A stretch of 64,000 bases of DNA from Gammaproteobacteria bacterium (GTDB lineage Bacteria > Pseudomonadota > Gammaproteobacteria > JAADGQ01), in the NCBI GenBank assembly GCA_013152295.1, contig JAADGQ010000112.1, forward strand, positions 1,977 through 65,976, in the 5' to 3' direction. The translations under genes and the position numbers were made by a program. This document shows positions 1 to 64,000 of this stretch, in pieces. The notes beneath the pieces were generated by a model. That model worked only from the letters and a program-made list of their open reading frames with translations. It was not told the DNA's origin and ran no database searches. Numbering within the stretch: position 1 is the stretch's first letter; every line of letters begins with the position of its first letter.

Positions 1-265
1 CCGTTAAAATTTTATGCGGGTAGCTCTGGTGTCCCACGTCCCAAATCAGACGGTCTTTGGGGGTGTCGAAAATATAGTGCAGGGCAATGGTCAGCTCTAC
101 GGTGCCCAAACCGGCAGAGAGATGCCCTCCCGTTTTCGACACGGACTCGACCATAAATTCGCGTAGCTGTCGGGCAAGTTCGCTTAGCTCCGATTCATCC
201 AGTTGGCGCAACTGGTCGGGGGTGTCCGCTCTTTCAAGTAGTGGGTAGGGGTTCTGCGTACTCAT
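1..265 (-). CDS. dxs: 1-deoxy-D-xylulose-5-phosphate synthase, N-terminal 88 codons only (gene runs off the left edge)
   Basis: Reverse complement of 1..265 translates from ATG (complement of 263-265) to [22 protein letters not shown]...[46 protein letters not shown]. This is the canonical Dxs N-terminus with the GHxxxxLG and WDVGHQ motifs. Not in the ORF track because there is no stop inside the window. Sits upstream of ispA as in the classic xseB-ispA-dxs operon. Confidence 0.85.
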
Positions 266-297
266 ATCAATCAGTCAAAAAAATTCTTGTCGATGCG

Positions 298-1191
298 CTA
301 GCTGGTCCGCTCAATGATGTGCCGGGAGAGCTGACGTAGCGGCTCGGCTTCTGCACCAAAGTCAGCCAAGCTGGCGAGCGCATCTTCGTGCAGCTCTTGA
401 GCGCGTTGTTTCGCTTCTGCCATGCCCAACAGGGCGGGGTAGGTGGGCTTGTCCAGCAAGATATCTGCCCCTTGAGGTTTGCCCAACGTATCGGTGTCTG
501 CCTCAATATCCAGAATGTCATCGCGAATCTGAAAGGCCAGCCCCACACATTTGGCGTAATGGTCGAGTTGTTTGAGCAGTTTGCTATCTACGTTTGGCTG
601 GCAGAGTGCGCCCAGTTTTACGCTGGCGCGGATCAACATTCCTGTTTTGAGGATGTGCATGTTCTCCAGCTCGGCCAGTGTTAGCTCCTGACCCTCGGCC
701 AGAAGATCGACTGCTTGTCCGCCGACCATGCCGTGAGAGCCGCTGGCTTGGGCTAATGTATTGACCATCGCCAAGCGTTGCTTGGTTTGCACGCCCATTG
801 TCGGGTCTTGTGCCAATATATGAAATGCCAGAGATTGCAGCGCATCGCCAGCTAAAATAGCCATCGCCTCCCCATAGGCTTTGTGACAGGCGGGTTTGCC
901 ACGGCGTAAGTCGTCGTCGTCCATGGCAGGCAGGTCATCATGAATCAACGAGTAGGCGTGGATCATCTCAACGGCGCAGGCGGGCCCATCCAGTGCAGTT
1001 TTGTCGCACCCTAATGTTTGTCCAGCCAAGTAAACCAGTAATGGACGAATGCGTTTGCCACCGCCCAGAACTGAGTAACGCATCGCTTTGTGGAGCTCCG
1101 TTGGCAGCGTTTTGGCGGCAGGCAACCAGCGCTCCAGGCTTCTCTCAACGCGCGCCTGGTATTCGGTGATCACTTGCTGAAGCGTGCTCAT
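298..1191 (-). CDS. ispA: farnesyl diphosphate synthase (geranyltranstransferase)
   Basis: 297-aa ORF with both Asp-rich prenyltransferase motifs (LIHDDLPAMDDDDLRRGKP and FQIRDDILD). Lies between xseB and dxs as in E. coli. Confidence 0.9.
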   Translation of the reverse strand: MSTLQQVITEYQARVERSLERWLPAAKTLPTELHKAMRYSVLGGGKRIRPLLVYLAGQTLGCDKTALDGPACAVEMIHAYSLIHDDLPAMDDDDLRRGKPACHKAYGEAMAILAGDALQSLAFHILAQDPTMGVQTKQRLAMVNTLAQASGSHGMVGGQAVDLLAEGQELTLAELENMHILKTGMLIRASVKLGALCQPNVDSKLLKQLDHYAKCVGLAFQIRDDILDIEADTDTLGKPQGADILLDKPTYPALLGMAEAKQRAQELHEDALASLADFGAEAEPLRQLSRHIIERTS

Positions 1192-1194
1192 GCT

Positions 1195-1497
1195 TTAGTT
1201 GTTGTCTTTTCGTGGTATGCCAAGAGAGGGTTCCTCTGCCTCGGAGGCGTTGGATGGTCTGCTGTCGTTCATCAATGTCTCTATCTTTTGTTCAGCGTTT
1301 TGCAGCGCATCCTGACAGTGGCGCGTTAGCAAGATACCACGCTCAAAGTGCTTGAGAGACTCCTCCAGGCTGATGTTGCCATCCTCCATGCGTGTCACGA
1401 TGGATTCGAGCTCATCCAGCGATTTTTCAAAATTAGGGAGGCTTTTTTTTCTGGCCAATGGATAATGTTCCACAAAAATAGAGAGGGTGTTTTTCAT
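1195..1497 (-). CDS. xseB: exodeoxyribonuclease VII small subunit
   Basis: The C-terminal roughly 100 aa of the 181-aa ORF 1195..1740 match XseB ([53 protein letters not shown]). Start assigned to the internal Met (complement of 1495-1497, MKNTLSIF...). The upstream 80 codons of the ORF are Arg-rich and non-XseB, so I take them as a caller over-extension. Confidence 0.75.
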
Positions 1498-1773
1498 GAG
1501 TTTTGACGGATGGTCATCGCAAATAAAGCAAGCTACCAAGTGGAAGCCACCGCCGACCAGCACGCCCCTCGCTGAGGCGAACGAAGGCGAGCATTCTATC
1601 AGATTTTTCTGATCGGGCGAGTTTCTTGGTAGGGCATTCTCCCTACTCTTTGGTCGGGCAAGCCGCCTGAATGGTAAGCTTGTGCACAGTAACGCGTTCT
1701 GCCCGAGATATTTTCTGGCAGTTCGCCAGCGATTAGGCATTTTTATATGAATTGAATATAGAGGTATGCAGCC

Positions 1774-2214
1774 ATGACAGAACTCGTTCGCTTCGGCGTC
1801 TCCATCGACGGTGACCTATTGGAGCGCTTTGATGAACTTATTGATCAGAAAGGGTATAAAAATCGCTCTGAAGCGCTACGCGACCTGATTCGTGAGCATA
1901 TGGTCGAAGAGGAGTGGAGTTCAGATCAGGAGACCGTTGGTACCATTACGCTTGTTTACGATCACCACACGCGCGATCTCTCCGCTAACCTCACCCACTT
2001 GCAGCACTCTTTTACCGGGGAGATTATCTCTGTGTTGCATGTTCATTTGGACCACCACAACTGTCTCGAAGTGCTCGTCGTAAAAGGCAAGGGGACATTG
2101 TTGCGTCAACTCGCTGACCAGTTGGCAAGCACGCGGGGTGTCAAACACGGCCAGCTAACTGCTACGACGACTGGCGCCGCCATGCCGGCTTCGGGGCACG
2201 ACCACTCGCACTAG
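1774..2214 (+). CDS. nikR: nickel-responsive transcriptional regulator NikR (ribbon-helix-helix plus ACT-like metal-binding domain)
   Basis: RHH N-terminus ([38 protein letters not shown]). C-terminal domain carries the Ni-site residues ([26 protein letters not shown]). His-rich C-terminus. SD gaggta precedes the ATG. Divergent from xseB and directly upstream of a Nik-type ECF transporter. Confidence 0.85.
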
Positions 2215-2310
2215 TCCGGTGTGCCTTGTGCAGTGCTTGCGTTTATGTCAGTGGCTGGTAGCACGAAATACAAATTAGCATGACCGGCTGTTGACCCGCA
2301 TAGAGCCATA

Positions 2311-2337
2311 GTGTTACTGTTTGTTAAAACGTAGCAC
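2311..2337 (+). promoter_or_regulatory. candidate NikR operator: inverted repeat GTGTTAC-N13-GTAGCAC
   Basis: Imperfect palindrome read directly: gtgttac (2311-2317), a 13-nt AT-rich spacer, then gtagcac (2331-2337; one mismatch to the perfect complement gtaacac). It sits between nikR and the transporter operon and overlaps a possible -35 ttgacc (2291-2296) and -10 region. My recollection is that non-enterobacterial NikR boxes have a GTGTTAC-N13/14-GTAACAC form, but I cannot verify this here. Confidence 0.45.
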
Positions 2338-2388
2338 CGAAAGGCAGTCGCTCCATCCTTACAAACATTTGCGGCTGCCTTGGTAGAA

Positions 2389-2431
2389 CCGGGCGATTTT
2401 TTAGCCCTCTTTTTAATCGCCCGGTTTTTTT
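2389..2431 (+). terminator. stem-loop followed by a T7 run in the leader of the nik transporter operon
   Basis: ccgggcgatt (2389-2398) pairs with aatcgcccgg (2415-2424), a 10-bp stem around a 16-nt loop, followed by ttttttt (2425-2431). It lies 44 nt upstream of the first transporter gene. Confidence 0.5.
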
Positions 2432-2474
2432 ACGTTTTTCGAATACTCCCTTCAAAATACGGTTGCAATAATTA

Positions 2475-3161
2475 ATGAAGAGAAAACGCACGATAACCGG
2501 CTTTTTTTCATTGCGGGGAAACAGGGCTCGCTGCTTTCTCCGATTAACGACCTTCCTGGTTTTTTTTGTCGCCGTGGTGCCTAGCGCGCTTGCGCATAAG
2601 GTCAATCTGTTCGCTTACGCTGAAGGTGACGAGGTCTTTGTCGAAGGCTATTTTGCCGATGGAAAGAAAGCTCAAAAAAGCACTGTTACTGTTTTTGATG
2701 GTAACGTTCTCGTTGCCAAGGGCGTCACTGATGACGAAGGGCTGTTACGCTTTACTCCACCGAAAAAAGTTCCATTAAGGATCACCCTCAATGCCGGTAT
2801 GGGGCATCGGGCTGAATTTCTGCTTGCCGCTGATGAGTGGGGCGATAGCGATGCGAGTAGCGGCGTAGTAACGAATAGACCGCCGACAACCGATAAGTCA
2901 TCGAGTAGTGTAAATGTTGCGCCGACTGTTGATGCAGCCCCCCTCGTCGCAGATGCTTTGCCTCCGGTGAGTCGCGCAGAGCTACACAGTATGATTACAA
3001 AGGCGGTCAAAGAGGCGAATAAGCCGCTTGTCAGAAGCCTTACCGATATGCAGGAGCACGCCTCTTTTTCTCAAATTGTTGGTGGCATTGGTTTTATTTT
3101 TGGCATACTCGGCGCTGCCTTCTATTTTAAAGAGAAGAAGGGAAAAGCTGGCGCTGAATAG
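2475..3161 (+). CDS. bitopic membrane/periplasmic accessory component of the Nik ECF transporter (NikL/NikN/NikK-like)
   Basis: 228 aa. Basic N-terminus plus hydrophobic signal-anchor (FLRLTTFLVFFVAVVPSALA). A beta-rich periplasmic segment (HKVNLFAYAEGDEVFVEGYFADGKKAQKSTVTVFDGNVLVAKGVTDDEGLLRF). An Ala/Pro/Ser/Thr linker. A C-terminal TM helix (IVGGIGFIFGILGAAFYF) with a KEKKGK tail. It is the first gene of the nikM-Q-O operon, a position where NikK/NikL/NikN-type auxiliary subunits occur. Confidence 0.5.
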   Translation: MKRKRTITGFFSLRGNRARCFLRLTTFLVFFVAVVPSALAHKVNLFAYAEGDEVFVEGYFADGKKAQKSTVTVFDGNVLVAKGVTDDEGLLRFTPPKKVPLRITLNAGMGHRAEFLLAADEWGDSDASSGVVTNRPPTTDKSSSSVNVAPTVDAAPLVADALPPVSRAELHSMITKAVKEANKPLVRSLTDMQEHASFSQIVGGIGFIFGILGAAFYFKEKKGKAGAE

Positions 3162-3219
3162 TTGGTCGCTGGACTTCACATTTGAACTTTACGTTTAGGG
3201 AACGGGTGAACAGTTTATT

Positions 3220-3897
3220 ATGCATATCTCTGACGGTATTCTCTCAGCTCCGGTTCTGGCAGCAGGTTTTGCAGGCACTGCCATATTGGCAGCAGCCACT
3301 CTGCGCAAGATGGATATGGATGAAATTCCGAAGATATCCGTTATCACCTCGGTCTTTTTTATCGCCTCGTTGATCCATATTCCCGTTGGCCCCTCAAGCG
3401 TTCACCTTATTTTGAATGGGTTGGTTGGTATTGTGCTCGGCTGGCGAGCGTTTCCCGCCATCATGCTTGGCATTATTTTGCAGACGCTGCTATTTGGCCA
3501 TGGCGGGCTTACTGTCATCGGTGTTAATTCGGTGATGCTGGGTGGCGGCGGTTTGCTTGCTTACATGGTTTGGCAGCTTAGGCATCGCTTTACGCTGCCT
3601 AAAAAGGAGGTTGTGTTCGGTGCGCTGGCTGGCGCAACAGGGATCATCTCATCAGGCATAATACTCGCGCTGGCACTTATCACTACAGGTGACGAGTTTA
3701 TGGCTACTGCCGCTTTTGCACTAGTTGCCCACGTGCCGGTCATGATTGTGGAGGCGATTGTCGTTGGCGCTTGCGCTGGCTACCTTGCTAAAGTGAAACC
3801 GGAGGTGTTAGCTGGGTATATCAGGCCAACACCGAGAGCATCGAAATCGACAGCCAAAGCAGCGGTAGATGGTAAGCAGGACGATACAACTCCTTGA
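3220..3897 (+). CDS. nikM: ECF transporter substrate-capture (S) component NikM/CbiM
   Basis: Begins with MHISDG, the invariant Met-His N-terminus of CbiM/NikM that coordinates the metal. Polytopic membrane protein of 225 aa. No separate or fused NikN domain. Confidence 0.85.
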   Translation: MHISDGILSAPVLAAGFAGTAILAAATLRKMDMDEIPKISVITSVFFIASLIHIPVGPSSVHLILNGLVGIVLGWRAFPAIMLGIILQTLLFGHGGLTVIGVNSVMLGGGGLLAYMVWQLRHRFTLPKKEVVFGALAGATGIISSGIILALALITTGDEFMATAAFALVAHVPVMIVEAIVVGACAGYLAKVKPEVLAGYIRPTPRASKSTAKAAVDGKQDDTTP

Positions 3898-3930
3898 ATG
3901 CAGCCCACGCTCTAGTCTACGGATTTCACT

Positions 3931-4719
3931 GTGCCACTTGATATCGACCGTTACTCCCACCTCGCTTCACCGTTGCAGCGCTGGGATCCCAGGTTTAAGT
4001 TGCTCTCTCTTGGCAGCTTTGCTTTCGGTGTCGCGCTTGTTAAAACACTTCCATTGGCTCTCGTTGCTCTGCTTGTCGCTCTCATTTTACTCAAGCTAAG
4101 CAGCTTGCCTTACCACTTTATTGCGCATGCTATGAAGTGGATTATCTTTTTTCTGTTGCCTTTTTTCTTGATTATGCCGCTGAGCTACCCCGGTGAGGCG
4201 GCTTACCATATCTTGGGTTTGCCGTTCGCGTGGGAGGGGTTGCGGCTCGCCACGCTGATTTTTATCAAAGCCAACGCTATCGTATTGACCACTTTCGCCA
4301 TTTTCGGCTCGTCGCGTTTTGATATATCAATGATTGCACTGCAACATCTTAAATGCCCCAAAGTGCTGGTGCAGATGACTCTGTTTACCTACCGCTACAC
4401 CTTTGTCTTTCTGGAGGAGATGAAGCGTATGCAGGTGGCGATGCGTGCTCGGGGGTTTGTTCTGAAAACGGATATGTATACGCTGCGCACCATGGGCAAC
4501 TTTGTTGGCACGCTGTTGGTGCGCAGTTTTGAGCGCACTGAGCGCGTCTATAACGCCATGCTCTCCAAAGGCTATCAGGGTGAGTTCCATACCTTGGTGC
4601 GATTCAAGTCAGATCGTAGTGATTACATTAAAGCCGTTATCGTGTTGGGTATTACCATCGCATTATTAGTGGGTGATCTGTCGGGAGGCTTTACGCCTGC
4701 GATACAGGGCTGGTACTAG
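3931..4719 (+). CDS. nikQ: ECF transporter transmembrane (T) component NikQ/CbiQ
   Basis: GTG start. 262-aa polytopic protein with the CbiQ signature region (ARGFVLKTDMYTLRTMGNFVGTLLVRSFERTERVYNAMLSKGYQG). Confidence 0.85.
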   Translation: MPLDIDRYSHLASPLQRWDPRFKLLSLGSFAFGVALVKTLPLALVALLVALILLKLSSLPYHFIAHAMKWIIFFLLPFFLIMPLSYPGEAAYHILGLPFAWEGLRLATLIFIKANAIVLTTFAIFGSSRFDISMIALQHLKCPKVLVQMTLFTYRYTFVFLEEMKRMQVAMRARGFVLKTDMYTLRTMGNFVGTLLVRSFERTERVYNAMLSKGYQGEFHTLVRFKSDRSDYIKAVIVLGITIALLVGDLSGGFTPAIQGWY

Positions 4720-4788
4720 TCTCGCCAATGCTCACTTTTTCCGGTGAAAGCCGTTTATTCCAAGCCGCCCAATGCAAAAGGGGGACGC

Positions 4789-5796
4789 GTGTCAGCACCC
4801 ATCGCCATAGAAGTTAAAAATGTATTTTTCACCTATCCCGACGGTCATGACGTACTGAAAGATGTTTCGTGCAGCATCAAGCAGGGCGAGAAAGTTGCGC
4901 TAATTGGCCCCAATGGTGCGGGCAAGTCCACTTTCATGAGTCTGCTTAATGGCGTTGCCATGGCCACCGAGGGTCAGGTATTTATTGATGGTAAAGAGGT
5001 CATTCGCGACAACCTGATCGAAATACGCCGCAGGGTCGGTATCGTATTTCAGGACCCCGACGATCAGCTATTTTGTCCGACGGTCTATGACGATGTTGCT
5101 TTTGGTCCGCTGAATCTTGGGCTTGCAGCAGAAGAGATCGAAGCGCGCATCGAAGAGTCATTGGCGTTGGTTGGGCTGGAGGGGTTTGGTGAGCGCTCTT
5201 CATATCACCTCTCGTTTGGCGAACGCAAACGCTTGGCGTTGGCAACGGTACTCTCTTATCGGCCTGAGATTTTGGTCTTTGATGAACCCTCCACCAATAT
5301 GGATCCACTCAACCGGCGCAAGTTGATAGAGTGGTTGAAGCAGACCGATAAAACCATTCTGCTCTGCACCCATGATCTGGATATCGCTCTGGAGGTCTGC
5401 AGCCGTTGCCTGGTTCTGACCGAAGGCGAAATTGTTGCCAACGGCCCTGCTTCTGAAGTTTTGCATGATAAGCAGTTGCTGGAGTCGAATAATCTGGAGC
5501 TGCCTCTGGCGCTCATCACTCACGAAATACTGCACAATATTCTGCATGCAGAGAAGATGGATGAGGAGCACCGCTCCATCATTGGTGATTTTCTCCACAC
5601 TCACCGTCATGCCCACGGCTCTGATGACCACTTGCACTATCACTTGCATGCTCATCCCCATGATCATGGCCATCTGCACGACCACTCGACGGAATCGCAT
5701 AGCCACCACACGCACGACCACGGTGATGATCCGGCACATGCCAGTATCCCCCATACTCATGAACCAGCAGATCAAACAACCACAGACAAAAAATAG
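4789..5796 (+). CDS. nikO: ECF transporter ATPase NikO/CbiO with a His-rich C-terminal extension
   Basis: Walker A (GPNGAGKST), ABC signature (LSFGERKRLALA), Walker B (LVFDEPST). I prefer the GTG at 4789 because a strong SD aagggggac lies just upstream; the track ORF starts at 4744. The C-terminal roughly 65 aa are extremely His-rich (HTHRHAHGSDDHLHYHLHAHPHDHGHLHDHSTESHSHHTHDHGDD...). Confidence 0.85.
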   Translation: MSAPIAIEVKNVFFTYPDGHDVLKDVSCSIKQGEKVALIGPNGAGKSTFMSLLNGVAMATEGQVFIDGKEVIRDNLIEIRRRVGIVFQDPDDQLFCPTVYDDVAFGPLNLGLAAEEIEARIEESLALVGLEGFGERSSYHLSFGERKRLALATVLSYRPEILVFDEPSTNMDPLNRRKLIEWLKQTDKTILLCTHDLDIALEVCSRCLVLTEGEIVANGPASEVLHDKQLLESNNLELPLALITHEILHNILHAEKMDEEHRSIIGDFLHTHRHAHGSDDHLHYHLHAHPHDHGHLHDHSTESHSHHTHDHGDDPAHASIPHTHEPADQTTTDKK

Positions 5797-5852
5797 CGGG
5801 CAGCCTTGCCATAAATCGTAAATGCTAGCCGCCTGAAACAAGGAAACAGAGC

Positions 5853-6491
5853 ATGCGGGAAAAAGAGAAGAGCACGCAAATTATCTACGTCAGGCATGGC
5901 GTTACAGATTTTCCGCTTGACCGTATCTATTGTGATGACCGAGAAGACCCCGCGCTTAACGAGTTGGGTGTTGCCCAAGCACAGCAGGCGGCGTTGCGCC
6001 TCAAAGAGACACAAATCGATCTGATTGTTGCCAGCCCTTATCTGCGTACACGCATGACGGCGGAAGCCATCGCGCAAGCAACGGGGGCGCCGCTTGAATT
6101 TAACAAAGCGCTACGAGAAAGAGGTTTTGGTATCTGGGATGGGCTCTACTTCAATGAAATTGAAACAGGTTATCCCGAAGATTTTTTACGCTGGAAACAG
6201 AACCCGGCTGACTTCAAGCCTGAAAATGGTGAATCTGTTCACGACCTTCTGCGCAGGGTTTCATCGGTCATTAGTGACATCACGACCCATCACAAAGGGA
6301 AGTGTGTGGCAGTGGTCGCGCACGTTGGCCCCATCCGGGCTTGCCTCTGTGATGCTTTGAACATACCAATCAAACACTATCGGCAGCTCTGTGTCGATTA
6401 CGCCTCATCGAGCCGGGTTGATTACGGTAAAAGCCAAAATAACTTTATATACATGAACCAGACACACGCCGTCGCAGACAACCATCCGTAA
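5853..6491 (+). CDS. histidine phosphatase family protein (phosphoglycerate-mutase-like)
   Basis: RHG catalytic motif near the N-terminus (IYVRHGVTDF). Length and later conserved His (VAVVAHVGPIRA) fit the PGM/CobC-like histidine phosphatase fold. Confidence 0.7.
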   Translation: MREKEKSTQIIYVRHGVTDFPLDRIYCDDREDPALNELGVAQAQQAALRLKETQIDLIVASPYLRTRMTAEAIAQATGAPLEFNKALRERGFGIWDGLYFNEIETGYPEDFLRWKQNPADFKPENGESVHDLLRRVSSVISDITTHHKGKCVAVVAHVGPIRACLCDALNIPIKHYRQLCVDYASSSRVDYGKSQNNFIYMNQTHAVADNHP

Positions 6492-6500
6492 ATTCAGACG

Positions 6501-6533
6501 AAAAAATGGGGCGCACCTTGCGGTGCGCCCCAT
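6501..6533. terminator. hairpin between convergent genes; reads as an intrinsic terminator for the minus-strand giant gene
   Basis: atggggcgcacc (6506-6517), loop ttgc, ggtgcgccccat (6522-6533): a perfect 12-bp GC-rich stem. The A6 run on the plus strand becomes a T6 run directly after the stem on the minus strand. Confidence 0.6.
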
Positions 6534-6552
6534 TCTCAGGTTGGCTTTGGGA

Positions 6553-9500
6553 CTAACTGAGGTTGCTTCTCCAGACCCGTGTTGCAGCGATCAGTGTCAG
6601 ACTGATCAGCAGCAGTGGATTGACAGGGCCACCGCCACCGCCACCACTGCTACCATTCGTACTGCTGCCCGTGTTGGAGCTGCTGTCGCCGCTACCGCTA
6701 TTGCCTGCGTTGCCGGAGAGACCGCTGGGATCGACGATGATGCCGTTGACCACGCCGTCGGCGTCATCTGCACTGCCATCGACCAGGGTTATGGTCGCCT
6801 TCTGGCCGTTGTAGCTGACATTGCCATTGAACGGAGTGATGGTTCCATTGGCTTCATCATATTTGTGCCAGCTGCTGTTTTCAGGCAGTACTTCAGGAAA
6901 GTAGACATCAACTTGTACTTCGGCAGGGTTGTTCGCATCAACGGGCAACCCGGTGATGTAGAAGCTGAACAGCCCGAAAGGCAGATCGAGGTCGCTGCTG
7001 GCCGGAGTGTCCCCGCGGGAAAATGAAGAGACACAGTTGATTAAGCCTGCCGAGGTGCGGAAGCCGATCGCACTGGCGCGTTCGGCGTCACGCAGGTTAC
7101 ACATCCCCTCTAGGTCGTCATCGGCACCGTTGTTGTCGGTATCGACAACTTCGTTGATTTCGTAGCGATCATCAACGCCATCGTCATTGGCATCATTGTT
7201 ACTGCCGGAGAGGCTGAAGTTCACTGCAGCTGACCACTCAGACATCAGCTCATTACTATTGTAGTGTCGTGTGCGAGCCCAATAGCTGGTGCCTGGTTTG
7301 AGCAGGCCCAGTGGAACAATCAGGTTGCCACGGCTATCAATATCACGCTCTAGAATGAGCGTGTCAAAGCTCTGGCTGGTGCTGATTTGCCACAATGAGC
7401 CTGCCAGTGCCTGGTTGTCGGGGCCGGTGAACTCACCGCTAAAGGTAAATACCCAGAAGTTATGATTATTACGAACCTCTGATGTCGCGCTCAAGCCGCC
7501 GGGTCGTGCGGGGCGGTGTTGCGCTACCGTGTCGTTACCATTGACTGGATCGCTACCGTAGGCTACTTCGTCGCCATCACTGTCGCCGTCGCCGTCGGAA
7601 TCGCTGTTGTTGGGGTTGCTGCCCAAGGTGAACTCCTCGCGGTCGGTGAGGCCATCGCTATCACTGTCAGCGCTGCCGTCGAGAGAGAGGTCACCGAACT
7701 GCTCAATCTCCCAACTGTCGGTGAGTCCGTCGCCATCGCTATCGTTGGCACTTGGCTGCGCGTCAACAGTGACCGTTACGGTTTTATTGACATTGCCACC
7801 ATCACCGCTGCATGACAGTGTGAAGGTTGCATCCTGAGTTAGTGGTCCGACCGTTTCGGACGAAGCGCCTGCTGTTCTGTTGCCGCTCCAGTCACCGCTT
7901 GCTCGGCAGTTGCTAGCGTCGGTTGCTGTCCAGCTCAGCACAGTGATGCTGTTGAATGCGACATTGCTTGGGTCGGCGCTGAGGCTGAGGGTCGGCATAG
8001 GCGCTGGCGTGGGTGGTGGTGGGGGAGGCGTGGTGGTATCGCCAGGAGGCGTAGAGGACCCTCCTCCCTGACCGCTCTCTATTTTCAGCTGTGGGTTAGC
8101 GGACAGGTCGGAGCTGTTGAGCATGCGATTATGCACTTCAACTGCCAGCACGTTGCTGCCGTTGACCAGGCTGCTAATAGATGCATCCAGATTGAACGCC
8201 TCCGGGGTGGCACTGGCTTCGTTGTTGCCGTTGGCCGGTGTGTTGTTGTCTACTGCGCCGACGGGCATGTTGCCGCGAGCGATCTCTACGCCATTGAGGT
8301 AGGCGACGAAGCCATCATCGAAGTGGATGTTAAGCGCCATACCCGCAACGGATGAGGCGTCGGTAACGCTAAACGTTTTGCGCAGATAGACGCTGAGGTA
8401 GCCGTCCTGCATGTCGTTGAGTACGGTGGCATCATCGTTATCGCCATAGCCGAACCCGCTGGGACCAGAGAGCCATGCAGAGTCATCAAAAGCAGCTGCT
8501 GCCCAATTCGTGCCAGGATTGCTGGTGCCTTTGAAGTAGCGCCAGGTGTCACCAAAATCGATGGCTGTCGTGATTGCTGATGGTGCACCGACTTCAATGC
8601 TGAGGTCTTTGCTGGTTGTGGTGCCAGCGGCATCTGTCAGTGTTATCGCAAAGGCATGCAATCCCATTGTGGTCGCAGTGCCACTGATCAAGCCGCTACT
8701 GGCATTGAGTGATAGCCCCGCAGGCAGTTGGCCACTGCTCACCGACCAGCTCAATGGTGTTTCAGTGCCCACGCCGCTGAGCGTTGCGTTATAAGACTCA
8801 CCCTGTAGTGTGTCTGCCAATACGGTAGTGGAGATCTGTGGTGCTGTGTAGGCGTAAGTTTGAAAGGTGTAGCCCTCTGTAGCCATAGCATTTCCCGATC
8901 CACTCAGATCCTTGGCATCAATGCTCACGGCAACCTGCTTGGTGAAAGCAAAGTTCTGAGGCGGGTTGTAGGTTACCGTATAGGCGCTGGCCGAACCCGT
9001 GACGGTAGTGTTCGGATAGCTGCCTGCTTGCGCGCCGTTGTAGATCACCTGGCCATCTATACGTACCACCAGCGAGTTGATATCAACACCCTCTTCAGCG
9101 TCAGAGATGCGAAACGAGACGTTGCTGTCGACGGCTACTTCGTTCGCACCAGAGAGAGGTGAGCGGTTGGTTACCATGGGTGGAACCGATCCTGGGTTCG
9201 CCGGAAACTCATATGCGCCCACGTCAGCGGAGCCTTGTGAGCGTGAGTTGAGGAAGTAATCGTCATTGAGCACGTTGGGTATATTGGTGCTGCTTGCATC
9301 GATGGCGACGCTGCCTGCCAGCAAGCGAAAATCGAAGTTGCTGGGATCAACAAACAGCGGATCGTTGCTGTCACCGCCGCCGATAGGGTTTTCATCAATG
9401 GAGGGAGCGCCCGCATTCAGGCCGTAGTAGAGGTTATTGGTGAATCGTGCTGTTCCCCAGCCACTGCTCACACCTGATCCAACATATGTATCATTGGTGT

Positions 9501-10974
9501 CCTGACCGTAGTAGACGATGTTGTTAGCGATGATTAAGTTGGCGCTGGTGAGGGTCCAGGTATTCGCAATAATATTATTATGGCTGCCGCTGCGTAGCTC
9601 ACAAAATACGTTGTTGAAGACGCGAAAATTTGAGGGGTTTATGGAGTTGATTCTGAACTCCGAGCCGCCTGCGTTGCAGACAATATTGTTATAAAAATAG
9701 GCATCATCGGTTTTATTGGAGGCATTGATACCGTGTTTGGCCACATTGAGCACCAAGTTGTGGTGCACACGGTAGCCGCGGATGTATTTGCTCAATGATC
9801 CGTAGGATTGAATGCCGTTACCACCCTTGATGTCGTGAATATAATTGTAGGCAACCTCGATATCTTCAACGCTGGTGGGGTCCCCATCGTTATCAAAATA
9901 GATGCCGTGGTTACGTTGACCATCCCCCCAGATGTCGTGGATATGGTTGCCGAAAATCTTTACCCGATTGCCGTTGCCTGCGATACCACCGGAGCGCGCT
10001 GAGCGGCTGGTAGCGTCAGTTTCAAGGGTGAACCAGTCAAACAGTTCGTTATTGATGACGCGCCAATCGTTGGAGCCCCACTGCAGGTTGATGGGGCCTT
10101 CGACGTTTGAGCCGTCACCGCCGGAGATGCGCAGCCCTGCGATGACGATCCAGTGAGCTTCGTTGGCGTTGCCGCGGTTATGAATGCCGCCGGCACGTTG
10201 CGGAAAGATGTGTACGTTTTCTCCGGGGTAGCCAACGATAGATATCGGACCACTACCCAATGTGCCGTCGGGCGCGCTGCCGGAGTTGCCCGTTGTGCGC
10301 AAAAAACGATCGTTAGCGCCTTCGTCTTTCCAGTCACCACCACGCAGCACAATGAAATCGCCCGGACTGACATCATGCCAAACGCCGATGCGATCAGGGG
10401 TTTGCACGCGGCGGAACGGTTTGTTGATGTTGCCTATCTCACCCGTGGCATCATTGCCGTTGAGTGATACGTACCAGATCTTGCCCGGCTGCACGGTGAA
10501 CGTATTGTCACTGTTTGAACTAACGCCGCCGACTTCGACGCGGACCGCACCGCTGCTGACAGCGCCGACCTGAACGGAGATCTGTTGTACGTCGTTGCGG
10601 CCGTAAGAGCTGCCCATGTATTTGTACTCGGCGACCTCCCGACTACCAATATAGACCTTGGTGTTGCTGCCAAGCCCTGAGGGGTCACCCAAATTTATGC
10701 CGAATATGGAGAGGTAGGCGCCGTTGTTGTTTTCACCACCTGAATTGGGGCCGCTGACGACATCGGTGTAGAGCACTTGCGGGGTTCCTGATGCGGCCAG
10801 GGTACTGCTTATGGGTAGCGCAATCAGTAGCAGTGAAGCGAAAAAAACAGCCAAAAAAAACGGCGCATTGGTTACCCCTTGCCTGGTTGCAGAGGGTTTA
10901 ACCAATGCGCCGTTTTGATGAGCGGGTGTTAAGTTGGTGTCAGACTTAACGTTGGTGTGTAACGAAATTTTCAT
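6553..10974 (-). CDS. giant secreted multi-domain protein: signal peptide, parallel beta-helix, cadherin-like Ig, LamG-like jellyroll, Pro-rich linker, Ig-like, Asp-rich Ca-binding repeats, FN3-like, anchor-associated domain, Ser/Gly linker, Gly-run/TM/basic C-terminus
   Basis: 1473 aa. SD gaggaag sits 9 nt before the ATG. Hydrophobic signal segment (FFLAVFFASLLLIALPISSTLAA). Repeated PbH1-type beta-helix rungs (HNLVLNVAKHGINASN, FYNNIVCNAGGSEF, VFNNVFCELRSGSHNNIIANT, IIANNIVYYG, FTNNLYYGLNAG). A putative Ig/cadherin-like segment (LSWSVSSGQLPAGLSLNASSGLISGTAT). A LamG-like segment (LNIHFDDGFVAYLNGVEIARG...LAVEVHN). PPPPPPTPAP linker. DSDGDGLTD and DSDSDGLTD thrombospondin-type-3-like repeats. 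The C-terminus is GGGGGGPVNPLLLISLTLIAATRVWRSNLS. Confidence 0.8.
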   Translation of the reverse strand: MKISLHTNVKSDTNLTPAHQNGALVKPSATRQGVTNAPFFLAVFFASLLLIALPISSTLAASGTPQVLYTDVVSGPNSGGENNNGAYLSIFGINLGDPSGLGSNTKVYIGSREVAEYKYMGSSYGRNDVQQISVQVGAVSSGAVRVEVGGVSSNSDNTFTVQPGKIWYVSLNGNDATGEIGNINKPFRRVQTPDRIGVWHDVSPGDFIVLRGGDWKDEGANDRFLRTTGNSGSAPDGTLGSGPISIVGYPGENVHIFPQRAGGIHNRGNANEAHWIVIAGLRISGGDGSNVEGPINLQWGSNDWRVINNELFDWFTLETDATSRSARSGGIAGNGNRVKIFGNHIHDIWGDGQRNHGIYFDNDGDPTSVEDIEVAYNYIHDIKGGNGIQSYGSLSKYIRGYRVHHNLVLNVAKHGINASNKTDDAYFYNNIVCNAGGSEFRINSINPSNFRVFNNVFCELRSGSHNNIIANTWTLTSANLIIANNIVYYGQDTNDTYVGSGVSSGWGTARFTNNLYYGLNAGAPSIDENPIGGGDSNDPLFVDPSNFDFRLLAGSVAIDASSTNIPNVLNDDYFLNSRSQGSADVGAYEFPANPGSVPPMVTNRSPLSGANEVAVDSNVSFRISDAEEGVDINSLVVRIDGQVIYNGAQAGSYPNTTVTGSASAYTVTYNPPQNFAFTKQVAVSIDAKDLSGSGNAMATEGYTFQTYAYTAPQISTTVLADTLQGESYNATLSGVGTETPLSWSVSSGQLPAGLSLNASSGLISGTATTMGLHAFAITLTDAAGTTTSKDLSIEVGAPSAITTAIDFGDTWRYFKGTSNPGTNWAAAAFDDSAWLSGPSGFGYGDNDDATVLNDMQDGYLSVYLRKTFSVTDASSVAGMALNIHFDDGFVAYLNGVEIARGNMPVGAVDNNTPANGNNEASATPEAFNLDASISSLVNGSNVLAVEVHNRMLNSSDLSANPQLKIESGQGGGSSTPPGDTTTPPPPPPTPAPMPTLSLSADPSNVAFNSITVLSWTATDASNCRASGDWSGNRTAGASSETVGPLTQDATFTLSCSGDGGNVNKTVTVTVDAQPSANDSDGDGLTDSWEIEQFGDLSLDGSADSDSDGLTDREEFTLGSNPNNSDSDGDGDSDGDEVAYGSDPVNGNDTVAQHRPARPGGLSATSEVRNNHNFWVFTFSGEFTGPDNQALAGSLWQISTSQSFDTLILERDIDSRGNLIVPLGLLKPGTSYWARTRHYNSNELMSEWSAAVNFSLSGSNNDANDDGVDDRYEINEVVDTDNNGADDDLEGMCNLRDAERASAIGFRTSAGLINCVSSFSRGDTPASSDLDLPFGLFSFYITGLPVDANNPAEVQVDVYFPEVLPENSSWHKYDEANGTITPFNGNVSYNGQKATITLVDGSADDADGVVNGIIVDPSGLSGNAGNSGSGDSSSNTGSSTNGSSGGGGGGPVNPLLLISLTLIAATRVWRSNLS

Positions 10975-11497
10975 GATGGCAGCTTCCTCGCTACGAGTGC
11001 CTCTTAAATTAATGAGGCGCTTTAGTTGGTTCGTGTTTCAAAGTGCTTGTTAGAGCTTTAATGACACTCTGTGGCAAGCACATTCTCGGCACAGGATCAA
11101 TGAATGCAATCTTCTCACGATCAGTTTCAACATGATGTCGAGCTGATCACGACGGCTATGTGACTGGTTATCGAAATTTGATTAATCGTGAATGTTGGTC
11201 GATTACGGCGTTTTGGATGGTTTTTTTGCGCGGTTATTTTTGATTACACTGTAAAAATAGCTGTTTTTTCCTGCTTACTTTGAGTTGCAGGCCTGGTACG
11301 TCGGGGGGGTGAGATTTATTGTGTGCTGTCGTTATTCTTTACGATATTCTGATTGTGCATGTCTAAAAAACGAGAATGCCTTTCTGGTGTGCTGAAGGTG
11401 GTATGCACTTTTAGGTGACTTCAGCAATATTTGTGGCTTTGGCAATAAGTGTTAAAGTAGCGCCATTTTTTTGTGGCGTATCTGAAGGGAGAGCTGA

Positions 11498-12754
11498 ATG
11501 GCTTACGACAAAATCACGGTGCCCGCCGATGGTGAGCGCATAACGATCAATGAAGATTTTTCACTGAATGTGCCGGTACGGCCCATCATCCCGTTTATTG
11601 AGGGCGATGGTATTGGCGCCGACGTGACGCCAGTGATGCGCCGCGTGATTGATGCTGCGGTTGAGAAAGCGTACGGCAGTGAGCGCAGCATTACGTGGAT
11701 GGAAATTTATGCCGGCGAGAAGGCCAACAACCTCTACGGCGGTGATACATGGCTGCCTGAAGAGACGCTGGCGGCGATAGGTGACTACCTGATCGCCATC
11801 AAGGGGCCACTGACCACGCCGGTGGGTGGGGGTATCCGTTCATTGAATGTTGCCATGCGTCAACAGCTCGATCTCTACAACTGCCAGCGGCCGATCCGCT
11901 ACTTTCCCGGTACGCCGAGTCCGCTCAAACACCCGGAGAAGACCGATATGGTGATTTTCAGGGAGAACTCGGAGGATATCTACGCTGGTATCGAGTGGGA
12001 GGCGGGAACGCCTGAAGTAAAAAAGGTGATCGACTTTCTGCAGCAGGAGATGGGTGTCAGCAAAATCCGTTTCCCCGACAGTTCAGGCATTGGCATCAAG
12101 CCGGTCTCTCAGGAGGGCACTGCGCGTCTGGTGCGCAAAGCGATCCAGTATGCGATAGATAATGATCGCAGCAGCGTCACGCTGGTGCACAAAGGCAATA
12201 TCATGAAGTTCACCGAAGGTGGCTTTAAGAGCTGGGGCTATCAGGTTGCGCGGGATGAGTTTGGCGCCGTTGAGGTGGATGGCGGGCCATGGTGCAAAAT
12301 GACCAATCCTAAAACGGGTGGTGAGATTGTGATCAAAGATGCCATCGCTGATGCATTTTTGCAGGAGATTCTGCTGCGTCCAGAGGATTTCAGCGTGATT
12401 GCCACGTTGAACCTTAACGGTGACTATATCTCCGATGCCTTGGCGGCTCAGGTGGGGGGTATCGGTATCGCGCCCGGCGCGAATTTGTCTGACGGGATTG
12501 CACTGTTCGAAGCGACCCACGGCACCGCGCCGCGCTATGCAGGCCAGAATAAGGTCAATCCGAGTTCGATTATCCTCTCGGCGGAGATGATGTTGCGCCA
12601 CATGGGCTGGACAGAAGCAGCTGACCTCGTCATCAAAGGTATTGCCGCAGCCATTGTCGCCGGTACGGTGACCTATGATTTGGCACGGCTGATGGAGGGC
12701 GCAGATCAGCTGAGCTGCTCCGGTTTTGGCGAAGCGGTGATTGGTCAGATGTGA
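11498..12754 (+). CDS. icd: NADP-dependent isocitrate dehydrogenase
   Basis: 418 aa, aligns end-to-end with E. coli-type Icd ([21 protein letters not shown]..., [20 protein letters not shown]). A 523-bp leader lies upstream. Confidence 0.9.
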
Positions 12755-12757
12755 TGT

Positions 12758-13186
12758 TTGAGCGAGTTTAGGCGTGTGACTGCTGAAACAGCGCTATTTG
12801 AACTCGACGCACAATCGATCATTGATGATGCGATTCACAGCGCCGCGCGAACCTACGCGCTGCACATCGTATTGGCGCGGCGTCAGCACCTAACTGTCGG
12901 TCGGCTTGGGGACTTTACCTTCCCGGCCGGCCGCTACATCTATACCGGCAGCGCCAGAAAAAATCTGGCTGCTCGCGTCAAGCGCCATTTGAGCACAGAT
13001 AAAAAACTCCGCTGGCACATCGACTATCTGCTGGCATCGCCGTCGGCTTCGGTGGTTTTGGTGCAGTTGTTTGATAAGGATGAGTGCCTCGTCAACCAGC
13101 ATCATGGTGGCGTGGTGGTTGTGCCGCGCTTTGGCGCATCGGATTGTCGTCAGGGTTGTGGCAGCCACCTCAAACGGCTGAGTTAG
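12758..13186 (+). CDS. GIY-YIG-like (DUF123-type) small nuclease-fold protein
   Basis: 142 aa with a TTG start as called; a GTG 6 codons downstream is also possible. Central GRYIYTGSARKNLAARVKRH segment followed by KKLRWHIDYLL, which I recognise as the DUF123/GIY-YIG-superfamily signature. Packed 3 nt after icd and 4 nt before gluQ. Confidence 0.55.
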   Translation: MSEFRRVTAETALFELDAQSIIDDAIHSAARTYALHIVLARRQHLTVGRLGDFTFPAGRYIYTGSARKNLAARVKRHLSTDKKLRWHIDYLLASPSASVVLVQLFDKDECLVNQHHGGVVVVPRFGASDCRQGCGSHLKRLS

Positions 13187-13190
13187 CGAG

Positions 13191-14120
13191 GTGGCAGACG
13201 GGCGGCAGGTTGTGGAGGATAGAGCGCCTTATGTGGGCCGCTTCGCGCCATCTCCTACCGGGCCTCTCCACTTTGGTTCGCTCGTGGCCGCCGTTGCCAG
13301 TTACGCTCAGGCTAAAAGTCAGGGTGGTCGTTGGCTGTTGCGTATCGAAGATATCGACCCTCCTCGCGAAGTCGCGGGTGCCAGCGATGAGATTTTGCGT
13401 GCGCTGGAGCACTACGGCTTCGAGTGGGATGGTGAGGTGTGCTATCAAAGCCGTCGCCATTTGGCGTACGAGGCTGCGTTGGAGCAGCTCTATCAGCATC
13501 GTTGGGTCTATCCGTGTCGCTGCTCGCGCAAAATGGTTCGCCAACTTTCCGAGCGCGGTATCTATCCGGGCACCTGCCGTCATGCCGCGCCTGCCGAGGC
13601 TGGATCATTTCCTTTTCAGGGTTACGCCATGCGCGTGCTAAGCGCAGGACCGGTGCGCTCGTTCCGCGATGTTGTGCAGGGTGATGTGAGCGAGGATCTG
13701 CAGCGCGAAGTGGGCGACTTTGTGGTGCGCCGTGCGGATGGCCTCTGGGCCTATCAGCTGGCTATTGTGGTGGATGATGCTGAGCAGGGTGTGACCGAAG
13801 TGGTGAGGGGCGCTGATCTGCTGGCTTCTACCGCGCGGCAGATTCACTTGCAACATTTGTTGGGATATCCGTCACCGAGCTATTTTCACCTGCCGGTAGT
13901 GATGGGTGACAATGGCGAGAAGCTCAGCAAGCAGGGTGGGGCGCCAGCGCTCACAGCGGGCGATTCGCTGCCAGTGCTAATCCGTGCGTTAGGGTTTCTC
14001 AATCAACCGCTGTTCGGGCTGGAGTCAGCCGCTGATTTACAACAGTTCTGGTTGGAGGTCTTCAAACGCTGGCAGGCCGACCGGGTGCCCTCTTTGCCTA
14101 GTTGCCGCCCGCGTATCTAA
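13191..14120 (+). CDS. gluQ: glutamyl-Q tRNA(Asp) synthetase
   Basis: GRFAPSPTGPLHFGS class-I HIGH-like motif, truncated GluRS catalytic domain (309 aa), and KLSK motif (GEKLSKQ). Confidence 0.85.
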   Translation: MADGRQVVEDRAPYVGRFAPSPTGPLHFGSLVAAVASYAQAKSQGGRWLLRIEDIDPPREVAGASDEILRALEHYGFEWDGEVCYQSRRHLAYEAALEQLYQHRWVYPCRCSRKMVRQLSERGIYPGTCRHAAPAEAGSFPFQGYAMRVLSAGPVRSFRDVVQGDVSEDLQREVGDFVVRRADGLWAYQLAIVVDDAEQGVTEVVRGADLLASTARQIHLQHLLGYPSPSYFHLPVVMGDNGEKLSKQGGAPALTAGDSLPVLIRALGFLNQPLFGLESAADLQQFWLEVFKRWQADRVPSLPSCRPRI

Positions 14121-14136
14121 TATCTCTGAAGAGAGC

Positions 14137-14664
14137 TTAAGCAGAGTGGAGGAAGCTAAACAGGGCGATTTCGTAAGAGATGAGCAGCAGATACATGAAG
14201 AAGAAGCCGTGTAGTACGTGCGATACTGAGATCCCTTTGAAATGGAAATTTTTGTGTGCGACGAGAAATATCATACAGACTGCGGTCAGACCGATTTTAG
14301 CGGCGACAAAACTATTTATGCTGATGTCTAGCAGCCCGCTCATGAGAGGGTTGGCTTCGTAAGCGCCGAGCTTGAGCAGTTGCAGGGTGAATGCGGCATC
14401 CGTGCAGGAGAGCAGTAGCACCCCGAGCGTGATAAACAGAAAGCGTTTTTCATAGTGGTCGACGTAACTGTTGATCTGGTCCTCTGTTCTGCGGCCTTGG
14501 CGACGTCGTCCGCGCCATGCAAGCAGATAGAGCAGGCGTGGATATTTGTCGCGGCGGCTGGTCCCGTTGCGCCGCTCTGCTCCGCAGTGGGCCAGTTGTA
14601 GCGACATGGGCGTGGATGATGCTGCTGTCTTACGCCGAGTCGTTGATAATTTCAAGAGTGCCAT
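14137..14664 (-). CDS. small polytopic membrane protein with an Arg-rich N-terminus (hypothetical; contains an E-A-N-P motif)
   Basis: 175-aa ORF. The N-terminal roughly 70 aa are Arg-rich and hydrophilic, followed by 3-4 hydrophobic helices (FLFITLGVLLLS..., IGLTAVCMIFLVAH..., FFFMYLLLISYEIALF) with a GAYEANPLMSG loop. The gene body and its downstream flank are visibly AT-richer than the neighbours. The true start is uncertain. Confidence 0.5.
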   Translation of the reverse strand: MALLKLSTTRRKTAASSTPMSLQLAHCGAERRNGTSRRDKYPRLLYLLAWRGRRRQGRRTEDQINSYVDHYEKRFLFITLGVLLLSCTDAAFTLQLLKLGAYEANPLMSGLLDISINSFVAAKIGLTAVCMIFLVAHKNFHFKGISVSHVLHGFFFMYLLLISYEIALFSFLHSA

Positions 14665-15055
14665 GATCGAAAAGGGGTCTCCGTTATCGTGATATGTCTG
14701 ACCTTTTAGCTCTTACGTCTCTTAGCATTAGCAAAACCTGGGCCGAAAGAAATTTCTTTTATATTTATCAATTGGTTGTTATTGTTTTGGTGCTATCTTC
14801 TTGGTTGGCCTGGATGATGTGTAAGAAAAAAAGACAGTTGAGATTGCTGGATTTGGCCATAGATTGACCCTTCCTTGTGTTGTCCAAGGTGCGCTAGCTG
14901 TAGTGCTTGTGACACTACTTTAGGCCGCTTTTCGGAAAGGGAATGCATCATGCCTTGTGAAGTTACAGGTGCAGGCAGTCAGGAACATGACTGTATGAAT
15001 TGAGTAAACTGCGGGAAAATGAGCCCGATAAAATTGAACGGATCAGGAGATCATT

Positions 15056-15640
15056 GTGGAACATAAACTACCGGAACTGCCCTACGCCAAAGATGGCTTG
15101 GAGCCTCATATTTCAGCTGAAACGCTGGAGTACCATTACGGGAAACACCACCAAACGTATGTGACCAACCTTAATAACCTTATTAAGGGCACCGAGTATG
15201 AAAACTCGGCTTTGGAAGATATTGTTGAAGATGCTTCGGGTGGAATATTTAATAACGCTGCCCAGGTGTGGAATCACTCATTTTACTGGAATTGCCTCTC
15301 TCCCAATGGCGGAGGTGAGCCGAGCGGTGCGTTGGCTGATGCCATCAACGCGACGTTTGGTTCGTTCGATGCTTTTAAAGAGGAGTTTTCAAAAACTGCC
15401 ATCACGACTTTTGGCTCGGGATGGGCCTGGCTGGTAAAAAATCCTGATGGAAGCCTGGAAATCATCAGCACAGGTAATGCTGCAACGCCCCTGAACTGTG
15501 GTCAGGTTGCATTGTTGACATGCGATGTCTGGGAGCATGCCTACTACGTCGATTACCGCAACGCTCGTCCCAAATATGTGGAAGCATTTTGGAATATTGT
15601 TAATTGGGATTTTGTTACAGCAGGTTACGAAGCTAACTGA
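15056..15640 (+). CDS. sodB: iron superoxide dismutase
   Basis: GTG start preceded by SD aggaga. Near-collinear with E. coli SodB ([38 protein letters not shown]..., [13 protein letters not shown]). Confidence 0.9.
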
Positions 15641-15906
15641 TGGGATTTGACGCTATTTTTCTGCGTGGCTCTGTGTTACTGACGCTCTGTGTTGGGGTGG
15701 CTGGTTGTGTCGACCCGGATAATCCCGAGTTTGATGAAGTACGTTATGAAGCCATGCAGGATGTGGATTGTGAACATGTTGCCAAGGTTTCGGCATGGAA
15801 TCAGAAGGAGGGTGTTGATGAAACCAAGGAAAAAGCAAAGCAGCGCTGCAAATATTTGAAATCGCTCTCCTTTGACGCGTTTTCTGCAGAGATCCATAGA
15901 AAATAG
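15640..15906 (+). CDS. small hypothetical lipoprotein
   Basis: 88 aa. The ATG overlaps the sodB stop (tgATGg). Lipobox LTLCVGVAGC, acidic mature part with three further Cys. A strong terminator follows. Confidence 0.45.
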   Translation: MGFDAIFLRGSVLLTLCVGVAGCVDPDNPEFDEVRYEAMQDVDCEHVAKVSAWNQKEGVDETKEKAKQRCKYLKSLSFDAFSAEIHRK

Positions 15907-15929
15907 TAGACCTTTTATGAGTGGCACCT

Positions 15930-15979
15930 CCCGGAGAGTGTTGGTCGAGCCTAGGCCAACACTCTCCGGGTATTTTTCT
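15930..15979 (+). terminator. intrinsic terminator
   Basis: cccggagagtgttgg (15930-15944) and ccaacactctccggg (15956-15970) form a perfect 15-bp stem, followed by tatttttct. Confidence 0.75.
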
Positions 15980-16266
15980 CCGGTTTCTGCGTCTGACCCC
16001 TTGACGCATTCTTCCTTCTCTCTTTTTGTTCCCCCGTTTTTTTGCTGATATCCAGCGTGAGAGCTTTGCTGCTGTGGCATAGCCGCGGAGCAAATTTCAT
16101 GGGCGTTGCCAAGATAGCTTGAGATATAGCGGGATCACGGGAATAATGTGGCGCTGGCTCAGCAGTGCCCGACGTAAGCCTGTGGTGGACAAGTTGGGGG
16201 GAGGGGCGGTGTTGCTGGCTGCCTTATTTGATAATAATAATCGGCTATGCAATTCGTTGTTTCATT

Positions 16267-17352
16267 ATGTTAGATGTAATAAGTCGTTGGTTTAAAATAT
16301 ATTTCTCGGATCCCGAGGGAATTATCCTGGCGGTATTGCTGCTTCTGGGCTTCGGTATCGTCATCTATATGGGAGATATGCTGGCGCCACTGCTTGCCAG
16401 CATCGTTATCGCCTATTTTTTGGAGGGGATGGTCGCTGCGCTGACGGGGCACTCTGTGCCACGCAGTGTCTCTGTTCTGGCAATCTATCTGCCATTTTTG
16501 GCATTTCTGCTGTTTCTGGTATTCGGTATGTTGCCGCTAATGCTGGGGCAGTTGACGCAGCTTGCGCAGGAGCTGCCGAACATGATTGGCAAGGGACAAC
16601 AGGCCTTGATGAAGTTGCCTGAGTACTATCCGCACTTCATTTCGGAGGCGCAGCTGAGCGAGGTCATGACGGCGATGCGGGCCTCTGTTGCGACATTGGC
16701 ACAGCAGTTGTTATCGTTATCGCTTGCTTCCATTTCTGGTGTTTTCACTATATTGATCTACCTGATTTTGATCCCTGTTCTAGTGTTTTTCTTTCTCAAA
16801 GACAAATCCCAGATCATTAAGTGGGTCGCCTCAGGCTTGCCGCAAGAGAGGCAGGTGGCGGTAAGGGTTTGGGAAGAGATGGATCAGCAGATCGGCAACT
16901 ATGTGCGTGGTAAATTTGCCGAGATTTTTGTTGTCGGGATTGTCTCTTATGTGGCGTTTGCTTACTTTGGGCTAAACTACGCTACGCTATTGGCGGTGCT
17001 GGTTGGGCTCTCTGTCGTTGTGCCCTATATCGGTGCCGTTGCCGTGACTTTCCCGGTGGTGTTGATCGCTTTTTTTCAATGGGGGTGGGGGCCGGACTTC
17101 ATCTACTTGGTGAGCGCCTATCTGGTGATTCAGGCACTCGATGGCAATGTGTTGGTGCCGCTGCTCTTTTCTGAAGCGGTTAACTTGCATCCGGTAGCTA
17201 TTATTGCTGCGGTACTGGTTTTCGGCGGAATTTGGGGTTTTTGGGGGGTGTTCTTTGCAATACCTCTGGCGACCTTGGTCAAGGCGGTGCTGAGTGCGTG
17301 GCCTCGTACTCGCGACGACTCCGCATTATCGGAGAGCCCGCCAGCTAGTTAG
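16267..17352 (+). CDS. AI-2E family transporter (PerM/YdiK/TqsA-like permease)
   Basis: Polytopic membrane protein with the AI-2E conserved core (GKFAEIFVVGIVSYVAFAYFGLNYATLLAVLVGLSVVVPYIGAVAVTFPVVLIAFFQWGWG). The track ORF starts at 16165; I prefer the internal ATG at 16267 (MLDVISRWF...), though 16165 is possible. Confidence 0.75.
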   Translation: MLDVISRWFKIYFSDPEGIILAVLLLLGFGIVIYMGDMLAPLLASIVIAYFLEGMVAALTGHSVPRSVSVLAIYLPFLAFLLFLVFGMLPLMLGQLTQLAQELPNMIGKGQQALMKLPEYYPHFISEAQLSEVMTAMRASVATLAQQLLSLSLASISGVFTILIYLILIPVLVFFFLKDKSQIIKWVASGLPQERQVAVRVWEEMDQQIGNYVRGKFAEIFVVGIVSYVAFAYFGLNYATLLAVLVGLSVVVPYIGAVAVTFPVVLIAFFQWGWGPDFIYLVSAYLVIQALDGNVLVPLLFSEAVNLHPVAIIAAVLVFGGIWGFWGVFFAIPLATLVKAVLSAWPRTRDDSALSESPPAS

Positions 17353-17374
17353 TTATTCGAGCCAGTGCCTCGTC

Positions 17375-17408
17375 TGTCTCTCCGGCTTTAGTTGTTGCCG
17401 GAGAGACA
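17375..17408. terminator. bidirectional hairpin between convergent AI-2E and ftsH genes
   Basis: tgtctctccggc (17375-17386) pairs with gccggagagaca (17397-17408), a 12-bp stem with a 10-nt loop. ctttggttttt lies downstream on the plus strand. Confidence 0.55.
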
Positions 17409-17423
17409 AGCGCGCTTTGGTTT

Positions 17424-19319
17424 TTAGATCTCTTCAGTGATGTTACGCATTGCCGGGCTCAATTGTGGTGAGTCGCCGCCCTCGCCGTGGGTGGTCGAGG
17501 GTGGTGTCTCGTCTGATTCCGGTGGCTGAGGCGCGCGTCCCTCCATTATGTCTTTAATCTGATGCTTGTCGAGTGTTTCGTACTCCATCAGCGCGGCCGC
17601 CATGCGGTGCAATGTATCCAGCTCTTTCTCCAGTATTTTTTTCGATACAGCGTAGTTCTTTTGGATTAACGCTTTGATTTCAGAGTCGATGGCTTCAGCA
17701 GTGCTTGCCGCCATTGGTTTTTCGTTATGACCTTGGCCGAGAAAACCACCGCCCTCCTCTTCGGCGAAGGCGAGTGGGCCGACGATGGCCGAGAGTCCCC
17801 ACTTTTTCACCATGTTGGTGGCGAGATCGGTGGCGCGTTGGATGTCGTTGCTGGCCCCTGTGGTGACAGAGTCGACACCGTAGATTAGCTCTTCGGCAAT
17901 GCGACCCCCAAACAGGCTGGAGAGCTGGCTCTCGAGGCGGCGCTTGCTGTAGCTGACCCGATCCTCTTCAGGTAGATACATGGTGACACCCAGAGCCCGT
18001 CCGCGCGGAATGATGCTGACCTTGTGCACGGGGTCATGCTCTGGAACCGTGAGCCCGACGATGGTGTGTCCGGCTTCGTGGTAAGCCGTGATCTCTTTCT
18101 CTTTTTCGCTGAGCACCATTGAGCGTCGCTCTGCGCCCATCATGATTTTGTCTTTGGCTTTTTCAAAATCTTTCATGGTGACGATTTCGCGGCGTGCCCT
18201 GGCTGCTGTCAGCGCTGCCTCGTTAACCAGATTGGCCAGATCCGCGCCGGAGAAGCCTGGTGTGCCTCTGGCGATGGGTTTGGTATCGATGCCCTCGGCG
18301 CGCGGTATTTTGCGCATGTGTACCTTGAGAATATGTTCCCGGCCACGGATGTCCGGTAGTGGCACCGTCACTTGACGATCGAATCGACCGGGGCGCAACA
18401 GGGCATTGTCAAGCACATCGGGGCGGTTGGTGGCGGCGATGACAATAATGCCCTCGGTGCCTTCGAATCCATCCATCTCGACCAGCAGCTGGTTCAGAGT
18501 CTGTTCCCGTTCATCGTTGCCACCACCAATGCCAGCGCCACGTTTGCGGCCCACGGCGTCGATTTCATCAATAAAAACGATGCAGGGCGCAGCTTTTTTC
18601 GCCTCGGCAAAGAGATCACGCACGCGTGATGCACCGACGCCAACAAACATCTCCACAAAGTCCGAGCCGGAAATTGAGAAGAATGGCACCTCGGCTTCGC
18701 CTGCGATAGCTTTGGCCAGCAGTGTTTTGCCGGTGCCGGGTGAGCCAACCATCAATACGCCGCGAGGGATACGGCCACCAACTTTGTTGAAGCGCTCTGC
18801 ATCGCGAAGAAAATCGACAATCTCACCGACCTCTTCTTTGGCTTCGTCGACGCCCGCGACATCCTTGAATTTCACTTTGACCTGGCCGGCAGTAAATGTC
18901 TTGGTTTTAGCTTTGCTGAACTTCATGGGGCTACCGCCTCCGCCACTCTGCATGCGGCGCATGAAGTAGATCCATACGCCAATCAATAGTAGAAAAGGGG
19001 TCCATGAGAGTAGTGTTCGGCCCAGAGAGCCTTTTTCGCGGGGTGCGGCGGTGATTTTTACGTCGTTGGCAATCAGATCGCCCATCAGTCCGGGGTCGTC
19101 CGGTGAGTCGGTTTTGAAGGGGGTGTCGTCAACCGTTTTTCCGAAGATGACGCCGTGGTCGATATAGACCTCGGTGATCTCCTTGTCTGCCACTTTGTGT
19201 AGGAAATCGGAGTATGAGATGCCGTAGCGGACATCAAATTCTTGATTAGTCATGGAGAACGCCAGAAACATGACGCCCACGCCCACTGCTATGACAGCCG
19301 CAACTATTTTTGTATTCAT
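17424..19319 (-). CDS. ftsH: ATP-dependent zinc metalloprotease FtsH
   Basis: 631 aa. N-terminal TM, periplasmic loop, second TM, AAA+ module ([18 protein letters not shown], Walker [34 protein letters not shown]) and zinc motif HEAGH. Collinear with E. coli FtsH. Confidence 0.9.
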
Positions 19320-19716
19320 AACTTCTATCCTCCTGCGTACGTGGCCGTTATAGGTGGCCGGGTCGAGTGCATGAGATAAACCGCTATTAGATTGATCCCA
19401 TTGGGCTTTTCAGGAAGGCCATCAATGCTAGTGGTCGTGGTCTGAAAGTGCTGTGGTGGTTGGTGATCGGTTTCCAGCCATTTCAGCGGTTTCCATTCAG
19501 GCTTGCATTTGAGCTTTCATTTAGATGAAAGCAAACCACATGCCCGTTGCTTGGCGGGGTGGTTGCTTGGTGTTTCTTGAATTGGAGCGCTACGTCACGG
19601 TCGCTTGATGCAGCGATCACTTACATTCTTTTCAGGTTAGCTGTGATAACCATTTGTCGGTTGAATACAGCCCTTCATCGGTTTTTGAATGACATATTTG
19701 AGGAAACTCCGCCACA

Positions 19717-20310
19717 ATGCCTGCCATGGATAGAAAAAATTTTGGTTTTTCTCTGATTGAGCTGCTAATCGCGATGGTCTTGGTTGCCATTTTGGCCGCG
19801 ATAGCCATTCCCGGTTACCAGGCGCTGATCAAAGGCAGCCGCATCACCAGCATGACCAATACCTTGTTATCGGATATTCGCCTGGCCCGCAGCGAAGCGA
19901 TCAAGCGCCAGGAGCGTAGCGCTTTGTGCCGCAGCGATAACCCCACAGCGGTGAGCCCGAGTTGCGGCGGCACGGCCAATGACTGGTCGGATGGCTGGTT
20001 GGTCTATGTAGCGGGGCCTACTAATCTCAGCAACCCCTTGATTTACAATGCCGCTACTGACGTATTGCTTAAAGTTGGTTTGCCAGCCGAGCTTGGCATC
20101 ACCATTAAGACGGATGCCGACGCTGATCTGGCACTGCAATTTAATGGGGATGGCAGTAGCGGTGAAATTGACGTTGCTGTCTATGCCATTTGTGATGACC
20201 GTGATGGTGATGGCGACCTGGACAAGGCGTACGGCAGGCAGGTGAATGTCAGTTTGGTGGGGCGTGGTAGTGCCACAGATAATGTGCTGAGCTGTGATGC
20301 ACCGACTTAA
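19717..20310 (+). CDS. fimT: type IV pilus minor pilin, GspH/FimT family
   Basis: Prepilin leader MPAMDRKNFG then FSLIELLIAMVLVAILAAIAIPGYQ, with Glu at +5. First gene of a fimT-pilVWXY1E-type operon. Confidence 0.75.
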   Translation: MPAMDRKNFGFSLIELLIAMVLVAILAAIAIPGYQALIKGSRITSMTNTLLSDIRLARSEAIKRQERSALCRSDNPTAVSPSCGGTANDWSDGWLVYVAGPTNLSNPLIYNAATDVLLKVGLPAELGITIKTDADADLALQFNGDGSSGEIDVAVYAICDDRDGDGDLDKAYGRQVNVSLVGRGSATDNVLSCDAPT

Positions 20311-20322
20311 GGAGCGCATTGA

Positions 20323-20901
20323 ATGAATCCTGGTTTCAACGCAGGTGGTGTGGGTTACGCGCCATATTCAGCGCGCGGTCCGCTACGTTGTGGTTTTCAT
20401 CGTAGCTGCGGGGTGAGCATGATCGAGGTGCTGGTGGCGCTGGTGTTGCTTTCCATTGGGTTGCTGGGGGTGGCTGCCATGCAGACGACGGGTATTCGCC
20501 AGAGCCACGATTCGCAACTGTTGAGCCAGGCGCTGTTACAAGCGCAGGATATGGCCGATAGAATGCGCGCTAATCTGGTAGCGGTACGCGTGGGTGCGTA
20601 TAGCGCCATCGATGGCAGCGCAGCGGCGATGGATTGTGTCGGCACAAACTGCAGCGCGGATAATATTGCGCAGTATGACGCCTATGTGTGGAATTCCGAT
20701 AATGCCACCCGCTTGCCATCGGGGCAGGGCGTAACCGCTTGCACCGATATCAATGCGGCGACGTCGGTTCTTGATGCTGGTTCCAGCTGCGTGATTACTG
20801 TGCGTTGGGATGGCGAACGTAACGGCGCAACGGGCACCGGTTGCAACGCCACTATCGATACGGACCTGAAGTGTGTTCGCCTGAATTTCGTATTGCCATG
20901 A
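20323..20901 (+). CDS. pilV: type IV pilus minor pilin PilV
   Basis: Class-III signal G|VSMIEVLVALVLLSIGLLGVAAMQ, typical of PilV. The leader as called is long (30 aa), so the true start may be a non-ATG codon downstream. Confidence 0.7.
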   Translation: MNPGFNAGGVGYAPYSARGPLRCGFHRSCGVSMIEVLVALVLLSIGLLGVAAMQTTGIRQSHDSQLLSQALLQAQDMADRMRANLVAVRVGAYSAIDGSAAAMDCVGTNCSADNIAQYDAYVWNSDNATRLPSGQGVTACTDINAATSVLDAGSSCVITVRWDGERNGATGTGCNATIDTDLKCVRLNFVLP

Positions 20902-20921
20902 GTCGATTCGAGGGGGTTTCT

Positions 20922-22022
20922 ATGAGGCAGCAATGTCCTCGTCATTTTCCAATGCGGGCTACAAAGAAATTGATGCCTGTACGGTGGCGTCATCAGCGTG
21001 GGCTCTCCCTGGTCGAAATTCTGGTGGCGGTGACGTTAAGCCTGGTGCTGTTAGGTGGATTGGTGCAGATGTTTGCCGGTAGTAAAGATGCCTATCGGCT
21101 GCAGGGCAATATGAATGTGCTCCAGGATAACGGGCGCTTTGCGACCAACATGATCAAATACAGCATTCGCATGGCGGACCACTGGGGCAATGCCGAGAGC
21201 ATTGTGCCAGCAACGACATCAGCAGCACCGGTAGTGATTGGCAGCGGCAACTGTTCGTCGGCCTGGAGTCTGGATATCAACGAAGCGCTGCACGGCTATG
21301 AGGGCGGTGCAACACCACCCGCAGCTGTTGACTGTATCGCGGCGGGGGATTACGTCACCGGTAGCGACATGGTTGTGCTGCGTTATGCGGGGTCAACGGC
21401 CGTGAGTACCGATGTTGTTGATAATAGCGACACGATCTATGTGCGCGGACGGGTCGGTAGTTCGGGGGTGCTGTTCAAGGGCAGTGAAGTGGCTAGTATT
21501 GACTCCGGTTTGCAGCTTTACGAGGCTGCAAACCCTGATCCTGTTGATGTCAGCAACTATCCCTATCGCGTTGAACTCTACTTTATTCGCCCGTGCAGTG
21601 TGAAATTGGGTACGGTTTGCTCTAGTAGTGACGATAGTGGTCAGCCTATTCCTACGTTGACACGTTACACACTGCTACCCAGTGTTGGTGGTGGCGCTGA
21701 TCAGCTCGTTCAGCAGGCGCTGGTTGAGGGCGTGGAGCAGCTGCAGCTGCAGTACGGCATCGATACCGATGGTGACGGATTTACCAATGTTTATGAGACT
21801 GCAGCAAGTCTCGATGTTAATGGTAGCTATAACTGGGATAGCGTTGTCAGTGTGCGCATGGGGTTGCTGGTGCGTACTATTGAACAGGATGGTGCTTACA
21901 CTTCACCGGCCAGTTACAGCTTGCTGGCGGCGAATGACTACACGGTACCCGCAGCACAGAGAAGTTACCATCGGCAGCTCTTTACACAAATTGTTCAGGT
22001 GCGTAACCGGAGCAGAAACTGA
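20922..22022 (+). CDS. pilW: type IV pilus assembly protein PilW
   Basis: HQRG|LSLVEILVAVTLSLVLLGGLVQMF prepilin-like N-terminus characteristic of PilW. Start placed at the ATG after SD gaggggg; alternative ATGs are at 20952 and 20973, and the track ORF starts at 20841. Confidence 0.7.
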   Translation: MRQQCPRHFPMRATKKLMPVRWRHQRGLSLVEILVAVTLSLVLLGGLVQMFAGSKDAYRLQGNMNVLQDNGRFATNMIKYSIRMADHWGNAESIVPATTSAAPVVIGSGNCSSAWSLDINEALHGYEGGATPPAAVDCIAAGDYVTGSDMVVLRYAGSTAVSTDVVDNSDTIYVRGRVGSSGVLFKGSEVASIDSGLQLYEAANPDPVDVSNYPYRVELYFIRPCSVKLGTVCSSSDDSGQPIPTLTRYTLLPSVGGGADQLVQQALVEGVEQLQLQYGIDTDGDGFTNVYETAASLDVNGSYNWDSVVSVRMGLLVRTIEQDGAYTSPASYSLLAANDYTVPAAQRSYHRQLFTQIVQVRNRSRN

Positions 22023-22066
22023 TGCCCACTCTCGATGGTTATTTTGATTATTCAAATGGTGGCACG

Positions 22067-22741
22067 ATGATGAAAAAAGAGCAGAGCGCTATGCGTTGCA
22101 ATCACACTGTTTCCAGGCACCAGTCGGGCTATGTGCTGGTGACCAGCTTGTTGTTCTTGTTAGTGCTGACAATGGTCGCGGTGGTGAGTACGCAGACAAC
22201 AACGCTTGAGCTGCGCATGAGCGCCAACAATGTGGCAAAGGGGCGCGCCCTTGAGTCATCCGAGGCGCTGCGTCATTTTGCTGGCGAAGTAGTGGATGCC
22301 CATACTTTCCACCAGGGTTGGCCTGTTTCGTTGGGCGGGGGCATCCAGGATAAAGAGTTTGGCGTCACTTTTCCCGCAGGTATCAACTTCGTCAACAAGA
22401 CGGATGGCGTGCCCAATAATATGTATCTGCTGGGTAGCAACGGTGCGGGGGAGAACCCGCTGGACCCCTCAACGCTGGTGAACGATATTACCTACCAGGT
22501 TGATGGCAACGGCGATGGTGACCTGGATGACGGCGTGGATATTTCAGCATCTGTTTCGATCTACCGCTTGCCTGCCACGTCAGCCAAAGGTAGCAATATT
22601 GCGATGGTTTCCGGTTATCTGGGGCTGGGTCGCAGCGCTGCCGGTGGTGGCTCCAATATCTACTACCTGTTGCGCAGCACAGGCACCTCGGCCGGTGGTG
22701 CGCGGGCCGTGACCGCTAGTGAGTACCGTTATGTGCCTTGA
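22067..22741 (+). CDS. pilX: type IV pilus minor pilin PilX
   Basis: N-terminus QSGYVLVTSLLFLLVLTMVAVVSTQTT matches the PilX N-terminal domain pattern (QxGxVLIVxLIxLLVLT). Start chosen at MMKKE (22067); the track ORF starts at 22022. Confidence 0.7.
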   Translation: MMKKEQSAMRCNHTVSRHQSGYVLVTSLLFLLVLTMVAVVSTQTTTLELRMSANNVAKGRALESSEALRHFAGEVVDAHTFHQGWPVSLGGGIQDKEFGVTFPAGINFVNKTDGVPNNMYLLGSNGAGENPLDPSTLVNDITYQVDGNGDGDLDDGVDISASVSIYRLPATSAKGSNIAMVSGYLGLGRSAAGGGSNIYYLLRSTGTSAGGARAVTASEYRYVP

Positions 22742-22830
22742 TGTTGGATAGATGTACTGTGGTAGACCGAACCAGTCCCAATACAGCTGCCCTCGGAGTC
22801 AATCGAGAGGCGTTTAGCCAGGAGAGCGTG

Positions 22831-25800
22831 ATGACGTTTGTTAATGCCCGCTTAGCGGGTTTTTTGAAGGGCATGCTGTTAAGTGTTCTATTTGTCCCTG
22901 TCATCTATACCGTGCCACTGCATGCCGAAGTGTCAGGTGATCGACTGGGCGACTTCACCGTGTATCCGACAGTGACTCCGGAGTCCGTGACGCCGATGGT
23001 GCTGATTGCCGCATCCAACGACCATCAACTCTATTTCAAGGCGTACAGCGACTATCACGATATCGACGAAGATGGTGTTGTTGATAGTAAAGATATCACC
23101 TACAACCATGCTGTCGACTATTACGGCTACTTTGACAGTGGCAAATGTTACAGCTACAGCGGTGATCGCTTTGTGCCCAGCAGTCTGGCTGACAGCAACA
23201 ACTACTGCTCGGGCGCGACGTGGAGCGGCAACTTTCTGAACTGGGCGACAATGGCGCGCATTGATGCGGTGCGCAGAGTGCTGTTTGGTGGACATCGACG
23301 CATCGATACGGCCGGTAGCACGGTTTTGGAACGCACTTATCTGCCCAACGATGCCCACAGTTGGGCCAAATATTACAGTGGCAGTGATCTGGAAAATTTG
23401 ACGCCGTTTAGCGGGCCGGATATCGCTGACGGCATTACACTCTGCAATACTACCGTCAATAATGGCAGTCTGACCTCACAGAATGTTACCGACCCACCAT
23501 TAGTACGTGTTGCACGGGGTAACTATTCGCTATGGGCAGGGAATGAGCGTTGGCAGTGTCGTTGGAGTGGTGAAAAAAATTCATCAAATGGCAATGACCC
23601 GGCCAAGTCTGGCATTAACGCCAGTGCGTCGAGCCCGAGCCTGGATGACGACGGACTGGGCGGCGGGGATTATACGGTGCGCGTTGAGGTCTGTGTCTCC
23701 TCCATGCTGGAGGCGAATTGCAAAGAGTACCCGGATGGTAACTACAAGCCGATTGGTCTTCTTCAGCGTTACGGCGATGATGACAAACTGCTGTTCGGTA
23801 TGTTCGCGGGTTCGTATCAGAAGAATAAATCGGGTGGGGTTCTGGTCAGTGACATCGGCAGTATGAGCGATGAAATAAACGTCGATAGCGATGGCACCTT
23901 CAAAAAGGTGGCAGCGACCGCTCAGAATGGCGGGGTTGCCTCGGCTGCCGCCGGGGGCATTATCAATGCGTGGAGTCTCTACCGAATCATTAACTATCGA
24001 TATGGTGGTAGCGGTGAAAATCCCGGTACTTACGGTGTTGATGGTAATAATGCTGATAACTGCAAGTGGGGGCTGAACAGCTTTCCTAATGGCACCTGCC
24101 AGAACTGGGGCAACCCCTTTTCTGAAATCTATCTGAATGCGCTGCGTTATCTGGCGGGACAAAATCCGACTACACAGTTCAGTACCAGTGGCACGCCGGT
24201 CATTGATGGTTTGACGACGCCGAGTTCGTGGAACTGCCCGTTAAGTGAGGATAATGCCTGTGCGCGCTTGAGCATCGTCAATATTAACGCCAGCGTGCTC
24301 TCTTATGACGGTGACGAACTCGATGGTGCCGGCTACGGTATCGGTACATTGGGTGCTTCTCAAGACTCTGCACAGTTAACGGATATCGTTGGCGAGGGGG
24401 AGGGTATTCATGGCAACAGCTACTTTGTTGGCGCAAACGGTAGCGATAACAATCAGCTCTGCACCGGGAAAACAGTGAGCAGTCTGGGGGCAGTGGAGGG
24501 CATCTGCCCGGAGGCACCACGACTCGATGGTAGCTACCGCATTGCCGGTCTTGCCCACTGGGCACACACCAATGATATTCGCTCGTCAGACACCGCGAAT
24601 GATGCAGAGTTAGAGGGCACGCAGTCGGTGGATACCTACTCCGTTGTTCTTGCGCCCGCCCTGCCAAAGATCAGCATTCCTGTGCCTGGATCTGCTACCG
24701 CGACTATCTCGATTCTGCCTGCCTGTCAGAGTTTTTATAACGGTGGTTTGGTGGGCAACTGTGCGATCGTCAACTTCCAGATTGTAACGCCATATACGCT
24801 ATCCTCTGACGGTAGCAGTGCGGTCGGGAAATTTTATGTCAACTGGGAAGATAGCGAACAGGGTGGTGACTTCGATAACGACATGTGGGGCACAATAGAG
24901 TACACCATCACTGCGAGTACAGTGGCGGTGACCACCGAAGTACACGACGAAGCGGCTGATTTCAATATGGGGTTTGGCTATGTTATTGGTGGCACGACTC
25001 AGGATGGTTATCACGCCCACTCGGGGATAAACGGTTATAGCTACACGGACCCGACAGGTGTCTCCGCCTGTTCGGGCTGCGAAGAGAGTAACCCAGCGAC
25101 TCGTGTGACCTATGCCATCAATGCCGGAGGTAGTGTCGTGACGCTGCTTGAAGACCCCCTTTTCTATGCGGCGAAATGGGGTAACTTCAACGATAAAAAC
25201 GGCAACGACAAGCCTGATCTGCAGTCGGAGTGGGATGAGCAAGATGCGGATGGTAAAGATAATCCAGACGGCCTTCCTGACAACTATTTTTTGGTGACTA
25301 ATCCACGCAAACTTGAAGATTCACTGCAGCGGGTTTTTGAAGCAGTTTTAGAGAAGACCGCTTCAGGTACGGCAGCCTCGGTTGCCACAGCCAGCCGTGA
25401 GGGAACCGGCGCTGTCTATCAGGCGCTTTACGAAACGACAGTTATCGATTCCGATGCCAGAGAGGCGCGCTGGATTGGCAACGTTCACGCGCTGTGGATC
25501 GACCAGAATGGATTCATGCGCGAAGACGGTGGCGTAAAAGGCAAGCTGGAGGGGTATGACGTCGATCCCGTGATTGAGATCTTTTATGACGCGAACGACA
25601 AGGTCACGCGTGTACGGCGCAAAAGCAGCTCCAGTTCAGGGACGTTCGAGGACTCGGGCTCCTCTGTTGTGCCGCTAAGCGAGCTGAATCCGATCTGGAA
25701 TGCACGCGATCAGCTCTCCGCACTCTCGGCGGCGACGATTGATTCACAGCGCGTCTACGCTTCGCTCGCCAGCGGTGGTCGGCATATTGTGACCTCCTTC

Positions 25801-27627
25801 GACGGTGTAGCGCTGGACGATTTTGAGCGCAGTGAAATCACCACATCCAATTACGGCTATTTCAATGTGGCGTTACGCACTGAGGCGCAGGATCTGGTCG
25901 ACTATATTCGTGGCAAAGAGGTTACTGGACTGCGCAACCGGACAGTTGATTACGACGGTGATAATTTGCCAGAGGTGATGCGCCTCGGCGATATCATCCA
26001 CTCGACGCCGACGCCCGTCGGTGCACCAGCAGAGGACTTTCAGCTGCTCTACGGTGACACCTCCTACGATACGTTTCGTAAAGCCTACCTGAAGCGTCGC
26101 CAAGTGGTCTATGTGGGTGGCAATGACGGCATGCTGCACGCGTTTAATTCCGGTTTTTACGATGCGGCGAACCAGAGTTTTGTCAAGCAGCTCAATGGTG
26201 AGGTTGAGCATCCGTTGGGTAGCGAGCTGTGGGCATATGTGCCGCGCGCGCTGTTGCCACATCTCAAATGGTTGGCGGACCCCGACTATACCCATGTCTA
26301 CTACATCGACGCTCAACCGCGTGTATTCGATGCGAAAATTTTTCCCAGCGATACCGATCACCCCGGTGGATGGGGCACAGTGCTTGTTGTCGGTATGCGT
26401 TTCGGTGGTGGGGCGATGACCATTGATACCGCAGCAGATGGCTTGAACGGTGGTGCTGATGACATTGAGCTGCGCTCCTCATATGTCATTATGGATATCA
26501 CCAACCCCGAGTCACCGCCCAGCCTGATCGCCGAAATATCGCCAGAAAACCTCGGTTTTACCACCTCATTCCCGACAGCGATGGCGATTCGTGAAAATGA
26601 CGGATCACCCAATCAGTGGTATCTGATTTTTGGCTCTGGCCCCACCAATTTAGGTACGGCGACCAGCAGCCAGACGGGACGAATTTTTATATACGACCTG
26701 AATGACAAAAATTTTGTCGGTGGTTATGGTGGTAATGGCACGAAAAACGCGTTGGATGGCAACAGCTTTGTCGGCAATCCGGTGACTGCCGACTGGAATC
26801 TCGACTATAAGGCCGATGCGCTCTATTTTGGAACAGCGGCAGGAGCGGCAGCCTCTCCCTCCGGCAAGCTTTACCGTCTGCTCATTAATGGAGAGTCTGA
26901 CGAGACCGCCTGGCCGAGCCCCGATCTGCTACTGGATGCGGGGCAGCCAATGCTGGTGACACCCGCGTTGGGTATCGACAGCAAGCTTAATCGCTGGATC
27001 TTTCAGGGTACCGGGCGCCTCTTTGTCAGTGAAGATGAAGCCAGCAAGGCACAGCAATCGCTCTATGGGGTAATCGATAAAAATGGTGAGGTTGGCAGTA
27101 ATGCTACGGCTAAGGCGGATCTGTTAAATGTGACTGCGGCGGTTGTGAAAGGGGATGGCTCGGTGAGTGGTGTGGGGTCGGTATCTGACTTTGACTCACT
27201 CGAAACTGCAGTCGAGAGTGCCGGGGGTTGGCAGCGTGATCTGCCGGTCTCTAGCACTAAGTCAGCGGAGCGTATGGTCAGTGAGTTGGCCCTGTTGAGC
27301 AAAGTGCTCTTTGCAGCAGCATTCACCCCCGACACCGATCAATGTAATGCGGAGGGGGCGAGTGTTCTCTATGGTTTAAATTTCACCACCGGCACAGCAT
27401 CGCCGACGCTGCCTACATTTGGTACAGACTCGGGCGGTATATCTACTCCCAGTGTCTATCTGGGCGTTGGGTTGGCAGCGACACCCAGTCTGCACGCAGC
27501 GGCTGGACTGAACAGTAATCAAGTGAACATTCTGGTGCAGACGGCGCAGGGTGAGATCATACAGATGGATGCCAATACCGGCTCATCGGCGCACAGTGGT
27601 GAAACTTCCTGGCGGGAGATTCAGTAG
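22831..27627 (+). CDS. pilY1: type IV pilus tip adhesin / assembly protein PilY1 (PilC family), unusually long
   Basis: Signal peptide MTFVNARLAGFLKGMLLSVLFVPVIYTVPLHAEV, after SD aggaga. Conserved PilY1 N-terminal block (YFDSGKCYSYSGDRFVP...CSGATWSGNFLNWATMARIDAVRRVLFGG). C-terminal PilC/PilY1 beta-propeller block (VVYVGGNDGMLHAFNSGFYD...ELWAYVPRALLPHLKWLADPDYTHVYYIDAQPRVFDAKIF...VLVVGMRFGGGAMTID). Roughly 1600 aa, versus about 1000-1200 for typical PilY1. Confidence 0.85.
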   Translation: MTFVNARLAGFLKGMLLSVLFVPVIYTVPLHAEVSGDRLGDFTVYPTVTPESVTPMVLIAASNDHQLYFKAYSDYHDIDEDGVVDSKDITYNHAVDYYGYFDSGKCYSYSGDRFVPSSLADSNNYCSGATWSGNFLNWATMARIDAVRRVLFGGHRRIDTAGSTVLERTYLPNDAHSWAKYYSGSDLENLTPFSGPDIADGITLCNTTVNNGSLTSQNVTDPPLVRVARGNYSLWAGNERWQCRWSGEKNSSNGNDPAKSGINASASSPSLDDDGLGGGDYTVRVEVCVSSMLEANCKEYPDGNYKPIGLLQRYGDDDKLLFGMFAGSYQKNKSGGVLVSDIGSMSDEINVDSDGTFKKVAATAQNGGVASAAAGGIINAWSLYRIINYRYGGSGENPGTYGVDGNNADNCKWGLNSFPNGTCQNWGNPFSEIYLNALRYLAGQNPTTQFSTSGTPVIDGLTTPSSWNCPLSEDNACARLSIVNINASVLSYDGDELDGAGYGIGTLGASQDSAQLTDIVGEGEGIHGNSYFVGANGSDNNQLCTGKTVSSLGAVEGICPEAPRLDGSYRIAGLAHWAHTNDIRSSDTANDAELEGTQSVDTYSVVLAPALPKISIPVPGSATATISILPACQSFYNGGLVGNCAIVNFQIVTPYTLSSDGSSAVGKFYVNWEDSEQGGDFDNDMWGTIEYTITASTVAVTTEVHDEAADFNMGFGYVIGGTTQDGYHAHSGINGYSYTDPTGVSACSGCEESNPATRVTYAINAGGSVVTLLEDPLFYAAKWGNFNDKNGNDKPDLQSEWDEQDADGKDNPDGLPDNYFLVTNPRKLEDSLQRVFEAVLEKTASGTAASVATASREGTGAVYQALYETTVIDSDAREARWIGNVHALWIDQNGFMREDGGVKGKLEGYDVDPVIEIFYDANDKVTRVRRKSSSSSGTFEDSGSSVVPLSELNPIWNARDQLSALSAATIDSQRVYASLASGGRHIVTSFDGVALDDFERSEITTSNYGYFNVALRTEAQDLVDYIRGKEVTGLRNRTVDYDGDNLPEVMRLGDIIHSTPTPVGAPAEDFQLLYGDTSYDTFRKAYLKRRQVVYVGGNDGMLHAFNSGFYDAANQSFVKQLNGEVEHPLGSELWAYVPRALLPHLKWLADPDYTHVYYIDAQPRVFDAKIFPSDTDHPGGWGTVLVVGMRFGGGAMTIDTAADGLNGGADDIELRSSYVIMDITNPESPPSLIAEISPENLGFTTSFPTAMAIRENDGSPNQWYLIFGSGPTNLGTATSSQTGRIFIYDLNDKNFVGGYGGNGTKNALDGNSFVGNPVTADWNLDYKADALYFGTAAGAAASPSGKLYRLLINGESDETAWPSPDLLLDAGQPMLVTPALGIDSKLNRWIFQGTGRLFVSEDEASKAQQSLYGVIDKNGEVGSNATAKADLLNVTAAVVKGDGSVSGVGSVSDFDSLETAVESAGGWQRDLPVSSTKSAERMVSELALLSKVLFAAAFTPDTDQCNAEGASVLYGLNFTTGTASPTLPTFGTDSGGISTPSVYLGVGLAATPSLHAAAGLNSNQVNILVQTAQGEIIQMDANTGSSAHSGETSWREIQ

Positions 27628-27670
27628 CAATCCAGTAGTAACGATCCAGTAACAAAAAGGAGCATGCGGC

Positions 27671-28156
27671 ATGGTTGATAGCAGAGCATTTGCGCAGCAG
27701 AGAAAAAATAGCGTACGTCTGCAGGGATTTACACTGATCGAGTTGCTGGTCGTTCTGGTGATTATGGCGATTCTGTTGTCGATTGCGGTGCCGGGTTATC
27801 AGACGTACGTCGATCGAACACGACGTGCTGATGCCCAGGCCGCATTAGTGCTGCTGTCTGGCGCTATGGAGCGCTTTTATACGGAAAACAACAGCTATTT
27901 GGGAGCCGCTAACGGCGGCGGGAATACAGGCGCGCCAGGCATCTTTAATACAACGGTGCCGCTGGATGGCGGTACGGCGAACTACAATTTAACGATCAAC
28001 GCCGCTACCGCCACGACCTTTACCCTGCGTGCGACCCCAGTGGGGGTGCAGGATGGCGACGGTTTGCTTGAATATACCAATGCCGGGGTTAGGCGTTGGG
28101 ATAAAAACGATGACGGGGATACGGGCGATGCCGGCGAAGATAATTGGTCGCGTTGA
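27671..28156 (+). CDS. pilE: type IV minor pilin PilE-like
   Basis: RLQG|FTLIELLVVLVIMAILLSIAVPGYQTYVDRTRRADAQAAL, a type IVa pilin N-terminus. Last gene of the minor-pilin operon. Asp-rich C-terminal DKNDDGDTGD loop. Confidence 0.75.
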   Translation: MVDSRAFAQQRKNSVRLQGFTLIELLVVLVIMAILLSIAVPGYQTYVDRTRRADAQAALVLLSGAMERFYTENNSYLGAANGGGNTGAPGIFNTTVPLDGGTANYNLTINAATATTFTLRATPVGVQDGDGLLEYTNAGVRRWDKNDDGDTGDAGEDNWSR

Positions 28157-28165
28157 TTGCCACGT

Positions 28166-29119
28166 TCAGCGAGGCGAGGCTTGAGCCGTGCGCAGCTCTT
28201 TTGGTAGGGGAAATACCGTTGACTCTTCTACACCCTGCAGCGCATTGACGGTTTTGGCACCCCATCTTTTCAGATGCTGAATCACCTCTTCTACGAGCAC
28301 TTCAGGGGCTGAAGCGCCTGCAGTAATGCCCACGGTGGTTGCATTGTCGAACCACGACTGTTGCATCTCTTCTGCGCCATCGATCAGGTAGGCGCGGGTT
28401 CCCAGTTTTTCACCAATCTCTCTCAAGCGGTTTGAGTTCGAGCTGTTGACAGAACCGACCACGAGAATGACATCGCAGTTTTTGGCAAGCTGCTTGACCG
28501 CATCCTGACGGTTCTGCGTGGCGTAGCAGATGTCATCGCTTTTGGGGCCGGTAATCTGCGGATAGCGTTGGCGCAGCAGCGTGATGATGGTGCTGGTGTC
28601 ATCCATTGAGAGCGTTGTTTGGGTGACGTACGCCAGCTTATCAGGATGCTGGATCTCAAGACGCGCCACATCATCGGCCGTCTCCACGAGATGAATCGCA
28701 TTGCTGGTGCTGCTTTTCAGCTGGCCGAGCGTACCCTCTACCTCCGGGTGACCAGCGTGTCCGATAAGGATGAGTTCGTAGCCATCGCGATTGTGGCGAG
28801 CCACCTCCAGATGGACTTTGGTGACCAGTGGACAGGTTGCATCAAAGATGTTTAGTCCGTGTTGTCGGGCTTCATCGCGCACGGCGATAGAGACGCCGTG
28901 CGCGCTGAATATGAGTGGTGCGCCGGGGGGAACCGAGGTCAGGTTGTCTATGAATATGGCGCCACGTTGACGCAAACCATCGACCACAAACTTATTGTGA
29001 ACGACTTCGTGACGAACATAGATCGGCGGGCCGTATAGCTCCAGTACCTGTTCGACAATTTCGATGGCGCGGTTGACGCCTGCACAGAAGCCACGCGGGT
29101 TAGCGAGAAGAATTTGCAT
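28166..29119 (-). CDS. ispH: 4-hydroxy-3-methylbut-2-enyl diphosphate reductase
   Basis: IspH/LytB from Met73 of the 389-aa track ORF ([22 protein letters not shown]...), giving 318 aa. The upstream 72 codons of the ORF are Ser/Thr/Arg-rich and read as an over-extension into the lspA-ispH spacer. Confidence 0.85.
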
Positions 29120-29150
29120 AGGCTTTAACGCGGTTTCCTCATTAATTGAT

Positions 29151-29651
29151 TCAAGCCAGATCGCTATTTTGCTGCTGCGTATTAAACAGCGCGTTATAGA
29201 GCAAGATGGCAGCACCGACACAGATCGCCGAATCGGCAACGTTAAATGCCGGCCAGTGCCAGTTGTTGTAGTAGACATCGATAAAATCGACGACATAACC
29301 CAGCTGCACGCGGTCCCACAAGTTTCCGAGCGCACCGCCGAGAATCAGCGCCAGCGCCAGCGCCAGCCACTTTTCGTCGGCTTTAAGGCGCAACATCCAG
29401 ACGGCAATAATAGCGCTGACAACAGTTGCGACGGCGCTGAGAAAGATGCGCTGCCAGCCGGGTGCGTCGCTGAGCATGCTGAACGCAGCGCCACTGTTGT
29501 GGGCCAGGATGATATTCAGAGACGGAGCGATGGCCACAGATTCGTAGAGCGCCCAATTAGCACTGATCAGTGCTTTGCTCAACTGGTCTGCAATAATGAC
29601 CAATAGTGTCAACCACAGCCACTTGGCACCGGGTCTGGCCGCTAAATTCAT
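29151..29651 (-). CDS. lspA: lipoprotein signal peptidase II
   Basis: 166-aa polytopic protein with LspA conserved blocks ([29 protein letters not shown]). Confidence 0.85.
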
Positions 29652-29694
29652 CGTGGTGTTCTCATTTTTTTATCTCTTTATTTGCGAGTGAATG

Positions 29695-32532
29695 TCAGGC
29701 GAAACGGCGTGTTTCGCCACTGCCCGCGACATTTTGTAGACAACGCCCGCACAGTGCTGGGTGCGTTTCGTCCTGGCCAACCTCTGCGCGGTGGTGCCAG
29801 CAGCGGGCACACTTGGGGTGTACCGAGGCACTTGCTTGAATGGCAATTTCGCCGCCGCTGGCGAGCGTTGTTGTGCTCAGCTTGGCGGGTTTGTCCGCAA
29901 GCGGATGGATCTGCGCGTATGAGGTAATCAGCACGAAGCGCAGTTCGTCATCCAGTTGTGTGAGCAGTGCGTGGTTCTGTGGGTCGCAATAGAGGTTGAT
30001 CTCGGCATCCAGCGGCGAGCCGATCTCACCGGCAGCGCGTAGCGCTTCAAGCTCTTTGCTGACAGCGTCGCGTACAGCAGTAACCTGCTTCCAGTAGGAC
30101 AATCCCAGCGTTTGGGTCTCCGTTAAGAAGTCATTGCAGGGGGTGTACCAGCGTGCCAAAAATACAGAGGCACCCCGCTCACCGGGTAGATGGCCCCAGA
30201 TCTCTTCTGCGCTAAAACTGAGAATCGGCGCCAGCCAGCGGGCCAATGCTTCGACGATGTGATACATGGCGGACTGTGCAGAGCGGCGGGCGATACTGTC
30301 GGGTTGAGTGGTGTACTGCCGATCTTTGATGATGTCGAGGTAGAAGCTGCCCATCTCGACGGTGCAGAAGTTGTGCACTTTTTGGTAGATCAGGTGGAAT
30401 TCAAATGACTCATAGGCGGCGATGATCTCTGCCTGCAGTTGCAGGGCGCGGCTCACTGCCCAGCGATCCAGGGCGACCATATCGTCGGCGGCGACCAGAT
30501 CGCTCTCTGGATTAAAGCCGTTGATGTTGGCCAGTAGAAAGCGCGCGGTGTTACGCAGACGCCGATAGGTGTCTGCGGTGCGTTTGAGAATCTCGTCCGA
30601 GACACTCATTTCAGCGCTGTAGTCAGTAGAGGCGACCCACAGACGGATGATGTCTGCGCCCAGGGTGTTGGCCACTTTTTCGGGGGCGATAACGTTGCCA
30701 ACGGATTTGGACATCTTGCGCCCTTGCCCATCAACGGCAAAACCGTGGGTGAGAACGGCTCTGTAGGGCGCATGGCCATGCATCGCGACCGAAGTTAGCA
30801 ACGAAGATTGAAACCAGCCGCGGTGCTGATCTGATCCCTCCAGATAGAGGTCAGCGGGAAAGCGTAGTGATTCGCGCTGCTCCAGCACGCAGGCATGGGT
30901 CACGCCCGAGTCAAACCAGACATCCAGCGTGTCGGTGACTTTGTCGTAGTTGTCAGCATCGTCACCGAGCAGCTGCTTCGGATCAAGATCGAACCAAGCG
31001 TCGATCCCCTGCTGCTCCACGAGTTGTGCGACTCTCTCGATGAGGTTTGCTGTATCCGGGTGGGGTTCGCCGCTGGCTTTATCGACGAACAGTGCAATAG
31101 GGACGCCCCAGGTGCGCTGCCGTGAAATGCACCAGTCGGGACGGTTATTGACCATGCTCTCGATGCGCGCCTCTCCCCAGCCCGGTTTCCACTGTACCTG
31201 TTTGATCGCCTCCAGTGCGCTGTCGCGCAGCCCGTTTTGCGTCATGCTGATGAACCACTGTGGCGTTGCGCGGAAGATGATCGGCGTTTTGTGGCGCCAG
31301 CAGTGTGGGTAGCTGTGGCGAATGGGCTGGGTGTGCAGCAGTGCGCCGTTGTTGCGCAGCAGGTCGATGATGGGGTCGTTGGCTTTGAATACATACTCGC
31401 CAGCAAACAGCTCGGTGTCGGGGAGGAATTTGCCTGTTGCATCCACCGGGTTATCGACCGGCAGGTTGTAGCGCATGCCGACCACGAAGTCGTCCTGGCC
31501 GTGACCGGGCGCTGTATGCACGGCGCCGGTGCCTGCATCAAGTGTGACGTGATCGCCGAGGATGATCGGTACCTGGCGCGGGTAAAACGGGTGTTGCAGC
31601 AAGATGCCTTCGAACGCAGCACCGTTGCACTGGCCGAGAACGGTGTAATCGCTACAGTCCCAGCGCTGCATGATGTCGTCAACGAGTGCCTCTGCCAGCA
31701 GCAGGCGCCAGGCTACGCCATCGAGTTGGCACTGCACAAGTACGTACTGTAACTCAGGATTGAGTGCCACCGCTTGGTTGGCGGGTAGCGTCCACGGTGT
31801 GGTGGTCCAGATAACCACGGCCACGCGGCCTTCGCTCTGTTTCATTGGTGTCGGAAAGCACTTTAGCAGCGTTGTTTCGTCAACGGCGGTGAAGGCGACA
31901 TCAATAGATGGGGAGGTTTTCTCTTCGTGTTCGACCTCGGCCTCTGCCAGTGCAGAGCCACACTGCGGGCACCAGTGGACCGGCTTAAAACCCTTGTGCA
32001 GGTGCTTTGCTTCAACGATACGGCCGAGGCTGCGGATGATGTCTGCCTCGAAGCGAAAATCCATGGTGAGGTAGGGGTTGTCCCAATCACCCAATACACC
32101 GAGTCGTTCAAATCCGGCGCGCTGGCGTGCAACCTGTTTTTTTGCGTAATCGCGACAGGCGCGGCGGAAGGTTTTGGCATCAACTTTATGGCCTGCTTTG
32201 CCAATTTTTTTCTCGACCATCAGTTCGATGGGTAGGCCGTGGCAATCCCAGCCGGGGATGTAGGGTGCGTCATAGCCCGACAGCGACTTGGCCTTAACAA
32301 TGATGTCTTTGAGGATTTTGTTGACCGCATGGCCGATGTGAATGTCACCATTGGCATAGGGTGGTCCGTCGTGCAGGATGTATGGTTTGGAGCCTTTACG
32401 GGATGCTCTGATCTGGCTGTAGATGTCCGCTTCCTGCCAACGCTTGAGCATCTGTGGCTCACGGTTGGCGAGGTTCGCTTTCATCGGAAAAGCCGTTTTC
32501 GGGAGGTTGAGCGTGTGTTTGTAGTCAGCCAT
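29695..32532 (-). CDS. ileS: isoleucyl-tRNA synthetase
   Basis: 945 aa. HIGH motif ([15 protein letters not shown]), KMSKS motif ([10 protein letters not shown]), C-terminal zinc-binding Cys cluster. Classic ribF-ileS-lspA order. Confidence 0.92.
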
Positions 32533-32685
32533 TCTCTATTGATAATTCCTTGCCTGCGGGAAGTGTTGTCAGTGCCATCTTACTTTTTAAACCGATGAGA
32601 TCGCTTCCTGTTTCAGCTGATCCCACTCAAGTGAAACCGGTCATTATAGGGCGGCTTGCGCTGAGGTTCGAGAAAATATATTCGT

Positions 32686-33615
32686 TTAGCCAGCAAAAAA
32701 GAGCTGCGCTGCCACCACATCTTGCTGGATCTGTTGTGTCAGTGCGTCGATGGATGCAAAGCGCTGCTCATCGCGCAGTTTGTGTTGAATGTCGATTTGT
32801 ACATATTGGCCGTATATATCCTCAGCGAAGTCGAACAGGTGTACCTCCAGTTGACAGCGTGTGCCATTTACAGTGGGTCGCGTACCGATATTTGCCACGC
32901 CTTGCAGCGGCTCTTCGTTGAGCCCGAACAGCTCCACAGCATAGACGCCGTGAAGAGGTGTGGAGCGTCGATGCAGGTGAATGTTTGCAGTGGGAAAGCC
33001 GATCTGGCGCCCACGCTTGTCGCCATGAGCAACGCGGCCAGAAATTCGGTAGGGCCGACCCAGCAGCTTTTCTGCGGCGCTAAGATCGTTGTTTGTCAGC
33101 GCTGCTCTGATGCGAGTGCTGCTGACCCGTGCACCGTCGATGGCAAAGGTGTGCATGTTCACGACTTGGAAATCATGTTTTTTGCCTGCGGCTTGCAGCA
33201 TAGCGAAGTCACCGCGACGTTGGTGGCCAAAGCGAAAGTCATCTCCCACTATTAGATAACGGGTTTTAAGCCCATTGAGCAGGACTGTGTTGATGAAGGT
33301 CTCAGCAGGCATGGATGCGAGCTTTTCATTAAATTGCAGGCACAGCAGCGAATCGACAGAGAAGCGTCTGATTGTCTGATATTTCTCGCGAAAGCGGGTG
33401 AGGCGGGGCGGTGGTGTCGTACGATTGAAAAATTCAACGGGGTGTGGCTCAAAGGTGATGACTACGGAGGGTAGTTTAAGCTCAGCCGCTTTTTCGGAGA
33501 GTTGTCCCAATATGGCTTGATGACCCAGGTGCACGCCGTCAAAGTTTCCGATAGTGACGACGCTACCGTCGTGGCAGGGTGAGTGAATGTTGTGGAGGCC
33601 GCGTACGAGCTTCAT
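32686..33615 (-). CDS. ribF: bifunctional riboflavin kinase / FMN adenylyltransferase
   Basis: N-terminal FAD synthetase (VVTIGNFDGVHLGHQ) and C-terminal riboflavin kinase (GFPTANI, PTVNGTRCQLEVHLFDF). Confidence 0.88.
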   Translation of the reverse strand: MKLVRGLHNIHSPCHDGSVVTIGNFDGVHLGHQAILGQLSEKAAELKLPSVVITFEPHPVEFFNRTTPPPRLTRFREKYQTIRRFSVDSLLCLQFNEKLASMPAETFINTVLLNGLKTRYLIVGDDFRFGHQRRGDFAMLQAAGKKHDFQVVNMHTFAIDGARVSSTRIRAALTNNDLSAAEKLLGRPYRISGRVAHGDKRGRQIGFPTANIHLHRRSTPLHGVYAVELFGLNEEPLQGVANIGTRPTVNGTRCQLEVHLFDFAEDIYGQYVQIDIQHKLRDEQRFASIDALTQQIQQDVVAAQLFFAG

Positions 33616-33825
33616 GTCAAAGTGTGTCCGCTGAGAGCTGGAAAGCAGTGATTATAGGTTCGGGTCTGGCTAATAGAAAACAGCCGGATAGTAATCGGTT
33701 GGAAATGTGCAGTTTTGTGTCACGGTTCTTACCCGTTCGCTATTATTGCGCTGATGGGTGTGTGGTGGTTGCTTGCCTGCGCCGTTGGGCGATATACTCC
33801 GGCGGTTTGAGTAGGGCGGCTGCGC

Positions 33826-34035
33826 GTGACGAAAAAACAGGCGGAAAAGGGCAGCGCACTGTTGCTCGTTGGTGTGGGTACGATGCTGACATCGATGGTG
33901 GTGTCGGGGTTTCTGCTCGGATATCTTGTCGATTCATGGCTGGATAGTCGTCCTGTGTTCATGTTAGTATTCGCGCTCCTTGGGTTTGTCGGCGGAATTC
34001 TGAAAGTCCATAAAATAATGAGCAGGCTTTGGTGA
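33826..34035 (+). CDS. AtpZ/AtpI-family small membrane protein (ATP synthase gene-1 type)
   Basis: 69-aa two-helix membrane protein (GSALLLVGVGTMLTSMVVSGFLLGYLVDSWLDSRP...). Immediately precedes atpI at the head of the atp operon. GTG start. Confidence 0.6.
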   Translation: MTKKQAEKGSALLLVGVGTMLTSMVVSGFLLGYLVDSWLDSRPVFMLVFALLGFVGGILKVHKIMSRLW

Positions 34036-34036
34036 T

Positions 34037-34432
34037 TTGATTTTGGAGAGCCCAGCTCACGGACAGTTGATTGCCGGAACACGTAAGATCATTGCTGTAC
34101 AGGTGGTGGGCGGTGTCTTAGCCGCTGCGGGCTTTTATCTGGCCAAGGGGTCATGGGAGGCGCTTTCAGCTTTCTGCGGCGCATTGATAGCGGTGGTGAT
34201 GGCCACATGCTTGGCGCTCGGGGTTCTATGGGCCGCCAGACAAGCGCAGCAAAATCCCAAAGTGAGTCAACTCATATTGTACGCGGGTGCCGCGTTACGA
34301 TTTTTGTTGGTGCTTGTGTTATTTGCCATCGCGCTGGCCGCATTGAGGCTGGATCCGTTGGCTACCATCATAGGTTTTTGCCTTGCGCAGGCCGCGTATA
34401 TTGCGAGTATGGTTTCGCGTCGGCCTGGGTGA
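34037..34432 (+). CDS. atpI: ATP synthase protein I
   Basis: 131-aa hydrophobic protein in the atpI position. Confidence 0.7.
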   Translation: MILESPAHGQLIAGTRKIIAVQVVGGVLAAAGFYLAKGSWEALSAFCGALIAVVMATCLALGVLWAARQAQQNPKVSQLILYAGAALRFLLVLVLFAIALAALRLDPLATIIGFCLAQAAYIASMVSRRPG

Positions 34433-34493
34433 GTTTTGTCGGTTTTTACATTCTGTTTTTTACACGTACTCAGAGCATTGCTTGGCTAATTAG

Positions 34494-35369
<876 letters not shown>

Positions 35370-35462
35370 GTGAATAAAGCGTTTTACCACTTGCTACAGG
35401 TTAAGATAACCTGCTCGGCAGGTGGGCCAGGGTTCGATTTTTGTTTTTTTAGTTATAGTTAA

Positions 35463-35768
<306 letters not shown>

Positions 35769-35816
35769 TCCGATCGCACCACTAGCTATTATTTTGGTGA
35801 GTCGGGGAGACAGGAA

Positions 35817-36287
35817 ATGAATATTACCTTAACTCTGATCTTTCAGATGGCTGCATTTATTCTGTTGATTGTTTTTGTCAACAGAGTTTTGTGGAGCCCG
35901 CTATCGGGCATGCTGGAGGATCGTCAGAAGCGAATTTCGGATGGATTGGCTGCCGCAGAAAAGGGGCAGCACGAGCAGGTCTTGGCAGAAAAACGCGCCA
36001 AGGAGTTGATTCAGGAAGCGAAATCACAGGCTGCTGAAATTTTGGCTCAGGCAGAAAAGCGCGCAGGTGAAGTTGTCGAAGAGTCTAAGTCGGATGCTCG
36101 CGCCGAGGGTGAGCGTTTGATTAGCGCGGCAAAATCTGAGATCGAGCAAGAGATTAACCGGGTCAAAGAGCAGTTGCGTAGCCAGGTTGCCAGTGTTGCC
36201 GTTGCCGGTGCTGAGAAAATTCTCGGTAAAGAGATCGACAGCAAGTCTCATGACAAACTGCTCGGCGATCTGATAGCGCGGGTTTAA
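35817..36287 (+). CDS. atpF: F0F1 ATP synthase subunit b
   Basis: N-terminal TM then long charged coiled coil, 156 aa. Confidence 0.88.
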   Translation: MNITLTLIFQMAAFILLIVFVNRVLWSPLSGMLEDRQKRISDGLAAAEKGQHEQVLAEKRAKELIQEAKSQAAEILAQAEKRAGEVVEESKSDARAEGERLISAAKSEIEQEINRVKEQLRSQVASVAVAGAEKILGKEIDSKSHDKLLGDLIARV

Positions 36288-36296
36288 AGGATAGAC

Positions 36297-36833
36297 ATGG
36301 CTGAAAAGAGAACGCTTGCAAGGCCTTACGCTCAAGCCGCATTTGATTGGGCCAGTGCTGCCGGAAATATGGCCGCTTGGTCGGACGCTCTGGAGTTGCT
36401 GTCGATCATCGCTAGTGATGAAAAGGTGAAGGCGCTGTTTGGGAATCCACGTGTTAGCAAAGAGGAGCTGGTTAGCCTATTTTGCGATATCGCGGGTGAA
36501 CAGCTTGATGATGCTGGTCGTAATTTTGTCAAGGTGCTGGCTGATGCCGCACGCTTAAATGTGCTGCCTGAAATTGCAGCGCATTATGAGCGATATCGGT
36601 CGCAGGCAGAGCGTAGCGTTGAAGCGGAAATCACTTCGGCTTTTCGGGTGACTAAAACGCAGCAGGAGAAGATTGCCAAAGCGTTAAAAGCACGCTTGGG
36701 TTGTGATGTCAGTCTGAAATGCACGATTGATAAGAGCCTGATAGGTGGAGCAATCATCCGCGCTGGAGATATGGTTATTGATGGTTCGGCACGGGGACAG
36801 CTTGGCAGATTAGCCACAGCGCTGTCTCACTAA
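36297..36833 (+). CDS. atpH: F0F1 ATP synthase subunit delta
   Basis: 178 aa (OSCP-like), in operon position. Confidence 0.85.
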
Positions 36834-36856
36834 ACGTCGTACGGGGAATAAAGCAA

Positions 36857-38395
36857 ATGCAATTAAGTGCTTCAGAAATCAGTGAATTAATAAAAAAACG
36901 TATCGAGAGCTTCGAGGTTGTTACCGAAGCGCGTACCGAGGGTACGGTTGTTAGCGTAACCGACGGTATCGTTCGTGTGCATGGTCTGGCTGACGTGATG
37001 CAGGGGGAGATGATTGAGTTTCCCGGTAATACCTATGGTATGGCTCTAAACTTGGAGCGTGACTCCGTTGGTGCTGTTGTCTTGGGTGCTTACGAGCATA
37101 TTTCGGAAGGCGATGCGGTTAAGTGTACCGGTCGTATTCTGGAAGTCCCGGTCGGTGAAGCGATGCTTGGCCGCGTTGTAGACGCGCTGGGTAACCCTAT
37201 CGATGGCAAGGGTCCCATTGATACGAGCGATACTTCACCTATTGAAAAAGTTGCGCCTGGCGTTATTTCACGCCAATCGGTTGATGAGCCTGTACAGACG
37301 GGTTTGAAATCAATCGATGCGATGATTCCTGTGGGTCGTGGACAGCGCGAGTTGATCATTGGCGACCGTCAGACGGGTAAGACCGCTGTCGCGATTGATG
37401 CGATCATCAATCAGAAAGGCACTGGCATCAAGTGTGTTTATGTGGCGATAGGTCAGAAGGCCTCCTCCATCGCTAATGTTGTGCGCAAGCTGGAAGAGCA
37501 CGGCGCGTTGGCACACACGGTCATTGTCTCGGCGGCCGCTTCGGAATCTGCCGCGATGCAGTTTGTTGCGCCTTACGCCGGTTGCGCCATGGGCGAGTAC
37601 TTCCGTGACCGTGGTGAGGATGCGCTGATCGTCTATGATGATCTGACTAAACAGGCTTGGGCGTATCGTCAAGTATCACTGTTACTGCGTCGTCCGCCGG
37701 GTCGAGAAGCGTATCCTGGTGATGTTTTTTACATTCACTCTCGTCTGTTAGAGCGTGCTGCACGAATCAATGCTGAGGAAGTTGAAAAGCTGACGAATGG
37801 CAAAGTGAAGGGCAAGACCGGCTCCTTGACGGCGCTGCCTATCATTGAAACGCAGGCGGGTGACGTATCCGCTTTTGTTCCGACTAATGTGATCTCCATT
37901 ACAGACGGACAGATTTTTCTGGAGACCGACCTGTTTAACTCAGGTATTCGTCCGGCTATTAATGCCGGTCTCTCTGTTTCGCGAGTGGGCGGAGCAGCGC
38001 AGACCAAAATCATCAAGAAGCTGGGTGGTGGTGTGCGTTTGGATCTGGCTCAGTATCGTGAGTTGGCCGCTTTTGCACAGTTTGCTTCTGACTTGGATGA
38101 AACAACGCGCAAGCAGCTCGAGCGTGGCCAGCGTGTCACCGAGCTCATGAAGCAGAAGCAGTACTCGCCATTGAGCATTGCGGAGCAGGGTGTATCGCTC
38201 TACGCTGCTAATGAAGGCTATCTTGACGATGTTGAGATTAGCAAAATTGGTAGTTTCGAGTCGGCGCTGCATTCGTACATGCACTCTAATCAGGCCGATC
38301 TGATGAAGCTGATGGAAGGTGGTGGCTATAACGATGAGATCGCCAGCGGCCTTGCTGCGGCTATTGACGACTTCAAGTCCAACAACGTTTGGTAA
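36857..38395 (+). CDS. atpA: F0F1 ATP synthase subunit alpha
   Basis: 512 aa with Walker [10 protein letters not shown]. Confidence 0.95.
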
Positions 38396-38416
38396 TTGAT
38401 AGGAGCTTGATCCGTT

Positions 38417-39280
38417 ATGGCTGTAGGTAAGGAGATTCGCACCAAGATCACGAGTGTTAAAAGCACTCAAAAGATCACCCGAGCGATGGAGATGGTTGCT
38501 GCCAGCAAAATGCGCAAGGCTCAGGAGCGCATGCAGGCTTCGCGCCCCTATGCGCAGAAGATGTATTCAGTGATCGGTCACTTGGCGCACGCGTCCCCCG
38601 AATATAAACACCCATATCTGCAGGAGCATGAGCAGGTCAAGAACGTGGGTTATATCTTGGTGAGTTCTGATCGTGGTTTATGTGGTGGCTTGAACCCGAA
38701 CCTTTTTCGTGCGCTGATTGGTGCGATGAAAGAGTGGGATGAGCAAGGTGTTGGCGTCAGTGTTGCCGCTATCGGTAGCAAAGGGGTCAGTTATTGTGAG
38801 CGCCTTGGTGCCAATATTCGGGCTCAGATTTCCCATTTGGGGGATGCTCCTCAGGTAGCGGACTTGATCGGTACGGTGAAGGTGATGCTCGATGCCTATG
38901 ATAGCGGTGAGATTGATCGCCTGTATCTGGTCTATAACGAGTTCGTTAATACGATGACTCAGAGTCCCGAAGTGAAGCAGCTGTTGCCGATCGTGCCTAG
39001 CGATGATGAGGAGCTGAAGCATCGTTGGGATTACATCTACGAGCCGGAAGCCAAAGATGCGCTCGACGCACTGATGGTGCGCTATATTGAATCGCTGGTT
39101 TACCAAGGGGTTGTTGAAAACGCAGCCTGTGAGCAGGCTGCCCGCATGGTGGCGATGAAGAGCGCTTCTGATAACGCTGGTGATGTCATCAACGAGCTTC
39201 AGTTGGTCTACAACAAGGCCCGTCAGGCTGCAATTACACAGGAAATTTCTGAAATTGTCGGTGGTGCGGCTGCGGTATAA
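38417..39280 (+). CDS. atpG: F0F1 ATP synthase subunit gamma
   Basis: 287 aa; N-terminus [36 protein letters not shown]. Confidence 0.92.
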
Positions 39281-39351
39281 ATTCAATTATCCATTTGGTG
39301 GGCAGAGCAGCTATAAGCATGGTTTGCCAATCGCCGCTGAACACTTTTTGA

Positions 39352-40746
<1,395 letters not shown>

Positions 40747-40838
40747 ATCTTGATTGGGCAACCCTGTTAAAGGGTCTGCCGGTTTATGGTTTTTTGTGAG
40801 CTACGCCCGGCTGTCGATCTGGTTTATTGGAGTAGAAT

Positions 40839-41264
40839 ATGGCAATGAGCATGCACGTTGATATCGTCAGCGCTGAGGCTGAAATTTATTCAGGTAGCGC
40901 AGAGATGGTATTCGCACCCGGTGAGATGGGTGAGCTTGGTATTATGCCCAGGCATACCCCGCTGTTGACGAAGTTAGTGCCGGGGGAAGTCAGGATTCAG
41001 ACTGCTGATGGGAACGAAGAGTCGGTCTATATCTCGGGCGGGATGTTAGAGATTCAGCCTCATGTTGTGACTGTTTTGTCAGATACTGCATTGCGTGCCT
41101 CGGATCTTGATGAAGCGGCAGCCATGGAGGCCAAGCAGAGGGCGGAACAAGCGATTAAAGATCGTAATTCTGAAATAGATTTTGCGAAGGCTGAAATGGA
41201 GTTGGCTGAAGCGGTTGCCCAATTGAGAATGTTGCAGCAGCTGCGCAAGAAGACGGGGCGCTGA
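40839..41264 (+). CDS. atpC: F0F1 ATP synthase subunit epsilon
   Basis: 141 aa; N-terminal beta-sandwich ([14 protein letters not shown]) and C-terminal helical hairpin. Confidence 0.88.
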
Positions 41265-41300
41265 GCAGGACAGACTACCCACTCCCGGTAGTTCTCTGTT

Positions 41301-41329
41301 GCAAAAGGCCGTCTTTGATGGCCTTTTGC
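41301..41329 (+). terminator. intrinsic terminator after the atp operon
   Basis: gcaaaaggcc (41301-41310), 9-nt loop, ggccttttgc (41320-41329); weak T-tract downstream. Confidence 0.55.
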
Positions 41330-41541
41330 ACGTCTGGGTTTTAAGTTTATAGTATTTATTCTCTTGCTTATCACGGTATGCCGAGTTGATGCGAATTTGC
41401 TCCTTGGCTGGCGAAGCTCCCCATAAAAACATCTCATACAACTTGACGAATCATCTGCCCGTTTTCGAGGGTGTAGTAAAGTATTTTTCTGAGCGCCGAT
41501 AGTTAAGTGCCGATACGTAAATCTAGATTAGGATATCCACC

Positions 41542-42912
41542 ATGAGTCTAAGTGTCGTTATTCTCGCCGCAGGTCAAGGCACCCGCATGCGTTCTAGTCT
41601 ACCCAAGGTTTTGCACTCCATTGGAGGTAAGCCTCTGTTGGAGCATGTCATTAATGCTGCAGAATCGCTGAACGCAGACAGCATTCATGTGGTATACGGG
41701 CATGGTGGCGAGTATGTGAAGGAACAGCTGAGTGGCTATAAGAGGTTAGGATGGATCGAACAGGCTGAGCAGTTGGGGACCGGGCACGCCGTTGCTCAAG
41801 CCCTACCCAATATCGAGACCCATAATACGGTTTTGATTTTATACGGTGATGTGCCGCTGATCGCTGTCGATACTTTGCAGACGTTAATCGATGCAACCGA
41901 TGGGGGCGCATCGATGGGGTTGTTGACCGCAACGTTGGATAACCCTCAAGGCTATGGCCGCATCGTACGTGATGCGAGCGGTGCAGTGGCGGCTATTGTT
42001 GAGGAGAAAGACACCACTGTTGAGCAGAAGCAGATTAACGAAATTAATACTGGAATGTTGGCCGTCGCGGGCGAACACTTACATCGTTGGTTGCCTGCTT
42101 TGAGCAATAAAAACAGCCAAGGTGAATACTACCTGACGGACATTATTGCCATGGCGGTTGAGGATGGCATCAAAGTTAATACCACCGCCCCAGCTCGGCT
42201 CAGCGAGATCTGCGGCGTCAACAATAAACTTCAGCTGGCTGAGCTGGAGCGGGAGTATCAGAGCGCGCAGGCGCGTCGCTTGATGACGGAGGGGGTGACC
42301 ATGCTCGACCCCGCCCGCTTTGATCTGCGCGGCGAATTGACTGTTGGACGAGATGTGGTGATCGATGCCAATGTCATTATTGAGGGTCGTGTCGAGCTGG
42401 GTAGTGGCGTGAGCATCGGTGCTAATACGTTGATTAAGGATTGCCGCATTAGCGACGATGTCACCATCCTCAGCCATTGTGTGCTTGAGCAGTCCGATAT
42501 AGGTCAGGCGTGCCACATCGGCCCGTACTCGCGTATTCGCCCCGATACTGTCCTTGCCGAAAAGTCCCGTATCGGCAATTTTGTCGAGATCAAAAAAGCA
42601 ACGATTGGTTATGGTTCCAAGGTTAACCATTTGAGTTATGTGGGCGATGCTGAGATTGGGAAAGGCGTGAATATTGGTGCTGGCACCATCACATGTAATT
42701 ACGATGGTGCCAATAAACACAAAACAATCATCGAGGATTATGCGTTCATCGGTTCAGATACTCAGCTGGTTGCGCCTGTTAAAGTTGGGCGGGGGGCGAC
42801 GGTTGGCGCAGGTTCTACCATTCGTAAAGATGTGCCCGATAATGAATTGACCCTGAGCCGAGCGCCACAAACGACACGTGCCGGCTGGAAGCGTCCGACT
42901 AAAAATTCATAA
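41542..42912 (+). CDS. glmU: bifunctional UDP-N-acetylglucosamine pyrophosphorylase / glucosamine-1-phosphate N-acetyltransferase
   Basis: N-terminal nucleotidyltransferase (VVILAAGQGTRMRS) and C-terminal left-handed beta-helix hexapeptide repeats. The atp-glmU-glmS order matches E. coli. Confidence 0.92.
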   Translation: MSLSVVILAAGQGTRMRSSLPKVLHSIGGKPLLEHVINAAESLNADSIHVVYGHGGEYVKEQLSGYKRLGWIEQAEQLGTGHAVAQALPNIETHNTVLILYGDVPLIAVDTLQTLIDATDGGASMGLLTATLDNPQGYGRIVRDASGAVAAIVEEKDTTVEQKQINEINTGMLAVAGEHLHRWLPALSNKNSQGEYYLTDIIAMAVEDGIKVNTTAPARLSEICGVNNKLQLAELEREYQSAQARRLMTEGVTMLDPARFDLRGELTVGRDVVIDANVIIEGRVELGSGVSIGANTLIKDCRISDDVTILSHCVLEQSDIGQACHIGPYSRIRPDTVLAEKSRIGNFVEIKKATIGYGSKVNHLSYVGDAEIGKGVNIGAGTITCNYDGANKHKTIIEDYAFIGSDTQLVAPVKVGRGATVGAGSTIRKDVPDNELTLSRAPQTTRAGWKRPTKNS

Positions 42913-43032
42913 CGATGAATGCCATGACGGGGTTTGCTGGCAGAACTGTTTTTATGACTGAGTCGGGCGTTATTACTGCGTCTCCCCTACGTCTTGATTG
43001 ACGTATAAATATATAGAATAAGGAACAGCATC

Positions 43033-44865
43033 ATGTGCGGCATTATCGGTGCAGTAGCAGAACGCGACGTTATCCAGATTTTGATTGAAGGGTTGAAACG
43101 GCTTGAGTACCGTGGTTATGACTCTTCCGGTGTGGCAGCTATCGACGGCGATGGCTGCCTGAATCGGGTGCGTGCTGAAGGAAAAGTAGCACAGCTCGAG
43201 AGCGAGCTTGCCCGCTCTCCGCTGTCGGGTCGTAGCGGGATTGCGCACACCCGCTGGGCAACCCATGGTAAACCCAGCGAGCGCAATGCGCACCCTCATG
43301 TGTGTCGCAAGATGGTTGCTGTTGTTCACAATGGAATTATCGAGAACCACGAAGCATTGCGCAGTGAGCAAAAGCAGCGTGGCTTTGAGTTTACTTCTGA
43401 AACTGATACCGAAGTGGTTGTTCATCAAATCCACGGCCATATGAGTGCGGGTAAGAGTCTGCTGGCTGCGGTTCAACAATCGGTTGTTGAGTTTGAAGGC
43501 GCCTATGCGCTTGGCGTGATCAGCAACGAAGATCCTTCGCGTTTGATCGCGGCGCGGCGCGGCAGTCCGTTGGTGATCGGTGTGGGTATTGGTGAATATT
43601 TTATCGCCTCTGATGTGGCTGCGTTATTGCCAGTCACACAACGCTTTATTTTTCTCGAAGATGGAGACACTGCAGAGCTGACTCGGGACAGTTTGACCAT
43701 TTATAACGAGGCGGGTGAAGTTGTAGAGCGACCGCTACGTGTTAGTGAGCTGAATGCCGAAGCGGTGGAGCGAGGCGAGTTTCGCCACTACATGTTGAAG
43801 GAGATTTTTGAGCAACCACAAGCGATTGCTGACACGTTGGAAGGGCGTATCAGCGGCCAAAAGGTGCTGGAAGAGGCATTTGGTCCACGCGCGAGTGAGA
43901 TATTCGATGCCGTGCAAGGTGTTCATATCATCGCTTGCGGAACCAGCTACCATGCAGGATTGATTGCCCGGCACTGGTTGGAGACGATTGCAGGCATCCC
44001 ATGCAGCGTAGAGGTAGCGAGCGAATTTCGCTATCGCCGCCCCGTGGTGAGGCGTAACTCGCTGGTGGTGACTATCTCTCAATCAGGGGAGACTGCAGAT
44101 ACGTTGGCGGGCTTGCAAGAGGCGAAGCGTCGAGGCTTTGGTTATGCGCTGGCGATCTGTAACGTGCCGGAAAGCTCGCTGGTGCGTGAGTCTGATTTGG
44201 TGATGATGACGCGCGCTGGCCCTGAGATCGGCGTGGCATCAACCAAAGCGTTTACCACGCAGTTAGTCGCGCTGCTATTGCTGGTGGCTGTATTGGGACG
44301 TCGTCACGGCATGTCGGAACAGACTGAGATCAGCTTGGTTGAGCAGCTGTTGAGCCTGCCTCACGCTGTGGAGAAAGCGCTTGCGCTGGATCGTGAAATT
44401 AATGAGTTGGCGGAGCTGTTTGCCGATAAACACCACGCCCTGTTTTTAGGGCGCGGTGTACAGTACCCCGTTGCCATGGAGGGCGCGCTTAAGCTAAAAG
44501 AGATCTCCTATATTCACGCCGAAGCCTATCCCGCAGGCGAATTAAAGCACGGACCGCTGGCGCTGGTGGATGCGGACATGCCGGTCATTGCTGTTGCGCC
44601 GAATGATGAGCTGTTGGATAAGCTCAAATCCAATCTTCAAGAGGTGAGTGCGCGCGGTGGAGAGTTGTACGTGTTTGCCGACGAGGCTGTTGACATGGGT
44701 GATGGACAGAATATCCGTGTCGTTCGTGTTGCTCCGACGGACAATACGATCGCGCCGATTGTCTATACGATACCCCTGCAACTGCTCTCCTACCATGTGG
44801 CGGTACTCAAGGGCACTGATGTCGATCAGCCGCGCAACCTTGCTAAATCGGTAACGGTTGAATAG
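43033..44865 (+). CDS. glmS: glutamine--fructose-6-phosphate aminotransferase
   Basis: Starts MCGIIGAV (Cys2 nucleophile). 610 aa with two SIS domains, ending ...KSVTVE. Confidence 0.95.
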
Positions 44866-44902
44866 CGCTGGCAGAGGTTGATAGCGTTAAGCCGGTCTCT
44901 GG

Positions 44903-47353
44903 CTAGAAAAGCTGTTGCTCTTCAGTGGTGCCCCCTTCGTTGCTGGATGAGCCTTCGCTACTTTGGCTTTGGGCTTGCGGCGGCTCGGCATGCTGTTGAG
45001 GCATGTTTTCTACGCGAAACGTCTCAAAAATAGCATTTTTCTGGCCAGCGTAGGCCAATAGACCGGTTTTTGGGTCGATGCGTACTGTAGTGAGTCCGGG
45101 TGGTCGCTCTAGGTAGTTCTCCGGGGTTCCTTTAAGCGCTTCGCGCATGTAGCTGACCCACATAGGTAGTGCGGCACGACCGCCGGTTTCGCGAGCGCCG
45201 AGGGGCATCCCTTTGTCAAATCCGACCCAGCAAATAGTGGCTACTTTGCTGTTGAATCCAGCGAACCAGGCGTCTCGTTGGTCGTTTGTCGTCCCCGTCT
45301 TACCTGCAATATCGGCGCGGCCCAATGCTTTGGCGCGCACCCCAGTGCCGCGCTGAATAACATCGCGCATCATGCTGGTAATAAGGTAAGCGTTTTGGGG
45401 GCTGATGACGCGCTCAGCGATGTTGACGTCATCGGGCACCGAAAATTGGGCGGCGTCATCTATGGTGGCGCTGTTGCCGTCAGATGTTAGCTCACCAATG
45501 CATTCGGGGCAGACGATTGTGGGCTTGCTTTGCATGATGGTTTCGCCATTGGCTGCTTCTATGCGCTCGATGAAGTAGGGGGGGATACGGTATCCGCCGC
45601 TGGCCAGAACGGCATATGCCTGGGCCATGTTCCATGGTGTGACGGCGCCGCTGCCTAGCGCTAGCGATAGATTCTTGGGCAATTTATTGCGGTCGAAGCC
45701 AAAACGAGAGATGTAGTTAACCGTGTACGAAATGCCGATGCTTCTCAGCAGCCGGATGGAAACAAGGTTGCGTGACTTGATTAATGCCTGGCGCAACCGG
45801 GTCGGTCCATAAAAGCGCCCACTATAGTTCTCGGGTCGCCAAACGCTTTCCAGGGCGGAGTCTTCGAATACGACGGGGGCATCATTGATCAGGCTTGCTG
45901 GGTGGTAGCCTTTCTCCAGTGCAGCAGAGTATATCAACGGTTTAAAGCTTGAGCCGGGTTGGCGGGTGGCTTGTGTTACGCGGTTAAAGCGGCTCTTGTT
46001 GAAATCGTAGCCGCCGACCAACGCGATGACATGACCATCTTCCGGATCGACAGATATCAAAGCACCCTCGACTCTTGGGGTTTGGGCGAGGAGCCACTGC
46101 TGCTCTGTATCTTTCTCCAGCAGGATGATGTCACCTGCTGTAGCGATGTCGGATGCTTTTTTGGGTGCTGGACCGCGTCGGTCGGTGCTGATGTAGCGGC
46201 GTGCCCAAGAGAGTCCTTGCCATGCGATCTCGGCACTCTCCCCAGACGATAATATCGCGCTGATTTTTTGGTCGGCGACCTCCAGCACGAGAGCGGGCGT
46301 GAGCGCGCCGAAGGATGGTAAAGACTTTAAACGTTGTTGCTGCTGCTCAGTTTGTTGCAGGGTATCCAGATCTATATGGCCGATAGCGCCCCGGTAACCG
46401 TGGCGCCTCTCGTACGCGACGAGGGCTCTGCTTAGCGCCGTATCGGCGGCAGTTTGCAGACGACTGTCGATGGTCGTGATAACTTTATAGCCCGCTGTAT
46501 AGGTGGTTTCTCCGAACTTTTTCAAAGCTGCAATGCGGGCCATTTCGGCAATATGCGGTGCCTTGGTTTCGATTGACAGATCGTGGAGTTGAGCGTCATC
46601 CGCCTGGCTCAGCGCATTGGCCATTGTCTCTTTGGATATGTAATCCAGTTGGCCCATGCGGCGCAGTATGTAGTTACGGCGAATAAGTGCTCTGTCAGGG
46701 TTGGCAACAGGGTTAAATCTAGATGGTGCTTTTGGCAGACCGGCGATCATCGCCATTTGGGCAGTGGATAGTTCTGCCATTTTGGCGTCGTAGTAGACCT
46801 GAGCGGCGGCGGCCACACCGTAGGCGCGCTTGCCCAAATATATCTTATTCAGATAGAGCTCAAGTATCTCCTCTTTGCTGAGCTGTTTTTCGATCTTAAG
46901 CGCTAGCAAAATCTCGTTGAATTTGCGCAAGTAGGTTTTCTCTTTGCTGAGAAAGAAGTTGCGTGCTACCTGCATGGTGATCGTGCTACCACCTTGCCCT
47001 TTCTTACCGGTTTTAATGAGGTGAACGGCGGCTCGCAATAGCCCCTGAAAATCAACGCCGGGGTGGCTGAAAAAGCGGTCGTCCTCCGCAGCAAGTATCG
47101 CCTTGATCATCAGCGGTGGGATTTCGACGTACTCCAATGGCGAACGCTTCATCTCACCAAATTCGCCAATGAGCTTGTTGTCACGGCTGTAGACTCGCAA
47201 TGGGGTTTGCAGCTGAACGTCTTTTAAACTCTCAATGGAAGGTAGTTTGGGGGAGAGGTAAAAATAGATGCCGGCCGAGATAGCGCATCCGATGACGATC
47301 ATGGTCGCTGCCGTGAGCGCCATGTAACGCAGCATCCTTGGTATAAGTTTCAT
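44903..47353 (-). CDS. mrcA: penicillin-binding protein 1A (bifunctional glycosyltransferase/transpeptidase)
   Basis: 816 aa. N-terminal anchor, GT51 motifs (EDDRFFSHPGVD, GGSTITMQVARN), transpeptidase motifs (SSFKP, SRN, KTGT). Divergent from pilM as in Pseudomonas and Neisseria. Confidence 0.9.
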   Translation of the reverse strand: MKLIPRMLRYMALTAATMIVIGCAISAGIYFYLSPKLPSIESLKDVQLQTPLRVYSRDNKLIGEFGEMKRSPLEYVEIPPLMIKAILAAEDDRFFSHPGVDFQGLLRAAVHLIKTGKKGQGGSTITMQVARNFFLSKEKTYLRKFNEILLALKIEKQLSKEEILELYLNKIYLGKRAYGVAAAAQVYYDAKMAELSTAQMAMIAGLPKAPSRFNPVANPDRALIRRNYILRRMGQLDYISKETMANALSQADDAQLHDLSIETKAPHIAEMARIAALKKFGETTYTAGYKVITTIDSRLQTAADTALSRALVAYERRHGYRGAIGHIDLDTLQQTEQQQQRLKSLPSFGALTPALVLEVADQKISAILSSGESAEIAWQGLSWARRYISTDRRGPAPKKASDIATAGDIILLEKDTEQQWLLAQTPRVEGALISVDPEDGHVIALVGGYDFNKSRFNRVTQATRQPGSSFKPLIYSAALEKGYHPASLINDAPVVFEDSALESVWRPENYSGRFYGPTRLRQALIKSRNLVSIRLLRSIGISYTVNYISRFGFDRNKLPKNLSLALGSGAVTPWNMAQAYAVLASGGYRIPPYFIERIEAANGETIMQSKPTIVCPECIGELTSDGNSATIDDAAQFSVPDDVNIAERVISPQNAYLITSMMRDVIQRGTGVRAKALGRADIAGKTGTTNDQRDAWFAGFNSKVATICWVGFDKGMPLGARETGGRAALPMWVSYMREALKGTPENYLERPPGLTTVRIDPKTGLLAYAGQKNAIFETFRVENMPQQHAEPPQAQSQSSEGSSSNEGGTTEEQQLF

Positions 47354-47701
47354 ATAGTTAGCGTTGGGTTTTGATCTGGTTCATGAGGAGTGGTAAGGTT
47401 CAGTATAGACTTTGTACTCCCCTTGCACCAATCCTCCCCCATGTTGAAATAGAAGCGGATGAGGTGAGTTGCGCTTTATGTTTTCGGAGTGAGCATTTGT
47501 TATTTGCGGGTTGCCTAAAGGCCGATGCCGAGCAGGGGTGCAGGAGCGCTTGCAACGGGTCGATAACAGGGTGATTTGCTGTGTTATGAAAACCTGATAA
47601 TGGGTCCCACTTTGTTGATTTACAGTAAAGTTTTGTTTCTAATGTGCCGTAGGAGATGTGGTAGTCTTCGTTACATGTGTGCGTCTATCTGAGGTGGTTA
47701 A

Positions 47702-49339
<1,638 letters not shown>

Positions 49340-49343
<4 letters not shown>

Positions 49344-49948
49344 ATTGGTCTGAGCTGCAAAATCTTGACTTGAGCGAGGTGGGAGACTGGCCAGTACCCA
49401 TCAAAACAGGTGCGGTTATTCTTGTTTGTGCTGCGGTGCTCGCTGCAGGTGTGTGGTTTGATGCGCGCGAGCAGATGACAGTTTTGGAGAGCGCTCAAAA
49501 AAAAGAGATCGAAATTAAAGAAGAGTACGAGATTAAGCAGCACAAAGCGGCAAACCTTGAAGATTACAAAGAGCAGATGGTGGAGATGGAGCGTGATTTT
49601 GGCACCATGTTGCGGCAGTTGCCGAGCAAAACAGAGGTTGCGGAGCTGCTGGTTGATATTTCGCAGGCAGGTCTGAGTAACGGCTTGGAGTTTGAGCTGT
49701 TCAAACCTGAACGAGAAAAGCCTATCGAGTTCTACGCAGAATTACCGATAAAAATAGTAGTTAAGGGCTCGTATCATGAGTTTGGCAAGTTTGTCAGTGA
49801 TGTTGTTGCACTGCCCCGTATTGTCACTTTGCAAGATATTTCTATAAAGAAAAAAGATGATAAATCTAAAGAGTTAACGATGAATGCGACGGCGACGACA
49901 TACCGCTACTTTGAGGAAGAGAGTGAAGAGGGCGATGCAGGTGGATAG
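49340..49948 (+). CDS. pilO: type IV pilus inner-membrane component PilO
   Basis: Overlaps the pilN stop (ATGA). Single TM then periplasmic domain, 202 aa. Confidence 0.85.
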
Positions 49949-49960
49949 GGTAAGTCGGTC

Positions 49961-50506
49961 GTGATTTTTCATGCCAATAGAGTGATTATGGTTGGGCTTG
50001 CTGTGAGCGTGCTCTTGCTGAGTGGCTGCGGTGGCGACAACCTGAATGATCTGCGCGATTATGTTGCGGAGGTTCAGTCGCGGCAAAAGGGGCGGATTCC
50101 ACCGCTCCCTGTTGTGCGTCCGTTTGAGCGTTTTGTTTACGACGCTGAAGAGATGCGCGCGCCCTTTGCCAGTTGGTTTGTGGCATTGACAGATGCACCT
50201 GCCGAGAATGGTGAAAGGGATGCTTCTTCCATTCATCCTGATGAGGTACGTAATCGTGAGCCTCTGGAGCGATTTTCGTTGCAGACACTGAGAATTGTTG
50301 GCACGTTGGCTATGGAGAACGAGCGATGGGCTCTGATCAAGTCGCCAAAAGGTATTGTCTCAAGGGTACGACGTGGCAACTATATTGGTCAAAACCACGG
50401 TCAAATCATGCGCATTGATGAGAACGAAATTGAGCTCAAAGAGATTGTGCGGGATGGGCTGGATGGTTGGCAGGAGCGGCAAGTCGTATTGGTACTCGTC
50501 GAATGA
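49961..50506 (+). CDS. pilP: type IV pilus lipoprotein PilP
   Basis: Lipobox LLLSGCGG and PilP-type C-terminal beta domain. Start may be the internal ATG at 49988. Confidence 0.8.
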   Translation: MIFHANRVIMVGLAVSVLLLSGCGGDNLNDLRDYVAEVQSRQKGRIPPLPVVRPFERFVYDAEEMRAPFASWFVALTDAPAENGERDASSIHPDEVRNREPLERFSLQTLRIVGTLAMENERWALIKSPKGIVSRVRRGNYIGQNHGQIMRIDENEIELKEIVRDGLDGWQERQVVLVLVE

Positions 50507-50709
50507 GAGCGGTAGGTTGATAGTGAATGGTCTCTTTTTGGGCTCGGATGACGCGATGCTTGATCGCAATAAAGTACGCCCGCGTGACGGGTCGTGCGAT
50601 ACAAATCACAGGAAATGTTATGCATACGTCGTATTTGGCCTCTGATCTCACCTCTGATCCGAATAGTGCGGTGCACTCGACCTCCCTCCGAGAGAGAGGT
50701 AGTCGCACG

Positions 50710-52905
50710 GTGAAGCAGGCTGTCGTTGGTTTGAATGTCGTGTTTTTTCTGGTTTTTTGCCAGGCTGCGATGGGCACCAATGCGTTAAAGGCAATAAACC
50801 ATGCTGCCCTTCCCGGTGACCGTATTCAACTTGAGCTAGTAATGGCTGAGGCGGCTTCGGAACCTTTAAGTTTTACCATTGACAACCCGGCCAGAGTGGC
50901 ACTGGATTTTGCGGATACAGTCAGTAAGCTTGCCAGAAAAAAACAGCCGATCAATATCGGTGTCGCCAGAAGTGTGCATGCGATTGAAGCGAAGGGGAGG
51001 ACCCGGATTGTACTGAACTTGTTAAAAATGGTGCCTTATCAAGTCAAAGTCAAAGGTAATCGGGTCTACTTGACCCTCGGTGAAAAACCGCAGGCGGAGG
51101 CAGAGAAATCTGCTGATGTATTGGTGTCGTCGGCACCCGCATCGCCGTCGGTGGTTTCTGCACCCACGTCAGCTAAGGCTCAGCAACTGACGGTTACGAC
51201 TGCAGAGAAAGAGACCCTGCGTGCTGTTGATACCCAGGCAGAGCAAAGACGAGCTATTCGTAATATTGATTTTCACCGTGGTGAGGATGGTGAGGGTCGT
51301 GTGGTCGTGACGTTATCTGATGCCAGTGTGCTGGCTAATATTGAGGAGCGTGGGGGCGAGATCGTTGCGGATTTTTTAGATGTACAGCTACCCGATGAGC
51401 TGGAATTGCACCTGGATGTTGTTGATTTTGCGACGCCTGTCAACAGTATTGAAACCGTGGCGCGGGGTCCTAATGTGCGTATGCGCATCGTTACACAGCG
51501 GGATCGTGAATATCTGGCGTACCAGTCAAATAAACTGTTTGTTATTGAAGTTAAACCTCTGACCCGAGCGGAGCAGGAGGCAGCAAAAAAAGAGCGCTTT
51601 GGTTACACGGGCGAACGCCTCTCCCTTAATTTTCAAAATATTGAAGTGCGAGCAGTACTGCAGCTGATTGCCGACTTTACCGGACTCAATATTGTCGCCA
51701 GTGATTCTGTGACGGGTAGCATTACTTTGCGGTTAAAAAGTGTTCCCTGGGATCAAGCATTAGATATCATCCTTAAAGCACAAGGCTTGGCGCTACGTAA
51801 ACATGGCAACGTCGTGATGATCGCTCCGGCTACTGAGCTTTTGGCGCGAGAGAAAAAAGAGCTTGAGGCACAAAAGCAGGCGGAGGAACTCGTACCGCTT
51901 CGCTCCGAAATTATCAGCATTAATTACGCTAAAGCACAAGACCTGGCCAACCTCCTCAAGGGCGAAGATAATTCGTTGCTTTCCGAACGTGGCAATGTTG
52001 CTGTAGACGTACGAACCAACTCTCTATTGGTGCAAGATACCGACGAAAAATTAATAGAATTGAGAAAACTGCTGACCACATTGGATGTGCCCATCAAGCA
52101 GGTGTTGATTGAATCCCGTGTGGTGATCGCTAATGATAATTTTGGTAAATCGTTAGGGGTCAGGTTTGGTGCAACAGGTGTTCGCAAAAATGGCAGCGAT
52201 GGAATCATCACAACAAGCGGCAACGCTGCGGGTACCGATAGCACAGTTAGTAGCGCGATCAGTAATCTACAGGCGACAGGTCAGCAGTTTCCCGTTTCGG
52301 TCCCGTCTCTTGGTGATCGCATGAATGTTAACTTGCCGGTTTCGTCGCCTGCGGGGCAAATTGCTTTCGCCATACTAGGATCAGATTATCTGTTAGATCT
52401 TGAGCTATCAGCCATGCAGGTGGAGAACCGGGGAGAGATTGTCTCCAGCCCGCGCGTTATTACCTCGGACCAAAATGAAGCGGTGATAGAACAAGGTACC
52501 GAGGTGCCCTATATTACGCCAGCCTCCGGTGCCAGTAATGTGCCTGCTGTTGCTTTTAAAAAAGCAGTATTGAGTTTGAAAGTGACACCGCAGATAACCC
52601 CGGATAACCGCATCTTGCTCGATCTGACGGTCAATAAAGATAGCGTGGGCAGGATCTTTAACGGTGTCCCCAGTATCGACACCAAAGAGGTGAAAACGCA
52701 AGTACTGGTTAAAGATGGAGAGACGGTAGTGTTAGGGGGGGTCTATGAGCAGGTTACCCGCGATGAGAAAGACATGGTGCCGTTTTTGGGTGAGCTGCCG
52801 TTTATAGGCGTCCTATTTAGACAGACGCGCCAAGTTAATGAAAAAGCGGAGCTTCTGATTTTTGTCACGCCGCGTATATTAAAAGGCTCGACAGATCAGC
52901 AGTGA
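50710..52905 (+). CDS. pilQ: type IV pilus secretin PilQ
   Basis: C-terminal secretin domain (VLIESRVVIANDNF...ELLIFVTPRI) and N-terminal AMIN-type region. I prefer the GTG at 50710 after SD agagaggt, which gives a classic signal peptide M/VKQAVVGLNVVFFLVFCQAAMG. The track ORF begins at 50527 with a 60-codon leader that lacks a signal peptide. Confidence 0.85.
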   Translation: MKQAVVGLNVVFFLVFCQAAMGTNALKAINHAALPGDRIQLELVMAEAASEPLSFTIDNPARVALDFADTVSKLARKKQPINIGVARSVHAIEAKGRTRIVLNLLKMVPYQVKVKGNRVYLTLGEKPQAEAEKSADVLVSSAPASPSVVSAPTSAKAQQLTVTTAEKETLRAVDTQAEQRRAIRNIDFHRGEDGEGRVVVTLSDASVLANIEERGGEIVADFLDVQLPDELELHLDVVDFATPVNSIETVARGPNVRMRIVTQRDREYLAYQSNKLFVIEVKPLTRAEQEAAKKERFGYTGERLSLNFQNIEVRAVLQLIADFTGLNIVASDSVTGSITLRLKSVPWDQALDIILKAQGLALRKHGNVVMIAPATELLAREKKELEAQKQAEELVPLRSEIISINYAKAQDLANLLKGEDNSLLSERGNVAVDVRTNSLLVQDTDEKLIELRKLLTTLDVPIKQVLIESRVVIANDNFGKSLGVRFGATGVRKNGSDGIITTSGNAAGTDSTVSSAISNLQATGQQFPVSVPSLGDRMNVNLPVSSPAGQIAFAILGSDYLLDLELSAMQVENRGEIVSSPRVITSDQNEAVIEQGTEVPYITPASGASNVPAVAFKKAVLSLKVTPQITPDNRILLDLTVNKDSVGRIFNGVPSIDTKEVKTQVLVKDGETVVLGGVYEQVTRDEKDMVPFLGELPFIGVLFRQTRQVNEKAELLIFVTPRILKGSTDQQ

Positions 52906-53015
52906 GATTAAATTGTACTGTGCCAAATAGCTGGATGGCATGGTTTGAATAGTAAACTGCAGCACTACAACAGATCAGGTTTTGTAACATGATGATGAAT
53001 GGTTGGAGAGAGACT

Positions 53016-54878
53016 ATGTGGCAGGCCTTGAGCCGCTTGATGGTGGCTGCTTTGGTTATGGTGGTGGCCGCTTGTGGTGGCGGCGGATCTGGTTTTTCTG
53101 GCTCAGATAGTGATGGTGGTACGACAACGGGTGGAGGAGGAACTAGCAGCAGCGCTAGCAGCGTGGTGCTGGTACTCTCCAGCCCATTTTTACCCTCCGA
53201 TGACAGTCAAAAAATAACGGCATCCGCGATTGTTAGGGATGCAAACAATAACTTGATGAGTGGAGAGACGGTGGTGTTTTCTGCTAACTCTGGCGCTTTG
53301 CTTGTGATGCAACCGACTACGGGTGATAGTGGCGCGGCTATTGCGGAATTAGGAACGGGTGGTGATTTCAGTAATCGTGATGTGACTGTATCTGCTGCTG
53401 TGGGTGATGCGACGGCAACAGCTATTGTGACCGTGTCGGGGACCACGATAGCGATTAGTGGTGAAAATTCTACGGTACTGAATGGCACTCAGGATCTCAG
53501 TATCACACTGAAGGATGCAGCGGGCGCAGGTATTGGTGGTAGCACGATTGCGCTGAGCTCTGCTCAAGGTAATACGCTAAGTGCAACCACGCTAACAACT
53601 AATGCTGTGGGAGTTGTGGATGCTGTGGTTCGTGGTGATGTATCGGGCGCAGATACGATCCAAGCGTCTGCGTTGGGTGCTAGTAGCTCTTTTAGTTTTA
53701 ACGTATCACCTGATGCATTTGAGATCGAGCAACCCAATCCGAATGTTATAGAAGAGGTTCAGTTGGGTGTCAGTCAGACTGTCACTGTTCGTTGGTTGAA
53801 AGATGGTGTTCCTCAAGGGGGGCAAACTGTAAACTTTAGTGCTACACGAGGTACGATCACTCCATCGTCTGCGATCACTGATGGTAGCGGTGTTGCTATC
53901 GCGACTATTTCGTCAACGGATGCGGGGCCAGCTGTGATCGCTGTAACAACCGCCACGACATCAGCGCAAGTAGAAATTGAGTTTGTAGCTACTATTGCAG
54001 ATGAAATATCAGTTCAGGCTGATCCGGAGTCAGTTGCTTTTGGTGGTCAGCAGAGCACTATTACTGCCGTGGTACGCGACCCCAATAATAACTTAGTTAA
54101 AAACAAAAGGATTCGTTTTGTTTTGTCTGACGTGACTGGTGGTACGATCGGGCCGGCAACGGGAGAAACGGATAGTAATGGCTCCGCCAGTACGGTCTAT
54201 ACCTCCAGTAATACATCGAGTGGCGGTGGGTCTGTTTTGGTGACGGCAATTGTTGATGATACACCCGCAGTCACTGGGACCGTCAGTTTAACTGTAGGAC
54301 AGCGCGCACTCTTTATTACCGTGGGTACGGGCAACGAAATAACAGAACCGAATTCGACGGAGTATATAAAGCCTTATTCGGTGTCGGTGAAGGATGTTAA
54401 CAGTAACGCTGTTGCCGGTAAAACGGTGCAGCTGAGGTTGATCTCTACGCGTTACGATAAAGGCGAATATCGAGCCACTGATACCGATGGCGATGGAAAT
54501 TTTGACAGGTGGGTTGCTTTCACTTCGCTTCCTGCGCCATGCTCTAATGAAGACATCAATGGTGATGGTTTTCGGGATGCAGGCGAAGATACGAATAACA
54601 ACCAACAGTTGGATCCGGGTAGCCCGGCTTCGGTTGTGGGAAGTGTTGTAACCGGGAGCGATGGCAGTGTTGAAGTGGGAGTTAAATACCCACAAGAGTA
54701 CGGTGAGTGGGTGGAGGTAAGGTTAGAGGCTACAGCATCAGTGGCTGGTACCGAATCTTTGGCATCGAAAACCTTTTGGTTGCCGGTGTTGGCAGCGGAC
54801 GTACTTGATGAAAATATAGCACCTCCTGGACTGAGAAGCCCCTTTGGGGTGGCTGGTTCGTGTCTCGATCCAACTTGA
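53016..54878 (+). CDS. lipoprotein composed of tandem bacterial Ig-like (Big_1/invasin-type) domains, inserted between pilQ and aroK
   Basis: Start at the ATG after SD ggagag (track ORF starts at 52989). Lipobox MVVAAC, a Gly/Ser/Thr linker, then at least four repeats of about 90 aa each with the invasin/intimin Big_1 pattern ([89 protein letters not shown]). C-terminal Asp-rich segment ([11 protein letters not shown]...[21 protein letters not shown]). No terminator in the 83-nt gap after pilQ; the stop lies 26 nt before aroK. Confidence 0.7.
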
Positions 54879-54904
54879 CTCATTTCTCGGGCAACCGTGG
54901 TCGT

Positions 54905-55444
54905 GTGGCTAGTGAATGCCTTAACCTCTTTCTCGTCGGCCCCATGGGCGTGGGGAAAACCACTCTAGGCCGTCAGTTAGCCAGTGCGCTTGGGGTTCCG
55001 TTTACCGATAGCGATCACGAGATTGAACGGCGCACCGGGGTTAATATTCCGCTGATTTTTGATATCGAAGGCGAGCAGGGGTTTCGTAGAAGAGAGCGGG
55101 ATGTCATTGACGAATTTACCCAGCGCCACGGTATTGTGTTGGCAACCGGCGGGGGGGCAGTGCTTGATGACGATAATCGGGCTCACCTGCGTCAACGTGG
55201 CAAAGTAGTTTACCTTCGTGCTTCCATTGACCATCTGCTCAAACGCACGGCCAGTGATCGCAATCGACCGCTGCTACAGACAGAAAACCCCCGTCTCAAG
55301 CTGGAACAGCTGATGGCTGAACGCGATCCTCTCTATCGCGAGGTCGCTGATCTCACCGTAGACACTGATCGCCATTCCGTTCACCGCACCGCAGAGTATA
55401 TAATCCGCTCTGTGCGCAGAGACAGTAGCGCGCACTCTAGCTGA
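54905..55444 (+). CDS. aroK: shikimate kinase I
   Basis: GTG at 54905 gives [27 protein letters not shown], collinear with E. coli AroK. The track ORF from 54860 overlaps the upstream gene and is likely over-extended. Confidence 0.85.
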
Positions 55445-55471
55445 TTTTTTAACCTTTTTTGTTCCCGGTGT

Positions 55472-56554
55472 GTGATGAAAACACTCTACGTTGAGCTCGG
55501 CGCGCGCCGTTATCCCATTCATATTGGCGCGGATCTTCTCGGCCGTGCTGAGCTGTTGTCACCCAATATTCGCGCTCGACAAGTGATGGTGGTGAGCAAT
55601 GAAACCGTTGCGCCACTCTACCTCGATCGCTGCCTGTCTGGTCTGAGTCGTTTTCAGTGCGAGTCAGTGATTCTGCCTGACGGTGAGCAATACAAGAGAC
55701 TTGAAGTGCTCAATCAGATTTTTGATGCGCTGCTCAAGAACCGCTTCGACCGTCAGGCCACTGTTGTCGCTTTGGGTGGCGGGGTGATTGGTGACATGGC
55801 TGGTTTTGCCGCAGCCTGTTATCAGCGCGGCGTACCGTTTATCCAGTTGCCGACGACGTTGCTAGCGCAGGTGGACTCTTCCGTTGGCGGCAAAACGGCC
55901 GTAAACCACGCCATGGGCAAAAACATGATCGGCGCTTTTTATCAGCCGCAATGTGTGATTGCCGATACTCAAACGCTGAACACACTGGATGATCGTCAGC
56001 TGCGTGCCGGGATTGCCGAAGTGCTCAAGTATGGGTTGATTGGTGATAGCGAATTTTTCCAATGGTTAGAGGCGCACGGCGCTGAGCTGATGGCACGGGA
56101 TAGTGACGCGTTGGCTTATGCCATCGAGCGCTCATGCCAGAGCAAAGCGGATGTGGTCGCCGCCGATGAACGCGAGGGTGGCGTGCGTGCGCTACTGAAT
56201 CTTGGCCACACCTTTGGTCATGCTATCGAAGCGGGTGCTGGTTATGGCTGCTACCTGCATGGCGAGGCAGTTGCCGTTGGCATGTGCATGGCAGCCCATC
56301 TCTCTGCACGTATGGGCTGGCTTGAGAGCCAAGACGAGTCACGCATCGAGAGGATGATTGATGGGCTCGGTCTGCCGGTCAGGCCGCCAGCGGGTTTGAC
56401 GGCGCAGCGTATGCTTGAGTTGATGGCCGTGGATAAAAAGGTGTTGCAGGGGCGCATCCGTCTGGTGCTGTTGAAAGGAATTGGTCGCGCTGTGATCAGC
56501 GATGATTATGACGAAGCGGCGCTGCATGCCACGCTGCACCATTTTTGCGTTTGA
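55472..56554 (+). CDS. aroB: 3-dehydroquinate synthase
   Basis: 360 aa with NAD-binding [14 protein letters not shown] and metal-site His residues. aroK-aroB pair follows the pil operon. Confidence 0.9.
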
Positions 56555-56596
56555 ACCGATGCAGTGGGCACGGCGCCGCTATCGTCGTTTCCCGTG

Positions 56597-57172
56597 TTAC
56601 TGAGCGCTCTGTTTTTTCAGCGCCTTCTCTTTTTTTCTGAGGAAAGAGACAATGTCGCCATTTTGCTCCTTGAATGCCAGCTCAGAGGCTCTTCTGCCTT
56701 CATCGTTGGTGAGGGTTACGTCAGCGCCATTGGCAACCAGCAGCTTGACGATAGCGAGGTGATCACTGGCTGCAGCCCAATGTAGGGCTGTCCACTTGAC
56801 GTTGGTTTTCATGTTGGGGTCTGCGCCGTTATCGAGGAGTAGCTGCGCAGCCTGCAGGTTTCCCTTCATCGACGCGCGTATCAGCGCGCTCCACTGATCC
56901 TGATCCTGGGCGTTAACGTCAGCGCCCTTTTCAATCAACAGTTTGACCAGCTCAGTGTGGCCCTGACGCGCGGCGTGCATCAGCGCAGTCCAGCCAAAAT
57001 TGTTGCGTTCGTTGATGTCACCGCCTTCAGCGAGTGACTTTTCAACAGCGTCGCGATCGCCGTTGACCACCTCATTCATGAGCGGTGTGTTGTCATCACA
57101 ACCACCCAGTAGCAGTGGCGTTACGCAAAGCGCTGCTATCAAAAATATCCGCAGTGGGGCAGGTGTGTGCAT
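56597..57172 (-). CDS. ankyrin-repeat lipoprotein
   Basis: Signal/lipobox LLLGGC followed by about five ankyrin repeats (GWTALMHAARQGHTELVKLLIEKGADVNAQD...WTALHWAAASDHLAIVKLLVANGADV). Confidence 0.7.
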   Translation of the reverse strand: MHTPAPLRIFLIAALCVTPLLLGGCDDNTPLMNEVVNGDRDAVEKSLAEGGDINERNNFGWTALMHAARQGHTELVKLLIEKGADVNAQDQDQWSALIRASMKGNLQAAQLLLDNGADPNMKTNVKWTALHWAAASDHLAIVKLLVANGADVTLTNDEGRRASELAFKEQNGDIVSFLRKKEKALKKQSAQ

Positions 57173-57406
57173 CTGTTTCCTCTCGTCTCAATTGTATTGA
57201 ATCTGGCTGTTGTGCAGGTGCGCCATGTTATCACTTTTTGTTCGCATCTTGGTTCAACCTTAATTGTCTGCCAATATCGCGTGCTTGGCCGCACGGCAAA
57301 GTATTCTTGCGAGTGGGGTATTTTTCGACGCTGCAGCCCGTTAGAATCGGGCGCTTACTATCCATTCAGCTCGTCTGGATATTTGACCAGCGCAAAAGGG
57401 TTTGCC

Positions 57407-57730
57407 ATGCCTCAATATTGTTGCCCACGTTGTCAGCAGCAGACAATTCCACTCAAAGAGAAATATAAAACCAGCTACTGGTTTCTTACTCAATGCGCAA
57501 ATTGCAGCTCCACGATCTCCGCTAACCCGATCATACTGGCGATAGTGGATGTCGTTTATGTCTGGGTCGCGGTGACTTTTTGCTCCATGGTCTATTTTCA
57601 ACAGAGCTTGATTCCCATCCTCTATCTGATTGTGGTGTGGTTGATACTCGATTTTCTTAACGTCCACTACATGGCGCTCTCCATCGTAAAGAGCGGCCCA
57701 CCTCGGTCTAAAGAGCCCGCAGATTCGTAA
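57407..57730 (+). CDS. small membrane protein with N-terminal CxxC...CxxC zinc-ribbon
   Basis: Internal Met of the 187-aa track ORF. Reads MPQYCCPRCQQQTIPLKEKYKTSYWFLTQCANCSS (four Cys in two CxxC pairs) followed by two hydrophobic helices. The upstream 80 codons of the ORF overlap the ankyrin gene on the opposite strand and are unlikely to be coding. Confidence 0.4.
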   Translation: MPQYCCPRCQQQTIPLKEKYKTSYWFLTQCANCSSTISANPIILAIVDVVYVWVAVTFCSMVYFQQSLIPILYLIVVWLILDFLNVHYMALSIVKSGPPRSKEPADS

Positions 57731-57739
57731 CGCGTTTTT

Positions 57740-58618
57740 ATGGCACGAATTTTAGGTGTTGGCGTCGCAACACTGGATATCATCAACAGCGTCGCCGAGT
57801 TTCCCGCAGAAGATAGCGAAGTCAGGGTCGATCAGCAGCAGCGTTGCCGCGGTGGCAACGTGACCAATACGCTGGTGGTTCTCAGTCAGTTGGGACACCA
57901 GTGTAGCTGGGCTGGAACGCTGGCCGACGAACCCGACGCACAACTGATCCTTGCCGATCTGCAACGCTATGGGGTGGATGCGCGCGGTTGCCGCTGGTAT
58001 CGCACGGGCAAGGTGCCGACCTCCTACATTGTCAGGAGTCGCAGCAGTGGGTCGCGCACCATCGTGCACTATCGTGATCTGCCTGAGCTGACGCTGTCCG
58101 ACTTTGAGCGCCTTGATTTGTCTCGCTTTGACTGGCTCCATTTTGAAGGACGTAATGTCGATGAGGTCTGTGCGATGTTGGCGCTGGCCAAAAGTCAGGC
58201 TCCCGCTGTGCCGCGATCAGTAGAGATAGAGAAAATGAGAGCGGGAGTCGATCGGTTGTACGAATACGCAGACCTGCTTTTTTACGCCAAAGGTTTTGCC
58301 ATGGCAGCGGGCTACGAGCAGCCACAGCCTTTTTTGCGACAGATGCGCCGTCAGGTTAGTGGCGCAGATCTGGTCTGCGCATGGGGCGAGCGCGGTGCGT
58401 GGGCAATGGCACGTGGCGGCGAGATAACGCACAGTGGGGCATCTCTTCCGTCTGTTGTGGTGGATACACTGGGTGCGGGCGATACGTTTAATGCAGCGCT
58501 GATCGATGCCCGCTTGCGCGGGATGGCGTTGGCTGAAGCGGTGCACAGCGGTTGCCGGTTGGCCGGGCGCAAGTGTGGCCAAATGGGGTTTGATGGCTTG
58601 GGAGGTTTGGGCTCTTAG
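57740..58618 (+). CDS. PfkB-family carbohydrate kinase (ribokinase/ketohexokinase-like)
   Basis: N-terminal GVGVATLDI sheet-start and C-terminal DTLGAGDTFNAAL anion-hole/catalytic Asp motif. Confidence 0.7.
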   Translation: MARILGVGVATLDIINSVAEFPAEDSEVRVDQQQRCRGGNVTNTLVVLSQLGHQCSWAGTLADEPDAQLILADLQRYGVDARGCRWYRTGKVPTSYIVRSRSSGSRTIVHYRDLPELTLSDFERLDLSRFDWLHFEGRNVDEVCAMLALAKSQAPAVPRSVEIEKMRAGVDRLYEYADLLFYAKGFAMAAGYEQPQPFLRQMRRQVSGADLVCAWGERGAWAMARGGEITHSGASLPSVVVDTLGAGDTFNAALIDARLRGMALAEAVHSGCRLAGRKCGQMGFDGLGGLGS

Positions 58619-58633
58619 GTAGTCGTTGTCAGC

Positions 58634-59752
58634 ATGGACTCACTGTTTCAATCGATACTCGCCTGGGTGGCCGACAATCCGTCATGGGCCGGGTTGATCG
58701 TCTTTTTCATCGCCTTTTCCGAATCGCTCGCCATCGCTGGAATGGTGATGCCGGGTGCCGCGCTACTGCTCGGGGTTGGCGCCTTAATCGGCCTCGGTGT
58801 GCTGGAGATTTGGGGGACGCTGGGCTACGCCGTGGTTGGTGCCATTTGTGGTGATGGCGTCAGCTTTTGGCTGGGTTACCACTATCGCGATCGGTTGCGT
58901 GGGATGTGGCCCTTCACCCGCTACCCCGGACTGCTTCGAAAAGGGGAGCGCTTTTTCCGCCGCCACGGTGGCAAGAGCATCGTCTTTGGCCGCTTCATCG
59001 GTCCGCTACGCGCCATCATGCCGGCCACCGCCGGGATGATGGGCATGTCGCCACGCCACTATGTTGTTGTCAACGTAATGTCGTCTCTGCTCTGGGCGCC
59101 GGTCTATATCATGCCGGGAGCACTGGTGGCCGCGTCGCTGGGGCTGACCACTGCAATCGCTGTGCGTCTCACAGTTTTGTTGCTGCTGCTGATTTTTCTG
59201 TTGTGGCTGACCCAGCGTCTGGTTCGTTCTGCTTTTCACTATCTGCAGCCGCGCGCTCAAGCCATAGTCAAGGCAATTCTGTCATGGGGACAGCACCATC
59301 CGCTGGCCGGACGCCTGGCTGCCGCGCTGCTCGACCCGCGTCGTCCGGAAGCTTTGGGGCTGGCGGTTTTGGCGCTGCTGCTGGTTGTCGGGGCGGGGAT
59401 CTTGCTGCTGTTGCTGAAATGGGTCTCTGCGGGCATCTACCCGGCGGCGGCCGATCAGGCGGTCTATCAATTGATGCAGGGTCTGCATTCAGACTGGGCC
59501 GACAACGTAATGATGTGGATGAGTCGCTTGGGTGGTACGGCGCTGCATCTGGCGCTGTTTTTTACGCTGTTGATCTATATGGTGTGGCGCAGTCGCTGGA
59601 TGATGGTTGCCCACTGGATCGCCGTCTTTGTCTTTGCACTGTTGCTGTCGGCGCTCACGCATCACTTATTGATTGCGGCGTGGTTGGTCGAGGATGAGCC
59701 ACTGTTCTCTTTTGCTGTGCTCGGCGATGTGTCGGTGAGCATGGCGCTGTAG
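58634..59752 (+). CDS. DedA-family membrane protein with a hydrophobic C-terminal extension (possible 5' part of a DedA/PAP2 fusion)
   Basis: DedA/VTT core (FFIAFSESLAIAGMVMPGAALLLGVG ... FGRFIGPLRAIMPATAGM) in the first roughly 180 aa, then about 190 aa of further TM helices. Confidence 0.7.
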   Translation: MDSLFQSILAWVADNPSWAGLIVFFIAFSESLAIAGMVMPGAALLLGVGALIGLGVLEIWGTLGYAVVGAICGDGVSFWLGYHYRDRLRGMWPFTRYPGLLRKGERFFRRHGGKSIVFGRFIGPLRAIMPATAGMMGMSPRHYVVVNVMSSLLWAPVYIMPGALVAASLGLTTAIAVRLTVLLLLLIFLLWLTQRLVRSAFHYLQPRAQAIVKAILSWGQHHPLAGRLAAALLDPRRPEALGLAVLALLLVVGAGILLLLLKWVSAGIYPAAADQAVYQLMQGLHSDWADNVMMWMSRLGGTALHLALFFTLLIYMVWRSRWMMVAHWIAVFVFALLLSALTHHLLIAAWLVEDEPLFSFAVLGDVSVSMAL

Positions 59753-59763
59753 GTTTTCTCGCC

Positions 59764-60690
59764 GTGCTTGTCGCGCGCGAACTGCGCCTCAGATACCGTT
59801 GGTTGCCCTACACTGCTGCGGGCGTGACTGTCAGTGCCATCGCGATCGCGCAGCTCTATCTCGGTGGCGTCGCGCTCTCTGCACTGCTGGCCGGACTGTT
59901 TGTCTCATTCATCTGGGTGGTGCTGTTGGGTTCGGCCTATGGCAGCCACAGCCATGATGCACGTCAGTTGCGTCTATTGCCGCCCCTGGCGCTGGCTCTA
60001 TTTCTTGTTGCTACGTCGTTTCAAGCGACTCTGTTCGATGGGCCGGGTGCGTTGCCGAAGCATGAAGTGAGCGCTCCACGTCTGATGCAGAGCGATCACT
60101 GGCGCCGTGGTGGCTGGCAAGCGTTGCCTGCCGAGCGTGTTGATTTCAAAGGTGCGGCGACTGAGCCGATGACCGTGCAGTGGGTCGGTGCGCTGGCTCG
60201 ATTGAAAGCGGCGCTGCTCAGCCAGGGTTGGCAAGAGCCCGAGCCGTTGACCTTTTGGAGTGCTCTGCGCTGGCTTGAAAGTGACGCCTCTCTCGCTGAT
60301 CTGCCGCTGCTGCCGCGCGCCAATGATGGTCAGCATGAGGCGCTGCTGCTGGTCTATCGTGACGCGGAGGCGCAGCGCCAGTTGGTGTTGCGACTTTGGC
60401 AAAGCGACAGGGGGATTATTAGCGGCTCCAGCGCTGAACCTGCGGCGATGGGCGCTGTGTCACCGCTATGGTTTGGCACGCTCTCCCATCAGCGCTTGGC
60501 GCGGCCTCTGTCGCAGTTCTCTGTGTTGCGCAATGAGGCCGATTTTGCGGCGGCGCTGGAGTCGTTCAGGCCGTTTGTCACGGCATTCTCGTCACAACTT
60601 GTGCATCGTCAGCAATCGGCGCCAGAGCGCGGTGCGCGCGCAGCGGCAGCGTGGCACGGTGCAGTGCTGCTGCTCAGCAGGCCCGATTAA
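59764..60690 (+). CDS. membrane-anchored hypothetical protein (possibly the 3' part of a frameshifted DedA/PAP2-type fusion)
   Basis: GTG start 11 nt after the DedA stop, in a different frame. Two N-terminal TM helices, then a roughly 230-aa Ala/Leu/Arg-rich soluble domain with no motif I recognise. Confidence 0.4.
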   Translation: MLVARELRLRYRWLPYTAAGVTVSAIAIAQLYLGGVALSALLAGLFVSFIWVVLLGSAYGSHSHDARQLRLLPPLALALFLVATSFQATLFDGPGALPKHEVSAPRLMQSDHWRRGGWQALPAERVDFKGAATEPMTVQWVGALARLKAALLSQGWQEPEPLTFWSALRWLESDASLADLPLLPRANDGQHEALLLVYRDAEAQRQLVLRLWQSDRGIISGSSAEPAAMGAVSPLWFGTLSHQRLARPLSQFSVLRNEADFAAALESFRPFVTAFSSQLVHRQQSAPERGARAAAAWHGAVLLLSRPD

Positions 60691-60699
60691 AAGGCCCGC

Positions 60700-61671
60700 C
60701 TAAGCAGAGCGGCGCAGTGATGCCCGGTGGTCCGCGAGCTGATCCGCCGTAAGCAGAAACACCCCTTCGCCGCCCCGTTTGAAGTCGAGCCAGAGAAACG
60801 GTATGTCGGGGTAGCGTTCAACCACCGCGAGGCTGAAATGGCCCACCTCGACGATGAGAATACCCTTTGGGGTGAGATACTCTATCGCCTCGTCGAGAAT
60901 GCGTACGACGATATCGAGTCCGGCCTCACCGGCGCTGAGTGCCAGCTCTGGCTCGTGGTGATACTCATCGGGCAATGCTGCCATCTCGGTGACGGGAACG
61001 TAGGGTGGATTGCTGACGATCAGATCGTAACGGCGTTTCTCGTTCTTTTTATTTGTCTCGGTCTCTAACGCACAGAACAGATCCGACTCGATGGCGTGAA
61101 CGCGCTGCTCCAGACCGAAGGCGCTGATATTGCGCTGCGCAACCGCCAACGCATCTGCAGAGATATCCACGGCATCCACCTGCGCATCGGCAAAAGCACA
61201 GGCACAGGCGATTGCGATGCAGCCGCTGCCGGTACAGAGGTCGAGAATACGCGGCTGGTGCGGATTGCTGAGCCACGGTTCAAAGTGGTTGTCGATCAGT
61301 TCGGCGATGGGTGAACGTGGTATCAGCACGCGCTCATCCACATAAAAACAGAGCCCGGCAAACCACGCTTCGTGAATGAGATAAGGGGTTGGTAGGCGCT
61401 CTTTGATGCGGCGACCCATGAGCTCAACGGCGGCGCGGCGCTCACTGCTGGTGAGTCGTGTCGGCAATATCTCTGAGGGGAAATCTGCGGGCATATGCAG
61501 TGTGTGCAATACCAGCGCCAGGGCGTCGTCAAAGGCGTTGTCGTTGCCGTGGCCGAAAAACAGCTCTGCTTCGTTGAAGCGGCTGGCTCCCCAGCGCACC
61601 AGGTCTTGCAACGTGCGCAGCTCTGCAACAGCTTCATCGCAGGCGCGCTGCAGCGGATCGTTCATTGTCAT
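60700..61671 (-). CDS. prmB: 50S ribosomal protein L3 glutamine N5-methyltransferase
   Basis: Collinear with E. coli PrmB/Yfc[18 protein letters not shown] motif, NPPYV catalytic motif, C-terminal [20 protein letters not shown]. Confidence 0.88.
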
Positions 61672-61725
61672 GGGTTATTGCTATCCAGGGGTAAGTTGAT
61701 GGGGGGATGGTGTCGTGTCAGCACT

Positions 61726-64000
61726 TTATGTCTGCTGGAGAACCTCTTTTTTCCAGTAGCGGGTCAACCGTTTGTGCGAGACCGGCAGCTCTGTGCCAAG
61801 CTCTTGAGCGTATAACGAAACGCGAAACTCTTCCAGCATCCAGCGATACTGTTGCAACGCTGCGCTGTGGTGGTGCGGGTTTTCTGCGCGGGTGCAATAG
61901 GCGTCCCATAAAGGAGCAAACTCCAGACGTTGGCTGCGATCGCGGCGTGGCTCTTGCTCCAGTTTGTCGAGGCGCTTGTTGATGGCGTTGATGTAGCGGG
62001 GAAACTGCTTCAGCCACAGCATCGGTGTGCGCTCGATAAAGTGGGGGTAGATCAGCTGGTCGAGCTGGGCGTGAATGTCACTGATGCTGTCCAACCACTG
62101 CATACGTGGTTTTTTGAGTCGTTTGCGCAGTTGTTGGTGGCTCTTTAATATGGGTTCACACAGTTTGCACAGTGCGACCAGTTTCTTTGGCAGTGCCATT
62201 TGGATGTCGTTTTGAAGCTGTTGAAACTGTTCACGGTTGGTCGCGACGGTATCGCCGTCAAGGTCGTTGATGGCTGCGCTGAGCAGGTCTCGTTTGAGGT
62301 TGTCTGCTGAGTCGAGGCCCACACCGTAGAGGGCGAGCGTGTCGATGGCGCCACGCATGGATGTGGCTGTTTTGGGTAGCCGGTTGATGATGAGTTGTCT
62401 GACCCCGTGGCGTTGTGCGACGAGCGCTTTGTCATGGCTGTCGAATGCTCTTAACGCAACCCTTGACCCTTCTCGCTGCAGCGCCAGGTAGATGGTCAAC
62501 GCCACGCCGTGCACGGTGACTTCGCGCGCAGCGGGCAGTTCGTCAAAACTCCATTCACTCACCGTTTTCTGCTCCAGCGACTGTTGGGGATTTTGTTCGA
62601 TCGCTTCATCGATGCAGCGGCTGGCAACAGCATCGACCTGAGCTTGCAGCTGTTGCAGGTTGCGGCCTTCATCGATAGTCGCACCCGCACTATCGATGAC
62701 TCGGATGTTCATGAGCAGATGGCTATCCAGCGGCTGGGTCTGCCACGCCTCTTCTGGCACGGTGATGCCGGTGATTTTTCGCAGGTGGGCGGCGATGCTG
62801 GGTGCCAGGAGTTGTTGATAGGGCGTTAGTGCATCCAGGCAGGCATCTGCAAAGTCGGGGGCAGGTACAAAATTGCGCCGCAGCTGTTTGGGCAGTGACT
62901 TGATCAGTGCCACCACCTTTTCATGCAGTAGACCTGGCACCAGCCAGTCGCAGTGTGCGGGTTGCAGTCGGCTGAGTAGCGGCAGTGGCGTGATCAGTGT
63001 GACGCCATCGTGTTGGTGCGACGGATCAAAATGGTACTCGAGCGGATAGCTGACGCCGTTAACAGTGAGTGTGTCGGGAAAGCGATCCTGAGTGATGTGA
63101 TCGGCATCGTGCTGCATTAAATCGTTGCGCTGCAGTAGCAGAATGTCGGCCTCTCTCTTTTCTGCCTGTTTGCGCCACTGCTCAAACAGTGGCACGTTAT
63201 AGATCTCTGCGGGGATGCGCTGATCATAAAATTGATAGAGCACCTGCTCGTCAACCAGAATATCGCGGCGCCGTGATTTGGCCTCCAGCGCCATCAATTC
63301 GCCAATTAATTCGAGATTCTGTTGCAGAAATTTTGGCGGGTTGCGCAGCTCGCCGTTGACCAGCGCACCACGGATAAAAATCTCTCGCGCCTCTTGTGGT
63401 GCGATTGGACCGTAGTTGATTGTGCGTTGGGGGTTGATCACCAGTCCGTAGAGCGTGGTTTTTTCAAAGGCACGCACCTGGCCCGCATTTTTCTCCCAGC
63501 GTGGTTCGCTGTAGCTGCGTTTGAGCAGGTGCGTTGCTTTCTCTTCAACCCACTGGGGTGAGATCTCGGCGGCGGTGCGGGCGTAGAGTTTGCTGGTTTC
63601 AACCAGCTCTGCGGCCATTAGCCATTTGGGCGCAGTGGCGCGCCTCTCTTTTTTTTCGTGTGCCTTGTCGCTGTTTTGGCTGCTCTCTTGCTTCTGTTGC
63701 CGGTGTGATCTTTTCTGAAACAGCCCCGAGCCGGGAAAGAGAAAAAATTTACGGTTACGTGCGCCGCTGTAGCACTGCGCATCATCTTTGAAACCGATCT
63801 GTCCCAACAGGCCACACAGCAGTGAGCGATGAATGGCGTCGTAGTCTGCCGGTTGTTCATTGATGCGCAGTTTCAGCTCGTTGATGGTCTGCTCGATCTG
63901 ACGGTGGGTGTCTTGCCATTCGCGCATGCGCATGTAGGCGAGAAACTGCTCCCGGCACCAGCGGCGCTGTTGATTATGGCTTGATTTTTGGCGCTGCTGC
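61726..64000 (-). CDS. hrpA: ATP-dependent RNA helicase HrpA, C-terminal region (5' end beyond the right edge)
   Basis: The 735-aa track ORF (first Met at 63933) stays open to the window edge. Content matches the HrpA-specific C-terminal domain (DUF3418-like: LKLRINEQPADYDAIHRSLLCGLLGQIG...). The helicase core would lie upstream, outside the window. Confidence 0.75.
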   Translation of the reverse strand, partial: QQRQKSSHNQQRRWCREQFLAYMRMREWQDTHRQIEQTINELKLRINEQPADYDAIHRSLLCGLLGQIGFKDDAQCYSGARNRKFFLFPGSGLFQKRSHRQQKQESSQNSDKAHEKKERRATAPKWLMAAELVETSKLYARTAAEISPQWVEEKATHLLKRSYSEPRWEKNAGQVRAFEKTTLYGLVINPQRTINYGPIAPQEAREIFIRGALVNGELRNPPKFLQQNLELIGELMALEAKSRRRDILVDEQVLYQFYDQRIPAEIYNVPLFEQWRKQAEKREADILLLQRNDLMQHDADHITQDRFPDTLTVNGVSYPLEYHFDPSHQHDGVTLITPLPLLSRLQPAHCDWLVPGLLHEKVVALIKSLPKQLRRNFVPAPDFADACLDALTPYQQLLAPSIAAHLRKITGITVPEEAWQTQPLDSHLLMNIRVIDSAGATIDEGRNLQQLQAQVDAVASRCIDEAIEQNPQQSLEQKTVSEWSFDELPAAREVTVHGVALTIYLALQREGSRVALRAFDSHDKALVAQRHGVRQLIINRLPKTATSMRGAIDTLALYGVGLDSADNLKRDLLSAAINDLDGDTVATNREQFQQLQNDIQMALPKKLVALCKLCEPILKSHQQLRKRLKKPRMQWLDSISDIHAQLDQLIYPHFIERTPMLWLKQFPRYINAINKRLDKLEQEPRRDRSQRLEFAPLWDAYCTRAENPHHHSAALQQYRWMLEEFRVSLYAQELGTELPVSHKRLTRYWKKEVLQQT

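Follow-up and report, generated by a model that had tools for sequence, protein, structure and literature searches.

A probable NikR-regulated NikLMQO nickel importer encoded by an uncultured gammaproteobacterium

Gene content of the locus

The window, which is the whole stretch of DNA that was analyzed, comprises 64,000 nt of contig JAADGQ010000112.1 and carries a set of five nik genes, all on the + strand. The first, nikR (1774..2214), encodes a nickel-responsive ribbon-helix-helix repressor of 146 aa and is followed by nikL (2475..3161), which encodes a 228-aa auxiliary subunit of the S unit; nikM (3220..3897), which encodes a substrate-binding S component of 225 aa with the N-terminus MHISDG; nikQ (3931..4719), which encodes an ECF T component of 262 aa; and nikO (4744..5796), which encodes an ECF ABC ATPase of 350 aa. 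An initial annotation of this DNA had described a NikR-linked transporter of the Nik/Cbi ECF type with four genes after nikR, and an independent check of the ORFs returned all five at the same coordinates and on the same strand. Profile searches agreed with that description, with NikR, CbiM/NikM, CbiQ and ATPase assignments well above curated cut-offs. NikR, which ends in SGHDHSH, matched NCBIfam NF003381 at 207.5 bits (cut-off 105) and both Pfam RHH_1 and NikR_C. NikM matched Pfam CbiM (PF01891, 160.5 bits) and NCBIfam NF004905 (219.9 bits), NikQ matched Pfam CbiQ (113.9 bits) and TIGR02454 (136.4 bits), and NikO matched Pfam ABC_tran (PF00005, 106.8 bits) and ECF ATPase TIGR models at approximately 230 bits.

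Canonical relatives of this transporter contain NikN or CbiN, and neither was found in the operon, as a separate gene or fused to NikM, from the ORF list and the NikM C-terminus. The CbiM match covers residues 2-195 of NikM, and the hydrophilic nature of the last 30 residues indicates that NikM lacks a fused NikN. Furthermore, with intergenic gaps of 58, 33 and 24 nt within nikL-nikM-nikQ-nikO, a separate nikN would not fit, and the ORF list contains no unassigned ORF within the operon. The initial annotation was therefore correct in describing a NikM of 225 aa that begins with Met-His and has no NikN. When NikM was aligned to TtNikM2 (PDB 4M58), whose nickel-site residues have assigned ligand roles (PMC3945884), we found that Met1, His2, His62 (equivalent to His67), a Gln, the GxGG motif, an Asn, a His and a Glu are conserved. 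Judged by this alignment, none of the nickel ligands in the solved NikM structure is missing from the NikM of the window.

The operon type, which consists of NikR together with NikL-NikM-NikQ-NikO, has already been described, and the window is mildly unusual on one point only: nikK, which often accompanies such operons, does not lie close by. Among related loci, the L-M-Q-O core adjoins nikR in dozens of genomes, and the adjacency of nikL to nikM, nikQ or nikO holds in most of 80 loci. Brucella abortus (BAB1_1384-1388) and Synechocystis (sll0381-sll0385) likewise have L, M, Q and O and no NikN, and Ca. Tenderia electrophaga encodes nikR...K-L-M-Q-O from the same families. Compared with the NikKMLQO and NikKLMQO arrangements, the window has no nikK within 64 kb, and its nikR is co-oriented with the operon and directly upstream. 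The Haemophilus influenzae system has been named NikLMQO (PMC7055735), although other papers add K to its name; its regulator, NimR, is of the MerR type (PMC7055735, PMC9909328), whereas the window operon is probably under NikR. A search for plasmid matches as a sign of mobile-element origin found none, and that origin was rejected.

The NikL subunit

The initial annotation was right that the first subunit of the operon is an auxiliary and that NikN is absent, but its view of this subunit as non-canonical did not survive comparison with curated families. NikL matched NCBIfam NF058648 (ECF_sub_HI1622) at 156.8 bits (E 5.6e-46, cut-off 100) over profile positions 2-180 of 180. This model is titled 'NikL family nickel/cobalt ECF transporter subunit' and takes its name from HI1622 of H. 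influenzae, with which the protein of the window shares this family over its full length. For the window NikL, CbiN (Pfam PF02553) gave no match at E<=1, and the protein is not a DUF4198 member. The earlier text had listed NikK and NikL as alternative auxiliaries, which is correct, without recognizing the 228-aa protein as NikL; it had instead likened the protein's topology to an enlarged NikL/NikN, which fails because homologues range from 190 to 250 aa. By sequence, the protein is an ordinary NikL of normal length, a known stand-in for NikN.

We also considered whether the first gene encodes a new, non-canonical auxiliary and the locus thereby represents a previously undescribed form of Nik/Cbi ECF transporter. 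The source record lists the protein (GXP10_07285) as 'hypothetical protein' and a Pfam scan with a local copy yielded just a sub-threshold bMG3 match, both of which would fit a novel protein. However, that reading is refuted by the full-length NF058648 match above cut-off, and we regard it as extremely improbable. The family is already in Pfam (PF27549, carried by at least 259 homologues), it comprises approximately 670 clusters at 50% identity and E<=1e-30 and 2,755 clusters at 50% identity and E<=1e-10, and several JGI records label their homologue 'nickel transport protein'. Length and architecture of the window protein are typical, with all of the family hallmarks present: a hydrophobic N-terminus, the AxA-HK junction, the AGMGH motif and a C-terminal glycine-zipper TM. 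Assigning GXP10_07285 as NikL, and the locus as a probable NikR-regulated NikLMQO nickel importer, is consequently a matter of routine annotation that entails no conceptual change.

The architecture in the initial annotation, which consisted of a signal-anchored N-terminus, a periplasmic beta-domain, a low-complexity linker and a C-terminal TM with a Lys tail, was reproduced by AlphaFold2. The signal peptide or signal anchor (aa 1-40, 2475..2594) contains a hydrophobic helix at residues 17-37 with a mean h-region hydropathy of 1.87 and ends in PSALA, with cleavage predicted directly before His41. This predicted site fits the -3/-1 rule: of 119 family sequences, 118 have Ala at -1, and position -3 is occupied by A, V, T, S or G. 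The periplasmic domain (aa 41-120, 2595..2834) was modelled as a seven-stranded beta-sandwich at residues 43-117 with pLDDT >90, and the domain modelled alone had a pLDDT of 87.4. A low-complexity linker (aa 126-161, 2850..2957) is disordered with pLDDT <50, variable in length and unalignable across homologues. The membrane module (2973..3152) forms a C-terminal helix (residues 167-226) made of a conserved juxtamembrane helix (aa 167-197) with the motif K-A-V-x-E-A-x-K-P-L-V-R, a glycine-zipper TM (aa 198-218, GGIGFIFGILG) and a Lys-rich tail.

Residue conservation was measured on sets of 28, 88 and 144 sequences. His41, the predicted first residue of the mature protein, is kept in 142/142 diverse representatives, and His111, which lies in the AGMGH motif of the F-G hairpin, is kept in 144/144. 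Asp62-Gly63 and Gly110 are also invariant, and the strand topology places His41, Asp62-Gly63, Thr85/Gly89 and Gly110-His111 at one pole of the sandwich. Within the membrane module, Gly206, Gly210 and Gly213 are each kept in 143 of the 144 representatives and Pro184 in 136. Desulfobacterota encode NikL as two genes, one for a secreted beta-domain and another for a membrane anchor, which indicates that NikL consists of two separable modules. The split forms, the invariant His41 at the predicted signal-peptidase site and His111 in its hairpin are new observations.

We compared each module with other auxiliary proteins. The C-terminal module and the split ORFs gave no CbiN match at E<=10, and we rejected the module as a CbiN relative. 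For the beta-domain, a search of PDB folds returned no significant match, and a Foldseek comparison with Zcp, a DUF4198 protein of Neisseria gonorrhoeae, was weak (TM 0.58, E 0.02-0.03). Homology of this domain to NikK/DUF4198 was rejected, because hhalign aligned the signal peptide and AxA-H junction only and the Pfam DUF4198 match covered 40 residues at E 0.047.

NikR control and metal specificity

The spacer between nikR and nikL contains a candidate NikR operator, GTGTTAC-N13-GTAGCAC (2311..2337, +), which has one mismatch to the consensus GTGTTAC-N13-GTAACAC (PMC545781). It is the sole match in the 64 kb at <=2 mismatches, with 0.04 expected by chance. Among 82 related loci, 12 have a similar box ahead of nikL or nikK; that of a sister locus (L030) is perfect, and both orphan nikL genes also have a box. 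An extended -10-like element, TGtTAAAAC (2322-2330), lies inside the operator spacer, which is consistent with a promoter that overlaps the box. This putative promoter matches the consensus poorly, which speaks against the reading, as does a terminator-like hairpin in the leader. Under nickel-replete conditions, NikR would bind over this likely promoter and switch the operon off.

Downstream of the candidate operator lies a structured leader (2341..2433, +), in which a hairpin (2341-2381) is followed by a 14-bp stem (2385-2428) and a U-run. The predicted fold of 2326-2480 has an energy of -49.8 kcal/mol (z = -5.47), and none of 200 shuffled sequences was as stable. The stem and U-run look like a terminator or attenuator. 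An Rfam scan of the whole window at the gathering threshold found no match, and no cobalamin riboswitch was matched in 2150-2550 at E<=10; a riboswitch or known RNA in the spacer was rejected, as no Rfam family matches.

The position of the NikR box between nikR and nikL, combined with the lack of a B12 riboswitch, suggests that nickel is the likely substrate. We weighed this against a cobalt importer, in which a NikL-type system has been recruited for B12 synthesis as proposed in a few proteobacteria. The NCBIfam names for M and Q say cobalt (NF004905 is 'cobalt transporter CbiM'), NikK1ML1QO orthologues are found beside B12 genes or riboswitches (Zhang et al., PMC2667541), and NikM/CbiM-type systems can carry both metals, which counts against a nickel-only reading. 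Furthermore, a histidine-phosphatase gene (5853..6491, +) starts 56 nt past nikO and may be co-transcribed with it; its product resembles CobC, and homologues adjoin nikR or nikO in 8 other loci. However, this phosphatase, which matched Pfam His_Phos_1 at 185.8 bits, scored 138.2 bits on the CobC model TIGR03162, below the cut-off of 162.9, and did better on NF005567 (150.4 bits), and the window ORFs that were scanned included no further B12 gene. NikO also carries a His-rich C-terminal tail (encoded from 5590, with 22 His in 68 residues), which almost every related NikO with an intact gene shares and which is typical of nickel-handling proteins. With nikR immediately upstream and a NikR box in the spacer, we consider cobalt import for B12 synthesis unlikely. 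A point against nickel is that the large ORFs of the window include no nickel enzyme.

Nickel import by NikL-containing systems has been demonstrated in both Brucella and Synechocystis. A Brucella nikO mutant loses nickel-dependent urease activity (PMC2868824), deletion of the whole Synechocystis nikKLMQO cluster abolishes nickel-dependent hydrogenase activity (PMC5904137), and excess nickel rescues both (PMC2868824, PMC5904137). The literature searched contained no biochemical study of a NikL protein and no test of NikL alone. Taken together, these results lead us to conclude with high confidence that the locus encodes a NikR-repressed, NikL-type (group I) ECF nickel importer, NikLMQO, of an uncultured gammaproteobacterium.

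NikK linkage and a candidate route for nickel capture

NikK and NikL replace NikN in this class of transporter (PMC545781, PMC2667541, PMC3945884), and an iterated NikK HMM, which identified 59 NikK ORFs across related loci, found no NikK (DUF4198, PF10670) in the 64-kb window. One explanation is that the transporter is a standard NikKLMQO system and needs, in order to be complete, a NikK whose gene lies at another place in the genome. The closest relatives of the window all keep nikK, and in all six sister-clade loci it lies directly upstream of a nikR in reverse orientation. Almost every NikL protein is accompanied by a NikK from the same genome (Zhang et al., PMC2667541), and unlinked nikK and nikL are documented (PMC545781), as in Desulfovibrio vulgaris, where both lie apart from nikMQO. 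A NikK homologue search gave >7,700 matches, and identity of 65-87% among homologues suggests that NikK matters. Because the closest relatives keep nikK and the literature usually describes K plus L, NikL alone may not suffice. On the other hand, among 57 related loci 15 lack nikK, judged by the DNA fetched around each locus (at least 3 kb upstream); these 15 represent five or more lineages and include one clade of eight. The notation NikM(K)LQO already makes NikK optional (PMC11247825). The one NikK candidate that was traced (P0177) was rejected as the partner in the same MAG, since it comes from another organism, which has a complete locus itself. We rate an unlinked nikK at slightly below an even chance. 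An alternative type of NikK in K-less loci was rejected: the conserved neighbors there are moaC and moaE, and a membrane protein of unknown function that directly follows nikO in six of these loci is absent from the window.

In the importer as we envision it, NikM would act as the metal-binding S component, NikQ as the T component and NikO as the ATPase, with Ni2+ held by NikM in a square-planar site formed by the Met1 amino group, the His2 amide and imidazole, and His62. NikMNQO, Nik(MN)QO and CbiMNQO systems have the M-Q-O core in common with the window, with TtNikM2 nickel ligands identical in its NikM, and all of these systems require a small additional membrane protein for M to function (PMC3945884, PMC7689651); the NikM proteins of K/L-type systems form a separate branch (Zhang et al., PMC2667541). 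NikL would fill the place of NikN/CbiN, from which it differs in having no detectable CbiN likeness and in adding an 80-residue periplasmic beta-sandwich. By analogy with the loop of CbiN, which acts above the pocket of CbiM (PMC7689651), the juxtamembrane helix and glycine-zipper TM of NikL, as a NikN-like module, probably pack on the periplasmic face of NikM and enable metal loading. How metal is handed to the NikM N-terminus had been raised as a question in the initial annotation; it is a valid question, but common to the whole NikL/NikK class rather than particular to this locus.

The invariant His41 and His111, together with the split Desulfobacterota forms, suggest that NikL may capture nickel with an N-terminal His while tethered to the membrane. 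In our reading, the beta-sandwich on its flexible linker probably captures Ni2+ with the predicted mature N-terminal His41 and with His111, and probably hands it to Met1-His2 of NikM. We tentatively propose further, as a possibility that we hold to be somewhat short of even, that NikL is a nickel-capture protein in itself and more than a substitute for NikN, in which His41 and His111 could form a brace-like Ni2+ site. If so, NikK, NikL and NikM, the three extracytoplasmic parts of these systems, would all use an N-terminal amine and a His imidazole, and in operons that lack nikK, such as that of the window, NikL alone would capture nickel. The wider value of the locus lies in the observation that approximately one quarter of NikL-type loci have no linked nikK, in the two separable modules of NikL and in its invariant predicted N-terminal His, which bear on how Ni2+ is loaded onto the buried NikM N-terminus in all K/L-type ECF metal transporters.

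A precedent for such a site is found in the family of NikK, in which IsDUF4198 binds Ni2+ via its N-terminal His and His18 with a Kd of 18 nM (PMC12537917). Like IsDUF4198 and Zcp, NikL is predicted to be secreted and beta-rich, and an invariant His marks its predicted signal-peptidase site. In contrast to DUF4198/NikK, NikL is one third the size and membrane-anchored, and its second His lies 70 residues from the first rather than 17.

The nik operon and its first subunit

The initial annotation listed five nik genes with no NikN among them, and both points are borne out. ORF positions and profile scores confirm, on the + strand, nikR (1774-2214), nikL (the 228-aa ORF, 2475-3161), a CbiM/NikM gene whose product begins with MH (3220-3897), a CbiQ/NikQ gene (3931-4719) and the ABC ATPase gene nikO (4744-5796). 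NikR, NikM, NikQ and NikO score far above the curated cut-offs of both Pfam and NCBIfam. The gaps among the four transporter genes (58, 33 and 24 nt) are too small for a separate nikN within the operon, nor does NikM have a fused NikN, since its final 30 residues are hydrophilic. The nik locus is a real, intact system of a well-understood kind, a NikL-type ECF nickel importer.

The 228-aa protein had been described as a non-canonical first subunit resembling an enlarged NikL/NikN, which was not borne out. Local Pfam models returned only a sub-threshold match to bMG3. The protein matches NCBIfam NF058648 ("NikL family nickel/cobalt ECF transporter subunit", ECF_sub_HI1622) with an E-value of 5.6e-46 and 156.8 bits, over a cut-off of 100 bits and across profile positions 2-180 of 180. 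This full-length match refutes a new kind of subunit. In an exhaustive profile search with clustering at 50% identity, 670 clusters reach E<=1e-30 and 2,755 reach E<=1e-10. The protein is thus an ordinary NikL of ordinary length, neither new nor enlarged. The identical protein on record, GXP10_07285 of a Gammaproteobacteria MAG, is named "hypothetical protein", and its homologues are assigned to PF27549, a recent Pfam family; several JGI records call them "nickel transport protein". The annotated ATG (2475) gives a presequence of 40 residues versus a family median of ~26, and an in-frame TTG at 2511 would shorten it to 28; no clear Shine-Dalgarno sequence precedes either start, and mature NikL is identical from both.

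The definition of nikK and nikL as replacements for nikN in some nikMQO operons dates from 2004 (PMC545781). NikKMLQO has been presented as the alternative to NikMNQO (Zhang et al., PMC2667541), a 2024 comparative study used the notation "NikM(K)LQO", with K marked optional (PMC11247825), and a review named the Haemophilus influenzae transporter NikLMQO (PMC7055735). Evidence for nickel import by nikL-containing nik clusters comes from a nikO mutant of Brucella abortus (PMC2868824) and from deletion of the whole cluster in Synechocystis (PMC5904137).

Downstream of the operon, a His_Phos_1 histidine phosphatase gene (5853-6491) is CobC-like with a score under the model cut-off. Such a gene lies directly 3' of nikO or nikR in nine loci, namely the window and the related loci L021, L024, L026, L036, L040, L049, L054 and L056; this linkage to nik genes is conserved, with no obvious nickel connection. 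Converging on the nik locus from the - strand is a 1,473-aa ORF (6553-10974) with a signal-peptide-like hydrophobic start and, at its end, a Gly/Ser-rich stretch and a hydrophobic C-terminus, and its product resembles a very large secreted or surface protein.

Substrate and regulation

When aligned to TtNikM2 (PDB 4M58), whose ligand residues have been assigned roles (PMC3945884), the NikM of the window conserves Met1, His2 and His62 (the equivalent of His67), along with all of the supporting Gln, GxGG, Asn, His and Glu residues. The 260-nt nikR-nikL spacer contains GTGTTAC-N13-GTAGCAC at 2311-2337, a candidate NikR box with one mismatch to the consensus GTGTTAC-N13/14-GTAACAC (PMC545781). Allowing up to two mismatches, the 64 kb contain this match and no other, against a chance expectation of 0.04. 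Of 82 related loci, 12 have such a box ahead of nikL or nikK, among them the sister locus L030 with a perfect copy. An Rfam search detected no riboswitch, cobalamin or other. Together, these results make nickel the likely substrate of the transporter. Systems of the NikL type can carry cobalt as well, and a cobalt importer would fit the cobalt-based family names and the downstream phosphatase gene, which is CobC-like with a score below the model cut-off. However, the locus encodes NikR, a NikR box is present and no B12 riboswitch was found, and we consider cobalt in place of nickel unlikely.

An extended -10-like element, TGtTAAAAC, sits inside the spacer of the NikR box and may represent the promoter. 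The leader between box and start codon is strongly structured by RNA folding (-49.8 kcal/mol, z = -5.47). A 14-bp stem and then a U-run close this leader (2341-2433), which matches no Rfam family; the hairpin (2385-2433) could be an attenuator, or the terminator of nikR.

Loci with and without nikK

Iterated HMMs were used to sort 80 loci from reference genomes, most of which have the order K-L-M-Q-O or K-M-L-Q-O, often with nikR; Ca. Tenderia electrophaga, for example, has nikR...K-L-M-Q-O. The iterated HMM found no ORF for NikK, a DUF4198 protein, in the whole 64-kb window. Of the 57 loci that extend 3 kb or more upstream of the operon, 15 likewise have no NikK, and on a tree of NikM and NikQ the K-less loci are spread over at least five lineages, including an eight-genome clade. 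Lack of a linked nikK is a common minor variation, and no other secreted protein adjoining the operon is common to the K-less loci. The window's sister clade has the order nikK(+) nikR(-) nikLMQO(+); the window thus appears to be derived by rearrangement, with nikR inverted and nikK either lost or moved. An unlinked nikK elsewhere in the genome would complete a standard NikKLMQO system, a scenario that is compatible with a NikL-type importer and that we regard as quite possible, if just short of probable.

Six K-less loci (L009, L012, L017, L021, L036 and L049) encode a conserved, uncharacterised membrane protein of 216-259 aa immediately 3' of nikO (e.g., L036, 11402-12052), which has no Pfam match and is not present in the window. 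The same group has a P-type heavy-metal ATPase gene between nikO and nikR on the opposite strand.

Two nikL genes are orphans with no nikM within 8 kb (L003, 8007-8624, between a pilT-like gene and recQ; L028, 4535-5155). A NikR-type box lies ahead of both genes at -43, so NikL may also function alongside a distant transporter or independently of it.

NikL architecture and candidate nickel-binding histidines

In the AlphaFold2 model of NikL, an N-terminal hydrophobic helix (residues 17-37) is followed by a seven-stranded beta-sandwich predicted with confidence (43-117), a variable and disordered linker (126-161) and a long C-terminal helix (167-226), the last part of which is a glycine-zipper TM segment followed by Lys residues. 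Across 144 diverse NikL representatives (median identity to the window protein, 33%), His111 is invariant (144 of 144), as is His41 in the aligned sequences (142 of 142). His41 immediately follows an AxA-type signal-peptidase site, and at the predicted site of close homologues position -1 is Ala in 118 of 119 and position -3 is A/V/T/S/G; if cleaved there, mature NikL would begin with His41. Short hairpins and loops join the strands in the model, so that strand direction should alternate, which would bring the N-terminus together with the B-C loop (Asp62-Gly63), D-E loop (Thr85, Gly89) and F-G hairpin (Gly110-His111) at one pole of the sandwich.

In Desulfobacterota (L063-L082), the NikL frame is split over two adjacent genes (e.g., L071, 7965-8330 and 8327-8644). 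The product of the first is a secreted beta-domain of ~110 aa, which stops just past the (A/S)GMGH motif and matches positions 2-99 of the NCBIfam NikL profile; that of the second (~100 aa) combines a signal sequence of its own with the conserved helix and the glycine-zipper TM segment, and matches positions 131-180. These split genes indicate that NikL is a fusion of two separable modules.

Like NikL, NikK has an invariant His at its AxA junction (AxA-HF), and profile-profile comparison detected no homology between the two beyond the signal peptide. A DUF4198 protein uses its N-terminal His and His18 to bind Ni2+ (Kd, 18 nM), as shown recently in a study that does not mention NikL (PMC12537917). 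In CbiN, transport requires the extracytoplasmic loop, which is positioned over the pocket of CbiM (PMC7689651). By analogy, the beta-domain of NikL might act as a tethered nickel catcher and its membrane module as a NikN-like activator; no sequence similarity of NikL to CbiN was found, and the likeness is one of function only. The idea of NikL as an N-terminal-histidine nickel-capture protein is the sole potentially interesting part of the locus.

The C-terminus of NikO (5590-5793) forms a 68-residue tail with 22 His (FLHTHRHAHGSDDHLHYHLHAHPHDHGHLHDH...). Among loci L001-L082, a similar tail, with the conserved core FLHAHRHAHG..H.H.H.H.H, occurs in nearly all intact NikO proteins of related K-L-M or L-M-type loci, including the double-length NikO of Desulfobacterota, and is absent from NikO of K-M-L-order loci and a few Desulfobacterota loci. 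This segment of the ATPase could receive or buffer nickel in the cytoplasm.

Follow-up and report, generated by a model that had tools for sequence, protein, structure and literature searches.

Gene and domain organization

The gene at 6553..10974 on the minus strand, with GAGGAAG ahead of its ATG start, encodes a secreted multidomain protein of 1473 amino acids. We analyzed it within a 64-kb stretch of DNA, referred to here as the window, and all features described below lie on the minus strand unless stated otherwise. The product is a 100% match to NOY62941.1 (locus tag GXP10_07310), labeled as a "hypothetical protein" from a Gammaproteobacteria metagenome-assembled genome (MAG). An earlier note on this DNA called the protein giant, which overstates its size; large is the better word.

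The N-terminal signal peptide region (residues 1–62, 10789..10974), located by a hydropathy scan, has a long basic n-region, a hydrophobic core at residues 36–58, and a TLA|AS cleavage-type site. Scanning the full protein showed only two hydrophobic segments, at residues 36–62 and 1450–1468, and there is no transmembrane segment between the signal peptide and the tail. GlyGly-CTERM proteins are described with this same topology, having an N-terminal signal peptide, a C-terminal tripartite tail, and no other transmembrane segment (PMC3237569).

Downstream of the signal peptide is an IPT-like domain followed by a right-handed β-helix module (9193..10800), at the end of which is a choice-of-anchor Q motif (residues 548–590, nt 9205–9333; NF041518, 27.4 bits vs a cutoff of 25). 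The β-helix module also has a weak DUF5123 match, and its relatives carry the name "choice-of-anchor Q domain-containing protein." It is 79% identical in the paralogue P0007 and 44% identical in two tail-less proteins of L001, the sole find of our metagenome scan, where both are paralogues of the N-terminal β-helix module. Scanning a genome collection with full-length NOY62941.1 returned no relative, and a sequence search of the β-helix module against the PDB returned no match.

Two Ig-like domains follow (8590..9186), namely Big_5 (residues 597–706, below the gathering score) and He_PIG (residues 722–795), both from a Pfam scan. Residues 800–975 (8050..8577) have weak PDB sequence matches to β-galactosidase N-terminal domains, with E values of about 0.07, and are a probable sugar-binding jelly-roll domain judging from these matches. 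Bacterial thrombospondin type-3 repeats, which are calcium-binding, were found at 7537..7752 (PF18884 TSP3_bac, 49.3 bits, three stretches).

The last folded domain is a choice-of-anchor U domain (choice_anch_U, NF041766) at residues 1327–1419 (6718..6996), scoring 65.4 bits vs a cutoff of 32 and covering profile positions 3–90 of 92. The earlier note had proposed a choice-of-anchor domain ahead of the tail, and this is borne out. The domain is a β-sandwich with an invariant DADGVVNGIIVDPSG motif at its end, and the AlphaFold2 model is all-β with pLDDT values of 70–84. NOY62941.1 shares the invariant DADGVVNG-I-VDPSG end of the family, and its domain lies directly before the linker and C-terminal anchor, as it does in 1499 relatives (E ≤ 0.001). 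We see no essential difference from the family, to which NOY62941.1 adds the choice-of-anchor Q β-helix module.

Anatomy of the C-terminal tail

The C-terminus reads ...SSGGGGGGPVNPLLLISLTLIAATRVWRSNLS or, in a second excerpt, ...VDPSGLSGNAGNSGSGDSSSNTGSSTNGSSGGGGGGPVNPLLLISLTLIAATRVWRSNLS, each running up to the stop codon. The span 6556–6700 corresponds to the last 48 codons of the gene. Translation and hydropathy support the layout proposed in the earlier note, that of a tripartite sorting signal composed of a linker, a Gly run, a hydrophobic helix, and basic residues at the C-terminus.

The low-complexity Ser/Gly/Asn/Thr linker spans residues 1419–1443 (6646..6720). It is probably unstructured, as pLDDT in the AlphaFold2 model is under 50 starting at model residue 123, a region that takes in both linker and tail. 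Next comes the signature motif and proposed cleavage region (residues 1444–1453, 6616..6645), made up of six glycines (residues 1444–1449, nt 6628–6645), coded by a repeat that reads (GCCACC)3 on the plus strand, and PVNP (residues 1450–1453, nt 6616–6627). The last 55 residues contain no Cys, in keeping with the Cys-free Gly-rich motif of GlyGly-CTERM signals. The membrane-spanning core, LLLISLTLIAAT (residues 1454–1465, 6580..6615), has five Leu, two Ile, and no Val in 12 residues. GlyGly-CTERM cores are reported to be Leu-rich (34% Leu) and poor in Val and Ile, with 0–5 residues after the basic cluster (PMC3237569), and the core of NOY62941.1 is likewise Leu-rich, with Ile somewhat above the typical level.

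The extreme C-terminus (residues 1466–1473, 6556..6579) consists of RVWR (residues 1466–1469, nt 6568–6579), then SNLS and the stop codon, leaving four residues past the last Arg. The "Arg tail" of the earlier note needs correction, as the cluster is weak: two Arg separated by VW, vs RRR or RRRR in most homologous tails.

We also considered whether a frameshift might mask a more canonical tail and rejected this, as the other reading frames give no different or more canonical one. About 20 nt past the stop codon, between convergent genes, is an intrinsic terminator at 6501..6532 formed by the hairpin GGGGCGCACC-loop-GGTGCGCCCC and a U-run (-31.4 kcal/mol, z = -6.0). The hairpin is clear by folding, though a consensus terminator scan did not list it. 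Because of this strong hairpin and U-run so close to the stop codon, we take the gene end to be genuine.

Tail types among choice-of-anchor U proteins

Three or more kinds of tail occur on relatives of the choice-of-anchor U domain: Gly-run/TM/basic, CFI-box, and a form with Cys, GC...DP(V/I)LPLLLLWSL...RRR. Among the best 150 of the 1499 relatives, 46 have Gly-run/TM/basic tails, 42 have CFI-box tails, and three have Gly plus Cys tails. In MAGs labeled as gammaproteobacterial, 26 of the choice-of-anchor U proteins are complete, and 20 of these have the Gly-run/TM/basic tail; outside of these MAGs, 26 CFI-box tails stand against 2 Gly-run tails, and the homologues from Desulfobacterota have GGGCFI tails. 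The tail type therefore splits by lineage, and the domain adjoins an anchor that varies between lineages. Several tail-bearing proteins per MAG occur among the relatives, and a homologue from the closed MAG chromosome OY970328.1 (L026) has a tail of the form GGGSGSIGLLLPALMAGAGLARRR.

The earlier note expected other proteins with the same tail, and the source MAG encodes at least one. GXP10_10575 (NOY63571.1) shares both its module and its type of tail with NOY62941.1. Because it is a paralogue of NOY62941.1, it does not count as an independent carrier of the tail, and its own tail has no TIGR03501 match at E ≤ 1.

These comparisons bear on the simplest alternative, a plain unprocessed C-terminal transmembrane anchor that tethers a periplasmic ectodomain to the inner membrane with no dedicated sorting enzyme. 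Such an anchor would account for the weak basic cluster, for the window without a sorting enzyme gene, and for the failure of the NOY62941.1 tail against every curated sorting-signal model. However, many homologues that have diverged elsewhere keep the Gly run and the residues that follow it, with Gly columns invariant or nearly so in an alignment of 44 tails, and in other phyla a CFI-box replaces the whole tail as one unit. For these two reasons, we favor a recognized signal over a generic anchor. The TSP3 calcium-binding repeats, Ig-like domains, and β-helix are also typical of extracellular proteins, and homologous tails pass TIGR03501 (below). We consider the plain anchor unlikely.

Comparison with curated models and a lineage HMM

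TIGR03501, the GlyGly-CTERM model, has a curated cutoff of 15.5 bits. Neither the full protein, nor its last 65 residues, nor any of four tail fragments matched it at E ≤ 10. The MYXO-CTERM (TIGR03901) and CFI-box (NF041763) models also gave no match for the tail, the sole model match of which was to the tail of NF038115 at 12–14 bits. NOY62941.1 has a C-terminal position and Gly-rich lead-in in common with MYXO-CTERM/myxosortase and CFI-box proteins, but in both of those signals the motif requires a Cys that is invariant. We rejected both readings, given the Cys-free tail and the lack of a model match.

We then scored the tail with an HMM built from 43 tails of homologous proteins, from which the NOY62941.1 tail was left out. 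It scored 29.5 bits, which exceeds 63% of the 43 members scored leave-one-out and was reached by 0 of 2000 full shuffles and 0 of 2000 block-preserving shuffles. Among 5719 ORF translations, this HMM matched only the C-termini of choice-of-anchor U proteins; in the window, it found no further carrier of the tail. These results bear on whether the tail is a chance or decaying feature, a functionless low-complexity run beside a hydrophobic stretch. The weak basic cluster and the failure to reach any curated model are as expected of such a feature, but none of the 4000 shuffles reached the observed score, the architecture is kept in the same-genome paralogue and in dozens of MAGs, and the frame is intact with a terminator directly after it. 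We give this explanation very little credence.

The 43 tails themselves overlap the known family. At E ≤ 1, 14 of 43 match TIGR03501 and 18 of 43 match the SVAGG GlyGly-CTERM family in its tail region. The MYXO-CTERM model is also weakly touched by 20 of 43, and therefore short-model matches are not very discriminating here. At least three related tails reach the TIGR03501 cutoff: P0001 (22.2 bits), P0036 (21.7 bits), and P0024 (16.1 bits). The tail of P0036, GGAIDPLLLALL...RRRK, has the same x-hydrophobic-(D/N)-P-LLL start as NOY62941.1, and an x-hydrophobic-(D/N/G)-P-LLL start is common to P0036, P0071, P0038, and P0011. Alignments from phmmer run from the choice-of-anchor U domain to query residues 159–171 in P0001, P0007, P0011, and P0013. 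Because P0001, P0036, and P0024 reach the cutoff, the tail homology passes through trusted members, as the biocuration criterion of Haft and Varghese asks; the 29.5-bit score on the tail HMM links NOY62941.1 to the same family. The GlyGly-CTERM identity proposed in the earlier note is partly supported, by the homologues but not by a direct match of the NOY62941.1 tail. This case illustrates how the general TIGR03501 model misses lineage-specific tails that a small lineage HMM recovers cleanly.

The earlier note also offered PEP-CTERM, cut by an exosortase, as an alternative. Here, PVNP would take the place of the PEP motif, and NOY62941.1 does have a tripartite C-terminal layout, a P-x-x-P right before the helix, and the character of a Gram-negative secreted protein in common with such substrates. 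Unlike PEP-CTERM proteins, it has no Pro-Glu-Pro motif, the spacing being P-x-x-P rather than P-E-P. Its tail has no TIGR02595 match even at E ≤ 10, and of the 43 related tails just one matches that model, at E 0.42. The closest homologues have no P-x-P (GGGSVIWTLLL in P0001, GGGGALALLP in the paralogue), and the window contains no exosortase gene. We rejected this reading as highly improbable.

Search for a sorting enzyme

We found no rhombosortase or exosortase gene within the 64-kb window. No rhomboid was found within 10 kb of 80 related loci by phmmer with GlpG, a search that is weakly sensitive for rhombosortases, and a crude multi-TM/GxSG screen of the window plus 81 loci also gave no rhomboid. 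To obtain a true rhombosortase as a query, we searched PLSDB by tblastn and scored candidates on the rhombosortase model TIGR03902, which has a cutoff of 84 bits. A 197-aa rhomboid from Ralstonia (24 bits) and a 205-aa rhomboid from A. baumannii (37 bits) were both rejected, and a 570-aa Ralstonia rhomboid was set aside because its annotated length seemed too great.

The signal could instead belong to a class specific to this lineage and be processed by something other than a canonical rhombosortase, for instance a divergent rhomboid or a sortase-like protein, so far undescribed, of sulfur-oxidizing gammaproteobacterial MAGs. Both tails from the source MAG fall below TIGR03501, which is touched by only 14 of the 43 tails, no rhomboid gene was seen near the 80 related loci, and many related tails share a Pro 3–5 residues past the Gly run (GG-x-hydrophobic-x-P-LLL). 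However, P0036 and P0024 share this Pro-containing start and pass TIGR03501. Haft and Varghese report that the general model often underscores true GlyGly-CTERM tails, which then call for models made per species, and that the enzyme and target are far apart where a genome has several targets. We think a different enzyme distinctly unlikely. On choice-of-anchor U proteins from uncultured, sulfur-oxidizer-like Gammaproteobacteria, the Pro-after-Gly tails (GG-x-hydrophobic-x-P-LLL...) are frequent and mostly score below TIGR03501, but it is quite doubtful that they form a separate signal class with its own enzyme rather than drifted GlyGly-CTERM signals.

A probable GlyGly-CTERM-type signal and its proposed path

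We conclude, with a probability of roughly 0.6, that this large protein is destined for the surface and that its last ~30 residues form a sorting signal of the GlyGly-CTERM type that has diverged in this lineage. The known system pairs GlyGly-CTERM (TIGR03501) with the rhombosortase RrtA/RssP (TIGR03902), as for VesB of Vibrio cholerae, and has the extreme C-terminal position in common with our tail. Further likenesses are the predicted unstructured Ser/Gly linker, the Cys-free Gly-rich motif, the short Leu-rich helix, and the basic residues, here few, with no more than five residues after them, as well as the N-terminal signal peptide with no other transmembrane segment. Homologues with TIGR03501-passing tails also agree, and so would more than one carrier per genome, unrelated or paralogous, of which the source MAG has given NOY62941.1 and its paralogue. 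Unlike typical members, the NOY62941.1 tail scores below TIGR03501, has only two Arg, split by VW, and follows its Gly run with PVNP, whereas the commonest GlyGly-CTERM motif, SGGS, leads directly into hydrophobic residues. No cognate rhombosortase or type II secretion system was seen within 64 kb. As a GlyGly-CTERM-type signal, the tail would simply add one more case to a signal type already known.

We infer the cleavage, lipidation, secretion route, and existence of an enzyme by analogy with the V. cholerae VesB/RssP system, and the path proposed here follows the mechanism described there (PMC13393428). The protein would be exported by Sec via its N-terminal signal peptide, after which the C-terminal helix would keep it in the inner membrane, the Gly run facing the periplasm and RVWR the cytoplasm. 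A rhombosortase encoded elsewhere in the genome would cut at the Gly run or immediately past it and would probably attach a glycerophosphoethanolamine-type lipid. A type II secretion system would then move the protein through the outer membrane, where it would stay tethered at the cell surface. This would display the β-helix (probably carbohydrate-active), Ig-like, sugar-binding-like, and calcium-binding modules on the surface, and the flexible Ser/Gly linker may serve as a spacer between the folded choice-of-anchor U domain and the membrane.

The value of this finding lies in a better annotation of a "hypothetical protein," and it otherwise holds no surprise for the specialist. Together, the choice-of-anchor U domain and the GlyGly-CTERM-type tail predict that the genome has genes for a rhombosortase and for type II secretion. 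They also predict surface display of this large β-helix/Ig/TSP3 protein in an uncultured gammaproteobacterium.

Gene and tail anatomy

The window protein (1473 aa) is encoded on the minus strand at 6553..10974, with a GAGGAAG ribosome-binding site preceding its ATG, and the tail lies at the 3' end of the gene. Translation gives the order ...VDPSG-LSGNAGNSGSGDSSSNTGSSTNGSS-GGGGGG-PVNP-LLLISLTLIAAT-RVWR-SNLS*, exactly the tail that the earlier note had written out; the "Arg tail" it described, however, consists of just two Arg. No different tail was found in the other reading frames at the gene end. A hydropathy scan of the whole protein revealed two hydrophobic segments only, at residues 36–62, the core of the N-terminal signal peptide (TLA|AS), and at residues 1450–1468.

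Folding of the sequence after the stop codon gave a hairpin followed by a U-run (-31.4 kcal/mol, z = -6.0). The hairpin at 6501-6532 is GC-rich, has 10 bp and lies between convergent genes; because it has an A-run on one flank and a T-run on the other, it probably terminates both. It is absent from the output of the consensus terminator scan. On the plus strand, the Gly6 codons (6628-6645) are three perfect copies of a hexanucleotide, (GCCACC)3, and replication slippage there could change the length of the Gly run. Among homologues, this length is spread broadly, from 3 to >10.

Domain architecture

As the earlier note had guessed, a choice-of-anchor domain sits upstream of the tail: residues 1327–1419 match the NCBIfam choice-of-anchor U model at 65.4 bits (cutoff 32). 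A choice-of-anchor Q motif (NCBIfam, 27.4 bits, cutoff 25), encoded on the same minus strand, occupies residues 548–590 at the end of the beta-helix module. Pfam identified bacterial TSP3 repeats and He_PIG, as well as Big_5 slightly under its gathering score. Residues 800–975 show only a weak resemblance (E ~0.07) to the N-terminal, sugar-binding domains of beta-galactosidases. In the AlphaFold2 model, choice-of-anchor U is a beta-sandwich (pLDDT 70–84), and confidence is low from the linker to the C-terminus, which would fit a linker acting as a flexible tether.

Two tandem paralogues on a JGI metagenome contig (L001:63-2177 and L001:2362-4659) carry an IPT-like and beta-helix module with 44% identity to residues 59–594 of the window protein. 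They have He_PIG/cadherin-like repeats before the module, end directly after the helix, and have neither choice-of-anchor U nor the tail; therefore, shuffling of this catalytic or binding module does not depend on the anchor. Homologue P0006, a 3668-aa representative ending in a CFI-box and helix, matches the choice-of-anchor U region at 10 separate places, so this domain can be an internal tandem repeat and not just anchor-adjacent.

Comparison of the tail with curated models and relatives

The earlier note had likened the tail to GlyGly-CTERM, with PEP-CTERM as a second candidate. Scans of the entire protein, of its C-terminal 65 residues, and of four fragments of the tail gave no match at E <= 10 to any model of a sorting signal, including TIGR03501 (GlyGly-CTERM), TIGR02595 (PEP-CTERM), and MYXO-CTERM. 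The defining model therefore does not place the tail in GlyGly-CTERM. The sole signal came from the SVAGG GlyGly-CTERM family model, whose tail end gave 12-14 bits. The core of the window tail is Leu-rich and Val-free, in agreement with the composition described for GlyGly-CTERM cores (PMC3237569).

With the last 175 residues as query, HMMER returned 1499 relatives at E <= 0.001. Among the best 150 of these, 46 end in a Gly run, hydrophobic helix, and basic cluster, 42 have a CFI-box (GGGCFI...) instead, and a few have a Cys-containing variant; in the closest relatives, the alignment continues across the linker into the tail. We built an HMM from 43 of the Gly-run/helix/basic tails, leaving the window tail out. 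The window tail scored 29.5 bits, more than 63% of family members under leave-one-out scoring, and none of 2000 full or 2000 block-preserving shuffles reached this value. Run on 5719 translated ORFs of the window and of 81 loci, the HMM matched only C-termini of choice-of-anchor U proteins, and within the window it matched the window protein alone. The tail is thus a real feature, and with such conservation a chance origin is highly improbable.

At E <= 1, 14 of the 43 tails have a match to TIGR03501 and 18 to the SVAGG tail; 20 match MYXO-CTERM weakly, though without its obligatory Cys. At least three relatives reach the TIGR03501 cutoff, P0001 (22.2 bits), P0036 (21.7 bits), and P0024 (16.1 bits), and the P0036 tail, GGAIDPLLLALLAGSLVRRRK, begins with hydrophobic-(D/N)-P-LLL, as does the window tail. 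Through these relatives, homology extends to trusted GlyGly-CTERM instances, a criterion that Haft and Varghese used in biocuration. Motif, model, and homologues all speak against PEP-CTERM, which we regard as very improbable.

In P0015, P0023, P0025, P0029, and P0058, choice-of-anchor U precedes a tail of a third type. It reads GG-C-(S/A/T)-(L/I)...DP(V/I)LPLLLLWSL(F/V)YLMRRR; it contains a Cys, and its DP-LP motif is conserved. JDVT-CTERM was touched at E 0.013 by two of the 43 tails, a set that does not include these five proteins.

Same-genome paralogue and lineage pattern

The window protein is NOY62941.1 (GXP10_07310, "MAG: hypothetical protein" [Gammaproteobacteria bacterium]), on a 66.7-kb contig. 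The second-best relative, P0007 (NOY63571.1), comes from the same MAG, as its locus tag GXP10_10575 indicates. Identity between the two is 79% for the beta-helix module and 51% across the last 450 residues, and P0007 ends in GSGSGGGGALALLPLLLVIPALIALRRTRRKVAVLS. This MAG thus encodes at least one further protein with the module and this kind of tail, but it is a paralogue and its tail, too, gives no match to TIGR03501.

When we searched species-representative genomes with an alignment of the domain, 80 loci were retrieved. The Gly-run/TM/basic tail ends 20 of 26 complete proteins from gamma-labelled MAGs (Thiohalobacter, Ectothiorhodospiraceae, Thioalkalispiraceae, Chromatiaceae, and unclassified). 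In other phyla, mostly Desulfobacterota, CFI-box tails number 26 and Gly-run tails only 2. Several MAGs have 2 or 3 carriers per genome. A plain, unprocessed C-terminal anchor is unlikely, given the conserved motif and the swapping of whole tails lineage by lineage.

Search for a sorting enzyme

No rhomboid-family or exosortase gene was found in the 64-kb window using NCBIfam and Pfam on uncharacterised membrane proteins and phmmer with GlpG against every ORF. GlpG phmmer, which has low sensitivity for rhombosortases, likewise found no rhomboid-family gene up to 10 kb away from any of the 80 related loci. The enzyme adjoins its target mainly in single-target genomes (PMC3237569), so we do not count this result against a rhombosortase. 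Processing of a lineage-specific signal by some other enzyme seems doubtful. Two candidates were rejected as neither rhomboid nor exosortase: 14137-14664 (minus, 175 aa) has a DUF5658 domain and 59764-60690 (plus, 308 aa) an LssY_C domain. No type II secretion genes were found in the window.

Several other window features lie on the plus strand. Between pilQ (50527-52905) and aroK/aroB (54860-56554) lies a 629-aa protein (52989-54878) that contains four Ig domains of the intimin/invasin type (Big_1) and has no sorting tail at its C-terminus. A type IV pilus minor-pilin cluster (19717-28156) includes a 1629-aa PilY1-like protein with the PilY1 beta-propeller domain, and a putative pilMNOPQ (47705-52905) was recognized by eye from the ORF list. 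Also by eye, 1774-5796 holds a putative nikR and cbiM/N/Q/O-type nickel/cobalt uptake cluster. Its ATPase ORF has a His-rich C-terminus, and its ORF 2475-3161 (228 aa) shows a weak, below-cutoff alpha-2-macroglobulin MG3-like match (E 8e-4).

Proposed mechanism

The best description of the feature is a divergent sorting tail of the GlyGly-CTERM type that follows a choice-of-anchor U domain, and it most likely works like a GlyGly-CTERM signal (probability roughly 0.6). We do not file it as a strict TIGR03501 member because its model score falls short and the enzyme is putative. The window protein would be exported via Sec. For the later steps, we infer a route modeled on V. cholerae VesB (PMC13393428; PMC6219818). 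The C-terminal helix would retain the protein transiently in the inner membrane, and a rhombosortase would cut directly after the Gly motif, probably with addition of a glycerophosphoethanolamine-type lipid. Type II secretion would then carry the protein out of the cell, where it would be retained on the surface. Across the family, the "choice of anchor" is such that tail type tracks whichever sorting machinery the host lineage has.

Follow-up and report, generated by a model that had tools for sequence, protein, structure and literature searches.

A lipid-anchored Ig-repeat protein family encoded beside the type IV pilus secretin gene pilQ

Between pilQ and aroK, within a pilMNOPQ-aroK-aroB gene string of the window (the whole 64,000-nucleotide stretch of DNA that was analysed), lies a gene for a lipoprotein of 620 residues and five Ig-like domains. 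The protein is part of an undescribed family, whose members are 600 to more than 4,000 residues long and are encoded immediately after pilQ in many bacteria. Comparison of the sequences indicates that members of this family are probably surface stalks or adhesins produced along with the machinery of the type IV pilus, and favours roles in surface display or adhesion over that of a periplasmic factor associated with the secretin. The gene and its product are called X below.

The pilus gene string and its additional gene

The pilMNOPQ operon is among the best-studied and most invariant type IV pilus gene strings. In Pseudomonas and Neisseria, which have the textbook adjacency of ponA and pilM, we know of nothing inserted between pilQ and aroK. 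The neighbours named in an earlier, sequence-only reading of this DNA (ponA, pilMNOPQ and aroK-aroB) were confirmed by open reading frames and by Pfam and NCBIfam matches (Table 1), among them a 518-bit match of the pilQ product to NCBIfam TIGR02515 (IV_pilus_PilQ). The divergent orientation of ponA and pilM is also found in relatives, where the ponA product has Transgly and Transpeptidase domains. The presence of a second cluster, of minor pilin and PilY1 genes, means that the window encodes further components of type IV pili.

The extra gene that the same reading placed between pilQ and aroK is borne out, although some of the distances attached to it depend on the choice of start codon. Two ATG codons, at 52989 and 53016, are candidate starts of X, the latter being the likelier because GGAGAG is found 6-11 nt on its 5' side; the 83-nt gap originally given after pilQ applies only if ATG 52989 is used, and becomes 110 nt with ATG 53016. 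Similarly, the GTG codon 26 nt past the stop codon of X (54905) is just one of three possible starts of aroK, the others being GTG 54860, with an overlap of 19 nt, and TTG 54875, with a TTGA overlap with the stop codon of X. Neither a terminator-like sequence nor a promoter-like site on the + strand was predicted in the gaps on the two sides of X, in agreement with the original impression that pilQ is not followed by a terminator, and this, together with the spacing of the genes, suggests that X is transcribed with pilMNOPQ and probably onward into aroK-aroB. The proposal that translation of X is coupled to that of pilQ is unsupported because of the size of the gap, both here and in relatives (median 46 nt).

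Table 1. Features of the window, with residue numbers for those within protein X.
Feature	Position	Strand	Remarks
Minor-pilin and PilY1 cluster	20841..27627	+	Pfam PilW, N_methyl, PilX_N, T4P_PilY1
pilW	20841-22022	+	Part of minor-pilin/PilY1 cluster
pilX	22022-22741	+	Part of minor-pilin/PilY1 cluster
pilY1	22738-27627	+	Part of minor-pilin/PilY1 cluster
ponA (PBP1A)	44903-47353	-	ORF; divergent from pilM
pilM	47705-48778	+	ORF; string pilM-pilQ at 47705..52905
pilN	48771-49343	+	ORF
pilO	49340-49948	+	ORF
pilP	49961-50506	+	ORF; Pfam PilP
pilQ	50527-52905 (true start probably further downstream)	+	ORF; Pfam Secretin, AMIN (two), STN, Secretin_N
pilQ-to-X intergenic gap	52906..53015	+	110 nt; Shine-Dalgarno-like GGAGAG just 5' of ATG 53016
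Gene X	53016..54878 (ORF 52989/53016..54878)	+	620-aa lipoprotein, five Ig-like domains; stop codon 54876-54878
Lipoprotein signal peptide	53016..53075	+	Residues 1-20; lipobox V-A-A-C, Cys20; Gly at +2
Gly/Ser/Thr-rich disordered tether	53076..53156	+	Residues 21-47
Four Big_1 Ig domains	53157..54299	+	D1 48-142, D2 143-240, D3 241-327, D4 328-428
D5	54300..54875	+	Residues 429-620; fifth Ig/macroglobulin-like sandwich, long inserted loop, C-terminal tail
Two tandem EF-hand-like loops in D5	54552..54623	+	Residues 513-524 and 525-536
aroK	Start 54860, 54875 or 54905; end 55444	+	Pfam SKI; NCBIfam AroK, 220 bits
aroB	55472-56554	+	Pfam DHQ_synthase, DHQS_C

Domain architecture of X

The description of X as a lipoprotein with Big_1 repeats, a Gly/Ser/Thr-rich linker and an Asp-rich C-terminal segment agrees with Pfam, with the lipobox and with the AF2 model. 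Cys20 is invariant in 86 homologues, and nearly all X loci encode a lipobox, followed at position +2 by Gly, Ser or Asn, and by Asp just once. The tether has pLDDT values below 50 at residues 20-42 of the AF2 model and is the least conserved segment of X (pairwise identity 28%). Both the profile search and the structure prediction that had been proposed as checks support Ig-like repeats: Pfam assigns four Big_1 domains (E 1.1e-34; 118.8 bits against a cutoff of 34.9), and the models are confident (pLDDT 91.8, from AF2, and 94.1). The sequence match in the PDB is intimin 6tpl (E 1.5e-17), which together with invasin 1cwv and InvE 5n40 makes up the profile and structure matches. Between orthologues the individual Big_1 domains are 46-56% identical, and sister domains within X share just 23-43% identity over partial local alignments.

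A Foldseek comparison of the full model with the PDB was uninformative, returning generic Ig/MG arrays alone (complement C3, alpha-2-macroglobulin, titin and invasin). It is highly improbable that X serves some other periplasmic purpose, either as a small protease trap resembling alpha-2-macroglobulin or as an LpoA-like activator of PBP1A, the ponA product. Identity with bacterial alpha-2-macroglobulin was rejected: the MG2 match lies below its cutoff (18 bits against 32.8), X has about one third of the size of these proteins (620 aa against about 1,600 aa), and there is no thioester motif, the only cysteines (C20, C509 and C616) lying outside any CxEQ context. Against an LpoA-like role, ponA is five genes away from X and also adjoins pilM in Pseudomonas and Neisseria, which are not known to have any gene between pilQ and aroK. 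The giant homologues described below speak against a periplasmic location in either case.

The fifth domain, D5, for which there is no Pfam model, contains two tandem EF-hand-like loops, judged over twelve residues by Asp at position 1, Asp or Asn at 3, Asp, Asn or Ser at 5, Gly at 6, a hydrophobic residue at 8 and an acidic residue at 12. The family consensus of the first loop (D-x-N-x-N-G-x-L-D-x-G-E) fits all six positions and the protein of the window five, having Arg520 at position 8; that of the second (D-x-N-x-N-G-x-L-E-x-G-N) fits five, with Asn at position 12, and the protein of the window four, with Gln530 in place of Gly6 and Ser536 at position 12. Both loops are near-invariant across the 86 homologues, D513, G518 and D525 being present in all of them, N527 in 85, E524 in 81 and L520 in 77. 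A third loop, DTDGDG (residues 489-500), is common to just three of the 86. Cys509 (54540-54542, just 5' of the loops) and Cys616 (54861-54863) are both invariant in the homologues. These features suggest that the loops may bind Ca2+ and that the two cysteines may form a disulfide.

Distribution of the X family and its giant members

A homologue search with X yielded 789 matches, more than 100 of them full-length orthologues of about 40-51% identity, and a profile of D5 detected 994 cluster representatives at E <= 1e-30. X is not an insertion peculiar to this genome but a conserved family, and 67 of the 76 informative species-representative genomes, mainly of Woeseiaceae, Steroidobacteraceae, Nevskiaceae, Chromatiales, Competibacteraceae and Salinisphaera, have pilQ directly upstream of it. 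At two loci (L041 and L051), X still adjoins pilQ even though aroK was not detected downstream. Homologues apart from pil genes, the routine occurrence of which was named beforehand as evidence against a connection, are present in the remaining nine of these genomes: in Paraglaciecola the neighbours of X are a symporter gene and astB (as is probably the case in Pseudobowmanella, judging from the similar layout of open reading frames), in a metagenome-assembled Marinobacter genome they are priA and argS, and in Hydrocarboniphaga they are genes for an ABC transporter and for alanine dehydrogenase. Relatives of 900-1,050 aa were considered as length variants linked to pilQ and rejected, since they are in other gene contexts, three of them between thiolase/ChsH2-like and 4HBT thioesterase genes and another (P0066) near gltB/gltD. 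Linkage in cis to pil genes is therefore not obligatory, given the nine genomes, this clade of longer relatives and the unlinked giant P0122 (7,473 aa).

Four of the five giant relatives examined are in pilMNOPQ clusters: P0135 (2,774 aa), P0123 (2,196 aa) and P0168 (4,127 aa) are each encoded directly 3' of pilQ, and P0121 (3,083 aa) is encoded 3' of pilQ-aroB. In two of these four clusters, PilM and PilQ are just 33-36% identical to those of the window. At a further locus (L060), the gene on the 5' side of aroK encodes at least 1,720 aa. P0121, P0123, P0168 and P0122 consist of tandem copies of the whole five-domain X unit (three copies in P0121, with 43-45% identity over about 600 aa), and P0135 contains by BLASTP one near-full-length copy and partial copies. 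A clear lipobox and a Gly/Ser tether are present in P0135, P0123 and P0168; in P0121 the corresponding sequence, LVQC, is atypical. The versions of 2,196-4,127 aa and of at least 1,720 aa would measure roughly 70-160 nm, and a periplasm cannot accommodate rods of 20-40 Ig domains, so the location of the X family is most simply extracellular.

X has no homology to a known pilus protein family in Pfam or NCBIfam, its Pfam matches being to Big_1 only and NCBIfam having no qualifying family for it (the only match, to intimin, is partial and scores 19 bits against a cutoff of 2,050). Literature searches returned nothing on an Ig lipoprotein of pilMNOPQ or on any gene lying between pilQ and aroK; a preprint on the secretin interactor Slk and a paper on the Pseudoalteromonas adhesin BapP proved to be unrelated to X. 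The earlier remark that no type IV pilus component of this architecture is known therefore stands, and both the sixth conserved gene of the pilMNOPQ operon in many environmental Gammaproteobacteria and its expansion into lipoproteins of several thousand residues at the same position beside pilQ were previously undescribed.

Surface stalk, secretin accessory or passenger

X is quite possibly a single-unit member of a family of lipid-anchored Ig fibres, tied genetically to the type IVa secretin operon and displayed on the cell surface as an adhesin or spacer; a stalk of invasin-like design without a beta-barrel is favoured because the giant relatives are too long for the periplasm. By established sorting rules, Cys20 would be acylated through the Sec and lipoprotein pathways and Gly at +2 would direct X to the outer membrane. 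The flexible tether of 27 residues would carry the four Big_1 domains, confidently predicted to form a rigid rod, and D5 would cap this rod, with Ca2+ bound by its EF-hand-like loops and the putative Cys509-Cys616 disulfide as a clamp. Placed on the surface, X may act as a Ca2+-dependent adhesin or spacer of short range, engaging after retraction of the pilus has drawn the cell to a surface. Such a stalk would give bacteria of sediment, soil and sludge a short-range means of adhesion in addition to attachment by pili.

A close parallel in domain plan is InvL of Acinetobacter baumannii, a Big_1-type invasin-like lipoprotein that lacks a beta-barrel and depends on a secretin system (T2SS) to be displayed at the cell surface, where it is an adhesin (PMC9245377). 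InvL and X each have a lipoprotein signal instead of a beta-barrel, followed by an invasin/intimin-type Ig rod, and whereas InvL depends on a secretin-containing machine of the type IV filament class, X is linked to one by gene position. InvL is shorter (492 aa), its three Ig domains being topped by a C-type lectin-like cap. In X there are five Ig domains and no such cap, and the last of the five bears the EF-hand-like loops. The InvL paper does not describe encoding within a secretin operon (PMC9245377). The inverse autotransporters (type Ve) intimin and invasin share with X their Big_1 domains and a rod-plus-tip design, but X has a lipid anchor instead of the N-terminal beta-barrel or LysM domain, neither of which was found by Pfam or in the AF2 model (the 47 residues before the first Ig domain are signal helix and tether), and a C-terminal receptor-binding tip of the C-type lectin-like kind is absent. 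Leptospira LigA and LigB are Ca2+-binding surface adhesins that likewise have both a lipobox and a long series of bacterial Ig-like domains; these are Big_2 rather than Big_1 domains, in spirochaetes and with no known link to pilus genes.

For X, no mechanism of flipping to the cell surface is evident, and the type IVa pilus is not known to export lipoproteins. An obvious, if speculative, candidate for a route across the outer membrane is PilQ, the secretin encoded next to X. It is distinctly improbable, on present indications, that PilQ exports the lipoproteins of its own operon in the manner of a T2SS, with products from 600-aa units to 4,000-aa fibres remaining lipid-anchored at the surface; they would then constitute a dedicated class of pilus-coupled Ig-fibre adhesins, spread over several gammaproteobacterial orders and no fewer than two pilus systems that are more distant. 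Protein export is documented for some type IV pilus machines (PMC10120004; bioRxiv 10.64898/2026.05.11.724269). If PilQ is needed for display, X would be a first example of lipoprotein export by a type IVa pilus secretin, and would offer a tractable model for the handling of lipid-anchored substrates by secretin systems, which the InvL authors describe as unresolved (PMC9245377).

Several properties of X point instead to the periplasm. Most syntenic orthologues are of fixed length, with five or six domains, and their evolutionary rate is no higher than that of PilP and PilN, a pattern closer to that of a machine part than to that of a typical adhesin. Each domain position is individually conserved. 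With Gly (or Ser) at +2, X would be expected to follow the ordinary Lol pathway to the inner leaflet of the outer membrane, with a periplasmic orientation by default. X might accordingly be an accessory of PilQ, serving as a belt, a strut or a pilotin-like factor, its Ig rod of about 20 nm running along the periplasmic domains of PilQ and linking the outer membrane or the secretin to peptidoglycan or the PilNOP complex. The position of a lipoprotein gene immediately 3' of the secretin gene suits stoichiometric co-expression, X co-varies with PilQ, and there is a precedent in DR_1364 (GspP) of Deinococcus radiodurans, an Ig-fold lipoprotein seen by cryo-EM to form a 15-mer belt around the secretin (PMC10828601). 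DR_1364 has 155 aa and a single IPT/TIG domain (PMC10828601), whereas X is a 620-aa rod of five domains with giant relatives and is linked to a secretin by gene position. Such an accessory role, which would make X a new machine part, is nevertheless unlikely: versions of 2,196-4,127 aa and at least 1,720 aa, extended by repeated units or extra Big_1 domains, are found at this genomic position too, and there are members without linkage to pil genes.

The accessory proteins functionally tied to PilQ, namely the pilotins PilF/PilW/Tgl, TsaP and FimV, have TPR or LysM folds, and we know of no type IVa outer-membrane accessory built of Ig repeats. Like PilF/PilW/Tgl, X is a predicted outer-membrane lipoprotein, but it folds as an Ig rod of 600 residues; none of the Pfam and NCBIfam models for these three groups, or for the PulS/AspS pilotins, matches it, and despite its lipoprotein signal it lacks a small TPR or dedicated pilotin fold (of the PilF/PilW/Tgl or PulS/AspS/MxiM kind).

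Finally, X could be an envelope or surface protein unrelated to pili that occupies a permissive slot in the stable pilMNOPQ-aroK-aroB string. That long residence there without a pilus function is possible is evident from aroK and aroB, which have long been conserved in the string and to our knowledge have no such function; the domains of X are generic, and in nine genomes and a clade of longer relatives the gene is found at other sites, apparently on its own. We regard this reading as doubtful, since the association with pilQ recurs in very distant pilus systems, at loci without aroK and at sizes from 600 to 4,127 aa, which makes inertia alone hard to credit. Correlations between distance matrices are inflated by shared phylogeny and could also be explained by joint recombination of neighbouring genes; read with that reservation, the divergence of X follows that of PilQ in particular, with a partial correlation of 0.46 when aroB, aroK and pilM are controlled for, and of 0.34 when all six other genes are, against 0.03 with that of aroK.

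Gene X and its product

The sequence-only reading placed a gene (X) between pilQ and aroK in the pilMNOPQ-aroK-aroB string, and it is real: in the ORF listing of the window its longest form is 52989..54878 (+), 629 aa, within which an ATG at 53016, with a suitably spaced GGAGAG upstream, gives a 620-aa product. The neighbours were also named correctly: PilP, PilQ (TIGR02515, 518 bits), AroK and AroB were identified by profile, and ponA is divergent from pilM. Neither a terminator-like hairpin nor a promoter-like site on the + strand was predicted in the pilQ-X gap or at the X/aroK junction, in agreement with the earlier claim that no terminator follows pilQ, and X is probably co-transcribed with the pil genes; the translational coupling to pilQ that had been suggested is unsupported. 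The aroK start is ambiguous, the GTG at 54905 being favoured among three candidates by comparison with the aroK N-termini of relatives.

Pfam Big_1 matched X four times (E 1.1e-34, 118.8 bits versus a cutoff of 34.9), as expected from the Ig repeats proposed earlier, and no other Pfam family scored above cutoff. Structure prediction, suggested at the same time as a check, gave a confident AlphaFold2 model (mean pLDDT 91.8, built on 86 homologues) of four Ig domains (D1-D4) and a beta-rich fifth domain, D5. The decoration of D5 includes two tandem 12-residue loops that both agree with the consensus for EF-hand loops and hardly vary among the 86 homologues, the loops of the window's X deviating slightly from the family consensus (Arg520, Gln530). 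Two cysteines are invariant, Cys509 immediately N-terminal to the loops and Cys616 close to the C-terminus; the loops probably bind Ca2+, with a putative disulfide acting as a clamp. The mature protein is acidic (pI ~4) and is predicted to be lipidated and sorted to the outer membrane.

Features of X and its junctions (nucleotides count along the window, residues along X)
Feature	Position	Detail
pilQ-X gap	52906-53015	110 nt
Signal helix	residues 2-19	ends in lipobox V-A-A-C
Tether	residues 20-47	Gly/Ser/Thr, disordered
D1	residues 48-142	Ig domain
D2	residues 143-240	Ig domain
D3	residues 241-327	Ig domain
D4	residues 328-428	Ig domain
D5	residues 429-620	beta-rich domain; long loop at 503-542
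D5 loop 1	residues 513-524	family consensus D-x-N-x-N-G-x-L-D-x-G-E
D5 loop 2	residues 525-536	family consensus D-x-N-x-N-G-x-L-E-x-G-N
aroK start, GTG	54860	19-nt overlap with X
aroK start, TTG	54875	overlaps X stop as TTGA
aroK start, GTG	54905	26 nt downstream of X

Linkage of X to pilQ

A search with the X protein gave 789 matches, including more than 100 full-length orthologues (600-720 aa, 41-51% identity), few of them named and the best label being 'Ig-like domain-containing protein'; nothing covering X was found in curated families (NCBIfam) or the literature. One genome per species (GTDB) was surveyed, and the best 80 of 161 loci with an X relative were searched by tblastn, with PonA, PilM-Q, AroK and AroB of the window as queries: in 67 of 76 informative loci the gene immediately before X is pilQ, and in 62 of 71 the gene immediately after it is aroK. 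The position in the pil operon described from the sequence therefore stands, but X is not a local insertion; it is a conserved sixth gene of the pilMNOPQ operon that also has giant forms and had not been described before. Carriers are found in Woeseiaceae, Lentisalinibacter, Steroidobacteraceae, Nevskiaceae, Chromatiales/Chromatiaceae, Competibacteraceae and Salinisphaera, and among many gammaproteobacterial MAGs. The median pilQ-to-X gap in relatives is 46 nt, and nearly all X loci encode a lipobox, with Gly, Ser or Asn at position +2, and Asp just once.

X has diverged as much as the periplasmic pilus proteins: its median identity to the window's protein is 41%, compared to 40% for PilP, 44% for PilN, 50% for PilO, 54% for PilM, 55% for AroK, and 57% for both PilQ and AroB. 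The five domains are about equally conserved across orthologues (46-56%) and just 23-43% alike inside one protein (partial alignments); therefore, each position in the rod is individually constrained. Among pairwise distance matrices from 39 syntenic loci and the window, that of X correlates best with PilQ (r = 0.73), with a partial r of 0.46 controlling for aroB/aroK/pilM (label-permutation p = 0.0005; PilN-PilO 0.51, PilN-PilQ 0.47) and 0.34 controlling for all six other genes (X-AroK 0.03), but such correlations are inflated by shared phylogeny, neighbouring genes may share a recombination history, and the co-variation is suggestive only.

The linkage is common, not obligatory, because X is unlinked to pil genes in nine informative genomes. 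In Paraglaciecola its neighbours are a dicarboxylate symporter gene and astB, and in Pseudobowmanella its surroundings resemble these by ORF layout alone; a Marinobacter MAG has it between priA and argS, and in Hydrocarboniphaga effusa it is flanked by genes for an ABC transporter and for alanine dehydrogenase. Relatives of 900-1,050 aa have contexts other than pilQ: three of 900-1,000 aa (loci L088, L089 and that of protein P0085) follow thiolase/ChsH2-like OB-fold genes and precede a 4HBT thioesterase gene, a second recurring context, unrelated to pili, and the 1,050-aa P0066 (L086) is near gltB/gltD. Such unlinked members, together with the precedent of aroK and aroB, would fit a hitchhiker with no pilus connection; this is rather unlikely, however, given that X recurs beside pilQ in distant pilus systems and in loci without aroK. 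Separately, an X homologue without pil neighbours is present on a contig binned as Verrucomicrobiia (L079), which could reflect mis-binning or horizontal transfer.

Giant relatives and the location of X

A D5-only profile matched 2,521 cluster representatives (994 at E <= 1e-30), both the usual 600-650-aa proteins and proteins of 1,200-7,473 aa in which D5 occurs several times; about half of those above 1,200 aa have an X-like N-terminus of lipobox and Gly/Ser tether. By BLASTP, most giants repeat the whole X unit in tandem: P0121 (3,083 aa) contains three copies of ~600 residues each at 43-45% identity, P0123 and P0168 two apiece, P0122 at least five, and P0135 one near-full-length copy and partial copies. 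The ~600-aa unit of four Big_1 domains and a decorated fifth thus behaves as a super-repeat in P0121, P0123, P0168 and P0122 (loci L091, L093, L095 and L094). Among five giants whose genomic position was looked up, P0135 (2,774 aa), P0123 (2,196 aa) and P0168 (4,127 aa) are encoded directly 3' of pilQ in pilMNOPQ clusters, the P0121 gene comes after pilQ-aroB, and only P0122 (7,473 aa) has no pil location. The P0135 locus (L090) is from a fairly close relative (PilM 73% identical to the window's), and those of P0121 and P0168 belong to distant pilus systems (PilM 33%, PilQ 36%). The P0168 locus (L095 1-7766) also encodes a PilP of 502 aa and a PilQ of 1,215 aa, far above the usual size, before the 4,127-aa Big_1 lipoprotein. 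At a further locus (L060), the gene just 5' of aroK-aroB encodes at least 1,720 aa, with at least 13 extra, near-identical Big_1 repeats before D1-D5. In two other loci where X follows pilQ, aroK was not detected in the ~1.5 kb (L041) and ~6 kb (L051) of sequence 3' of X. The giants and these two loci indicate that the association is with pilQ, not with the pilQ/aroK junction; inertia is a poor explanation for its recurrence in systems so far apart in evolution and with proteins that span a seven-fold range in size.

X might instead be a periplasmic accessory of the secretin, like DR_1364, an Ig-fold lipoprotein that forms a belt around the Deinococcus secretin (PMC10828601). Such a role agrees with where the gene lies, with the constant length of most orthologues, with a slow rate of evolution, with default lipoprotein sorting and with the co-variation with PilQ. 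It is nevertheless unlikely because giant orthologues occupy the same position: at roughly 70-160 nm (~4 nm assumed for each domain), rods with 20-40 Ig domains are too long for the periplasm, and the simplest location for the whole family, single-unit X included, is therefore outside the outer membrane. An LpoA-like or macroglobulin-like periplasmic protein, for which there is no specific support, is very improbable. Tentatively, X may be an Ig stalk that is anchored by lipid, binds Ca2+ and is exposed on the cell surface; made together with the secretin and the proteins of pilus assembly, it would serve next to the pilus as an adhesin or spacer at short range.

The closest characterised analogue of X is InvL of Acinetobacter baumannii, a 492-aa lipoprotein adhesin with invasin-type Ig domains and no beta-barrel, whose surface display requires the T2SS (PMC9245377). 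By analogy, the working of X would most resemble that of barrel-less invasin-like lipoproteins of the InvL type, although X and InvL have different numbers of domains, different tips and different genetic contexts; surface exposure and adhesive function are the predicted properties. An intimin/invasin identity was rejected, as a beta-barrel and a lectin tip were looked for in X and both are absent; pilotin, TsaP, FimV and alpha-2-macroglobulin were rejected as well. Because the type IVa pilus is a sister machine of the T2SS, and because some pilus systems export proteins (PMC10120004; bioRxiv 10.64898/2026.05.11.724269), PilQ is a natural candidate for the conduit of X, doubtful as that route is. 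In X, a connection of a type IVa secretin with the surface display of lipoproteins can be put to the test.

Other genes of the window and its relatives

A pilW-pilX-pilY1 cluster (20841-27627), upstream of divergent ispH and ileS, encodes a 1,629-aa PilY1-like protein; the organism therefore encodes minor pilins and a PilY1 besides pilMNOPQ, and is already equipped with a PilY1-type tip adhesin. The longest pilQ ORF starts at ATG 50527 (window 50527-50800), and a signal-peptide-like hydrophobic stretch, VVGLNVVFFLVFCQAAMG, first appears at residues ~66-83; the true start is probably ~150-190 nt further downstream, which would mean an unusually long pilP-pilQ spacer. Just after aroB, 56597-57172 (-) encodes a 191-aa ankyrin-repeat protein with a lipobox-like N-terminus (LLLGGC) followed by Asp-Asp, an inner-membrane retention signal in E. 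coli; the product may be an ankyrin lipoprotein of the periplasm. A further large surface protein that binds Ca2+ is probably encoded at 6553-10974 (-), the 1,473-aa product having TSP3_bac (bacterial thrombospondin type-3) repeats together with a He_PIG Ig domain. In three Salinisphaera sp. loci (L003, L004 and L005, ~10507-11031), a gene for an RDD-family membrane protein lies between aroK and aroB, and so other junctions of the string take extra genes too.
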